Assembly: GCA_964016885.1 (NCBI GenBank)
Contig: OZ024742.1
Coordinates: forward strand, 241,242,001 to 241,306,000
Length of the DNA stretch: 64,000 nt
Reading direction: 5' to 3'
DNA from: Eledone cirrhosa
Taxonomy: Eukaryota
Numbering within the stretch: the stretch's first letter is position 1; every line of letters starts with the position of its first letter. The notes beneath the pieces were generated by a model. It did no database searches. It was not told where the DNA came from and saw nothing but the letters and a program-made list of their open reading frames with translations. Below, one piece after another: positions 1 to 64,000 of this stretch. The position numbers were made by a program, and so were the translations under genes.

Positions 1-343
1 CGCTGGACTAAAAGTGTCAACTAATTCTGGTCATCAACTTCGGAGTAAAATGTAGGCTGATAAACTTAATTATTTATTTTCTTCTTATTTTTTTGTATAT
101 TTACGGCCCAGTTGATTGGAAGCTTTGATATTACAAGAGTGGTGTCCTGCTGGCGCCAAATTTAAACCCAAAGAAGTTTAGCGCGGTCCCCTGTGATGTA
201 TATGGGAGTAAAGGTGAGAGTTGCATGTATAGGTAGGTTATACAAAGATTTCTGGGACAGTGTGATTTAGTAAGGTTTAAAACTATATATAAAACCACAC
301 GTTCACAAACACCTAGACAGCATACGGGTACGCACAAGCATAG

Positions 344-634
344 TCTAGGTCTAAAGTCTGTCTTAAGCCAGAAGGCTTATTTGGCTGGTGCTTATCCCAG
401 TTTCATGGCGTGAAGTGACTGAGAGTAAAATACTCCCCCTGGACAGGACGCCAGTCCATCGCAAGGTTAAACCTCCAGCTATTGCTGGTTCTCATTTCCA
501 GCTGAGTATACTGGAGCTACGTGAAATGAAGTGTTTTGCTCAAGAACACAACACACAACCCAGAAATCGAGCCCACGACATTATGATCATAAGTCCAACA
601 CCCTTACCACTAGGCCACGTGCTTCCACAGGCAT
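344..634 (-). mobile_element. tRNA-derived SINE with 8-bp target-site duplication
   Basis: Minus strand has A box tggcctagtggt and B-box-like gggctcgatttc, then a SINE body (tgtgttcttgagcaaaacactt...). Flanked by direct repeat aagcatag at 336-343 and 635-642. Confidence 0.8.
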
Positions 635-1359
635 AAGCATAGAGGGGTATATGAAAAAAATATTTATCCCAAAGCATACATGAATGTAATGGTTATGCCC
701 CATCGTAAATACGGAAGTGCATAGTTGCAAATATGCAAATATGCGAGTACAGGCAGACTATGCCTCATGCATGTATACAGGGCAGATGCAATAATTGTAG
801 ATGTCAGCGGGGAAAAATATCTCCCACAGAGTAGGTGGTTAGTAATTAGCGTGATTAATGAATTGAAGTGTAATATGTCTACCGAATCGAGGTGTTATAG
901 GATCATTAGTAGAGCTATCTAGGGGAAGTAGAAGGGCGTGGCCGTCCGTAAGAAAGACAGGCCTGTGTATTAACACAATGAATTACTAGAGGGTTTTGAA
1001 GTTAAGTAATCACTTAAGCAAGTTCACGCTAAAGAGTTTGGTACGAACAAAACTAACTACAGATTCTAAGGAAAGTTTTAGATATCTTGTCCCTACATGT
1101 GTTGAAGAAGTCCAAACGCTTGTTGAATATTTGGGGCACACCCTGTATAAAATGTGTATCCAAATACCGGCCTGATCATTTGCTTCTGTGCTCACAGCTC
1201 AAATAATTACTGCGCATATATTGTCTAGCATTTATTTTCTATTCTAAAACCAACACCTTACACCGACATCAGTCATATTTACTACACCAATATGGATATA
1301 GGCTATGTTTTTTTTTTTTATATAAGTGTTCGTTTTACAGTTTCTATTTGTTTTCTTTG

Positions 1360-1438
1360 CTTTCATTTCTTTTTTCTTTTTTCTTTTTTCTTTTTTCTTT
1401 TTTCTTTTTTCTTTTTTCTTTTTTCTTTTTTCTTTTTC
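1360..1438. repeat. T-rich (TTTTTTC)n-like simple repeat
   Basis: Directly visible; explains the spurious Phe-rich ORFs. Confidence 0.9.
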
Positions 1439-1740
1439 GTATATATTTGGCAGTATATTTATTTATTATTTTATATATTTCTACCTTTTATTTTTAAGGA
1501 GGAAATAAATACTGAAAGATTTCTGCGAAGTTGCCGATTCACAGCAGATTGATTTGAACACCTTTATTTAGTATACGACTGAATCTCAGGTGCAGCCTCT
1601 GCCTGTTCAGCCATATTTGAAGCATATTTTGATTTACAGGATTGCCAGAAGATATTTCTGTTTTTCACTTTCTATTTCACATTCTTTCATCTTCTCTTTA
1701 ACTTTCCGCTTTCTTCATCACTCTAATTTTATATATATAT

Positions 1741-3895
<2,155 letters not shown>

Positions 3896-3955
3896 TATAT
3901 ATATAGATATAGATAGGTAAATATACACGGGTGTGTATGATTGTGTATAGAAGAT

Positions 3956-4354
3956 TATATTAATAAAAGGAATTCCAACTTTGTCTGATTTACTCGTTTT
4001 ATTTACAATCCTTTAAAATATATATAATATGGTATTATAATGAAATAGTATGATAGAATATTAAATTCTAAGTGTTAATTGAACAAGTACTTTCATGCTT
4101 TCATGCTTTCGCAATCTTCAGGTTCATGATATGTGGTGACAGTCGAGTTTGCAATTTTCAACAGTTGAAAATTGCAAACTCGACTGTCACCACATATCAT
4201 GAACCTGAAGATTGCGAAAGCATGAAAGTACTTGTTCAATTAACACTTAGAATTTAATATTCTATCATACTATTTCATTATAATACCATATTATATATAT
4301 TTTAAAGGATTGTAAATAAAACGAGTAAATCAGACAAAGTTGGAATTCCTCTTA

Positions 4355-4362
<8 letters not shown>
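3956..4362. repeat. ~400-bp near-perfect palindrome (inverted Penelope-like tail) with a hammerhead in each arm
   Basis: Arms mirror around 4163 (ttttcaac-a-gttgaaaa); the left arm carries an 8-bp duplication ttcatgct. Confidence 0.9.
4200..4238 (+). ncRNA. Minimal type I hammerhead ribozyme
   Basis: tgaac-CTGAAGA-t-tgc(gaaa)gca-t-GAAA-gtac-TT-gttca: helix I tgaac/gttca, GNRA-capped helix II, palindromic GTAC loop III. Confidence 0.8.
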
Positions 4363-4443
<81 letters not shown>

Positions 4444-4581
4444 CTGTATATATATATATATATATATAGACATACACATACATATATATACATACACACA
4501 TATATATATATATATATATGTCTAATGGTAGCTAAGATGCTTCCATAGGCGGTATGCCGATATGATCCGAAATCAATAGAC

Positions 4582-4669
4582 GTGTCCGAGGAACCTGCGA
4601 GTCTAGAGTCAGGTAGATCCACACACGGATCGCAACTCGAGCTGTTCGCCGGGGAAACAATTGTAACAC
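4582..4669 (+). ncRNA. Hammerhead-like motif with U4C core change (probably decayed)
   Basis: gtgt-CCGAGGA-acctgcga...tcgccggg-GAAAC-aatt-GTA-acac. Confidence 0.55.
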
Positions 4670-4801
4670 ACAATAAAACTGAGTTCCGATGCATCACTGA
4701 TTTTTCGTTTTCCATTCTATATATATATATATATATATATAACCAATACTGGAATTGAATAATCAAGACCTTAGCGGTATGTCATATATCAAATCATATA
4801 T

Positions 4802-4861
4802 TTTGTCTGATGAGGACGTACTGAAAAAACAACACAGTACCTTTGAAATATATATAATAAA
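4802..4861 (+). ncRNA. Type I hammerhead ribozyme
   Basis: tttgt-CTGATGA-ggacgtactg...cagtaccttt-GAAA-tatata-TA-ataaa, in a mini-element between (TA)n tracts. Confidence 0.65.
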
Positions 4862-4974
4862 GTATATATTTTGATTATGAGATTATTTTTCATTTGTTAA
4901 CATTTTGATTAATATATATATATATATATATCAAGTAAGTATGTTTTGAAACAGTGAGCGAGTTTGAAATTAGA

Positions 4975-5112
4975 ATATATATAGCATTCACCGTATTTTT
5001 AACTAAAGGAATGTTAGCTTGATAACGGGGTTTAGAACCCTCAGATAAATGGAAAAAGATGAGTATTGACGTACATGTAACTAAATTCCTTTAGTTAAAA
5101 ATACGGTGAATG

Positions 5113-5120
<8 letters not shown>
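4975..5120. repeat. Short fold-back element (~38-bp inverted repeats) in (TA)n
   Basis: tatagcattcaccgtatttttaactaaaggaat ... attcctttagttaaaaatacggtgaatgctata. Confidence 0.75.
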
Positions 5121-5167
<47 letters not shown>

Positions 5168-5185
5168 TATATATATATATATATA

Positions 5186-5293
5186 TTCAAATCCCGCCGA
5201 GGTTAACTTTACCTTTCATCCTTACGGGGTCGATAAAATAAAGTACCAGTAATATACTGGATATTTTGCTGGCCTTGTGCCTAAAGTAGAAAC

Positions 5294-5298
<5 letters not shown>
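5186..5298 (+). mobile_element. 5'-truncated CORE-like SINE (abundant family S1)
   Basis: ttcaaatcccgccgaggttaactttacctttcatccttacggggtcgataaaataaagtaccag, shared with 7 other copies in the window. Confidence 0.85.
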
Positions 5299-5334
<36 letters not shown>

Positions 5335-5595
5335 AACATGATATATATAGATATACAGAGTGTGTAACTGAGACTGCACCAACGTGTATAAATATAATTT
5401 CCTTCTAAATTGAGAAAATATGTACGTAGATATACATATGGTAAATATAACACATCTAATTTTTTCTAACTTAAGGTATATTTATCATCAAAGTATTTAG
5501 TTTACAATAAGTCTGAAAATTCAGAGCCCCGACATATGTCTATGTAATAAATTATGGTACAGTTTGTTTGTGAGCCCAGAAAATACAAACGTACA

Positions 5596-5651
<56 letters not shown>

Positions 5652-5652
5652 T

Positions 5653-6138
5653 GCGATCAAAAGTTTACCCTAAAATGGGAGAAATTAGCTAAAACCCAGA
5701 GCTTTTCCAGGAGCCACAATTTCTGCAAATTGTGTAATCTTGAGATTTATTACATAATCACACACAAGAAGAAATTGCTGAATAACAGAATTGAACGAAC
5801 ATTATTTTGCCGTCACCGAACTAAAACCCTTTTTTCCCACTACAAGCCGAATATTACATAAAAGAGGGACATCCCCCCAACTATATAAACCTCAATCTAG
5901 TTAGAAAAATATAAAAACAATTTCTTCTCAACATATATATGTATATTAATAACCTCAAATTACCACACTAATAATGGAAAGATATGCTGATGAGAATAGG
6001 TGCAAAAATGCGATAATGAATGTGTCTAAAAGCGACCATAAGTATGTATATATATGTGAAAATGTATATAAATAAGTAAATATATATATATGTTTGATGT
6101 GTATAGTTAGATGTAAGTGTATTCATGTATTAAAGTGC

Positions 6139-6219
<81 letters not shown>

Positions 6220-6865
6220 TATATATATATATATAGATATATGTATATGTATATATATACACATAGACTAGAGAATGTATGTATATATGTGTGTGTCTAT
6301 ACGTGTGTATATATATATGTATGCATGTGTATATGTATGTAAGTATGAACAAGTTACTATGTGAATGTGAGTATATGTATTTTGTAGAGGGGTGCAAATA
6401 TGTTTGTGTGAGAATGCGTGGGTGAAAGGATACGTACACTGGAAAGAAAAAATTTAAGTCTGAATGTTAATTAAGTGCAAACACAAAACCAACCACGCGA
6501 ATCTTTACTATCTCTAATCCTTCTATAGATTTAGAAAAATAACCAATAATATATTCTATAAAAATGTCAAAACAACAGATGGGAATCTAATTACTCACTG
6601 CCACCAAAAATTCTCAGCGCTATCAAAAAAACCACTCCCTCAACTATTCTTCTAACAACTTCACCCCTCCCTCCTAATATTCTCTATAAAAACCAAACAG
6701 GTCCACAGTAATATTATTCTGATGAAATGACAGTAAATAATAACATTGAAATATTGATTGTCTGCATAACTAATACTTTGTAGATAGCAGCTGTTTTAGG
6801 TTACGTAACTGTTATAGAAACACGTGTCAATAAATTCCTTTCAACTAAACTGTATCCATTCAAAT

Positions 6866-6870
<5 letters not shown>
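5653..6870 (+). mobile_element. Penelope family A, copy 2 (endonuclease C-terminus + pLTR)
   Basis: Near-identical to 2594-3895; hammerhead at 6714-6833; (TA)n on both sides. Confidence 0.9.
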
Positions 6871-6921
<51 letters not shown>

Positions 6922-7009
6922 GATATTAACAAATGGAAACTATATTTATAAAACCATATTTATTTTATTATACATATTTCAAGGACACCACGTTAAATAT
7001 ATATATTTA

Positions 7010-7440
7010 TTAAAATAACAGATTAAAGTTTAAGCAAAGAATCGCTGCTTTCACCCTTAACGGATTCTTCTGAAACTAACAAAGTCAATCTGTAAACGCA
7101 GAAGTGGATATTTCAAAAAACGTTGCAACCACAGGAACACAGGAAGACGATACTTTGGTTCGTGGAAACGTTCCCTGGCAAAGAACGGGAAAAAACGAAT
7201 ATAATACGTCATTAATAGGAGCGGTGAAAAACAATTACGCGCAAAGACAGAACCACGTTTATGGTATAAAAGAAGTCGTAGACTAATGTTCTCTTAGGTG
7301 GTTCATAGAGACGTTCTCTGGCTATGAACGGAAAAAACGAAGATAATACGTCGTATGTGGACCGTGGAGAACAATTGCACGCAAAGACAAAACCACGTAA
7401 ATGGTATAGCTGAAGTCGTAGACTAAAATTCTAACTAGGA
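7010..7440 (-). mobile_element. Non-coding repeat family B with a hammerhead-like 3' end (related copies at 19208-19305 + and 26931-27105 -)
   Basis: Shared terminus taaaataacagattaaagtttaagcaaagaatcgctgctttcaccc...; internal ~141-bp tandem duplication at ~7165-7430. Confidence 0.7.
7027..7077 (-). ncRNA. Type I hammerhead-like fold with CAGAAGA (U4A) core
   Basis: Minus strand reads agttt-CAGAAGA-atcc(gttaa)gggt-GAAA-gca(gcgattctt)tgc-TT-aaact; all three helices pair. Confidence 0.6.
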
Positions 7441-8076
7441 AACCGAATGAATCTCCGCTTCAGAGTTAAGAATAAAGTAAATAAAATACAATTCAGAGGT
7501 AATAGAAATTAAAACATACACGCATGCAAATACGTACATCCACAAGCATACGCGGAAACACTTGCCATAGGTATATAAAACCACGCACATATAAATATGT
7601 GTGTGTGTGTGTGCGTGTATACAAATAAATAAATAATTAAATAAACGTATATAAATAAATAAATGCGTATATAACAAGCGCACACACATACCTACATGTA
7701 AATACACAAATGTTCGGAGACGTTAGTCAACCAAAACATGAAGTACACATATACACACACCCAACATACGTACGAACCTGCATACTCACACAGACACAAA
7801 ACTCCCGTATACACATAATCAAACCATATGTACTAGAATATATAAAAAATTATACTCCATAACATATACAATCAAATATACGCACGAGAAAGTATACGTA
7901 CTTTCACCAAACATACAGGTAATATATACTTACCTATGCAAATAAGTAATGGTATAAACAAAACATATACTTAGCTACCACATCAAGACGTAAAATATCC
8001 ACGTATAGATCGTACTATCCGTTAGGGTATAATGTGGGGCTGTAATACAGGAAAGTTTTGTGCAATTTATATATAT

Positions 8077-8153
<77 letters not shown>

Positions 8154-8229
8154 TTTGTATATACATATATATATATACATATATATATATACATATATAT
8201 ATATATGTGTGGGTGTATATATATATATT

Positions 8230-8406
8230 ACTTCTTTCCCTTACCTTCATACACGACTTTTACGTGTATCTGTTCTCTCCTTATCCGAACTTTCCTGAAG
8301 AAGGACTTATATCCAAAACGTTCAAACCATCCAACTTCCGCCTAATATATCTCTATAACTGTGTAAAATTGTCTCCTGTGCTTTGTTTGGTTTGTTTCAT
8401 TTGTCA

Positions 8407-8411
<5 letters not shown>
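8230..8411 (+). mobile_element. Penelope-like 3' tail fragment with decayed hammerhead
   Basis: CTGAAGA-aggacttatatcc-AAAACGTT (G12 mutated); related to 20530-20660. Confidence 0.5.
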
Positions 8412-8493
<82 letters not shown>

Positions 8494-8497
<4 letters not shown>

Positions 8498-9326
8498 TAT
8501 TTTCCGTTGTGTTGTAATATAAATATTACACACAGTAGATTATCAGCTCACGTAGAGTTTGCTCGACGGTTCCAGTTGTAGTTCCAAAAGTAATCCGGAG
8601 AAAAATAGAAAGATTTGAATGGATACAGTTTAGTTGAAAGGAATTTATTGACACGTGTTTCTATAACAGTTACATAACCTAAAACAGCTGCTATCTACAA
8701 ACTTTTAGTTATGCAGACATTCAATATTTCAATGTTATTATTTACTGTCATTTCATCAGAATAATATTACTGAGGACCTATTTAGTTTTTATAGAGAATA
8801 TTAGGAGGGAGGGGTGAAGTTGTTAGAAGAATAGTTGAAGGAGTGGTTTTTCGATAGCAGTGAGAATTCTTGGTGGCAGTGAGTAATTAGATTCCCATCT
8901 GTTGTTTTGACATTTTTTATAGAATATATTATTGGTTATTTTTCTAAATCTATAGAAGGATTAGAGATAGTAAAGATATGCGTGGTTGGTTTTGTGTTTG
9001 CACTTAATTAACATTCAGACTTAAATTTTTCTTTCAAGTGTACGTATCCTTTCACCCACGCATTCACAAACAAATATATTTGCACACCTCTACAAAATAC
9101 ATATACTCACAATTCACATATTCATACTTACATATATATACACATGCATACACATATATATACACACATGTATTCATGTACATACATACGCGCTCATGTG
9201 TATACATTTTCATACTCAACTTATCTTTATATACACACGTATAGACACACACATATATACATACATACTCTAGTCCATGTGTACACACATACACATATAT
9301 ACACATCCATATACACATATATACAT

Positions 9327-9393
<67 letters not shown>

Positions 9394-10650
9394 CACTTTA
9401 ATACATGAATACACTTACATCTAACTATACACATCAAACATATATATATATATTTACTTATTTATATACATTTTCACATATATATACATACTTATGGACG
9501 TTTTTAGACACATTCATTATCGCATATTTGTACCTATTCTCATCAGCATATCTTTCCATTATTAGTGTGGTAATTTAAGGTTATTAATATATGTAGAGAA
9601 GAGATTGTTTTTATATTTTTCTAACTAGATTAAGGTTTATATAGTTGGGGGATGTCCCTCTTTTATGTAATATTCGGCTTGTAGTGGGAAAAAAGGGTTT
9701 TAGTTCTGTGACGGCAGAATAATGTTCGTTCAATTCTGTTATTCAGCAGTTTCTTCTTGTGTGTGATTATGTAATAAATCTCAAGATTACACAATTTGCA
9801 GAAATTTTGGCTCCTGGAAAAGCCTTGGGTTTTAGCTAATTTTTCCCATTTTAGGGTAAACTTTTGATCGCTATCCCTGAGCGTCCAAGCTTTTTCTGCT
9901 AAAGTTGTTACATTTCTTTGGCTCTGGTGTTTTATTGAGTAAGAATGCCTATACAATCGAGATTTAAACGATGTTGCCGTTGATCCCACGTAATACCACT
10001 CGTTGCCTCCGGATTTAATGGTACACTTATAAATAATATTTTTTTCCAGGCAGTTATTGCCGAGGGGGCAGTTGTCAGGATAGGTGCAGTTACAGTTGTG
10101 TACGTTGGGTTTTCTCTGGAGTAGTATTGCGGACGAACTTAGGTGTGGTTTATTTATGTTCTGTAGTTTATTGTTTACTGTTTTTTTTGTGTTCTTTGTA
10201 CTTAAGTTCTCAGTGTTTTCGTTTAACCTTCTAGTATTGATCTTTTTTATGTGTTGTTCAAGGTTTAACGCTGTAGAGTATGACAGTCTTATAGTGGTAG
10301 GGTTTAGGATTTTGTGGTATTTGTGTGATGTGGGAAAATGTCTTTTAATTATTTTAAAGAAGAGTACTGGTAAATTTGTACTAATGGAACTATTGTATTC
10401 GGGGTTATACCATAAGTACTCTTTGCATCGCTTTCTATTAGTTTTGTTTGTTGGTTTACTGGTGTGCATACTATGGTAGTAAGTGTGGTTTGGTGTTGTG
10501 TTATTATATCTACCTATGTGGTATTTATTTTGGGTGTTTTGATTGTTCCCATCTATGTACTCTATTTTGTTGAGGTAGCCTGCTTTACTAAGGGCGTTAT
10601 CGTAGTACTCGGCGTGTTCCTTAAATACTTGTATGTTAGAAGATAGACCC
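8494..10650 (-). mobile_element. Penelope family A, copy 3 (inverted arm), with ~110-bp 3' extension
   Basis: Reverse complement of copy 1; hammerhead on minus at 8645-8764. Confidence 0.9.
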
Positions 10651-10655
10651 GGCAA
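9663..10655 (-). CDS. Penelope RT-thumb/linker/GIY-YIG endonuclease ORF (5'-truncated, uninterrupted 330 aa)
   Basis: WYNP, LSYS, CNC..CPLGNNC, IIYKC...YYVGST, CKLC...CRH motifs. Confidence 0.8.
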   Translation of the reverse strand: MPGLSSNIQVFKEHAEYYDNALSKAGYLNKIEYIDGNNQNTQNKYHIGRYNNTTPNHTYYHSMHTSKPTNKTNRKRCKEYLWYNPEYNSSISTNLPVLFFKIIKRHFPTSHKYHKILNPTTIRLSYSTALNLEQHIKKINTRRLNENTENLSTKNTKKTVNNKLQNINKPHLSSSAILLQRKPNVHNCNCTYPDNCPLGNNCLEKNIIYKCTIKSGGNEWYYVGSTATSFKSRLYRHSYSIKHQSQRNVTTLAEKAWTLRDSDQKFTLKWEKLAKTQGFSRSQNFCKLCNLEIYYIITHKKKLLNNRIERTLFCRHRTKTLFSHYKPNIT

Positions 10656-11320
10656 TAACTGCCTGGAAAAAAATATTATTTATAAGTGTACCATTAAATC
10701 CGGAGGCAACGAGTGGTATTACGTGGGATCAACGGCAACATCGTTTAAATCTCGATTGTATAGGCATTCTTACTCAATAAAACACCAGAGCCAAAGAAAT
10801 GTAACAACTTTAGCAGAAAAAGCTTGGACGCTCAGGGATAGCGATCAAAAGTTTACCCTAAAATGGGAAAAATTAGCTAAAACCCAAAGCTTTTCCAGGA
10901 GCCAAAATTTCTGCAAATTGTGTAATCTTGAGATTTATTACATAATCACACACAAGAAGAAACTGCTGAATAACAGAATTGAACGAACATTATTCTGCCG
11001 TCACAGAACTAAAACCCTTTTTTCCCACTACAAGCCGAATATTACATAAAAGAGGGACATCCCCCAACTATATAAACCTTAATCTAGTTAGAAAAATATA
11101 AAAACAATCTCTTCTCAACATATATTAATAACCTTAAATTACCACACTAATAATGGAAAGATATGCTGATGAGAATAGGTACAAATATGCGATAATGAAT
11201 GTGTCTAAAAACGTCCATAAGTATGTATATATATGTGAAAATGTATATAAATAAGTAAATATATATATATATATGTTTGATGTGTATAGTTAGATGTAAG
11301 TGTATTCATGTATTAAAGTG

Positions 11321-11382
<62 letters not shown>

Positions 11383-12311
11383 TATGTATATATGTGTATA
11401 TGGATGTGTATGTATGTGTATGTGTGTACAAATGAACTAGAGTATGTATGTATATATGTGTGTGTCTATACGTGTGTATATAAAGATAAGTTGAGTATGA
11501 AAATGTATACACATGAGCGCGTATGTATGTACATGAAACATGTGTGTATATATATGTGTATGCATGTGTATATATATGTAAGTATGAATATGTGAATTGT
11601 GAGTATATGTATTTTGTAGAGGTGTGCAAATATATTTGTTTGTGAATGCGTGGGTGAAAGGATACGTACACTTGAAAGAAAAATTTAAGTCTGAATGTTA
11701 ATTAAGTGCAAACACAAAACCAACCACGCATATCTTTACTATCTCTAATCCTTCTATAGATTTAGAAAAATAACCAATAATATATTCTATAAAAAATGTC
11801 AAAACAACAGATGGGAATCTAATTACTCACTGCCACCAAGAATTCTCACTGCTATCGAAAAACCACTCCTTCAACTATTCTTCTAACAACTTCACCCCTC
11901 CCTCCTAATATTCTCTATAAAAACTAAATAGGTCCTCAGTAATATTATTCTGATGAAATGACAGTAAATAATTGTTTCTACTTTAGGCACAAGGCCAGCA
12001 ATCATCCAGTGCATTACTGGTACTTTATTTTATCGACCCCGTAAGGATGAAAGGCAAAGTAAACCTCGGCGGGATTTGAACTCAGATCGTAAAGGGACGT
12101 AACTATGCTGGAAAGCATGGCGTCAAACCCTCTACCGATACTGCCAATCCACCACCCTCTTGTGGATGAAATGACAGTAAATAATAACATTGAAATATTG
12201 AATGTCTGCATAACTAAAAGTTTGTAGATAGCAGCTGTTTTAGGTTATGTAACTGTTATAGAAACACGTGTCAATAAATTCCTTTCAACTAAACTGTATC
12301 CATTCAAATCT

Positions 12312-12316
<5 letters not shown>
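10649..12316 (+). mobile_element. Penelope family A, copy 4 (direct arm of the inversion), interrupted by a SINE
   Basis: Starts at GNNCLEKNIIYKC; mirror image of 8606-10062; ends in (TA)n. Confidence 0.9.
11973..12164 (-). mobile_element. Full-length SINE S1 with 21-bp TSD
   Basis: A box tggcagtatcgg and B box gagttcaaatcc on minus; TSD gatgaaatgacagtaaataat at 11952-11972 and 12165-12185. Confidence 0.9.
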
Positions 12317-12410
<94 letters not shown>

Positions 12411-12492
12411 ATCATAAGGATATGTATATATTTAACGGTGTGGCTCGATGAGTGAATGAATTAAGTAAATAATGATCAATCAGAGCTATATG

Positions 12493-12535
<43 letters not shown>

Positions 12536-13049
12536 TAGTGTAATGAATTCTTTTACAATGGAATTAGCTCGAAGAAGGAAATACCCCTGAGCCGTGTATA
12601 AACTAATATATATGATGAATATATATATATATATATATATATATTTATTTATTTATTTATTTATTTATTTATAATGTACATACAGACACATGCATACATG
12701 TATGTCGTAGACGAGTTACATGCAACATAAGTTTGACTTGAAGGAATATTTTTCATGAAATGCTCAATAAATATTTAAGTTTATTTAATAAAACATTCAC
12801 AGATACGACATGAGTCGATATGATAATATATGTAACAGAGTTTCAGAACCCTGAAAATATCATGGAAGATAAGTATATGTATCAGGGGCATATCAATGTT
12901 TCTGAGAACGAACGTATGACTCACATATTGAATGACCTGTAAAAGGAAATCTAATTGTACGTAGGCATCAACTAGTCATACATAACTATATAGAGGGGGA
13001 ACAGATGGAATGTGACGAGACTGTAAGATGAATTGAAAGAAAAAAAGAT

Positions 13050-13173
13050 GGTTGTAGAAAGAGCGTAATCGTTAAGGAGTTAGATTCGCAACCACGTGAT
13101 TCCCGGTTCAATTCCACTGTGTGGCCCTTTGGGCATGTGTCTTCTAGTATAGACTCCGGTTGACCAATTCCTT
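13050..13173 (+). mobile_element. 5' half of a tRNA-derived SINE, fused to the tandem array
   Basis: B box ggttcaattcc at 13105-13115, followed by actgtgtggccctttgggcatgtgtcttctagtatag, which resembles a common octopus SINE; the 3' half is absent. Confidence 0.7.
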
Positions 13174-16100
13174 AAAAAACTCGTTGATAACGTAAACTCC
13201 GTTCCACTTACTCTAGTAGGCTTTTATATTTATATGTGAGCTGATAGGGTACAGTCTAAGGATTTACAGAAACCCATGAAGCTAGATTTAACACCTTTCT
13301 AGTGGGTCCGGGTATGATTTTACATTCATTTAAATTATTGACGTATTGTTTTATTGATATTTTTTATCTGTTTGGCCCGAATCTTCCTTTATCGATTTTA
13401 AATCGTATGGTTGATTGTAGACTTGTTCTATATGTGACGGTATTTTAACGATAGTTATAGCTCTGATTCACCTGAATTATTGAGCCCTCTGCCGCTCATA
13501 TCGAATTTCGTTTATCGTGAACTCGTGCGCCGATTTTTCGATACTCGATCTTTCTAATATATTTAGCTCTGGACATAGCTATCCACCAGTTAATTTTATT
13601 GCTCATTTTTTGTCGATTCTATTGAGTGATGAATAGCTTTTGTTTTATTTTAACATGTCTATTGAGCACTCTAATTCGATATGTGTATTTCCACATTCAC
13701 TCGAATTGTTTTCGCGGATATAGGGGTCATCTCCCTTGTCTAATGCCATGTGCGTTTTTCACCGCTAGTTGACTCCTCTGCCGCCAGGAAAAAACTCGTT
13801 GATAACGTAAACTCCGTTCCACTTACTCTAGTAGGCTTTTATATTTATATGTGAGCTGATAGGGTACAGTCTAAGGATTTACAGAAACCCATGAAGCTAG
13901 ATTTAACACCTTTCTAGTGGGTCCGGGTATGATTTTACATTCATTTAAATTATTGACGTATTGTTTTATTGATATTTTTTATCTGTTTGGCCCGAATCTT
14001 CCTTTATCGATTTTAAATCGTATGGTTGATTGTAGACTTGTTCTATATGTGACGGTATTTTAACGATAGTTATAGCTCTGATTCACCTGAATTATTGAGC
14101 CCTCTGCCGCTCATATCGAATTTCGTTTATCGTGAACTCGTGCGCCGATTTTTCGATACTCGATCTTTCTAATATATTTAGCTCTGGACATAGCTATCCA
14201 CCAGTTAATTTTATTGCTCATTTTTTGTCGATTCTATTGAGTGATGAATAGCTTTTGTTTTATTTTAACATGTCTATTGAGCACTCTAATTCGATATGTG
14301 TATTTCCACATTCACTCGAATTGTTTTCGCGGATATAGGGGTCATCTCCCTTGTCTAATGCCATGTGCGTTTTTCACCGCTAGTTGACTCCTCTGCCGCC
14401 AGGAAAAAACTCGTTGATAACGTAAACTCCGTTCCACTTACTCTAGTAGGCTTTTATATTTATATGTGAGCTGATAGGGTACAGTCTAAGGATTTACAGA
14501 AACCCATGAAGCTAGATTTAACACCTTTCTAGTGGGTCCGGGTATGATTTTACATTCATTTAAATTATTGACGTATTGTTTTATTGATATTTTTTATCTG
14601 TTTGGCCCGAATCTTCCTTTATCGATTTTAAATCGTATGGTTGATTGTAGACTTGTTCTATATGTGACGGTATTTTAACGATAGTTATAGCTCTGATTCA
14701 CCTGAATTATTGAGCCCTCTGCCGCTCATATCGAATTTCGTTTATCGTGAACTCGTGCGCCGATTTTTCGATACTCGATCTTTCTAATATATTTAGCTCT
14801 GGACATAGCTATCCACCAGTTAATTTTATTGCTCATTTTTTGTCGATTCTATTGAGTGATGAATAGCTTTTGTTTTATTTTAACATGTCTATTGAGCACT
14901 CTAATTCGATATGTGTATTTCCACATTCACTCGAATTGTTTTCGCGGATATAGGGGTCATCTCCCTTGTCTAATGCCATGTGCGTTTTTCACCGCTAGTT
15001 GACTCCTCTGCCGCCAGGAAAAAACTCGTTGATAACGTAAACTCCGTTCCACTTACTCTAGTAGGCTTTTATATTTATATGTGAGCTGATAGGGTACAGT
15101 CTAAGGATTTACAGAAACCCATGAAGCTAGATTTAACACCTTTCTAGTGGGTCCGGGTATGATTTTACATTCATTTAAATTATTGACGTATTGTTTTATT
15201 GATATTTTTTATCTGTTTGGCCCGAATCTTCCTTTATCGATTTTAAATCGTATGGTTGATTGTAGACTTGTTCTATATGTGACGGTATTTTAACGATAGT
15301 TATAGCTCTGATTCACCTGAATTATTGAGCCCTCTGCCGTTCATATCGAATTTCGTTTATCGTGAACTCGTGCGCCGATTTTTCGATACTCGATCTTTCT
15401 AATATATTTAGCTCTGGACATAGCTATCCACCAGTTAATTTTATTGCTCATTTTTTGTCGATTCTATTGAGTGATGAATAGCTTTTGTTTTATTTTAACA
15501 TGTCTATTGAGCACTCTAATTCGATATGTGTATTTCCACATTCACTCGAATTGTTTTCGCGGATATAGGGGTCATCTCCCTTGTCTAATGCCATGTGCGT
15601 TTTTCACCGCTAGTTGACTCCTCTGCCGCCAGGAAAAAACTCGTTGATAACGTAAACTCCGTTCCACTTACTCTAGTAGGCTTTTATATTTATATGTGAG
15701 CTGATAGGGTACAGTCTAAGGATTTACAGAAACCCATGAAGCTAGATTTAACACCTTTCTAGTGGGTCCGGGTATGATTTTACATTCATTTAAATTATTG
15801 ACGTATTGTTTTATTGATATTTTTTATCTGTTTGGCCCGAATCTTCCTTTATCGATTTTAAATCGTATGGTTGATTGTAGACTTGTTCTATATGTGACGG
15901 TATTTTAACGATAGTTATAGCTCTGATTCACCTGAATTATTGAGCCCTCTGCCGCTCATATCGAATTTCGTTTATCGTGAACTCGTGCGCCGATTTTTCG
16001 ATACTCGATCTTTCTAATATATTTAGCTCTGGACATAGCTATCCACCAGTTAATTTTATTGCTCATTTTTTGTCGATTCTATTGAGTGATGAATAGCTTT

Positions 16101-18470
16101 TGTTTTATTTTAACATGTCTATTGAGCACTCTAATTCGATATGTGTATTTCCACATTCACTCGAATTGTTTTCGCGGATATAGGGGTCATCTCCCTTGTC
16201 TAATGCCATGTGCGTTTTTCACCGCTAGTTGACTCCTCTGCCGCCAGGAAAAAACTCGTTGATAACGTAAACTCCGTTCCACTTACTCTAGTAGGCTTTT
16301 ATATTTATATGTGAGCTGATAGGGTACAGTCTAAGGATTTACAGAAACCCATGAAGCTAGATTTAACACCTTTCTAGTGGGTCCGGGTATGATTTTACAT
16401 TCATTTAAATTATTGACGTATTGTTTTATTGATATTTTTTATCTGTTTGGCCCGAATCTTCCTTTATCGATTTTAAATCGTATGGTTGATTGTAGACTTG
16501 TTCTATATGTGACGGTATTTTAACGATAGTTATAGCTCTGATTCACCTGAATTATTGAGCCCTCTGCCGCTCATATCGAATTTCGTTTATCGTGAACTCG
16601 TGCGCCGATTTTTCGATACTCGATCTTTCTAATATATTTAGCTCTGGACATAGCTATCCACCAGTTAATTTTATTGCTCATTTTTTGTCGATTCTATTGA
16701 GTGATGAATAGCTTTTGTTTTATTTTAACATGTCTATTGAGCACTCTAATTCGATATGTGTATTTCCACATTCACTCGAATTGTTTTCGCGGATATAGGG
16801 GTCATCTCCCTTGTCTAATGCCATGTGCGTTTTTCACCGCTAGTTGACTCCTCTGCCGCCAGGAAAAAACTCGTTGATAACGTAAACTCCGTTCCACTTA
16901 CTCTAGTAGGCTTTTATATTTATATGTGAGCTGATAGGGTACAGTCTAAGGATTTACAGAAACCCATGAAGCTAGATTTAACACCTTTCTAGTGGGTCCG
17001 GGTATGATTTTACATTCATTTAAATTATTGACGTATTGTTTTATTGATATTTTTTATCTGTTTGGCCCGAATCTTCCTTTATCGATTTTAAATCGTATGG
17101 TTGATTGTAGACTTGTTCTATATGTGACGGTATTTTAACGATAGTTATAGCTCTGATTCACCTGAATTATTGAGCCCTCTGCCGCTCATATCGAATTTCG
17201 TTTATCGTGAACTCGTGCGCCGATTTTTCGATACTCGATCTTTCTAATATATTTAGCTCTGGACATAGCTATCCACCAGTTAATTTTATTGCTCATTTTT
17301 TGTCGATTCTATTGAGTGATGAATAGCTTTTGTTTTATTTTAACATGTCTATTGAGCACTCTAATTCGATATGTGTATTTCCACATTCACTCGAATTGTT
17401 TTCGCGGATATAGGGGTCATCTCCCTTGTCTAATGCCATGTGCGTTTTTCACCGCTAGTTGACTCCTCTGCCGCCAGGAAAAAACTCGTTGATAACGTAA
17501 ACTCCGTTCCACTTACTCTAGTAGGCTTTTATATTTATATGTGAGCTGATAGGGTACAGTCTAAGGATTTACAGAAACCCATGAAGCTAGATTTAACACC
17601 TTTCTAGTGGGTCCGGGTATGATTTTACATTCATTTAAATTATTGACGTATTGTTTTATTGATATTTTTTATCTGTTTGGCCCGAATCTTCCTTTATCGA
17701 TTTTAAATCGTATGGTTGATTGTAGACTTGTTCTATATGTGACGGTATTTTAACGATAGTTATAGCTCTGATTCACCTGAATTATTGAGCCCTCTGCCGC
17801 TCATATCGAATTTCGTTTATCGTGAACTCGTGCGCCGATTTTTCGATACTCGATCTTTCTAATATATTTAGCTCTGGACATAGCTATCCACCAGTTAATT
17901 TTATTGCTCATTTTTTGTCGATTCTATTGAGTGATGAATAGCTTTTGTTTTATTTTAACATGTCTATTGAGCACTCTAATTCGATATGTGTATTTCCACA
18001 TTCACTCGAATTGTTTTCGCGGATATAGGGGTCATCTCCCTTGTCTAATGCCATGTGCGTTTTTCACCGCTAGTTGACTCCTCTGCCGCCAGGAAAAAAC
18101 TCGTTGATAACGTAAACTCCGTTCCACTTACTCTAGTAGGCTTTTATATTTATATGTGAGCTGATAGGGTACAGTCTAAGGATTTACAGAAACCCATGAA
18201 GCTAGATTTAACACCTTTCTAGTGGGTCCGGGTATGATTTTACATTCATTTAAATTATTGACGTATTGTTTTATTGATATTTTTTATCTGTTTGGCCCGA
18301 ATCTTCCTTTATCGATTTTAAATCGTATGGTTGATTGTAGACTTGTTCTATATGTGACGGTATTTTAACGATAGTTATAGCTCTGATTCACCTGAATTAT
18401 TGAGCCCTCTGCCGCTCATATCGAATTTCGTTTATCGTGAACTCGTGCGCCGATTTTTCGATACTCGATC

Positions 18471-18482
<12 letters not shown>
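13174..18482 (+). repeat. 615-bp tandem array (~8.6 units), retrozyme-like
   Basis: Exact period of 615 (gttccactta at 13201, 13816, 14431...); only one substitution noticed (15340); no ORF of 60 aa or more; one hammerhead per unit; ends in (TA)n. Confidence 0.95.
13179..13313 (+). ncRNA. Large type I hammerhead ribozyme with U3-A8 core (repeated 9x at +615 intervals)
   Basis: actcg-TTGATAA-c-gtaaa(c)tcc...ggatttac-a-GAAA-ccca...ctaga/tctag...tggg-TC-cgggt. Predicted cleavage after GUC at 13308, 13923, 14538, 15153, 15768, 16383, 16998, 17613 and 18228. Confidence 0.8.
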
Positions 18483-18501
<19 letters not shown>

Positions 18502-19210
18502 GTCATTTTGGAAGTCTCAGCAATGCAGATGGGTAAATCTCCGGGTAACAGAATCAGGTTGTAATGAGAAAGAGATGTAAGAGGAAGCGTAGAAAGAGAC
18601 GTAGAGAGCGTAAAGGAACGTAGGAAAAGGGTTAAAAATAATTGTTTATACTTTTGGCACAAGGCCAGCAATTATTTCAGTGTATAACTTGTACTTTATT
18701 TTATCGACCCCCTAAGGATGAAAAGCAAAGTTAACCTCGGTGGGATTTGAACTCAGACCATAAAGGGCCTTAACTCTTTGTTGCAAAGCATGGCGTCCGA
18801 TCCTCTACCGATACTGCCAATCCACCGCCTTTGTAAAAAATAATAACACGAGATAGAGTTAGCTTGGAAGTGATTTAATAGTTCCTATATTTCGAATTTC
18901 GCATCAATCAACTGAGGGTTTTTCGAGTTGTACGCACACGGTAAACAGTGGAGGCCACGTGTTGTCCCTCTCCGATACAACTTTTCGCCTCGGAAAACCC
19001 CCAGTTGTTCGATGCGAAATCCGAAATATAGGGACTATTAAATCACTTCCAAGGTAACTCTATCTTGTGTTATTATTTTTTTACACTTTTCCTACGTTCC
19101 TTTACGCTCTCTAAATCTCTTTCTACGCTTCCCCTTACATCTCTCTCATTACCACCTGATTCTGTTACCCGGAGATTTACCCATCTGCATTGTTGAGGCT
19201 TCCAAATAAC
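18502..19210. repeat. Diverged inverted repeat (~230-bp arms); left arm interrupted by a SINE
   Basis: 18502-18642 plus 18836-18930 mirror 18990-19210; the right arm runs into the family B tail. Confidence 0.8.
18643..18833 (-). mobile_element. SINE S1
   Basis: Family sequence; flanked by aaaaataat direct repeats. Confidence 0.85.
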
Positions 19211-19379
19211 GTTTTTCGAAATATTTACTTCTGCGTTCACAGACTGATTTTTTTAGTTAAGGGTAAAAGCAACGATTCTTTGCTTAAACTTTAATGTTAA
19301 TTTAATATATATATTCGTGTACAGATATTTTTGCATACACAAAAACAAAAACCTATTTATCTCACGAAAGCACAGACAG

Positions 19380-19935
19380 CTTATCGTCATTGTTACTGTT
19401 AGAGGTTAGAGGACCACAGTCTTTCCAAGATCTGAGAACCATCAATGGCCATCAATGTTCCACTTTCTGTTTGGCTTGCCAGATGCGTGGTATGTTACAC
19501 AATGACAGCACCTCACCCTCCAAGAAGCAGCAGCTGCTAAAGTCCCTTCTCAGCTGCGAACACCTTTTGCTATTATGCTGCACAACTGCGATCTCGCCGA
19601 CCCTCTCGCACTATGGAACAACCACCGTGAAAGTCTAGCTGAGGACATCCTCCACCGCACTCACAGACACAATCCAAACGTAACATACCATTTGTCTTGA
19701 AAACAGTGTTCTGGAGATTGGTGGTAGGCCTCTAAGTCACTAAAGCTTACCTGCTCCTGACAGGAGTGTCCAGAGGTCAACGTCTAAAGAGCTTCTCCGC
19801 GAGACGAGCTACGAAATCAGTGATTCTCCCATGGTCAATTATATGTAGGATGCTCTAGGGTGAGCTCGCCAAACAATCTCTTCATCTTTGCTCAGGAGGG
19901 CTGAACAAAAAATATTGTATACTCTGAGGCTCTAA
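19380..19935 (+). pseudogene. Helitron RepHel fragment (internally deleted)
   Basis: LLLEVRGPQSFQDLRTING...ACQMRGML, then ...QLRTPFAIMLHNCDLADPLALWNNHRESLAEDIL, joined to the PIF1 C-terminal motif HGQLYVGCSRV...TKNIVYSEAL. Confidence 0.85.
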
Positions 19936-20015
19936 CAATGTAATTTAAATATTTTCTGTTACTTGGAATTTCCATTATGGGTGTACAAATTATTGTTTGT
20001 TATATATATATATGC

Positions 20016-20109
<94 letters not shown>

Positions 20110-20348
20110 ACACATACAACTCTCAAGTAAAAAGAGAAGTATCTTATACTTGGTACATAGCTTATCATACCTACACTCAACTAGGTATCGAGTATTTAGC
20201 TAAACAATGGTCTTACTAGCCTAAACTGGTAACTCCCATTCTATCTATATCTCTATCTTTCTATCTCTCTCTCTATCTATTTACCAATTTATCTCTTTCA
20301 CTCTCTCTGTCTTTCTCTATCTTTCTACCCCCTCTCTCTATATATATA

Positions 20349-20465
20349 GGGAAAGAGTCAGGATCCTGATTGTTCGGATCTAGCTGTCGAAACGACTTTT
20401 TTTCTATTACCCACTCTGCTGCTGTAAGTATTGCTTACTCTGATGCATTATGGTCCACCTGGGAC
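20349..20465 (+). mobile_element. Fold-back family C fragment
   Basis: Shares gatctagctgtcgaaacg...tattaccca...ttatggtccacctgg with 25878-26087, 44521-44716 and 57787-57937. Confidence 0.6.
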
Positions 20466-20539
20466 GGGCGGGATGGAATTGGAAAAAATGTCTTTAGATT
20501 CGCGCCTATCCCCTCAATCTATTTTATTTCTCATTCTTT

Positions 20540-20573
20540 CTTCTGATGAAGGACTAGCGTCCGAAACGTTAAG
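20540..20573 (+). ncRNA. Minimal hammerhead ribozyme
   Basis: ctt-CTGATGA-a-ggac(tagc)gtcc-GAAA-CG-TT-aag with palindromic ACGT helix III. Confidence 0.7.
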
Positions 20574-20829
20574 TCCCTCTTCCTGTTATATCAAACGTTA
20601 ACCTAATATATACCTTCCATATACTGTATAGATTGTGTTGTTATTTCTGTTTACCTTTTACATATATATATATATCACCGCTTACGTGGTCCTCTCAAAA
20701 TTCGGTGGATTTTCTGATTGGACTTTCACTTCGAAACTGGATACCAACCCGGAGTACACCTGAACTTCCACCAGGAAATCTTTCGTATCTTTGAAATTTT
20801 CTTTGCTTCTTATATATAAAATAATATAA

Positions 20830-23800
20830 TAATGAAATTATTGTGTAAAGTGCCCAGGTGCACTACAACTCGTCAAAGGTGTATGTATAGTACATAGAAT
20901 AATACACAAATGTCAGGGAAGTGAATAGTGTATGAGTCATGGTATACATGTGTGTATGTGTATGGAGGGGGAACATTAGCTGTAGTGTTGGCGGATCTCG
21001 GGAAGCATGGAGGCCTTAAAGGATGCAGTTCTCGACAGCTAACAACTGATGCAGGTAGTTTGTTCCATGCTTCAGCAACTCTGAGCGTGAAAAAATGTTT
21101 CCGAAAGTCATGGGAACTGTGCTGTTTTCTGACTTTGTGGGCATGTCCACGTGTGTTAGACACATGGAAATCAAAAAGTTACTCAGGGTTGTTGTTGGCA
21201 AGATGGTTAACAATTTTGTGGGTATTTACCAAGTCAGTTGCCAGGCGTCGGGGCTTCAATGTATCCATGCCCAGAGAAGCAAGGCGCTCAGAATATGGTA
21301 GATGCCTGATGGAGGGTATTCGCTTGGTTGCACGTCTCTGAACAGTTTCCAGGCGGTCAATGTTCTGAGCAAGATAGGGGTTCCAGACTGGTGATGCAAA
21401 TTCTAAGTGTGGCCGCACCATAGCCATGTACAGCCTTAAATAGATATCTGGAGAGCGGCTGACAAAGGTCTTGCTGAGTGATGCTAAGACACCCTCGGCC
21501 CTCTTGACAATTTTAGAGACGTGCTTCGTCCAACGCAAATCGCTGCTGACCGTAATGCCCAGGTCACGTTCACAAGAAGACTTCTTGATATTAGTGCTGT
21601 GGAGGGAGTATGTGGCCGCTGGGTTTTTACTCCCAAAATGCATGGTGGTGCACTTGTCCACAGCCAGCTTGAGTTGCCAGTCTGAGATCCATTGTTGCAT
21701 AGTGTCCAGGTCAGACTGCAAGCAAGATCTATAGTGTTCAGGATCCGTCCTTTTTATCTCAAGGTACAGCTTGATGTCATCTGCGTACTTTAGTACCGTG
21801 GCATCTATGTCATTAATATATGCCACAAACAAAAGGGGGCCAAGAACAGATCCCTGTGGTACACCAGATGACATCTCATATGGTGAGGAATGCTGTCCCA
21901 GAACCGTGATTACCTCTCTTCGAATGAGAATGAAGGACTTCAATCAGTTAAAAAGATCATCTTTCACACCCATTGCAGAGAGTTTTGCCATAAGCCTTTT
22001 GTGTGGCACAGAATTGAAGGCTTTCGCAAAGTCAAGGTAAACAACATCCACCCATGAGCCGCCATCAGTGATCCGGGTGATGTCCTCAAGAAACTCTATA
22101 AGTTGATCACAGCAGCTGGAGTTGGGATACATCCAAATTGCGAGGGCTGGATAAGACTGTGAGAGCTCCAGAAGTTCCAAAGTGTTTCTCTGACACAGGA
22201 TTCCATCAGTTTGTCGATGCAACTAGTAAGACTGACTGGACGATAGTTCACAGGTGATGTGCGGTCAGCCTTTTTGAACAGAGGAATGACACTGGCAGTT
22301 TTCCACTGTTCTGGAGTAGCACCGTTGTTCAGTCAGAATTGGAAGAAGCGTGATAACTGGTGCAGAAGGAAGTACCCACCACGTTTAAGAAGCAGGTACG
22401 TAGCACCATCAAGACCAGGAGAGGCATGGTTGCGTTTATTTTTTAGGTGACGTCGCAGCATTGCAGGTGTAAATTCCATGGTTGTAATAGAGTCCGGTGT
22501 CATAGGTGGTGGAGATGGTACACTCTGGTCTTCAATAGTGAAAATGCCTGCATAGCATTCAGCAATGAGCTCTGCGCATTCCTTAGGGTCGTCAGTAACC
22601 TGGCTTGTGTGGGGATTGCGAAGAGGACCAACTGGAGAGTGGGGCCGCTGCTTTGAGTGAACATACTTCCAGAAGACCTTACTGTCAGAGTTGGTTGCTA
22701 TGCGCTGCTCAAATTGAAGCACTGCCTTTTTTGTCCTGTTTGAGGTGGTTGGACGATCTATTTCGCCTCTTCCTATTAATGTCTGATTTGTGAAGTTTGT
22801 ACTCACGTTCAGCATTGCACCGTTCTTTTCTGGCAAGACGGACTGCTGCAGTCTCCCAAATTGCACTTTTGGGATGTTTTTTCCGCTTACGTGGCACCGA
22901 TGCTGCACATGCTGCCCATATTGAGCTCAGGATGTTCTGGAGTACAGTGTTGACATCTCCAGAGTCGTAGAACTCAAGCCAGTTTGACCGTTGCAACTCG
23001 GTGCAGTAACAGTTCCAGTCTGCTTTATTCCAGTCAAAGTGAGCAGTTTGGAGATGGTTGTGGTTCTTGTTACTGCCCATGAGGGATAGATTGGCAATGA
23101 TCATAGCATGATCAGAGTCACCTAAAGGTTCCTCAGCAGTAACACTAATTACCGTTTCAGGAGTAGTGGTGAAGAGTAGGTCCAAAGTGTTGTCACTTCT
23201 CGTTGGGGAGGTGACCACCTGGGACCAACTCGAGTCTAGCACTAGCTCAGGGAAGTCATTTGCACTAGGCGGCCAACGAAAGGTTTCCCAGTCAATCTCA
23301 GGGTGATTGAAGTCACCTGCAATGAAAACATAAGTGGCTGTCTTCCTGGCAGCAGCTCTGAGGATATCACAAAGTTGAGTGTCCTGATGGTAATTTGGGG
23401 GACGGTAAACGACTCCAAGTAGCAGTGTTGACATGGTCATACGTATATCGCAGAAAAAACTTCCTGCTGTGATTGGTTCAAATCAGCACAAGGAATTGCC
23501 GACAGATTTGACCGAACGTAGACCATTACACTACCACCAGGACGATTAATGAAGTCTTTACGAAACAGGTTGTAGCCAGTCATGCTGAAAACCCCATCAC
23601 AGAGTAAGGGATGTGCCCAAGTTTCCGTGACTGTAATGAAGTCAGGGTTGATACTTTTGACGTAGGAGTCAAAATGATGAATCTTATTGCATAGACTATG
23701 TGCATTCAAGGACAACAATTTGTACCTTGATTCCAGTCTATGATTATGTGCAGGGAATGGCAGGTTTTTCTAATTTAGTTTCCCAGAGTTTTTTCAGTTT

Positions 23801-25190
23801 CTTTATTGTCAGTTATTGTGGGTACAGTGTTTTCAGACCAGCTGGTGTCTCTTTTCCATCTTTCGCCAGCCTTAACAAACTTCCATATCTGCCCATCATC
23901 TCGTAGGCTGAAGCTTTCATGTTCTGCCGAGCTGCGGTTTAAGGAAGCTGCAGCACGCAACTTTGAGCGGACATCAGGTGGAAGACCAGGGCGTGTTCGG
24001 AAAGCAATCCGACTTTCATGCCTAGCTTTATCAGAGGCTACTAGGTATGAACGTGCCTCAGTTGAGTTTGAAAACGACAGTCTAATTAGCCTGGGTTTCG
24101 GGCCTGGTCGGCCAAGGCGTAGAGCACCCTTTGCGGGAGCACAGCTCAAGTCTTTGGATGAACTGGCAGCAAATGCCTGAAGATCAACTATGTCTTCTGG
24201 TACACCAATGGCAACCACTTCGTGGTTTGCAGATTCAGTGGCATTCTCAATGCGTCTAGGTTCAACATGAGGTACGCGGAGATTTTTTAACAAGGCACTC
24301 CGGTAAGATCCCTCATTGTGGGGTTCTACACGAACGCTTGATTTTATTCCCGCTATTTCTCGGCTTAAATCGGAAATCATTTGCCGTATTTCCTCAAACT
24401 CCGTATTGACGGTCGGTTTTTGTTGTTCTTCTCCTTCAACAGGCATGGTAGGAGAAGACACAGTCGTCGGTTGTTGTTGTTGAAAAGTAACGGGTGAGGA
24501 AGACATGGGTTGCTGTTGTTGATGAAGCCCTTCAACGGGGGTAGTAGCAGAAGCTACGGTCGTTGGTTTTTACTGTTGTTCAGGAACAATGGTAGAGGAA
24601 GAAACGATCCTCGGTTTTTGTTGTTATTCGGGAACAATGGTAGAAGAAGACACGATCTTCTGTTTTTGTTGTTGTTGTTGTTTCGCAGCAATGGGATAGG
24701 CAGGCATACAGTCCAGGCACTGAAAGGATCAATTTGTTAGCTGGACTACTGCCAGAGTCTATCCATCGTAGCAATATGATGTTTCTTGTTTGGGCCTGGG
24801 ATCTTCTGGAAGCCTGCGGTGTATTGAAGGCAGACAGAGATGTGACAGGTTCCACATTCGACCCAGCGATTACGGGACGATTTTTCGGGTTCCGTACAGA
24901 TATGGCAGATGTGATCTTCTGGGCAATGTTCTATTTTGGAACATCGACCAGTTTTGTCGCATACTTCATCGATGGATATCACTATGGCAATTTTGTTATT
25001 TCTACCCATCCGTAGAAAAACACAGAATGTAAACAATATAGGTTTAGCGCACTTGATTACGATAGAAATAAAATGTCTTGGTTTTTTTTTTTTGGTTTTT
25101 TTTTGTGTATATTGTTTCCGATTTCCTAAATGTTGTGTGCGTGTGTGTACAGAAGAGTCTGCGGATGAAACAAATAAATATGCTGCGTAA
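20830..25190 (-). mobile_element. Full-length but disrupted CR1-clade LINE (ORF1 with PHD finger; ORF2 APE + RT)
   Basis: ORF1 pieces at 24746-25036 (CHIC...WVECGTCH) and 23775-24506. APE motifs LNAHSL, VTETW, GDFN, SDH. RT motifs YRPVSL, LDFAKAF, GVPQGSVLGPLLF, YADD. C-terminus TRGH...FFTLRVAEAWNKLP. Confidence 0.92.
20980..23718 (-). pseudogene. CR1 ORF2 (endonuclease-reverse transcriptase), frameshifted and with deletions
   Basis: Split over ORFs 23437-23718, 22709-23440, 22333-22908, 21944-22222, 21179-21943 and 20873-21163. Confidence 0.9.
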
Positions 25191-25352
25191 GTTAAATGAA
25201 ACGTAATGTAGAAGGCAACAGTTTATTAACAGCGAAATAACGTTTTTTCCTGATACTGCTTCTTTATAATAAACTGTCAACAATATTTTTCAAATTATTA
25301 ACTTTCAGCTGCTAGTATATATATATAATTAATATATATCTATATATCTATA

Positions 25353-25354
<2 letters not shown>

Positions 25355-25437
<83 letters not shown>

Positions 25438-25460
25438 ATGTGCGTATGTGTGTGTGTATA
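25355..25460. repeat. (TG)n microsatellite
   Basis: Directly visible. Confidence 0.95.
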
Positions 25461-25694
25461 TACATTCTCCTTGAAAATAACTTTTTCATGTACTATATAT
25501 ATAGTCTTCAAAAAAATTATTTTTTAAGTAGTTTGAAATGACTCAATACTTGAATTTATAATGTGTATTTATATTGTGATGTTTCCCTCCATATATGTAC
25601 AAGTGTTTTCGTACAATGTCATTGTTTTAAATATCTGACTTTGAGAAAATTAATGCTTTGAAACCTTTTAAGAATGCCAGTAAATATTACATAA

Positions 25695-25734
<40 letters not shown>

Positions 25735-25830
25735 TAATAATATTATTTATACTTATATATGAGAATATATGAGTTATATATAATTATAAATATGAAAGGG
25801 TAGTATTAAGCAGTACCCTTATAATATATA

Positions 25831-25877
<47 letters not shown>

Positions 25878-25879
<2 letters not shown>

Positions 25880-26081
25880 AAAAATAGGAAAAAAGTTTAA
25901 CCCCGACGGCAGAGCTCAAGCCGTTTCGACGCCTATTTCTGTACTAAATTAGAATTCTAATTTAGTCCAGAAATAGCCGTCGAAACGGCTTCAGCTCTGC
26001 CGTCGGGGTTAAACTTTTTCATATTACCCATTATACCACCCTAAGTATTGAGTACTCTGGTGCGTTATGGTCCATCTAGCT

Positions 26082-26087
<6 letters not shown>
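25878..26087 (+). mobile_element. Fold-back family C element between (TA)n tracts
   Basis: ~65-bp-arm palindrome centred on tagaattcta (~25955), plus the family tail. Confidence 0.75.
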
Positions 26088-26136
<49 letters not shown>

Positions 26137-26141
<5 letters not shown>

Positions 26142-26806
26142 TGCGTTTCGCTTTGTTTTTGACCACTGCCGAAATTCAATCTCGCTGAAATTATATTTGT
26201 ATTAATCTCCCGGGCCTAACAATTAACCAGTTAATTCTATTAGATAATACTATTGACTGGTTGATTGCTTAAGTTTATTTTAAAAACAACCCGGTCGAGA
26301 GCTTAATTCGATTTGTGCAGTTTTTACAATTCTTGCATTAATTTTACACATTCTGAATTCATCTTCCAAAACCGGGTTAACTCCTTCGCAAGGTAATACA
26401 CGTGGGGTAATCACTCCAACAATACAACTGCTAGGAACCCGCTCGCTGGCTGAGAACAAAATACCTGTTGACGAAGTGGCAGCCTTGTTCGATCATTATA
26501 CCAAAAGCTTAATATGGAAGCAGGCAGTATAATTGATTTAGGTGTCGGGCAAACTTTTCACTGGATTATACCATAAATCCCAGGGGGTCCAGGTAAATTC
26601 TTTCGTTTGACTTGTTTAGTTCGCTTCGTTTTTTTTTGCTTCTGTGGCTGATAGCTTCATGACCGCCGTTTTCAGTTTGTTTGGCCTCTATAATCTATGG
26701 TTATTGCTCTGGTCTTCTTTTAGTCCATTGAGCGCTTGCCGCATATCTCGAAAATTGCGTTTCGCTTTGTTTTTGACCACTGCCGAAATTCGCTGAAATT
26801 ATATTT
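26137..26806 (+). mobile_element. ~614-bp retrozyme-like element (1.1 units), diverged relative of the 615-bp array
   Basis: Terminal direct repeat aaaattgcgtttcgctttg... at 26137 and 26751; colinear motifs shared with the array unit; (TA)n on both sides. Confidence 0.8.
26462..26595 (+). ncRNA. Degenerate large type I hammerhead homologous to 13179-13313
   Basis: tacctg-TTGACGA-long helix II (gatcattatac/gtataattgatt)-gCAAA-ctttt...ggggg-TC-caggta. Helix I is a perfect 6 bp; G12 appears mutated. Confidence 0.6.
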
Positions 26807-26846
26807 ATATATATATATACATATATATAACCGAGGTTAACTTTAC

Positions 26847-26930
<84 letters not shown>

Positions 26931-26935
<5 letters not shown>

Positions 26936-27105
26936 TAACAGATTAAAGTTTAAGTAAAGAATCGCTGCTTTCACCCTTAACGGGATCTTCTGAAACTAAA
27001 AAAATCAATCTGTGAACGCAGAAGTAAATATTTTGAAAAACGTTGCAACCGAAGGAAAAAAGACATTCCTGGCAATGAACGGAAAATAGCGAAGATAATA
27101 CGTCA
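26931..27105 (-). mobile_element. Family B copy with the same CAGAAGA hammerhead-like motif (26947-26997)
   Basis: Homologous to 7010-7210; abuts (TA)n. Confidence 0.7.
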
Positions 27106-27239
27106 GCAATGAGGACAATGTTTTCATAATGTCGTAATGCAGACAGTCAGACATACAGACAGATATTATAAGGGCGCGACGTTATAGCTATGTATCTATC
27201 TAAGAAGACAGACTAAGAAAGAAAGAGAGAGAGAGAGAG

Positions 27240-27428
27240 AGATCGCTAACCGGCGCCTAACACGCCTTTAACAACAGAAAATTGAAAAATAAAAGCTGCA
27301 ATTAATATCTTTAGACCGCAAGGAATATATAAATGTAAGTTTGAAGTCAACCGGAGTAGAAATGTGGATTTGTATAAACTTTGCAAAACTTAGGACACAC
27401 ACACAGACAATTTCAGTTTTATATATAT
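27240..27428 (-). mobile_element. Possible non-autonomous Helitron 5' end
   Basis: Minus strand begins atatatataaaactgaaattgtctgtgtgtg, resembling Helitron 5' termini. Confidence 0.35.
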
Positions 27429-27478
27429 GTATATATATATATATATATATGTTTTTGTATATATATATACATACACAT

Positions 27479-27560
<82 letters not shown>

Positions 27561-27593
27561 CTATATCTATATCTATCTATATATCTATCTATC

Positions 27594-27627
<34 letters not shown>

Positions 27628-27650
27628 AAGAGAGATAGAGAGATAGATAG

Positions 27651-27748
<98 letters not shown>

Positions 27749-27829
27749 ACGTGCGTGAGTAAACAAGGTGGTTGACTTAAAAATCATTGGAATTATTTGA
27801 AATTTGAAATATATGTCCTGACGAAATTG

Positions 27830-30300
27830 ATCATATCTATAACTGATTACTATAAAAATTTGTTGGGAAAATCGAGTATAATTCTCTTGGGACGCAGAAA
27901 ATTCCCACTTGTCACACAGTTTCCAGTCGATTTCTTAGGCCACATTATTATGTTTCCCTTTCGTATAATCAATCATTTTGAGCAAGTTTTTAACATTCTG
28001 ATACAATGTGTGCCACTGTTTCAACTGCACTGCCATACAATCAACACAGAAGAGATACATCTTCTCTATATACTGTTGCAATTGTTATGCTCCCTGTTTC
28101 CTTTTTAACTACCCCTTGCCCATGTTGTGTCTTGCCCGTGTAGTGTCTTGCACGTGTAGTGTCTTGCCTGTGTAGTGTATTGCCTGTGTAGTGTCTTGCC
28201 TGTGTAGTGTCTTGCCCGTGTAGTGTCTTGCCCGTGTAGTGTCTTGCCCGTGTAGTGTGTTGCCTGTGTAGTGTCTTGCCCGTGTAGTGTGTTGCCCGTG
28301 TATTGTGTTGCCCGTGTAGTGTCTTGCCAGTGTAGTGTCTTGCCCGTGTAGTGTCTTGCCCGTGTAGTCTCTTGCCCGCATAGTGTCTTGCCCGTGTAGT
28401 GTCTTGCCCGTGTAGTGTCTTGCCTGTGTAGTGTCTTTTCCGTGTAGTGTGTTGCCCGTGTAGTGTCTTGCCTGTGTAGTGTCTTGCCCGTGTAGTGTCT
28501 TGCCTGTGTAGTGTCTTGCCCGTGTAGTGTCTTGCCCGTGTAGTGTCTTGCCCGTGTAGTGTCTTGCCTGTGTAGTGTGTTGCCTGTGTAGTGTGTTGCC
28601 TGTGTAGTGTCTTGCCCGTGTAGTGTGTTGCCCGTGTAGTGTGTTGCCTGTGTAGTGTCTTGCCCGTGTAGTGTGGTGCCCGTGTAGTGTGTTGCCCGTG
28701 TAGTGTGTTGCCCGTGTAGTGTGTTGCCTGTGTAGTGTGTTGCCTGTGTAGTGTGTTGCCCGTGTAGTGTGTTGCCCGTGTAGTGTTTTGCCCGTGTAGT
28801 GTCTTTCCCGTGTAGTGTCTTGCCTGTGTAGTGTCTTGCTTGTGTAGTGTCTTGCCTGTGTAGTGTCTTTTCCGTGTAGTGTCTTGGCCATGCAGTGTCT
28901 TTTCCGCGTAGTGTCTTGCCCATGTAGCGTCTTACCCATGTAGTGTCTTGCCCGTGTAGTGTCTTGCCCTCATATGCAGTTTCATGTTCATTCTCTACCT
29001 TTTCTTTACTTTTGTTAAAACAGCTCTATACACTGCCCTCTCTGGACGCGCGTAAATACTGTTGTAGCCCTCTTCTATTTTCGATTCTAACACAATCCTA
29101 TATCCCAATCAAACCTTGACCTCGATTTGCTCCTTTCATACATAATTGGTCTACATCTGCCGTGGCAGCCCCATATCTAATGATAGACACACTGCTCTTG
29201 AATTGATAGCAGAGATAATATTTCCACCGTTGAGTTTGATTTTAATATTGTCCTCGTACATATTCTTGACTTCCTTGATGTCGTCGTAAATATTCTTTGC
29301 TTGCCTGATCCTTCATCCTTTCGTGTTTTATTCCATCTGCTTCCAAAATTCCAAGATATTTATATCCTCTTCCTTCTTCAATGCAGTTCATCATTTTACC
29401 ATCTGGCAACACAATTCCTTCTCTCCGGACAACTATCTCCCTCTTCATAACCAGCACAGCACATTTTGACAAACCAAATTCAATCTTGATATCATATGAA
29501 AATATCTTAACGGCATTTTTCAAGCTGTTTATTTGATCTTCACTTTTCACAAACAATTTAAGACCGTCCATGAAGCGAAGGTGATTGGCACTCTCTCCGC
29601 CTTCTTTAGTTCATAAAATATCTTCATCTTTCTCAACATCAGTGTCAGTGGAATCATCACTACTACAAACAAGAATGGTGACAAACTGTCTCCTTGCACG
29701 TCTTATCATCACATTTCCTAACGTTTCATTGCCAGTGACTAGTTTAGTATTGCACAATTTCATACTCTTCTTCATGAGCTGATTTTCCAATCCAACTGTG
29801 AGGCACCATATCATATGTCTTGTGATAATCTATCCATGCGACTCCCAAGATGTTAATCTGTTCTTACAATTCTTCACTATCACTTTGTCGAACAGTAATT
29901 AATCCTTTGTGCATCTACTTCTTCTGCGTCATTTCTGCTCCCATTGAAACAAGTGTTTCTCCTCTAAATGTTTGTACAGTTCTTCAGCTAATACACTTGT
30001 TGATAGTTTTCATAACAGAAGTAGACAAAAGATCAGTCTAAAATTAGACACCATATTCCCCTTCTCTATTTCTTTCACACAGAGTAATATTCTCCCAGTT
30101 ATCATCTATTTTGACACTCTATTTTCATGGAAACAACCATCCAGTTTATTTGCTATTCTACTGTGTATTGATGTCAAGTTTTAATCTAGTATCAGTGAGC
30201 ATCATCTGGTCTTGAGCTTTTCCAGTTAGGCATTCTGGGGAACATTCCAAAAATCAATTTGAATTTGTACATTTTCTTGCCTCTCTATATCATTGAATTC
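27830..30300 (-). pseudogene. Decayed R4/Dong-type non-LTR retrotransposon (RT + CCHC region)
   Basis: HLRFMDGLKLF...IEFGLSKC...YKYLGILEAD; KLNGGNIISAINSRAVSIIRYGA; ETVAHIVSEC*KLAQ...HNNVA*EIDWKLC; many stops. Confidence 0.8.
28113..28969. repeat. 16-bp minisatellite (tagtgtcttgcccgtg)n, ~53 units
   Basis: Directly visible; interrupts the R4-like element. Confidence 0.95.
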
Positions 30301-30324
30301 TTCCTTCATATTTTTTCAGCCAAT

Positions 30325-30463
30325 CTTCTTCTTCTTCTTCTTCTTCTTCTTCTTCTTCTTCTTCTTCTTCTTCTTCTTCTTCTTCTTCTTCTTCTTCTTC
30401 TTCTTCTTCTTCTTCTTCTTCTTCTTCTTCTTCTTCTTCTTCTTCTTCTTCTTCTTCTTCTTC
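30325..30463. repeat. (CTT)n microsatellite
   Basis: Directly visible. Confidence 0.97.
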
Positions 30464-31114
30464 ATTCGCTTATATCTCTCTACCTCCCCTCTCTCTCTTT
30501 CTCAACCATCCTTCTCTCAAATCCTTTTCTTTTTAATTTCTATATAAAAACCATAAATGTAACGTTTCTACACCTTGCTCTATTTAAGGAGCTCTTCTGA
30601 ATAAGAACTGGAATATATTAAGACATAACACAAACAATTTACCTGATATCCTGAATGATTCGAGAATAGCGTTGAGGTTTGTTATTTTTGTTATTTTTCA
30701 TTTTGTTTCGTTTCGTTTTCATTTTGTTTTGTCTTTGTCCGGTGTGCTTTTTTCTTCTTTGTTTTCGTTTCATTCAAATGGCGAGATTCCATGAGGCTAT
30801 ACTAGAAATACTAGAAAATCCTGTAAAGCAATTCTAAATTTAATTAAATTTATTCTTTCCAGTTTGAAGTATCGCGTGGGCTTTATATAGCGATATTCCT
30901 TTAAGATGTCTATCTCTGAAAAGCGTTATACAATGTTATACTAAACTGATTTTAACCATTAAGCATATTCGTTCGAATCAACCCTAGTATATGACTGGTA
31001 GAATAAAAATAATCAGTCATATACTGATCGACTCTATTGCGTATTGCACTTAGAATATCTAACCCATCATTTTTATCATTCCTTCCAATTCCATGATTTC
31101 AGTGTATATTAAAA

Positions 31115-31371
31115 GGGTAAAGATCCCCTTCAGTTACGTATGACCATAGAATTTGCACCTAGAAAGTTTTTCTCTGAGGCACAAGCCTGGGCAAGATGTT
31201 TTTGTGGAAGACCAGCAGTCATCCATATATGCCAATCACCCTTCACCACGACACTGATGATGTCCAAGAGAAAGACCGATACAGTCTTGCGCCAGTGACC
31301 GGCCCAGGAATCAAACATACAACCTCAGAATTGTGAAACAGACATTCTAACCACTAAGCCACGCGCCTTCT
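31115..31371 (-). mobile_element. tRNA-derived SINE (internally deleted, LINE-like tail)
   Basis: Minus strand gaaggcgcgtggcttagtggttag (A box)...gtttgattcc (B box)...gcaaattctatggtcatacgtaactga. Confidence 0.65.
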
Positions 31372-31407
31372 CGTTATATATTATATTATATCATATTTAT
31401 ATTATAT

Positions 31408-31592
31408 GGATTGGCAGTATCGATAGAGGGTCGGACGCCATGCTTTGCAGCATAGAGTTACGCCGCTTTACGGTCTGATTTCAAATCTCGCCAAGGTTAA
31501 CTTTGCCTTTCATACTTACGGGGTCGATAAAATAAAGTACCAGTAATGCACTGGGATAATTGCTGGCCTTGTGTCAAAAGTAGAACCAATTA
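31408..31592 (+). mobile_element. SINE S1
   Basis: Family sequence with A/B boxes. Confidence 0.85.
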
Positions 31593-32504
31593 TATTATAT
31601 TATATTTATATTATTACATATTTATATTATATTATATCATATTATATTATATTTATATTATATTATATTATATTATATTATATTTTATTGTATTATATTA
31701 TAACTATATTACATATCTAATGCAATGTTTGAGCACATAACATGTTAGAATTTCGGCTACAGAATCATGTGTTAAAATATGCTGATTGGAATCTCTCTCA
31801 ACTCCGCATATGGAACTTATTTAGCCGAGGAACAGGTTTGAACAGGGATATCGCCAAACATCACTTTTTCATGATTCAATGTCAAAACTGGATTTAGTTG
31901 ACAGATTTCTCATCCAAGGGATGGAAGGACACACTAGGTAATTTATTCCAACGTAGACTATATCTGAAAAAAAAAACAGACGGAATAGTTACTTGTGGAA
32001 AAATACTGTTCAAACACGTTTAATTTGGAGCTGAACAAGAAGTACTAAAATTGCTTTTTTGAATTGAGATTGGTTGAGACTGAGCAGCACTAGTTTTCTG
32101 AAAATCGAATGACTACATCTGAATGCTTTGTTACTCTATAGGAATCGGGTTGTTTCAGGTGAAAATAGTTGTAACAACTTTCTATTGCATGAAAGATGTT
32201 ATATAGATCATATAAAAACTCTGTCATACTGGAAAGGAAGATGGTAAGAGTATATGGCAAGAGTCAGACAGGTAGATTAGATAGATAGATTTCTTTATTT
32301 ACCATAAAGGCATAAAAAGAAGGGACAAATACAAAGGGGGAGTTTACATATAATCGAGTAAAAAGGGTGTAACATGAAAATAATCGAAAATAACCTCAAA
32401 AGGGAGGGGACGTGATGGGGGTTGCACACACCCCCGAAAAAGTGTGCAATCATTTGCTCGGGGAGCACATGGAGAAGGTGCTCCCCTCTCCTTTACTTCT
32501 TTAC

Positions 32505-35500
32505 CTACAGGATGGTATACAGAGAAGGCCCATTTACACGAGCCATTCTCGCCACTATCACCCACCTTTCATAAAACTGCCTGTGGCCAAGCACCTCTCT
32601 CTCCATTCTTATCCTTCTTCCGAAGTGATATCGGAAGAAGTAGACCAGACTATGGCCAGAGAGGAAGTTGCCTGACCTCAGACCTTTCAATCGTGTCCAC
32701 CAAACAACCTCTTTCAACATGGCTATTACGCACAGAAAAACCGCCTTTGCTTCCTTTGTGAAGAGGGGAGGCGGTTTGATTGTCATCACGGACTCGGCGG
32801 TCAATTTAATCGGCGCCACCCGCGACAGCAGTTGTTCGGCGTAGCCCCACAGATCAGCCACGCCCGGACATTGCACCAATGCGTGCGCTACGGTTTCTTC
32901 GTGACGCACGCATCTAGGGCAAATCTTTTTTGAGGGATCCCTGCCCGGGCGCCCGTGTCTGTAGAGCCTCTCTCGAACGGGTAGAGCCCCTCGGTAGCAC
33001 TGCCAGGCCAGTGACTTCTGGAAGTTGTCCATTGGTCCTGGGCCGAAAGTCCTACCGAACAGGCTGGCCAGTTCGTCTTCTTCCATGTCCGGCGACTCTC
33101 CAAGGGTGTCATCGCCCCTGCTAGCCACCAGCCCTCTATAGAATGATGAGGTGGATTCTCCACCGATGGCCTGGCCCGCTTGCCAGAGAGCCCTGAGCGC
33201 CTGAGCACACTCAGTGTGCCAGTCTCCCAGTTTTCCGGATCTTTGCTTGACCCAGGACTGTAGCTCGGTGAGTGAGACGAGTCTCGGAAAGGCTCGTTTC
33301 ACGAACGGAGCCCACACCGGTTGACCAGTGAGGAATACCTGTAGGTGCCGTAGCCTTAATGCGTGCCTACGCATCATCAACCACGGCATCCCCAGCCCTC
33401 CTTTCGAAGGTTGTTGGCAGCAGATGGATCTTCTCACCATAGGAGGACGCTTCTTCCAAAGAAATTGGAAGAGCATGCGTTCCATGGTGGTGAGTGTTTC
33501 CTTAGGGCAAGGCACGACAGTCAGGCGGTAGTAAGTGACGGACGCTATGTAAATGTTCGCCACCTCCGCCCGGCCTTTTAGGGACAGCTTACACTTGGCC
33601 CATTTCTGGGTTAGTGCAAACACCTTGTTCGTAACCTCGTTCCAGTTCTTTTCCACCTGGAGGTCCGGTCCAAACCAGACCCCAAGCAACTTTACCGGGC
33701 CCTGCGTCCAGTGTCCGACGACACCGTCAGGAGGCATCGGTTTGCCTCTCCACGTTTCGAGTTGCAGCCCGATGGATTTTTCCCGGTTCAGTTTCGCTCC
33801 TGACAACCTTTCGTACTCCTCCAGTAAGGTACCGATCGCCTCGATCTCCGAGTCGGTTGATACCATTACTGTTACGTCATCGGCGTAGGCCGACACCGCT
33901 TTGCTCAATCCTGGTTCCAGGGGGATACCCTGCAACAACTCCAACTTCCTCAGTAAAGGCTCGAGAGTCAATACGTACAGAAGGGAGGAGAGAGGGCACC
34001 CCTGTCGAATGGATCGTGTGATTTCGAACGGCTTCGAAAGGTAGCCGTTCACCTTGATCCTAGAACAGATGTGGTTGCTATGTAGGGCAGTGATCCAGCC
34101 TCTGAAAACAGGACCGAACCCAGCCGCCGCTAGCACCGCATACAGGTAACCATGGTCGACCCTATCGAAGGCCTTAGACTGATCCAAGTTGATCAGGGCC
34201 CCACCGAAGCCAGGTTTGTTGCCAACCCTCTCTATGATGTATCGCATGAGGTGGAGGTTATCGTGAATGGACCTGGATGGGATAGCACATGTCTGCGCAT
34301 CTCCCACCAGGCCACCCACGACAAGCGCCAACCTCTTTGCTAACACCTTGGCCAAAATCTTTAACTCTGTGTTTAGCAGGGTTATGGGCCGAAAATTATT
34401 TATACTATCCCCCTTGTTCTCGTCCTTCCTCACCAGCGTGACTACGCCCTTGGCTACAGAACAAGGAATTCTCCCGTTCTGCTGCCAATTGCAGTAGACC
34501 GCTTCGAGGAGTTCGGAGAAGAAGACCGGCATTGCTAAATAAAGTTCGTAAGGTATACCATCGAGACCTGGGGATTTGCGTCTGCTGCATTGGCTCAACG
34601 CCTCTCCGATCTCATCAGCCGAGATTGGTCCCTCGCAGGACTCTGCCTCTTTGTTCGAGAGACGCGGCAGGCCGTCGAGGTATGGACCGAAATCCACGCC
34701 TCGGCCCGGACCCTCGCCTCCCCCGAACAATCGGGCAAAGTGCTTTTGAAAGGCCTCGCACATCTGCTTAGGCTCCCGGATCACTCGTCCATCTTCGTCT
34801 TGCAACGACCGGATGGTGGATCGATTTCCACTCTTAGCTTCTGTCACGCGGGCCCATCCAACGGCTTTGGCCCCCTCATTACCTAGAGCACGTATTTTAC
34901 TTCGAAAGACGCAGCCTTCATGCTTTGCATCGAAAAACTGGTTCAAGGCCGTCCTCGATGCCAGCACTCTGGCCACATCTTCGCTCTTGATTGCCTCTTC
35001 TAATTTACCTGTTAATTCTTTCTCGTTTCTATTCCTATCGGCAGCTAACATCTTGCTATAACTTATTGATTCTGTTCTAATCTCTCTTTTGAGAGATGCC
35101 CACCATCGGTTGTTGACGATTGCACCCGTCAACCTCTCCTTAACTAATCTGCTAATCCGGTTTCTGTAAGTCTCTTTTGCCGGTAAGGACAAATTAAGTT
35201 TCCAGTAACCGGGACCCTGTCTATGTGTTTTCTCGAGATTGACCACGCAGGTCACTAATTTGTGATCCGTGTAGCCAACCGTGCGCATTTCTGGACAGCT
35301 TAATATGTCCCTATCCTTACTTCTAACTAAGAATCTATCTAAGTACGATCTAGATTGACCACTGTGGTTTCTCCAAGTCCAGGTAGGCACAGTTGGAAAA
35401 TCTAGTCGATATCTATCGACCAAGTTAAAACGGTCGAGTAACCCCTTGAGGCTGTTACACCCCCCTCTATTAGGACATGCTCCTGCATAGTCCCAACGTG

Positions 35501-35941
35501 CATCCAGGATGTCATTCCAATCCCCCGCTAGAAGCAGGGAACGCGACGTTCCCAGAAAAGTCTCCAAACGCTGGAAGAAGTCGGGCCGTTCAGCTCCGAA
35601 AGGGAAGTAGACGGCGACCAGTCTCAAGGCCGCACTTTCACTACTTCCAACGTCTAGCACCAACAAACGACCCTCCGGGTCCGAGTGCACAACCTGTACG
35701 GCAAGACCCAGGTGTTTTTGCAGCAGTACGACAACCCCACCCCACCTGCAGGTTGACAGAGAGATGCATGCACCTCAAAGTCATCGAAGGTGGGGGCCAG
35801 CTGCCGCATGACGCTGATTCGAGTCTCACAGATAACCATTACATTTATACTACATGACCTGAGGTCATTTAGAAGCTTTGCTTGCTTCCAAGTTGAGCCC
35901 AGGCCACGTGCATTCAAACATCCTACTCTTAACACATCCAT
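32505..35941 (-). CDS. Tx1 ORF2: APE endonuclease-reverse transcriptase-CCHC, one frameshift near 35700-35750
   Basis: CLNARGL, ICET, GDWN, YLDRF, TDH, YWKLN, SPGLDG, FRPITLLN, RQGCPLS, AYADD, CPRC...ETVAHALVQC. Confidence 0.9.
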
Positions 35942-35974
35942 GTGGGCGGCAGAGCCAAAGGAGAGTGTAGAGAC

Positions 35975-37876
35975 CTACCTTTCCGCTTCCCGGGGTTCGG
36001 GTTGCACGACTTCCATGGGGTCGGGGGTGTTTGGTGAAGGGGTGTCTTGTGGTGGTGTGGGGTCGTCAGTGTGTGGTGGGGTTGGGGTGTTTGGAGTTGT
36101 GTTGGGGAGGGGAAGGGGAGGGGGAAAGCTTTTTAGTAGGACGCGGTTTATGGGTTTGACAGAGGGTGGTCCTACGTCCTCCTTAAAATCCTTTTTTAGT
36201 TTTTGGTAGAGGTTCATTGGGATTTTTATTAGTTTTAAATGTGGGTGGTTTTCTGACGAAACAAAGTTTACACCTTCGGTTTGTACCGAAGGATTATTGT
36301 ATATGAGTTCATTTAATTTATTATTGTTTCTGTTGATGTAAGTATAGTGTAATGTCTTTTTTTCCGATGGTGTGAGTGTTTCGAAGAGGGCAGGGGCAGG
36401 TTTGGTTTTGTTTGTTGCTGGAGGGGTGTTTTCTGTTTTGTTGGATTGTGTTGCGATTTGGGTGGGGGTTGTTTGTCCTTGTGTGTTTTGCACATGTTTT
36501 CTTTTTTTCCTTTTAATCTGTCTGAAGGACTCCGTTTCTTCCTCCGAATTCGTTGGGTTATCTTCAGTGTTGGAGGGAAGAGGTATGTTTGCTGGTAATG
36601 TTTCCGTGTTGGTTTTCTTTGTGGGGGAGATGGATGTCACTATGTTAGACTGTGTTGTGTGTTGTGTCTGCGGTGGTTGTGTTGTTTTATTGAGTGAGAG
36701 GTTGGGTGGGCCTGTATTTTGTTTTGGGGTAATGTGTTGTGACTGTTTGTGTTGTGGTGGTGTTGTGGTTTTACTGAGGGACGGGTTGGGTGGGACTGAG
36801 TTTTGTTGTTTGTTTATCTGTTGTGGTGGTGGTGGTGGAGCTGGTGTTGGTAGCAGGGTTTTCTTTTTGTTGAGTTGGGGACAAGCGGCCTTCAGGTGCC
36901 CTCTGCCTGCACAGATATGGCAGGACGGCCTTCTCCCCTCCACGCTAATGTTTATATACCCGTGGTCCTCTAATAGGATTCTGTCGGGTATTTGGGCGAT
37001 GCGTTCAGGCTTCATTTGTACTACCAGCTCTATACCTGTTCCACTGAACGCATTGCCTGTGGTTTTCCCAATGGAAATCACGTTGTCATTCACTGGATCG
37101 ATGAAGCCAGCTATGAGCCAGCAGTAGTCCACATCTGGCATCATTGCATCCAGCCATATGCGTTGAGTTTTTTTCCCCATATAAGATGGATAAAAGGTGA
37201 AATTTTTCGAACGAATCGGTGACAAAGCACATTTTTTTGCCGCCGATTCGTTCTTCATGATAATTGCTAGGCTTCCATACAGTCTGTCTTTTCTTATGAA
37301 AGTTGTTTCATTCAGTACTTCTGTGAGTACTGTTTTGATATCTGCTTGAGAAGGCTGTTCAGGTTTTTTTGTACTGTTGTTGATGGTCCGAAACTTGACC
37401 GTTCGGCTTTCAATGTCTTTCGTGAATTCTTGAGGCATTTTTACCAATAAAATACCATTCTCACCTTCACTTATGTATTGTTTGGCGTCCGTGATCCTTC
37501 GTACCACATCTGAAATGTTTTCCGCTATATAAGTCAAAGATTTCTTTGTTTTCTGTGCAAATGAAATCTTGTCGTCTGCTTTGTTTTCTGATATGGTGTT
37601 ATTTTCAACTGTTATTTTTTTGTTTGTTGTGTCTTTGTTTGTGTTATTAGTATTGTCATGCAATTTTTCAAATTTTTTTTTTTCGTTGTTGGAATCCAAG
37701 TCCAGATTTATGTTTACGTCATTTAATTTTTTCTCCGTAGATTCGTCCGTTTTTATTTTCATTTTTCCTTCCTTCTCTATGACGTTAGTTGGGAAGGAAG
37801 GGAGGACTAAAGCGTGCGAGCTTACAACTCTTACCGCTGTCCCCCCACCACTATTTTCGTTCGCTGCGTTTAACAT
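35975..37876 (-). CDS. Tx1 ORF1 (gag-like nucleic-acid-binding protein with zinc knuckle)
   Basis: Intact 633-aa ORF with CHICAGRGHLKAAC and a Pro/Gln/Thr-rich region, upstream of ORF2. Confidence 0.88.
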   Translation of the reverse strand: MLNAANENSGGGTAVRVVSSHALVLPSFPTNVIEKEGKMKIKTDESTEKKLNDVNINLDLDSNNEKKKFEKLHDNTNNTNKDTTNKKITVENNTISENKADDKISFAQKTKKSLTYIAENISDVVRRITDAKQYISEGENGILLVKMPQEFTKDIESRTVKFRTINNSTKKPEQPSQADIKTVLTEVLNETTFIRKDRLYGSLAIIMKNESAAKKCALSPIRSKNFTFYPSYMGKKTQRIWLDAMMPDVDYCWLIAGFIDPVNDNVISIGKTTGNAFSGTGIELVVQMKPERIAQIPDRILLEDHGYINISVEGRRPSCHICAGRGHLKAACPQLNKKKTLLPTPAPPPPPQQINKQQNSVPPNPSLSKTTTPPQHKQSQHITPKQNTGPPNLSLNKTTQPPQTQHTTQSNIVTSISPTKKTNTETLPANIPLPSNTEDNPTNSEEETESFRQIKRKKRKHVQNTQGQTTPTQIATQSNKTENTPPATNKTKPAPALFETLTPSEKKTLHYTYINRNNNKLNELIYNNPSVQTEGVNFVSSENHPHLKLIKIPMNLYQKLKKDFKEDVGPPSVKPINRVLLKSFPPPLPLPNTTPNTPTPPHTDDPTPPQDTPSPNTPDPMEVVQPEPREAER

Positions 37877-38111
37877 TTCTGTTAGACGATTGAAATTTTT
37901 TACACAAAATTTTTTAAAACAGGTTTTTCACCTCTAGGAGGGGTAAAGATGAGCTGACCCACCGCCTGACAGTTCAGACGGAGGGTCAAGCTACACAATT
38001 GTATCAAAATTAAGTTTGAACTCACAAAATTTCCTCAATAAATTTGAACAAAACTTCTGTGCGAAGTGAATGACATCCACTGTAGAACAGACGACAGCTA
38101 GATTTTGTACA

Positions 38112-38305
38112 GGTAGATTAGATAGATAGATAATTAGATAGATAATTAGATAGATAATTAGATAGATAAATAGATAGATTGATAGATAGATAAATACATA
38201 GATAGATAGATAAATAGATAGATTGATAGATAGATAAATACATAGATAGATAGATAAATAGATAGATAGCTAAAGAGATCTATCGATAGATAGATAGATG
38301 GATGA
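38112..38305. repeat. (GATA)n microsatellite between the two Tx1 copies
   Basis: Directly visible. Confidence 0.95.
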
Positions 38306-38319
38306 ATAGAGAAAGTCAG

Positions 38320-41300
38320 AGATATTTGCCACCAGGGCATCAAAAGTGGACTAGTACAAAGGGGGGAGTTTACATGCAAAGGCGTCCTCAATATGGAGGA
38401 GGCAATAACAAAATATAAAAGTATAAAAATAAAATAAAATATAACAAAATAAATTTTATAACAAAATCCTCAATAGGGAGGAGGCGCCTTGGGGGGGGGG
38501 GGGGGTCGCACACACCCCCGAAAAAAAGTGTGCAACCCTTCTCCTCAGGAGCACAGAGAGGGGGTGCTCCCTTGGTCTTTCATCTTCCTCACCTATAGTC
38601 TGATCTAGAGTGAAGGCCCATTCACACGGGCCATTCTCGCCACTTTCACCCATCTTTCATAGAAACGGCTGGGGTGCAGCACCTCTCTCTCCATCCTGAT
38701 CCTTCTTCCGAAATGATATCGGAAGAAACGGACCAGTTGTTGGCCAGAGAGAAAGGTGTCTGATCTCAGTCCTTTCAGACGCGTCCACCATACAACTTCT
38801 TTCGCCATGGCTATTACGCACAGAAACACCGCCTCTCCTTCGTTTTTGAAGAGGGGAGGCGGCTTGATCGTTACAATAGACTACTCGGTGGTCAACCTGC
38901 TGCGTACCAGCCCTCTATAGAATGTCGAGGTGGAGTCTCCACTGATAACCGGGTCCGCCTGCCAGAGGGCCGTGAGCGCCTGGGCACACTCAGTGTGCCA
39001 GGCGCCCAGTTTTCTCGGTCTTTGCTTGACCCAGGATTGCAGCTCGGTAAGTGAGACGAGTCTGGGAAAGGTTCGTCAAACAAACGGGGCCCACACCGGT
39101 TGACCGGTGAGGAATACGTGGAGGTGCCGTAGCCTTAATGCGTGTTTATGCATCATTAGCCACGGCATCCCCAGCCCTCCTTTCGAAGGGTGTTGACAGC
39201 AGATGGATCTCCTCACCAAAGGAGCCCGCTTCTTCCAAAGGAATTGGAAGAGTCCGCGCTCCATCTTGGCGAGGGTTTCCCTTGGGTAAGGCACGACGGT
39301 CAGGCGGTAGTAGATGACGGACGCTATATAGGTGTTCGCCACCTCCGCCCGACCTTTCAGGGATAGTTTGAAACTGGCCCACTTCTGGGTCAGTTCAAAC
39401 ACCCTGTTCGTAACCTCACCCCAGTTCTTCTCCACCTGGAGGTCTGGTCCGAACCAGACCCCGAGCAACTTCAACGGGCCCTCCATCCAGCGTCCGACGA
39501 CGCCATCGGAGGGCATCGGTTTGCCCCTACACGTGCCGAGTTGCAAACCGATCGACTTGTCCCGGTTCAGCTTAGCCCCTGTGAACCTTTCGTACTCCTC
39601 CAGTAAGGTGCCGATCGCCCCGATTTCGGAGGCCGTCGACACCATTACTGCCACGTGATCGGCGTAGGCCGACACCGCTTTCCGCAATCCAGGTTCCAAA
39701 GGGATGCCCTGCAACAAGTCCAACTTCCGCAGTAGTGGCTCGAGAGTCAATACATACAGAAGGGAGGAGAGAGGGCACTCTTGTCGGATGGACCACGCGA
39801 TTTCGAACGGCTCCGAGAGGTAGTCGTTCACCTTGACCCTAGAGCAGATGCGGCTGCTGTGCATGGCATTGATCCAGCCCCTGAAAACGGGTCCGAAGCC
39901 TGCCGCCGCTAGCACCGCATACAGGTAACCATGGTCGACTCTATCGAACGCCTTAGATTGATCCAAGTTGATCAGGGCCCCACCAAAGCCGGGTTCGTTC
40001 CCAACCCTCTCTATGATGTATCGCATGAGGTGGAGGTTGTTGTGGATGGACCTGGACGGGATAGCACATGTCTGCGCATCTCCCACCAGGTTGCCCACGA
40101 CAAGCGCCAACCTCTTTGCTAACACCTTGGCCAAAATCTGTAACTCTGTATTTAGCAGAGTTATGGGCCTGAAGTTACTTATTTCGTCCCCCTTGTTCTC
40201 GTCCTTCCTCACTAGCGTGACTACGCCCTTGGTCACAGAACAGGGAATTTTCCCGTTCTGTCACCAGTTGTAGTAGACCGCCTCGAGGAGATCGGGGAAC
40301 AAGTCCGGCATAGCTAGATATAGTTCGTATGGAAGACCATCGAGACCCGGGGATTTGCGTTTGCCGTATTGTCTCAGCACGTCCTCTATCTCAGCGGCTG
40401 AAATCGGCTCCTCGCAGGACTTCGCCTCCTCGTCCGAAAGACGCGGCAGGCCGTCGAGGTATGGACCGAAGTCCACTTCCCCCAACCGGCTCCCTGCCCC
40501 TTCCGAACAATCGGGCAAAGTACCTTTGAAAGGCCTCACACATCTGCTTAGGTTCAAGGATCGCCCGTCCATCCTGGTCTCGCAAAGACCGGATGGTGGA
40601 TTTAATTCCATTCTTGGCTTCTGTCACGCGGGCCCAGCTAACAGCTTTGATCCCCTCGTTTCCTAGAGCACGTATTTTACTTCGGACAAGGCAGCCTTCG
40701 TGCTTCGCGTCGAAACACTGGCTCAAAGCCGTTCTCAACGCTTCTAATTTCCTCTTCTACTATATCTATCAGCTCCCTTTCCTTCCTATTCCTATCCGCA
40801 GCTAAAATCTTACTAAATTCTATCGAGACTAATCTAATCTCTCTCTTTAGAGATACCCACCACCTGCTGTTGACGATCGCTCCAGTCAACCGCTCCTTAA
40901 CTAACGTACTAATCCGGTCCCTATAAGCTTTACTTGCCGGTAAGGACAAGTTCAGCTTCCAGTAACCGGAACCCTGTCTATGCGTTCTATCAATGTTGAC
41001 CATGAAAGTCACTAACTTGTGGTCTGATTAGGCAACCATGAGCATTTCTGGACAACTTAAGAAGTCCCTATCCTTATTTCTAACTAAGAACCTATCTACG
41101 TACGATCTAGATTGACCGACGAGATTTGTCCAAGTCCAGATTGGCACAGTCGGAAAATCTAGTCGAAATCTATCGGCCAGGTCAAATCGGCCGAGTAACC
41201 CCTTGAGGCTGTTACACCCTTCTCTATCGGGACATGCCCCTGCATAGTCCCAACGTGCATCCAGGATACCATTCCAGTCCCCCACTAAATGCAGGGAACG

Positions 41301-43684
41301 GGACGTCCCTAGAAAAGACTCCAGACGTTGGAAGAAGTCGGGCCGCTCTGTCCCAAGAGGGGCATATGCGGCTAAGAGCCTAAAACTCCACCTTCACCAC
41401 TGCCAAGGTCTAGCACCACCAGTTGACCCCCTGGGTCCAAGTGAACTATCTGTGTGGCGAGACCCAGATGTTTTTGCAGCAGAATGACAACCCCACCCCC
41501 ACCTCCGGGCTGACAGAGAGATGCATGCATCTCAAAGTCACAAAGGTGGGGGCCAGCTGTCGCACGCTGCTGATCCGGGCCTCGCAAATAACCATCACAT
41601 TTATACATCGTGACCTGAGGTCATTTAGAAGCATTGCTTGCTTCCAAGGTGAGCCCAGGCCACGCGCATTTAGACAACCTATTCTCAACACAGCCATGTT
41701 GGTGGTAAAGAGAAAAGGCACGTACCTCTCTGCGTCCCGGGGAGCGGGCCGCTCAATTTCCATGAGGGTTGGGGATGGGTTGTTGGGTGGGGTGGTGGAT
41801 TTTGGAAGTGAGGGGCATCAGTGTGTTGTGGGGTTGGGGTGTTTGTAGTTGAGTGGGTGTCTGGATAGGGGGTGGGGAAATTTTTTAGGAGGACGCGGTT
41901 GATTGGCTTGTGCAGGGGGGGGGGGGGGGGGCACGTCCTCCGTGAAATTTATTTTCAATGTTTTATATAAGTTCATTGGGACTTTAATCATTTTTAAATG
42001 AGGTAGTCCCACAGCATTTAGAAAGTTAGGCCCCTCAGTTTGGACCGAAGGGTTTGACGAAATTGTGTTCATTAGTTCTTTGTTTGTGTTCATGTATGTA
42101 TATTGTAAAGTCTTTTTTTGCGTAGCAGTTAGTGTTGTGTGACGGGGAGGGGTGGTTTGTATATAGTTTGTTTTCTCTTGGGGAGGGTTAATGTTAATAA
42201 GTGTGTCTGTGGTGCAACTTCTCTTCTTTCTTTTTACTATTTGGAAGGGATCTTTTTCGTCTTGCGACGAAAGGGGTTCGTCTTCCTTGATGGGTGGGAG
42301 GGGTATATTTCCTGGTAGTGTTTCCGGTGTGTGTGTGTTTGTATTTGTTTTGTGTGGGGAGGGGTTGGGTGGGACAGTGTTCTGTGTTGTTTTTTCACGT
42401 GTTTGTTGTTGTTGTTGTTTTGGTGGTGTTGTTGGTTTTTGTTGTTGTTGTTGTGGTTGTTTTTGCTGTTGTTGTTGGGGTGGTGGTGGTGTTGGTTGTT
42501 GGGGTGTTGGTAGCAATGGTTTTTTCGGTGTGAGCTGGGGACAGGCAGCCCTCAGGTGACCTCTATTGCCACAGAGGTAACAGGAGGGACGCCTACCCTC
42601 CACAATAATGTTGAGGTGGGTACGGTCATCCAGCATGACGCGCTCAGGGATTTGGGCGATACGTTCTGGCCTTATTTGGGTCAGAACTTCAATGCTCGTT
42701 CCACTGAACGCGTCGCCGGATGCCTTCCCTATTGATATAAGGTTGTCCTCGTCTAAGTTGAGGAAACCGGTTAGTAACCACCAGTAGTTTATGTTTGGGG
42801 TGATGGTGGTTATCCAAATTCTTTGGATTTTTTTACCCATGTAGGTTGGGAAAAAGGTGTAATGTGTGGTACGAATTGGCGACACAGAGTATTATTTCGC
42901 CGCCAATTCGTCTTTCATCAATATGGATAAACTGCCATAGAGTTTATCCTTTTGTATGAAAATTATGTCTTTTTTAGCCTCTTTCAGGACCAACTGAATT
43001 TCAGCTTGAGATGGTTGTGCTGGTTTTTTTGTTTTGTTGGCAATTGTACGGAATACAACAGTTCGTAATTCCGTCTGTTTTTTTAGTTCTGGGGGCGAAT
43101 TAATGGAAAAAGATCCATTTTCGCCAAAAGATACATATTTTTTTGCTTTTTCAAGCATTTCTTTTGCATTTGTTATATCCTCAAGCACATATGTGACTGA
43201 TATTTTAGCAGTCTGTGGAAAATATATTTTGTTTTCGTTGTTGGTGTTTGAGTTGTTCTGTTTCTCGTAGTTTGAGTTGTTTTCATTTTTGTTGTTGTTG
43301 TCTTTCTCATTTGGTGTGTTGGTTTTGTCATTTAATTGTTTGTCCGGCATATCGCCTTTTACAAAGTCTTTTACAACGTTGACGCGGGAAAGCAAAACGC
43401 TTTGTACCGCTTGCTACTTTCTCTCTTCTTCCTTAGTGAGCGTGGCGTTTTCGTCCACACGTGCTACAGACATGGCGTCAATTTTTTACCATGTGAGTCA
43501 GCAAAAAATTTTTGGAGTAGTTTTTACCCCCAAAAGGGGTAAAAATACGATGACCACCCGTCTACAGACCTAGCCGGGTGGTTAAAACGCACGAAGACAA
43601 CACAATAAAGAGACAAACACTTACTGTCAATGGGTAAAAATTCAAAAAGACAGGAGCCGATGTTATACGCGTCTATACTATACG
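38320..43684 (-). mobile_element. Tx1-type LINE, copy 2 (related subfamily, decayed)
   Basis: ORF1 pieces at 42892-43395 and 41818-42885 (CYLCGNRGHLRAAC). ORF2 is fragmented from 41697 to 38605, with YADH instead of YADD and a deletion near 38900. Followed by (GATA)n at 43685. Confidence 0.92.
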
Positions 43685-43704
43685 AGATAGATAGATAGAT
43701 AGAT

Positions 43705-43775
43705 ATCTTTCTTTATTTGCCAAGAAATGGGAGATTACAAGGCGTGACGGCAGGGGTTTTACATAAAAATCGTAT
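43705..43775 (-). mobile_element. Extremely 5'-truncated Tx1-like 3' end
   Basis: tttctttatttgcca...ggggtttacata next to (GATA)n, matching the other Tx1 3' termini. Confidence 0.5.
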
Positions 43776-44030
43776 AAATTTAACATTATATATATATATT
43801 TCTCCAAAATTGTTGACTGAATAAGCAAGTGTTTTTTTGAAAACAAGTATTCCGTCCCTTCTTCATCTCACTCTCTGTCTTTCTATTTCATCTCTCATTT
43901 CTCATTCTATCTTCTGATGTATAGACTCTTCCTACTATATCAAGCATGAAACTAATGCATTTCTTCATTGTATTATGTTGTTTGATTTATTGTTTCTGTT
44001 TACTTTTTGCATACATACACATGTTTATAT

Positions 44031-44065
<35 letters not shown>

Positions 44066-44119
44066 CATCTTCGTTTAACATCCATCTTCCACGCTAGCAT
44101 ATATATATATATATATATA

Positions 44120-44466
44120 CAGTTATGCTCCGGTATTTTCGGGGGTTACGGTCCTTGGGCACACGCGAACAGGAGAAACCAGCGAATATTGGAAGTGGTC
44201 CATAAAAATGCCTATAAACCTCAAAAATATAACTTAAAGTATAATTTTAAAAAAAAGGGAGCGTCTTATGCGAAGGCGCGCCCAATAGGCCGGCTAATAC
44301 GTTATATTGTTATTAATAATTTGGCATTACAAAATATATATTGCCACGAAAAAAAAAGATTTAAAAAATCGCGGGAGATTCCGCGAATATGAGTTAAATT
44401 CTAAGGAAAATTCCGCAAATAACCGGGACGGCAGGTGCCAGAACCGCGAATTCCGGGGATACACTG
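44120..44466. mobile_element. Tigger/pogo-like non-autonomous DNA transposon
   Basis: TA|cagttatgctccggtattttcggggg ... ccgcgaattccggggatacactg|TA; imperfect TIRs resembling MER2-type ends. Confidence 0.65.
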
Positions 44467-44491
44467 TATATATATATATATTTATATATAT

Positions 44492-44520
<29 letters not shown>

Positions 44521-44522
<2 letters not shown>

Positions 44523-44716
44523 ACGAAGAAAGTGTATTAAGGAACCAGGTGGACCATAACGCACCAGAGTACTCGATACTTAGAGTAGTAAAATGGGTAA
44601 TAGGAAAAGAGTCAGGACCCCGACGGCTGAGCTCCAATCGTTTCGACAGCTAGATCCGAACGATCTAGCTGCTGAAACGGCCGAAGCTCAGCCGTCGGGG
44701 TTCTGATTTTTTTGGT
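44521..44716 (-). mobile_element. Fold-back family C element
   Basis: Hairpin accccgacggctgagct...agctcagccgtcggggt plus the family tail. Confidence 0.7.
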
Positions 44717-44938
44717 ATATATATATATATATATATTAAAATTGGTGCTCTGAAATAGCGATGTATATATGGATGTATATATATAGTATATTTGGCAATA
44801 TACTGTATGCTTAAATAAAAGCATTCTAATTTTCAATTTTTGCTGGATCGGCAATCGCTCTGTATAATCAGTTCCTGATTAATACTGGAATTCTATAAGA
44901 ATCCACCATTTATAATTTTCAACAGACAAAGCGTCTGC

Positions 44939-44984
44939 TAAGCTCTGATGATTACCAACTGTATGAAACAGATCTGTCAGCTTA
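44939..44984 (+). ncRNA. Canonical type I hammerhead ribozyme in a fold-back mini-element (44763-45120)
   Basis: taagct-CTGATGA-t-tac(caact)gta-t-GAAAC-agatct-GTC-agctta; 6-bp helix I. Terminal inverted repeats at 44763-44825 and 45061-45120. Confidence 0.85.
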
Positions 44985-45111
44985 TTTCCCTTTGTTTGTT
45001 GAAAAAAGAAGTAAGTGACATAGTCACTACTTAAAAATAATAGCGCAACGACGTCTTCAAAATGCTTTTAATTAAGCATACCGTATATTGCCAAATATAC
45101 TATATATACAT

Positions 45112-45175
<64 letters not shown>

Positions 45176-45249
45176 ATGACATTAATAAATCGAAACTATA
45201 TTTATAAAACCATATTTATTCTATTATATATTCAAGGGTACCAAAGGTT

Positions 45250-47549
45250 TGAGTTACAGTTGATGTATGCTAAGTTTTCATTAATCTTGTGAAAAGGTCT
45301 TATAAGTCCCGTATTTAGGTTAAGCGTCGCGTCTAGAAAGTTAACTATTTTAGTGCTATACTCATATGTTATGCTAAGGCCTAGTTCTCTGAGAGTCTTT
45401 CTAATATTCTTACAGTCTTTCTATGCTCTGGTTATTTAGGTTCTTAACTAGGAGAAGGGCGTCGTCTCTGTAGATTCCACCGTGAAGATCGCTAAGCTCA
45501 CTCTGTAAACTATGGGCTATGTAAATACCTACTAAATCTGTGACTTGAGCCGAGTCGTTAGCCCCCATCGTGATGTCAAAGTTATTTAATCTATCCTTAC
45601 GTTCCCAATAGGCGTTTTCAAATTTAATTATTGTTTTCCTAGCAGCTAATATAATTTTTATCTCGTCGTCTGTTAGGTCAGTATTGGCTTTGGCGAATGT
45701 TAAGGCTTTATCCAAGGTGTTGGGGGATATAGAGGAGTAATAGTCGTTAATGTCAAATTGTATAAACTTAGATACTTTTTTGTTAGCTATATTGTTAAAC
45801 CACTTAATTGTTTCGATAGTGCTACCCCATAGTTTAATCACTAGTTTATTCTCCATTTGTGCTATCACTCTGTCTAATATATGTTTACTAATTTTCCCAA
45901 TGTCCGATTTGGACGGTTATAATCAAAATTTACCTTGTGGTCCTTGAGATTAAATGTGGAGGTACATGGCCTAAGTGGCTCCATTCTGTCGTCTATTCCT
46001 AGGTGTTTGACTATATTGTGTGCCTCCTTGTTGATGTTTATCAGTGCCGCCTCGTTAGAGCATAGAAAGACTCCGTAAGAATATTAGAAAGACTCTCGAA
46101 AAACTAGACCTTAGCATAACGTATGAGTATAACACTAAAATAGTTCACTTTCTAGACGCGACGCTTAACCTAAATACGGGACTTATAAGACCTTTTCACA
46201 AGATTAATGAAACTCAAACCACCCACTATCCATAATTAAATCCATTCCACGCAGCATATCCCTTAAGATCTCCCGACTCTCGTCTAACCGACAAATCTTC
46301 GAGGAACATGCAGAATACTACAATACCGCACTAGACAAGGCAGGCCACTTAGATAGAGTAGAATATATAGATGAGAGCCTCCGCAAAGCGCACACGAACA
46401 TGCATAACACAAACTCCAGAAACACACGCACAAACGCATTTACGTATAGAACTACAAATTATACTGTAAATAGAAATACAACATCGAAATCAAACAAGTC
46501 ACGCAGTAGAAAATATATTTGGTATAACCCCATATTTAACACCTCTATTAGTACTAACCTACCCTCTACCTTCTTTAGAATAATAAATAAGCACTCTCCA
46601 GATTCACATAGATACAGCAAAATTCTTAACACTAAATCTATTAGACTATCTTACTCCACGGCACCAAACATAGAGGCACAGATTAAGATGCTTAACGCTA
46701 AAAGGATACATAACAACACCAGAACACAAATTTATAACAATAACAATACAATCACCATTGAACACAACAGAATATCTAATACACAACCACCCACTAATAG
46801 GCAAACAAAACGTAACACACTTGTACAGGCATCGCAGCCCACCAATAATGCCAAAGTTGCCCATGACAAGAATTGTAACTGCCACCTACCTGAAACCTGT
46901 CCATTACATAATGAATGTATGCAGTCTAACCTGGTTTACCAATGCACAATAGAATCAGACAACCGGAAATGGTATTACATCGGAGCGACTGGGAATACAT
47001 TTAAAGCCCGTTGGTATACACACCGTTACGCAATGAAACATTCCCAACATCGTTATGTAACTACTCTTGCAAACAAGACCTGGTAACTGAGGGAAAGTAA
47101 CCATCAATACACCCTGAAGTGGAAAAAATTATCGAACGTGCCCTCATATCGGAGTGGTATGAGAAGCTGTCGATTATGTGACCTCGAGCTGTTCCACATT
47201 TTGAGTTCGAAGAATAAGTTACTCAACAATAAAATCGAAAGATCAATTTATTGTAACCATAGACCCAAAGAAAAGTTTTCGCACTACAAGTGCAAATCGA
47301 ACCCTTAACCTCCTACTACCACCTGACATACTTAGACTTTCTACCCTCTTATTGTATCTAACCCCTTTAATTACCCACAAAAACCAATACCTATATCCCT
47401 CCCTTCTCCTTCATTCCTTTTCTATTTCTTTTCGTTTTCTTCCTTTCTTCTCTCCCCTTTTTGGCTATCTTTTCTTTTCTTCTTTCTCCCCCATTCTTTA
47501 TTTTTATTTTTATTTTTATTTTTATATATATATTTATCTCTCTATATCT

Positions 47550-47598
<49 letters not shown>

Positions 47599-48170
47599 CC
47601 CCTCCCACTATAAACAATTTAATTCTCTTTAACTCACTACACTCTAAATCGACGACATGAAGTCTACGTATCAAAACTGATCAAGGAATTCTTCCACCTC
47701 TACCCCTCCCTCCATCTCAGTTTGTCACTCTACTTCCTAACTCTTCTCCCCCTTCCTCTATCTCTATACTATTCCGTTTGTCCCCCCACTTTCTAATTCC
47801 CTTCATCTCTCTCTATACTAGTAAATACCATTCCAAAAAAATGTTTTTCTCTATATATTAAGAACTTTTTAAGAGTAACTTACTCACTATTTTGAAAATT
47901 TGGACGTGAACAACAGTTATCATTGAGTAGCTGCTATTTGCAGTATAGCAATATAAGGTTGCACTTACCAATGAAACGGTCGTAAATAACTGGATAAAAT
48001 CCTTTTCTTAATGCTTACCTGTGTTTTCTCTTTTTTACTTTATACTCCAAGATTGAACGGAATTCTTACAAACTTGTGGAGTTACCCCTAACCGTACTTT
48101 GAAACCGTCCATGAAACTGGCTTTCTTAACCACGGACTGGATCACAATAAGCAATTTCCTGCTTCCCTAA
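45250..48170 (+). mobile_element. Penelope-like element family D with inverted RT segment
   Basis: Minus 45250-46060: RT core (QFDINDYYSSI, FDITMGANDSAQVTDLVGIY, IYRDDAL). Plus 46060-47310: FLDATL, WYNP, CNCHLPETCPLHNEC, LVYQC...YYIGAT...KARWYTH, CRLC...CNH. Then 3' UTR and (TA)n. Confidence 0.88.
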
Positions 48171-48398
48171 CTATATATATATATATATATATATACACAA
48201 ATGTATCTCGAATATCGAGTTTGAAACGCGAGTGTATTAGAATTCATATTGTAATTGTAAGAACTCAGCGCAACGAAATGCCGTCAATGGCGGTGTCGGG
48301 TAAAAGTTACCTCAAATGATAGAAATCAGTGGCTAGAAGTGATAGGAAGAATTGAGAAAGGGATGAAATAGACGAGACAGGAAATATGTATGTATGTA

Positions 48399-48431
<33 letters not shown>

Positions 48432-49098
48432 GTGTATGTGTGTGTGTGTTTAAGCATCTTCTTAAAACCAGGCTTTTTTATTGATGAGGTAAGAACTATA
48501 TTTTATTTTACATGCAAAGGCGCAGTAACATGCATTAATGTAAAATTTAATTAATGTTGCATACAGAGTTAATATAAGTTAATTTCGTCACAAAAAATAT
48601 AACTAGATACAATATATGCTAATTAAAGGCAAGCATCTTTCTGATTCCATTTTAAGAATAGTTGGATTCTGTTTTTTAGACTGACATTTTCTTGGTTTTA
48701 TGAATTGAAATTTCATTTCGAAATACAGGGTACCGAATCTGCTTGCATCGTCGCTGGTTGTAAAAAAGAAAATACTGAACCAGTGAGAAGTAATCAGAGA
48801 ATATGAGCTCAGAATCAGGAATAAGTAGGTGTGTCTTTCGCGATCACAGTAACCGAAGCCGCGTTCTCTTATCTGTGCAAGCGCGCAATCACGAGGCGGA
48901 TTGACCCTTGAACAGTGAGTGGCAAATACTGATCACATACATTCGTACACACACACACTCATACACATACAGACACACTCACACATATAGACACATATGC
49001 ACACATACACACATTCTCACACACACATACATACACACACACACACACATTCACATACACGCTAATAGAGTTCTTTCCCATTGACAATAGACCTTATA

Positions 49099-49209
49099 TA
49101 GGGTGGCCCAAAAGTTGCGATACATAAAAAAAAATAATTACGTTTTATATTTATTTGTTTCTTATAAAACATAATTTTTTTTATGTATCGCGACTTTTGG
49201 GCCACCCTG
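49099..49209. mobile_element. Tc1/mariner-type MITE
   Basis: ~40-bp TIRs agggtggcccaaaagttgcgatacataaaaaaa / ttttttatgtatcgcgacttttgggccaccctg, flanked by TA. Confidence 0.8.
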
Positions 49210-51009
49210 TACATTCGTATTCAATGTAAAACTTACATCGATGTAAAGCAAACTATAAAAGGGGAAATAGCTGAGTTGTAACACAACAAAATGTAGTTCA
49301 GACCTGGTAGGATTGTAACAGATCTTAAAGAAATCGTTATGGGTGTAAGACTGTGATAAAGAATGAAATAAAATTGTATCGAGTGGATTTCGACATGGTT
49401 AACTAAATGATGTTCATCGTAATGGCATGTATGCGCATGCGTGTGCGTGTATGTAACTAAACCTAGCTCCAATTCTTACGAATAAATCTCCCTATAAAAA
49501 TTCCGTACATATTAAATACGTGCTTTTAGAAGTTATTAATGCCTATAAAATATGCTAATTGGTCACACCCCAATGAAAATGCTCAATAAACATTTTAACA
49601 AAGTTTACAGCATTTTAAAAATTTAATTAAATAACAAAAGACGATAAAAAAACATTTTTATTCTATAATTTATCATTATTGTACATTACAATTAAATAAA
49701 GTAAATTTTATTACGGAAAACTCAATTTCAAAATTTACGAAAAACATATATAATTATACAGAGGAATGTAAAGATGTATCCAAACTCTAAATGTTAACAA
49801 AAGAAATGCAGACAATATTCTACCATTCTAAATGTTAACAAGAGAGAAAAAGACATATACACAGATAATATTACATATATTACTCTATTGTTTTACTTTG
49901 AAATAATTTAACAGGACACATACCTGTATCTGCTTTTTCTTGAAATCTTTATGCGAACGCTTGTAATTTAGTAAAAAATTATCGGAACCTCAGTGAAATT
50001 TCACGCATCATTTTATGTTGAGATCGGCATTTATGATCATTTTGTTTAATGCCTCTATAATTCTAAATGCATTTTCACATTTCTTAATGAAGAAATATTT
50101 CATCTTTCTATCAGTACTTTATTATAATTTATTAACTAATGTTTGAAAAACTATTCGTTCTTCTAAAAGAAAGTAATCGTTAGATAAATTCTTCTTTCTA
50201 TGTGAGAGTTAAGTTTTATTATATTTCGTACATATTTTTATTGTATATAAGCTAACACCTCTGTTAATATACAAATTGCTACCGACACGTATATGGCATT
50301 CTATAACATCATCAACTTGTCTGCCATTTTTCACTAGGAGCTTTTATTGTACAAGTAGTTTCCTTATTTTTTGATAAGAACAATTTATATAAATGTCTTT
50401 TGTTGTTATGAAAACGGAAAAGGAAGGGAAAGGCAAGGGCTCTAGGATTACTGAAGAATGGGGGGGGGGTCAAAGAACTACACATGACAATATGATGACA
50501 ACGTAAAGCAATGTCGATGATGATTCATGTTCTAGGGTATGAAACACATATTCTAAATTTCACGCTATATAAAAGGTCGTACTGAACAGAATTCTCTTAG
50601 ATATAAAGTATTGCTTATTTTAAGATTCACTTCTTTAAATTTTTCAAATCTCAACACTTCCGGTTAGCGTCCGTTATATTATAACACTTATTACATCGCT
50701 TATATAAACGTTCATATAATTACATCGTTATATAAGGTTTATATTTAGGTGGCTAATTTTCTACTTTTTCGTTTTCATTACATTTTAGTTTATTATATAT
50801 GCAGTTTATATATAATATCGTCTTTTTTAATATATCATGGATTACTTTACTGATTAAAGAAGAGAGTGTAACACAGACTTCGTTCAGTTTCTGTGCATAT
50901 TGTCAATTACGATTTCATTTGACGTATTATATCTACATGTATATATATTTACATATAATATCAATATACACACTACAAATGCCAAAAGGGTGGTTTTTCT
51001 GCTAGTTCT

Positions 51010-54000
51010 TGTAGCAAGAGTTGCCTCCGTTGTCATGACAAACTCATCACCGCTCTCTAGACAGGAAGTAGCTGGAGTTGCTTCCTTTGGGGGTGATAGA
51101 ACCCTGTTGGTCACTTCCGGTCGGACCCTATAGAAGGAACAGGTTAGGACGATCTCCCTCTGTCGCCTCCTGAATCCCAAAGTGTTAACAACACCTGCGA
51201 CCTTGTCATGAGATGATTCCTTTCTCATAATCCTTCGCCACCAAGAAGAATGCAACCGGCAGCCTAAGAGTTCAAGCTATACAGGAGTTACCTCCGCCTA
51301 CTACACTTCACCAGTTGCGTCACTTCTTAGGCCTAATCAATTTCTATAGGCGTTTCGTTCCTCATTGTGCTAATTTGCTATCTTCCCTTACTGACATTTT
51401 AAAAAATCGTCGTAAGAAGAATGAGGATATTTCCTTGACACAAGGACAGCTTCAGGACTTCCAGACTGCCAAGACAGCACTCGCTAGTTCATCTTTGCTA
51501 GCCCACCCGGTACTAGAGGCCAAGCTTTGCTTTGTATTGATGCATCTGATACCGCTGTGGGAGCAGTTTTACAGCAGTTCAACGCTGGAAACCAACAACC
51601 TTTGGCATTTTTCTCGAGGAAGCTGAAACCAGCAGAAACGCGTTATAGCACGTTTGGGCGGGAATTATTAGCCATATATCTGTCGGTGAAACATTTCTCT
51701 CATATTCTTGAGGGGAGAAATTTTACAGTTTTTACCGACCACAAACCGTTGAGCTTCGCTTTGAGGGCCAAAGCCGACAGATATTCGCCCAGAGAGACAA
51801 GGCACCTGGACTACGTTTCACAATTTACAAACGATATCCAGCACATTGCCGGCTCGCACAACATAGCTGCAGACGCACTGTCACGTTTGCCAATCAGCTC
51901 CATCTCGTCATCCCAGGAGATCGACTTAGGTCGTTTAGCTGCAGACCAACCTGCACTCCAATCGTTGGACACTCTTTCTGCTGAATTTGCGACTTGCATT
52001 TTCAAATATCTGCCCTTGTTCACCACAGACAGGCAGATTCTATGTGATGTATCTACGGATTCACCACGACCACTTGTTCCTGAGACTCACCGTCGAATTG
52101 TGTTCCTGGCTTTGCACAACATTTCTCACCAGGATCTGCTGCCACAGTAAAGCTCATAACAGCCAGATTCTTCTGGCCAAATATGAGGCGCGACATTGCT
52201 GCTTGGTGCCGTTCCTGCATCGCTTGCCAGAAATCGAAAATCCATAGACACATCCGGACTCCACTTGGTACTTTCAGTACTCCTGATGCTCGGTTTCATC
52301 ACATACACATTGACCTCGTTGGACCTTGGCCATTCAGCAGTGGATATTCATACATATTGACCTGTGTCGATCGTTTTTCGCGATGGCTTGAAGCCATCCC
52401 CTTACAAGACATGACTGTAGCACGTTCCCTGGTATCAGGGTGGATTACCCGCTTTGGGGTACCAACTACACTCACCACAGACCGTGGTAGACAATTCGAG
52501 TCCCATCTCTTCTCTGAGCTCACAAAGATAATTGGAGCTCAACGGATTCGGACCACAGCCTATCATCCTGCTTCAAATGGAATGGTGGAACGATTCCACC
52601 GCCAATTAAAGGCCGCTCTTCGCGCCTATCCAGACTCTCAACGTTGGAGCGAGTACCTTCCTATTGTGTTGTTAGGAATTCGGTCATCAATAAAGGAGGA
52701 CCTTGGGTTCTCCCCGGCCGAATTACTTTACGGTGCTCCTCTAGCGTTGCCTGGGCAAATGCTTGCCCCTGTTGATCTTGCTTTCCAAGATCCGCTTTCC
52801 TACATATCCCGTCTGCGTTCTTATTTTCAGGACCTGCCGCCGATGGATACGAGGAAACAAACTGTAAAACCTGCGGTCCCGAGGGATGTTGCCTCGTGGA
52901 CCCATGTGTTCGTAAGGAACGATGCTGTGAGACCACCCCTCACACAACCATACTCTGGACCCTACCGTGTGTTAGCACGTACTGACAAACATTTAACTGT
53001 AGACGTTAAGGGGTCCAGAGAGACATTTTCGGTGGATAGACTAAAAAGGGCACACAATGACGCTCATACACCCGAGCCACAAATACCCCAATCTTTCTCT
53101 CCTGTGCATACACCTGCTCCTTCTGCTCCACCTTCACCTACATACAAGACTACGACCCGTTCCGGTCGGAGAGTCCACTGGCCCAAAAAGTTCTGCCAAA
53201 CCATTTTTATGTGAACTGGCCACTGGAGCCTTATTTTTTTAATTTTTGCTGTTCTTGTTATTTATTTCTTTATTGTATTACTATGTACCTCTCATTACCA
53301 TTTCACTGGATGTATATATATGTTTTTCGTTTCTTCTTACAACGAACATTTTAAAAGAAAAAAAAAAAAGAAATTTGATTTTTTTTTTACACATTTCAAC
53401 ATGAACACTTATTTTCGCTGAATCTCAACTATTCCTTATTCTTTCCACCAAGCTATATTCTTCTATTTGCCGGTTTAAAAATTTACCACGTAAATTTGCC
53501 GTTGAAAACTGCGCATTTATTCAGAATGCTTATTTCTCTGGTCGCTGGCCTCGTGACACTTCCAGGTCAACGCATTCACAACATCAACAACAACAACACA
53601 GCTTCATCAACAACCAAAACCAGCAGAACAAGCCAGAGAATTTATTTCTGCAGCACTCTTCCTGTGAGAAATTCCCTTCGGAAGTTGGAAATTTCACGTT
53701 ATACCACAGACCAGAAACCACCTGCATTCATTCTCTGGAACACATTCTTTCCTGCTGTCATGTGATTGCACACATGTGAACTGTATTTTGAACATTTGAA
53801 CTTTGACCTCTTCTCTTACTTTGATTACATTGTATCATAATTTTCATGCCTCTTACATGCTCGCCATCTTATTCCATGCATGTTTCATTCGATTTTTATG
53901 TTTTAAAAATCTGGCTGGGGATAATGTAGCAAGAGTTGCCTTCCTTGTCATGACAATCTCATCACCGCTCTTTAGACAGGAAGTAGCTGGAGTTGCTTCC

Positions 54001-54325
54001 CTTTGGGGGTGATAGAACCCTGTTGGTCACTTCCGGTCGGACCCTATAAAAGGAACAGGTTAGGACGATCTCCCTCCGTCGCCTCCTGAATCCCAAAGTG
54101 TTAACAACATCTGCGACCTTGTCATGAGATGATTCCTTTCTCATAATCCTTCGCCACCAAGAAGAATGCAACCGACAACCTAAGAGCCTAAGAAGATGTT
54201 AACACCTCCAAGAGAAGATCTCTGTTCTTCTCCACACACTTCAGCCTAGGAGTTGTGACCCACGGGTAATGATTCATTTATATTAATCCCTTTGACTTCT
54301 GTGAAGTAAAAACCTTGTCACAACA
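51010..54325 (+). mobile_element. Gypsy/Ty3 LTR retrotransposon with gag-PR-RT deleted
   Basis: LTR tgtagcaagagttgcc... at 51010 (truncated ~51270) and at 53925; PPT-like ctggctggggataa; the right end is approximate. Confidence 0.88.
51272..53214 (+). pseudogene. Gypsy pol remnant: connection, RNase H, integrase
   Basis: [84 protein letters not shown]; two frameshifts. Confidence 0.9.
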
Positions 54326-54559
54326 CATATCGGCATTTATTGTCTTTTCTAATAGTTTTATATGTACACCGATACTAATCTCCTAAATTCTTTTAATATT
54401 TTATTCTTTTACTGATTGGTTTCAGTCATTTGACTGCAGCCCTGTGGGGCAATACTTTAAAACAGGGAATTTAGTTGAATATATTGACCCTAGTACTTAT
54501 TGTTTTAAGGTCTAGTATTTGTTTTATCGATCTTTATTTAACCAACCGCTATGTTATGG

Positions 54560-54651
<92 letters not shown>

Positions 54652-54763
54652 AAGAGGAAAAAATGAGGGCGAAAGAGAGCGTGCCTGAGAAAGAGACTTG
54701 CCATGATATTGGGAATAAAGCCAATGGTGCATGATGCCATAAAATGTAAAATTATGTACAGAT

Positions 54764-54791
54764 CTACTACTACTACTACTACTACTACTAG

Positions 54792-54856
<65 letters not shown>

Positions 54857-54952
54857 GTGCTGCTATTACTGCTGCTACTGCTACTACTACTACTACTGCT
54901 GCTGCTTCTTCTGCTACTGCTACTACTACTGCTGCTGCTACTGCTGCTGCTG

Positions 54953-55021
<69 letters not shown>

Positions 55022-55058
55022 ATAATAATAATAATAATATAATAATAATAATAATAAT
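54764..55058. repeat. Compound (CTA)n/(CTG)n/(TAA)n microsatellite
   Basis: Directly visible. Confidence 0.95.
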
Positions 55059-55884
55059 ATTTTTCACTGATTCCAACATTAACCTAACAGCGTGTCTCTG
55101 CTTAGCTCTAGTTCCGTTCTGATTAGCATAACTAAGATGAAAGTTGTTCCGCCATTAATTTATGTGTTTATTCTATCTAATGTAATTTTCGTTAGCTTTT
55201 TAAGGATTACTCAGGTGCTACTTCTTGTAGATCGAACGATGAAATCACTTGTGTTCGATAGCTTTTTAAGGACAACACAGATGATACTTTTTGTAGATCG
55301 AACTAGCAATTCAGTTGTGATCGATAGCTTTTTAAAGATAACATAGTTGCTACTTCTTGTAGATTGTAGAAACAATGTTGGAAATTCATCCGATAGACTG
55401 TACTTGTAATTCAAAAGGCCAGTCTTTTTACACGCCGTGTCACGCTGAATTTCCTTGGGGATTACATAGTTGTGGAATGCTCAATCGCTTACAATGTCAA
55501 CTCAATGTTATGAGTAGGCTGTTCTGTTGATCGAACAATTGGAACACTCATCGTAGAAACCGAAGGTGGTACATTTGATGTCATGTTGGTAGTGGCAAAT
55601 GATTGGAAGAGTGATAAAAAGAAAGACGAATATGTCGAGATGGAAACAGTTGTATTGCTTGTTGATAGGGTGGAGTGGGGATAAATCAATTAAAGAGATA
55701 ACGGGTAAGACTAAAAAGATATTAGATGATAGCAAAGCAGACAAAATAGGCCAGATATGTAGATATATGTTGTTGTTATTGTTGTTGTTGTTGTTAGTGC
55801 TGTTGATGATTGTGTCCATAGTGCTAGTGGTGGTGACGATAGTTCTCGGAGCATTGATGATAGTGGAGACGATGGCGCTACGAC

Positions 55885-56265
55885 TGTGGTGTTGGTGAGG
55901 GTGGTGGTGGTGGTGGTGGTGGTAGTGGTGGTGGTAGTGCTGGTGCTGGTGCTGGTTGTGGTAACAGTGGTAGTGGTGGTGGTGTTGTTGTTTTATGGTG
56001 GTGGTGCTGCTGCTGGTGCTGGTAATGGTGGTAGTGGGGGTGGTGGTGGTGGTGTTGGGGCTGCTGCTGGTGCTGGTGGTGGTAATAGTGGTGGTGATGG
56101 TGAGGTTAGTTCTCGGGGCATTGTTGAAAATGGAAACGATGGCAGTAACTATGGTGGTGGAGGTGATGGTGGTAGTGATGGTTCTGGTGGTGGTGGTAAT
56201 GATGGTGGTGGTGGTGGTGGGGAGGGGGGGGGGGTAATGTTGGTATTAGTGGTAGTGCTGGTGGG
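55885..56265. repeat. Degenerate (GGT)n repeat
   Basis: Directly visible. Confidence 0.9.
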
Positions 56266-56397
56266 AAGAAATATTAGATGCCTAACCAAGATAATGTCAT
56301 CAGTGTAAGACGGTGAAAGAGTAAGAAATTAGAAGGGAACAAACTGAAATAGAAAAAAAGATTAGTATGCGAAGTATGAATAGAGAAAGAGAGGCAA

Positions 56398-56434
<37 letters not shown>

Positions 56435-56466
56435 AAGACAGAGAGAGAGAAAGGGGAGAGAGAGAA

Positions 56467-56530
<64 letters not shown>

Positions 56531-56560
56531 TAAAGGGAGTATGGAAAGTGAAAGAAAAAT

Positions 56561-56749
56561 TGTTTCTACTTTTGGTACAAGGTCAGCAATTAGCCTAGTA
56601 CGCTACTGGTACTTTATTTTATCGACCCCGAAAGGATGAAAGGCATAATTAACCTCAGCGGGATTTGAACTCATACCATAAAGGGCCGTAACTCTTTGCT
56701 GCAAAGCATGGTGTCCGACCCTCTACCGATACTGCCAATCTACTGCCCT
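56561..56749 (-). mobile_element. SINE S1 with ~19-bp TSD
   Basis: TSD tggaaagtgaaagaa(a/t)aat at 56542-56560 and 56750-56768. Confidence 0.85.
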
Positions 56750-56825
56750 TGGAAAGTGAAAGAATAATGAGAATGAATGAGGGTGAGCAGAGAACAAGAG
56801 AAAGAGAGCGAGTATGAGCAATAAC

Positions 56826-57010
56826 TGTTTCTACATTTATAATTGATGGCACAAGGCCAGCAATTTGAATGGAAGAGAAAAATTGAATAAATCAATCCCA
56901 GTGCGTTACTAGTACTTTATTTTATAGACCCCTTAAGGATGAAAAGCAAAGATAATCTCGGCGTGATTTGATGTCCCATGCCCTACGGATCTACCAATCC
57001 ACCGCCCTTG
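56826..57010 (-). mobile_element. SINE S1 (older, internally deleted)
   Basis: Family sequence. Confidence 0.75.
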
Positions 57011-57050
57011 GCAAACCAATAATAATTGCGAAAAAATAACAGAAAGAAGG

Positions 57051-57079
<29 letters not shown>

Positions 57080-57084
<5 letters not shown>

Positions 57085-57206
57085 AGATTTGAATGGATAC
57101 AGTTTAGTTGAAAGGAATTTATTGACACGTGTTTCTATAACAGTTACATAACCTAAAACAGCTGCTATCTACATTCTATATTTATATTACAATACAACGG
57201 AAAATA

Positions 57207-57211
<5 letters not shown>
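57080..57211. mobile_element. Tiny Penelope family A insertion (inverted pLTR end + 3' extension)
   Basis: 57080-57172 matches 8606-8699; 57178-57211 is the reverse complement of 8494-8527. Confidence 0.75.
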
Positions 57212-57253
<42 letters not shown>

Positions 57254-57317
57254 CCTTGAGCCAATCCTCTGCGAAACGCGCGTAACAGGTTGATATACAA
57301 TATAATATATTTTATAT

Positions 57318-57466
57318 GTAAACGAAACTGCCTCGTTTTTTCTAGGAGTAACTATAGAGGCATTAAATTAATTGATTTTCTATTATATATATATATATAT
57401 ATATAATAGAAAATCGATTAATTTAATGCCTCTATAGTTACTCCTAGAAAAAAACGAGGCAGTTTC

Positions 57467-57472
<6 letters not shown>
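57318..57472. repeat. Tail-to-tail inverted repeat (~67-bp arms) centred on (TA)n
   Basis: taaacgaaactgcctcg...ttttcta mirrored by tagaaaa...cgaggcagtttcgttta; upstream GAAAC-gcgc-GTA resembles a hammerhead 3' half. Confidence 0.75.
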
Positions 57473-57541
<69 letters not shown>

Positions 57542-57728
57542 ATAACAAGGTATCGTTTAAGGTAATCCAGTTAGAGGTTGCGAGTACTCTGTTCTATGGA
57601 TAGTTTTAGTGACGCAATTTCTAGCAATTACCGGCCTTTAGACTCACCTGATCAATGAAACAATTGTTAATACTGTAAATATACCCCTTTTGTACAGCCG
57701 CCCATGTTATTCTTCACTCTTTCATTAT

Positions 57729-57786
<58 letters not shown>

Positions 57787-57788
<2 letters not shown>

Positions 57789-57937
57789 CGAAGGAAATGT
57801 GGTAAGGAACCAGATGGATCATAACGCACCAAAGTACTCAATACTTAGGGTAGTAGAGTGGGTAATAGGAACGAGTGGGACCGAGAATTAGCCGTCGAAA
57901 CGGCTTGAGCTCAGCCGTCGGGGTCCCACTCGTTCTT
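57787..57937 (-). mobile_element. Fold-back family C element
   Basis: Homologous to 44521-44716; short terminal fold-back gaacgagtgggacc/ggtcccactcgttc. Confidence 0.7.
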
Positions 57938-58513
57938 ATATATATAGAGAGAGAGAGATAGAGGGAGTGATGGGAGCAAGAGAGGAGAAGACAGAAACAG
58001 ACATACTGGGAGAGGAAAGTGGAAACAAAGTCTAAGATGTTAAGAAGAAAAGACGTTTTTAAAGTTTTGATATCAACTTGTTAGTGGTAGGGGAGTGAGG
58101 AAGAGGGGTAGAGGATTGGGGTAAGGGGATGAGCACAATAAAAGAACAAGTTCGTACTTGGACCCCGTACAGCCGAGCTCCTCCGTAAGATCGGAACGTC
58201 GGCGGCCCGTCTGAGGAAAGAGCCCCGTGAGGTTGGGTGGCTGTTGCAGCGAGTGTAACTGGCCATTGTGCACGGGAGTGCTTTTGCATGCTTGTCCGCG
58301 AGGCGCAGCCCTTATTCCCCCTTGCCCAAGGCCCAAAGCCCAATCATCCTCTCCTTTCACCCCTCCCCTCTCTTCTGCAACACCAGAGTTCTTGCCATCC
58401 CCTCCCCTTCTCGTCCCTTTTTCTTTCTTTTTCTCTTTTTTCTCTATATTTTCCTTTTTCTTTTTTTCTTTTGTTTCCTTTTCTTTTTTATTATTGTTGT
58501 CATTATTATTGAA

Positions 58514-58923
58514 TTAGCAGTACCGTAAAGGGCCGTACCTCTGAGGGTCTGACGCCATGCTTTGCAGCATAGAGTTACGATCTTTTACGGTCTGAGTTCA
58601 AATCCCGCCGAGGTTAACTTTGCCTTTCATCCTTACGGAGTCGATAAAATAAAGTACCAGTAATGCATTGGGTTCGATTTAATCGAATTTCCCCTCCCCA
58701 AAATTACTGGCCTTGTGTCTATTTTAGAAATCATTATTGGGATTGGCAGTATCGGTCGAGGGTCGGACGCCATGCTTTGACGCATTGAGTTACGGCCCTT
58801 GCCATTCTGAGTTCAAATCCCGCCGAGGTTGACTTTGCCTTTCATCCTTACGGGGTCGATAAAATAAAGTACCAGTAATGCACTGAATATTTGCTGGCCT
58901 TGTGCCTAAAGTAGAAACAATTA
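58514..58923 (+). mobile_element. Two tandem SINE S1 copies (58514-58737, 58738-58923)
   Basis: Both have B box gagttcaaatcc and the CORE-like body. Confidence 0.85.
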
Positions 58924-59019
58924 TTTACTGTCAATAAAAGTATGAGAATGAAATATGTTTTCTTTTAAAGGACGTAGAGAGAAAGAGAACAGTGAAATGA
59001 ATGTGTGAATGTGATGGGT

Positions 59020-61907
59020 GAGACAGAGTGGTGGGGGTTATAGAGGAGAGAGTGGTAGAGGTTATAGAGGAGAGAGTGGTAGAAGTTATAGAGGAGAGAG
59101 TGGTGGGGGTTATAGAGGAGAGAGTGGTAGAGGTTATAGAGGAGAGAGTGGTAGAAGTTATAGAGGAGAGAGTGGTAGAAGTTATAGAGGAGAGAGTGGT
59201 AGAAGTTATAGAGGAGAGAGTGGTAGAGGTTATAGAGGAGAGAGTGGTAGAGGTTATAGAGGAGAGAGTGGTAGAGGTTATAGAGGAGAGAGTGGTAGAG
59301 GTTATAGAGGAGAGAGTGGTAGAGGTTATAGAGGAGAGAGTGGTAGAGGTTATAGAGGAGAGAGTTGTAGAGGTTATAGAGGAGAGAGTGGTAGAAGTTA
59401 TAGAGGAGAGAGTGGTAGAGGTTATAGAGGAGAGAGTGGTAGAGGTTATAGAGGAGAGAGTGGTAGAAGTTATAGATGACAGAGTGGTAGAGGTTATAGA
59501 GGAGAGAGTGGTAGAGGTTATAGAGGAGAGAGTGGTAGAAGTTATAGAGGAGAGAGTGGTAGAGGTTACAGAGGAGAGAGTGGTAGAAGTTATAGAGGAG
59601 AGAGTGGTAGAAGTTATAGAGGAGAGAGTGGTAGAGGTTATAGAGGAGAGAGTGGTAGAGGTTATAGAGGAGAGAGTGGTAGAAGTTATAGAGGACAGAG
59701 TGGTAGAGGTTATAGAGGAGAGAGTGGTAGAGGTTATAGAGGAGAGAGTGGTAGAGGTTATAGAGGAGAGTGTGGTAGAGGTTATAGAGGAGAGAGTTGT
59801 AGAGGTTATAGAGGAGAGAGTGGTAGAAGTTATAGAGGAGAGAGTGGTAGAGGTTATAGAGGAGAGAGTGGTAGAACTTATAGAGGACAGAGTGGTAGAA
59901 GTTATAGAGGAGAGAGTGGTAGAGGTTATAGAGGAGAGAGTGGTAGAAGTTATAGAGGAGAGAGTGGTAGAAGTTATAGAGGAGAGAGTGGTAGAAGTTA
60001 TAGAGGAGAGAGTGGTAGAGGTTATAGAGGAGAGAGTGGTAGAAGTTATAGAGGACAGAGTGGTAGAAGTTATAGAGGAGAGAGTGGTAGAGGTTATAGA
60101 GGAGAGAGTGGTAGAATTTATAGAGGAGAGAGTGGTAGAAGTTATAGAGGACAGAGTGGTAGAAGTTATAGAGGAGAGAGTGGTAGAAGTTATAGAGGAC
60201 AGAGTGGTAGAAGTTATAGAGGAGAGAGTGGTAGAGGTTATAGAGGAGAGAGTGGTAAAGATTATAGAGGAGAGAGTGGTAGAGGTTATAGAGGAGAGAG
60301 TGGTAGAGGTTATAGAGGAGAGAGTGGTAGAGGTTATAGAGGAGAGAGTGGTAGAGGTTATAGAGGAGAGAGTTGTAGAGGTTATAGAGGAGAGAGTGGT
60401 AGAGGTTATAGAGGAGAGAGTGGTAGAGGTTATAGAGGAGAGAGTGGTAGAGGTTATAGAGGAGAGAGTGGTAGAGGTTATAGAGGAGAGAGTGGTAGAA
60501 GTTATAGAGGAGAGAGTGGTAGAGTTTATAGAGGAGAGAGTGGTAGAAGTTATAGAGGAGAGAGTGGTAGAAGTTATAGAGGAGAGAGTGGTAGAAGTTA
60601 TAGAGGAGAGAGTGGTAGAGGTTATAGAGGACAGAGTGGTAGAAGTTATAGAGGAGAGAGTGGTAGAGGTTATAGAGGAGAGAGTGGTAGAGGTTATAGA
60701 GGAGAGAGTGGTAGAGGTTATAGAGGAGAGAGTGGTAGAGGTTATAGAGGAGAGAGTTGTAGAGGTTATAGAGGAGAGAGTGGTAGAAGTTATAGAGGAG
60801 AGAGTGGTAGAGGTTATAGAGGAGAGAGTGGTAGAGGTTATAGAGGAGAGAGTGGTAGAGGTTATAGAGGAGAGAGTGGTAGAGGTTATAGAGGAGAGAG
60901 TGGTAGAGGTTATAGAGGAGAGAGTGGTAGAGGTTATAGAGGAGAGAGTGGTAGAGGTTATAGAGGAGAGAGTGGTAGAGGTTATAGAGGAGAGAGTGGT
61001 AGAGGTTATAGAGGAGAGAGTGGTAGAGGTTATAGAGGAGAGAGTGGTAGAGGTTATAGAGGAGAGAGTGGTAGAGGTTATAGAGGAGAGAGTGGTAGAA
61101 CTTATAGAGGACAGAGTGGTAGAAGTTATAGAGGAGAGAGTGGTAGAGGTTATAGAGGAGAGAGTGGTAGAGGTTATAGAGGAGAGAGTGGTAGAAGTTA
61201 TAGAGGAGAGAGTGGTAGAGTTTATAGAGGAGAGAGTGGTAGAAGTTATAGAGGAGAGAGTGGTAGAAGTTATAGAGGAGAGAGTGGTAGAGGTTATAGA
61301 GGTGAGAGTGGTAGAGGTTATAGAGGAGAGAGTGGTAGAATTTATAGAGGAGAGAGTGGTAGAAGTTATAGAGGACAGAGTGGTAGAAGTTATAGAGGAG
61401 AGAGTGGTAGAAGTTATAGAGGACAGAGTGGTAGAAGTTATAGAGGAGAGAGTGGTAGAGGTTATAGAGGAGAGAGTGGTAGAGGTTATAGAGGAGAGAG
61501 TGGTAGAGGTTATAGAGGAGAGAGTGGTAGAGGTTATAGAGGAGAGAATGGTAGAGGTTATAGAGGAGAGAGTGGTAGAGGTTATAGAGGAGAGAGTGGT
61601 AGAGGTTATAGAGGAGAGAGTGGTAGAAGTTATAGAGGAGAGAGTGGTAGAAGTTATAGAGGAGAGAGTGGTAGAGGTTATAGAGGAGAGAGTGGTAGAA
61701 GTTATAGAGGAGAGAGTGGTAGAAGTTATAGAGGACAGAGTGGTAGAGGTTATAGAGGAGAGAGTGGTAGAGGTTATAGAGGAGAGAGTGGTAGAAGTTA
61801 TAGAGGACAGAGTGGTAGAAGTTATAGAGGAGAGAGTGGTAGAGGTTATAGAGGAGAGAGTGGTAGAGGTTATAGAGGAGAGAGTGGTAGAGGTTATAGA
61901 GGAGAGC
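59020..61907. repeat. 24-bp minisatellite (agtggtagaggttatagaggagag)n, ~120 units
   Basis: Directly visible; produces the VVEVIEER and SSITSTTL repeat ORFs. Confidence 0.97.
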
Positions 61908-61956
61908 GAGAAGATACAGTGAAACTGATTGAGATTCTTAATAGAAGTAAAAAATA

Positions 61957-62353
61957 AGAGAGAGAGAGTGTGTGTGTGTGTGTGAAAGAGAGAGAGAGAG
62001 TGTGAAAGTGAGTGAGAGAGAGAGAGAGTGAGAGAGAGGGTGAGAGATTGGGAGAAAGAGTGTGTGTGTGTAGGAGAGTGAGAGAGAGAGTACGAGAGAG
62101 AGAGTATGAGAGAGAGTGAGTGAGGGTGGGAGAGAGTGTGAGAGAGAGTGAGTGAGGGTGGGAGGAGTGGGAGATAGTGTGTGTGTGTGTCTGAAAAAGA
62201 GAGAGAATGTATGAGAGAATTTGAGAGAGGGTGTGTGTGAAAGAGAGAGAGAGTGTGTGAGAGTGAGAGTGAGAGAGATGGTGAGAGAGTGTGTGAGAGA
62301 ATGAGAGAGAGAGAGAGAAGTTGGGAGACATGGTGAGAGAGTGTGTGAGAGGT

Positions 62354-62411
<58 letters not shown>

Positions 62412-62808
62412 TGAGAGAGTGCGTGAGAGGTTGAGAGAGAGAGAGAGAAGTTGGGAGACATGGTGAGAGAGTGTGTGAGAGGTTGAGAGAGAGAGATGGT
62501 GAGAGAGTGTGTGAGAGAATGAGAGAGAGAGAGAGAAGTTGGGAGACATGGTGAGAGAGTGTGTGAGAGTTTGAGAGAGAGAGAGAGAGAGAGAGTGTGT
62601 GAGAGGTTGAGAGAGAGAGAGAGATGGTGAGAGAGTGCGTGAGAGGTTGAGAGAGAGAGAGAGATGGTGAGAGAGTGCGTGAGAGGCTGAGAGAGAGAGA
62701 GAGATGGTGAGAGAGTGTGTGAGAGGTTGAGAGAGAGAGAGAGAGTGCGTGAGAGAGTGTGTGAGAGGTTGAGAGAGAGAGAGAGAGATGGTGAGAGAGT
62801 GTGTGAGA

Positions 62809-62849
<41 letters not shown>

Positions 62850-62890
62850 TGAGAGAGAGAGATTGCGTGAGAGAATGAGAGAGAGAGAAA
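61957..62890. repeat. Complex (GA)n/GT-rich repeat with higher-order units
   Basis: Recurrent atggtgagagagtgtgtgagaggtt(ga)n blocks. Confidence 0.85.
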
Positions 62891-63296
62891 CAGAAAAATC
62901 AGTGTGAGTATGCGAGTGACTATTTATGAATGGTCTTCGAGTGTGAGAAAGAGTTGGAGTCAAATCGATAGACAAAGCTCAGTGTTAGAAGACAGAGTAA
63001 ATATGGAAGACAGATGCACTGATCCGTTGAACGGTCAGAGAGAGGGGCAGAAGTTGCAGACGATAGAACGTTAACTGTAATAACGAATGATAGATAGAGA
63101 GAAAGTAAGAGGTAAAGAGATAGATGAGATAAGAAAAAGCGCGGGAGATATCAAGTCAGAGAGAAGGGGTGGGTGGATGACAGAGAGAATGATAAAGAGT
63201 GAGAGAGAGAGAGAAAGAGGGGAGAGAGCGAATGATAGAGAGTGAGAGAGAGAAAGAAAGATAGAGAGTGAGAGAGAAAGATAGATAGATAGATAT

Positions 63297-64000
63297 GTTT
63301 CTTTATTAGCCACAGGAGCACAAAAGAAGGGGACAAATACAAAGGGGGAAGTTTACATACAACGTGTAAAATACTATCACAAATACAATTTAAAAGTTAA
63401 TCGATTTTCCCCAATAGGGGGAGACATTACATAATGGGTTACACATACCCCCGAAAAAAATGTGCAACCCTCATCTTCAGGAGTACGAAGAGTTTTTACC
63501 CCTTTCCTCTCCTCTTTTTCCTCAACCTACAAGCTGATATAGAGAGAAGGCCCATTCACTCGGGCCATTCTCGCCACTTTCACCCACCTTTCATAAAACT
63601 TGCTGGGGTACAGCACCTCTCTCTCCATCCTGATTCTTCTTCTAAAGTGGTATTTGAAAAAAAGAATCAGTTGTTGGACGGAGAGAAAGGTGTCTGACCT
63701 CTGCCCTTTCAACCTTGTCCACCATACAACCTCTTTCGCCATAGCTATCACACAAAGGAAGACCGCCCCTCCTTCGTTTTTGAAGGAGGGTGGCGGTTTG
63801 ATCATGATAATGGACTCGGTGGTCAACCGGATTGGAACCCCCCCCCCCCGCGACAATAGTCGTTCTACATAGCCCCACTGGTTGGTAACGCCCGGGCATT
63901 GTATGAATGCGTGCGCGACGGTTTCTTCGTCTCGCACACACCTCGGAGAGATCTTTTTTGCAGGGTCCCTGCCCGGGCGCCCATGTCTGTAGTGCTTGTC
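63297..64000 (-). mobile_element. 3' end of another Tx1-type LINE (continues beyond the window)
   Basis: ETVAHAFIQCPG...EVVWWTRLKG...RWVKVARMARVNGPSLY; conserved 3' UTR acaaagggggaagtttacat; abuts (GATA)n at 63280-63296. Confidence 0.9.

Follow-up and report, generated by a model that had tools for sequence, protein, structure and literature searches.

A family of long-armed U3 hammerhead retrozymes in Eledone cirrhosa with features of non-autonomous Penelope-like elements, and the clustering of its 5′ ends next to the predicted ribozyme cut

Non-LTR retrozymes of metazoans are described as non-coding, low-GC, tandem or partially tandem elements with one type I hammerhead ribozyme per unit, dispersed as monomers and multimers, for which a Penelope-like element (PLE) partner and a circular template have been proposed (PMC7229834; bioRxiv 10.64898/2026.07.22.740005). 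Recently, they have been argued to be non-autonomous PLEs, and in vitro no cutting was seen for eight of the nine Xenopus retrozymes examined (bioRxiv 10.64898/2026.07.22.740005). PLEs carry hammerheads of their own: a U3-A8 core is known in the Cercyon elements of Schistosoma, an extra base occurs 5′ of helix II, helix III is long in fungal and protist PLEs, and circle-based copying of more than one unit has been proposed; the hammerheads of metazoan PLEs are minimal and thought to be dimeric (PMC4209133). Circular templates for retrozyme arrays are a proposal as well (PMC4209133, PMC7229834). The retrozyme class is already in print, as are the U3-A8 core and the circle model. Copies of Neptune/Nematis-type EN+ PLEs, and of MRC1 and similar non-autonomous PLEs, include 5′-truncated forms, partial tandems and neighbouring inverted copies; they sit in microsatellites with no target duplication visible and carry a hammerhead close to the 3′ end (PMC8557442). 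Poseidon of Anolis (PAc) starts reverse transcription internally, at adjacent fixed sites, and has an AT-rich target (PMC11167929).

Here we analyze an insertion at 26137–26806 (+) of a 64,000-nt stretch of the Eledone cirrhosa genome (contig OZ024742.1, positions 241,242,001 to 241,306,000; the window). By its testable features, the family of this insertion (family B) is a non-LTR retrozyme, i.e. a non-autonomous PLE. It combines retrozyme traits (a non-coding, tandem or partially tandem unit, one type I hammerhead per unit, dispersed multicopy distribution) with those of non-autonomous PLEs (a fixed 3′ end, 5′ truncation, partial tandems, 5′ inversions and a microsatellite target), and the features just listed for metazoan retrozymes, for PLE hammerheads (other than the minimal metazoan ones), for the Neptune/Nematis- and MRC1-type elements and for PAc recur here. 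Several properties set it apart. Units measure 606–616 nt, compared with 150–450 nt (PMC7229834) or up to 972 nt (bioRxiv 10.64898/2026.07.22.740005) in described retrozymes. The core has U3 with A8 or G8, whereas metazoan non-LTR retrozymes have C3-G8; helices II and III are both long, at about 75 and 35 nt, respectively, in contrast to the short arms of those retrozymes and the minimal hammerheads of metazoan PLEs; and the target is strictly (TA)n, unlike that of metazoan non-LTR retrozymes. Unlike the PLE hammerheads of PMC4209133, these carry an additional A before G12, with A at position 8 in some families and G in others. The available portions of PMC4209133 did not present a family-wide U3-G8 core, nor did those of PMC7229834 and bioRxiv 10.64898/2026.07.22.740005 present genomic 5′ ends mapped to the cut site. 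A plant LTR retrozyme (type III hammerhead in LTRs, PBS, PPT and 4-bp target duplication) was ruled out by the type I topology and by a redundancy that varies in length.

The insertion is 670 bp long and comprises 1.09 units, as a 5′-truncated partial tandem with a period of 614. A (TA)26 target tract (26085–26136) abuts its 5′ junction, and its 3′ flank (26807–26930) consists of a short TA run, 29 bp of other sequence and (TA)40 at 26850–26930. The terminal redundancy is formed by a 62-nt 5′ copy of the unit end (26137–26198), resembling a pseudo-LTR overlap, and a 56-nt 3′ copy (26751–26806) that ends at the fixed 3′ junction, the predicted internal start of reverse transcription; the two copies are 90% identical, with a 6-nt indel. 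A preliminary description of this DNA had recognized a 614-bp unit with terminal redundancy between TA tracts, and both the unit and its coordinates were correct; it gave no name to the element class. Relative to the majority sequence of its 30 closest loci, the copy differs by 4.5%; other B copies lie at 3.5–8.8%. No stop-to-stop frame of at least 150 aa is present in the insertion or in the array described below.

A family A array at 13174–18484 (+) consists of 8.6 units of 615 bp, with a U3-A8 core and a fixed 3′ end before (TA)12. It has the same polarity as the insertion, contains one hammerhead motif at each of nine positions and shows a single difference among its eight complete units. 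In a global alignment with the insertion, 392 of 607 aligned columns are identical; the score of 278.5 exceeds those of 300 dinucleotide shuffles (169.4 ± 12.5, highest 215; z 8.7), and the reverse complement scores 127.5. The relationship proposed in the preliminary description is thus upheld, and its account of helix I, of the TTGACGA core, of CAAA and of the homologous 3′ junction was accurate. Its six colinear motifs fared less uniformly. Five are found in both sequences with their order kept, and the sixth matches the array, while its counterpart in the insertion lacks one base. The agreement of gtt.actcct is partly luck: two of its letters, at 26380 and 26385, changed in this copy alone, and in the family alignment the stretch is matched to another part of A. 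The proposed common fold holds for the hammerhead and for one long hairpin (26219–26268, with 17-nt arms at 26219–26235 and 26252–26268), which has changed in base sequence but is kept in families A–D. For the whole unit, the circular structure predicted from this copy does not outperform shuffled sequences (z −0.45 and −0.92); z values across families are mixed, from −0.6 to −7.1 on the + strand (12 shuffles each).

Searches covered a genome of 3.0 Gb and returned overlapping candidate counts for the different families, which are not copy numbers. With the insertion as query, 3876 candidates were found, and the 40 scored are 84–91% identical; the array yielded 673, and the 38 scored are about 99% identical and form arrays of one to eleven units. 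Families C (3587 candidates) and D (4733 candidates) were discovered adjoining fetched copies. Likeness amounts to 52–74% between families and 87–94% among B subfamilies, and copies are spread across many chromosomes as monomers and multimers. Judged by this between-family likeness, the divergence of B and the near-identity of A, the superfamily is old, with B representing a past wave and A a recent one. The earlier suggestion of an old, structurally conserved family is supported. Additional diverged subfamilies of this superfamily occur at L047:2900–3615, L168:320–940 and L303:4260–4750, and core position 8 alternates even inside family A. Family A words are also present in six sequence runs from four studies with four organism labels; for four of these runs, contigs aligned to the array cover it at mostly 90–100% likeness.

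The hammerhead has type I topology, with three helices around the core and helix I open. Helix I is formed by 26462–26467 and 26590–26595. Between its strands lie the core U3-U4-G5-A6-C7-G8-A9 with one unpaired A (26468–26475), the long helix II arm (26476–26549), the GAAA box, which reads CAAA in this copy (26550–26553), and the long helix III with the GUC triplet (26553–26589), so that the predicted cut falls between 26589 and 26590. Across 15 copies drawn from all families, 94.3% of cells are paired in the three helices, compared to 87.5 ± 1.2 after shuffling (0/500) and 14–44% in slid controls, and seven of 14 pairs have changed on both sides, although these copies were selected by a core-requiring pattern and are related. 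RNAalifold recovers the three helices and the junction unaided. The preliminary claim that the helices were kept with different sequence is thus borne out by covariation.

As the covariation rows had been selected by a core pattern, invariance was checked separately on eight family majorities or representatives chosen by homology. U3, U4, G5, A6, A9, G12-A15 and GUC are constant in all eight; all four bases occur at position 7, and position 8 is split evenly between G and A, giving a U3-A8 pair in four and a U3-G8 wobble in the other four, including B. Among 29 other B copies, U3 is found in 29, G8 in 26 and G12 in 28. U3-G8 is therefore the family B state and not decay, as had been thought, whereas CAAA is indeed a private lesion, together with the damaged base of helix II (26548–26550 in all). 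This copy is likely to be inactive following the loss of G12 (hammerhead numbering), a catalytic residue. A mismatch at the base of helix II is also seen in ordinary hammerheads of this genome.

In the isolated region, the hammerhead is the minimum-energy fold for five of eight family sequences and lies within 1.2 kcal of it for two more; for the insertion, it is 4.6 kcal off the minimum. Helix I is absent from full-length folds (P ≤ 0.02 in 10 of 10 circles) and reaches P > 0.9 in only two of 10 nascent-RNA folds. A downstream arm (26609–26614, with one private change in this copy) is predicted to sequester the 3′ strand of helix I, which it complements in 85 of 88 distinct copies. These models suggest that the arm could be a switch that turns the ribozyme off after cutting, although the match may also reflect one change on the tree (B+C versus A+D). 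An Rfam scan of the window gave 68 matches at E ≤ 1, of which none was a hammerhead and none lay within the insertion, and no minus-strand hammerhead was found in the insertion or the array. A further U3-G8 hammerhead-like pattern with a long AT-rich arm, at 20876 (−), may be due to chance.

The 3′ end was examined in 30 B loci fetched from 42 matches to an internal 34-nt pattern. Twenty-eight end at the canonical junction, one reaches it after an internal deletion and one ends 150 nt early. Tabulated across copies, the junction is thus fixed in 29 of 30 loci, within (TA)n, and not random. In B its position shifts by a few bases between two or three variants, all running into TA, and exact junction-plus-TA patterns match 697 times for A, 211 for B and 103 for C, compared to none for reversed controls. 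The 3′ end corresponds to an internal site of the circularly permuted unit, and poly(A) or a tail repeat is absent. The 5′ ends are ragged, some copies have an inverted 5′ piece and the redundancy varies in length between copies. Analyzed in this way, the pattern points to target-primed reverse transcription from an internal start on + strand RNA, as in PLEs (PMC8557442, PMC11167929). The junctions are compatible with microhomology priming at (TA)n. The start site of PAc, by contrast, is non-homologous to its target and no RNA ends were found at its hammerhead (PMC11167929), whereas the junctions here fall on TA-like letters and the 5′ ends pile up at the cut.

This pile was measured in samples chosen by the 3′ junction alone, namely the first 90 of 211 B matches, 30 of 103 C and 70 of 697 A; 13 A loci ran past the fetched stretch and were dropped, leaving 57 resolved, and the B sample retains one duplicated pair (L219/L220) and one inverted pair (L249/L250) that is a single locus. 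The 5′ ends lie 0–29 nt 3′ of the predicted cut, just downstream of which the 3′ strand of helix I begins, in 37 of 90 B, nine of 30 C and 12 of 57 A copies, compared with four of 90 B and two of 57 A in the mirror window. Per base at risk, the first-pass stop rate is 16.9 times the background in B (p 2e-20), 6.5 times in C (p 1e-4) and 20.2 times in A (p 6e-7). Three copies (L014, L127 and L154) begin exactly at the cut; most piled ends are 4–27 nt off it, those of B beginning at +4 and reaching +27. The pile copies are not split elements, since none of the 35 first-pass B pile copies carries a hammerhead further upstream. Three or more TA are found at 20 of these 35 junctions. The simplest reading of these ends is run-off from ribozyme-cut RNA, with a few bases lost on joining TA, and the pile thus likely records self-cutting of the RNA in the living animal. 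The pile at the predicted cut and its dependence on the lap, described next, are new here. In the literature available to us, no report was found of either, or of a family-wide U3-G8 core, or of C3U/G8A data or PLE truncation at a hammerhead; supplementary motif alignments or repeat databases may hold these families.

The families differ in what happens on later laps. In A, the pile is gone (ratios 1.2 and 1.3; two ends in the window next to the cut and 40 outside), where a stop rate of 16% per pass predicts about 14 ends over about 90 later passes. This pattern fits cut linear monomers together with circles, since linear multimers cut partially and independently would show the pile again at each pass. 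In B, a hand count (omitting an inverted piece of L013) covers 12 best-match copies extending as far as the second cut, 10 of which end no more than 30 nt from it; in the unbiased set, two of about four do so (ratio 9.3, p 0.02). The insertion itself passed one site and ended 160 nt before reaching the next cut, and so fits either template; since the pile recurs in B, as it would with linear, partly cut multimers, no circle is required for this copy. The preliminary proposal of more than one round on a circular template consequently fits A, where uniform arrays accompany the missing later-lap pile, and is not needed for the insertion. We consider it likely that the long arrays of A derive from monomer circles, while linear, partly cut multimers suffice for B.

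A reading that dispenses with circles altogether, in which copies longer than one unit arise by linear read-through of genomic multimers or by in-place growth of arrays through unequal exchange, is the most durable of the alternatives, but we regard it as doubtful. The second-cut stops of B suit it, and so does the presence of an identical unit in several A arrays, which could stem from a uniform source array; local amplification has been proposed for retrozymes (bioRxiv 10.64898/2026.07.22.740005). In one A array of 11 or more units (L310), two unit types lie in blocks and the pattern repeats after six, which hints at block duplication or a multimeric template. Against it stands the shortage of later-pass ends in A. 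Moreover, across 26 A arrays the median number of unit differences is 0 within and 8 between arrays, no unit-private variant is common to different arrays, and the longest arrays (over 11 units) belong to the youngest family, whereas older families mostly remain under 1.4 units.

A second alternative accepts the element class but attributes the pile to stalling of the reverse transcriptase at folded RNA, either helix I or the sequestering hairpin, with a U3 hammerhead, above all the U3-G8 form of B, that hardly cuts. The B ends at +4 to +27 do fall inside the hairpin predicted between +0–5 and +18–24. With the purified anole PLE, hammerhead cutting was dispensable, uncut RNA was the main template and the priming site was non-homologous, and single changes at position 3 or 8 killed the activity of its ribozyme (PMC11167929). 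However, the pile keeps within 0–25 nt of the cut in each of A, B and C, although the downstream arm is at about +66–70, +18–24 and +43–48, respectively. The longer hairpin at 26219–26268 makes no such pile, as the next-best 30-nt window holds six B ends compared to 36. Stalling also leaves unexplained why catalytic bases are invariant across such diverged families and why three ends lie exactly at the cut. We therefore judge stalling to be improbable, and continue with run-off from cut RNA.

The enzymes are likely to be supplied by a partner. A GIY-YIG search gave 10,597 candidates, and all 150 that were scored lay above the cut-off. Open reading frames of the RT-linker-GIY-YIG type have 3′ regions that end in (TA)n and contain sense minimal hammerheads, with U3-A8 in two families. 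The target and polarity of these Neptune-type EN+ PLEs (a clade name given from domain order and the Cys linker, traits that Nematis shares) match those of the retrozyme families. One young Neptune-type family (L101, L356–L375; many copies with an open frame of 775 aa, L101 with 938 aa) is 98–100% identical over 77 of 77 scored copies and forms partial tandems in seven of 20. Its tandem junction has 13 nt in common with that of family A, eight of them TA-like target letters, and from these sequences it is the best candidate partner for A. Its own 5′ ends (seven of 20 with an upstream copy, three of them censored; offsets of +31, −15, −115 and −431 from its cut) are too few as a sample. MRC1-type elements usually resemble the 3′ end of their partner (PMC8557442), in contrast to the families here, which have no ORF and, for A, no likeness beyond these 13 nt. 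No DNA similarity was detected between families A–D and 60 GIY-YIG or PLE loci drawn from over 10,000 candidates (40 GIY-YIG loci and 20 others) or with six PLE 3′ regions (best local z 2.9), and no partner for B was found among the 60. A PLE protein match was neither recurrent next to the 5′ ends of fetched copies nor present in the window.

Mobilization as a SINE-like element by an APE-type LINE, or a satellite nature, with an incidental hammerhead, is very improbable. LINE RT fragments do occur in the window, and truncated or inverted 5′ ends are known from target-primed elements in general. However, poly(A) or a tail repeat is lacking, the unit is circularly permuted with its 3′ end at a site internal to it, the PLEs of this genome likewise have partial tandems, (TA)n targets and sense hammerheads, and copies are dispersed over many chromosomes.

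The window holds several other repeats. LINE-type RT and APE endonuclease fragments (one in a frame of 1089 aa) and an LTR-retrotransposon fragment with RNase H and integrase occupy 32505–35774, 39076–40260, 21179–23482 (−) and 51488–53214 (+). A different repeat, nested and inverted, has a canonical CUGAUGA hammerhead-like motif at 6713–6835 (+) and about 8645–8765 (−); its copies lie within 1816–3925, 5653–6920 and 8605–12364. Some 35 nt separate the motif from a fixed end in (TA)n, and the element also adjoins two PLE loci (L103 and L104). Palindromic short repeats between TA tracts (3894–4426, 4975–5122, 18835–19081, 25880–26020 and 57293–57500) may in some cases be inverted PLE-derived fragments, because similar ones in L107 and L152 hold canonical hammerhead cores. 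Two minisatellites, at 28115–28969 (16 bp, 53 copies) and 59025–61906 (24 bp, 120 copies), have strong strand skew. Outside the window, tandem units of 459 bp that carry a canonical CUGAAGA hammerhead (L102:6700 and 7159) probably represent a further retrozyme family.

Taken together, we consider it probable that the insertion is a 5′-truncated copy of 1.09 units with a fixed 3′ end in (TA)n, reverse-transcribed by the RT and GIY-YIG endonuclease of a Neptune-type PLE from a self-cutting RNA with a type I hammerhead. In the proposed cycle, the + strand of a multimeric copy would be transcribed, and the hammerhead, whose folding is indicated by covariation, would cut after GUC in part of the molecules, as the 5′ ends suggest; the predicted downstream arm would then switch it off. 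The partner enzyme would nick (TA)n, and cDNA synthesis would begin at the fixed internal UA-rich site 220–256 nt 3′ of the cut. Run-off at the end of cut RNA would yield the many copies of 190–256 bp, and where the site is uncut or re-ligated, the enzyme would read on and produce partial tandems such as the one described here. Finally, the 5′ end would be joined to the target, often at TA, as the junctions show in part.

A review passage asks whether hammerheads merely parasitise PLEs. We put at even odds the broader view that this genome is a fossil record of the retrozyme cycle, in which copies of cut linear RNA stop at the cut, copies of ligated circles pass that point unhindered for up to 11 or more laps, and a hammerhead whose 3-8 pair alternates between U-A and U-G cuts sufficiently in vivo to set the 5′ end of half of B. 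If so, hammerhead cutting would affect the form of PLE-driven insertions in vivo, contrary to the single biochemical study, and screens based on C3 would miss whole high-copy families; the long-armed U3 hammerhead escapes Rfam, even though its families have 103–697 exact junction matches each. The contrast would be internal to one genome, with the young family A behaving as circles and the older B as partly cut linear RNA. Copy ends would then offer a cheap, genome-only read-out of the role of the hammerhead and of the form of the template, applicable to any retrozyme or PLE family.
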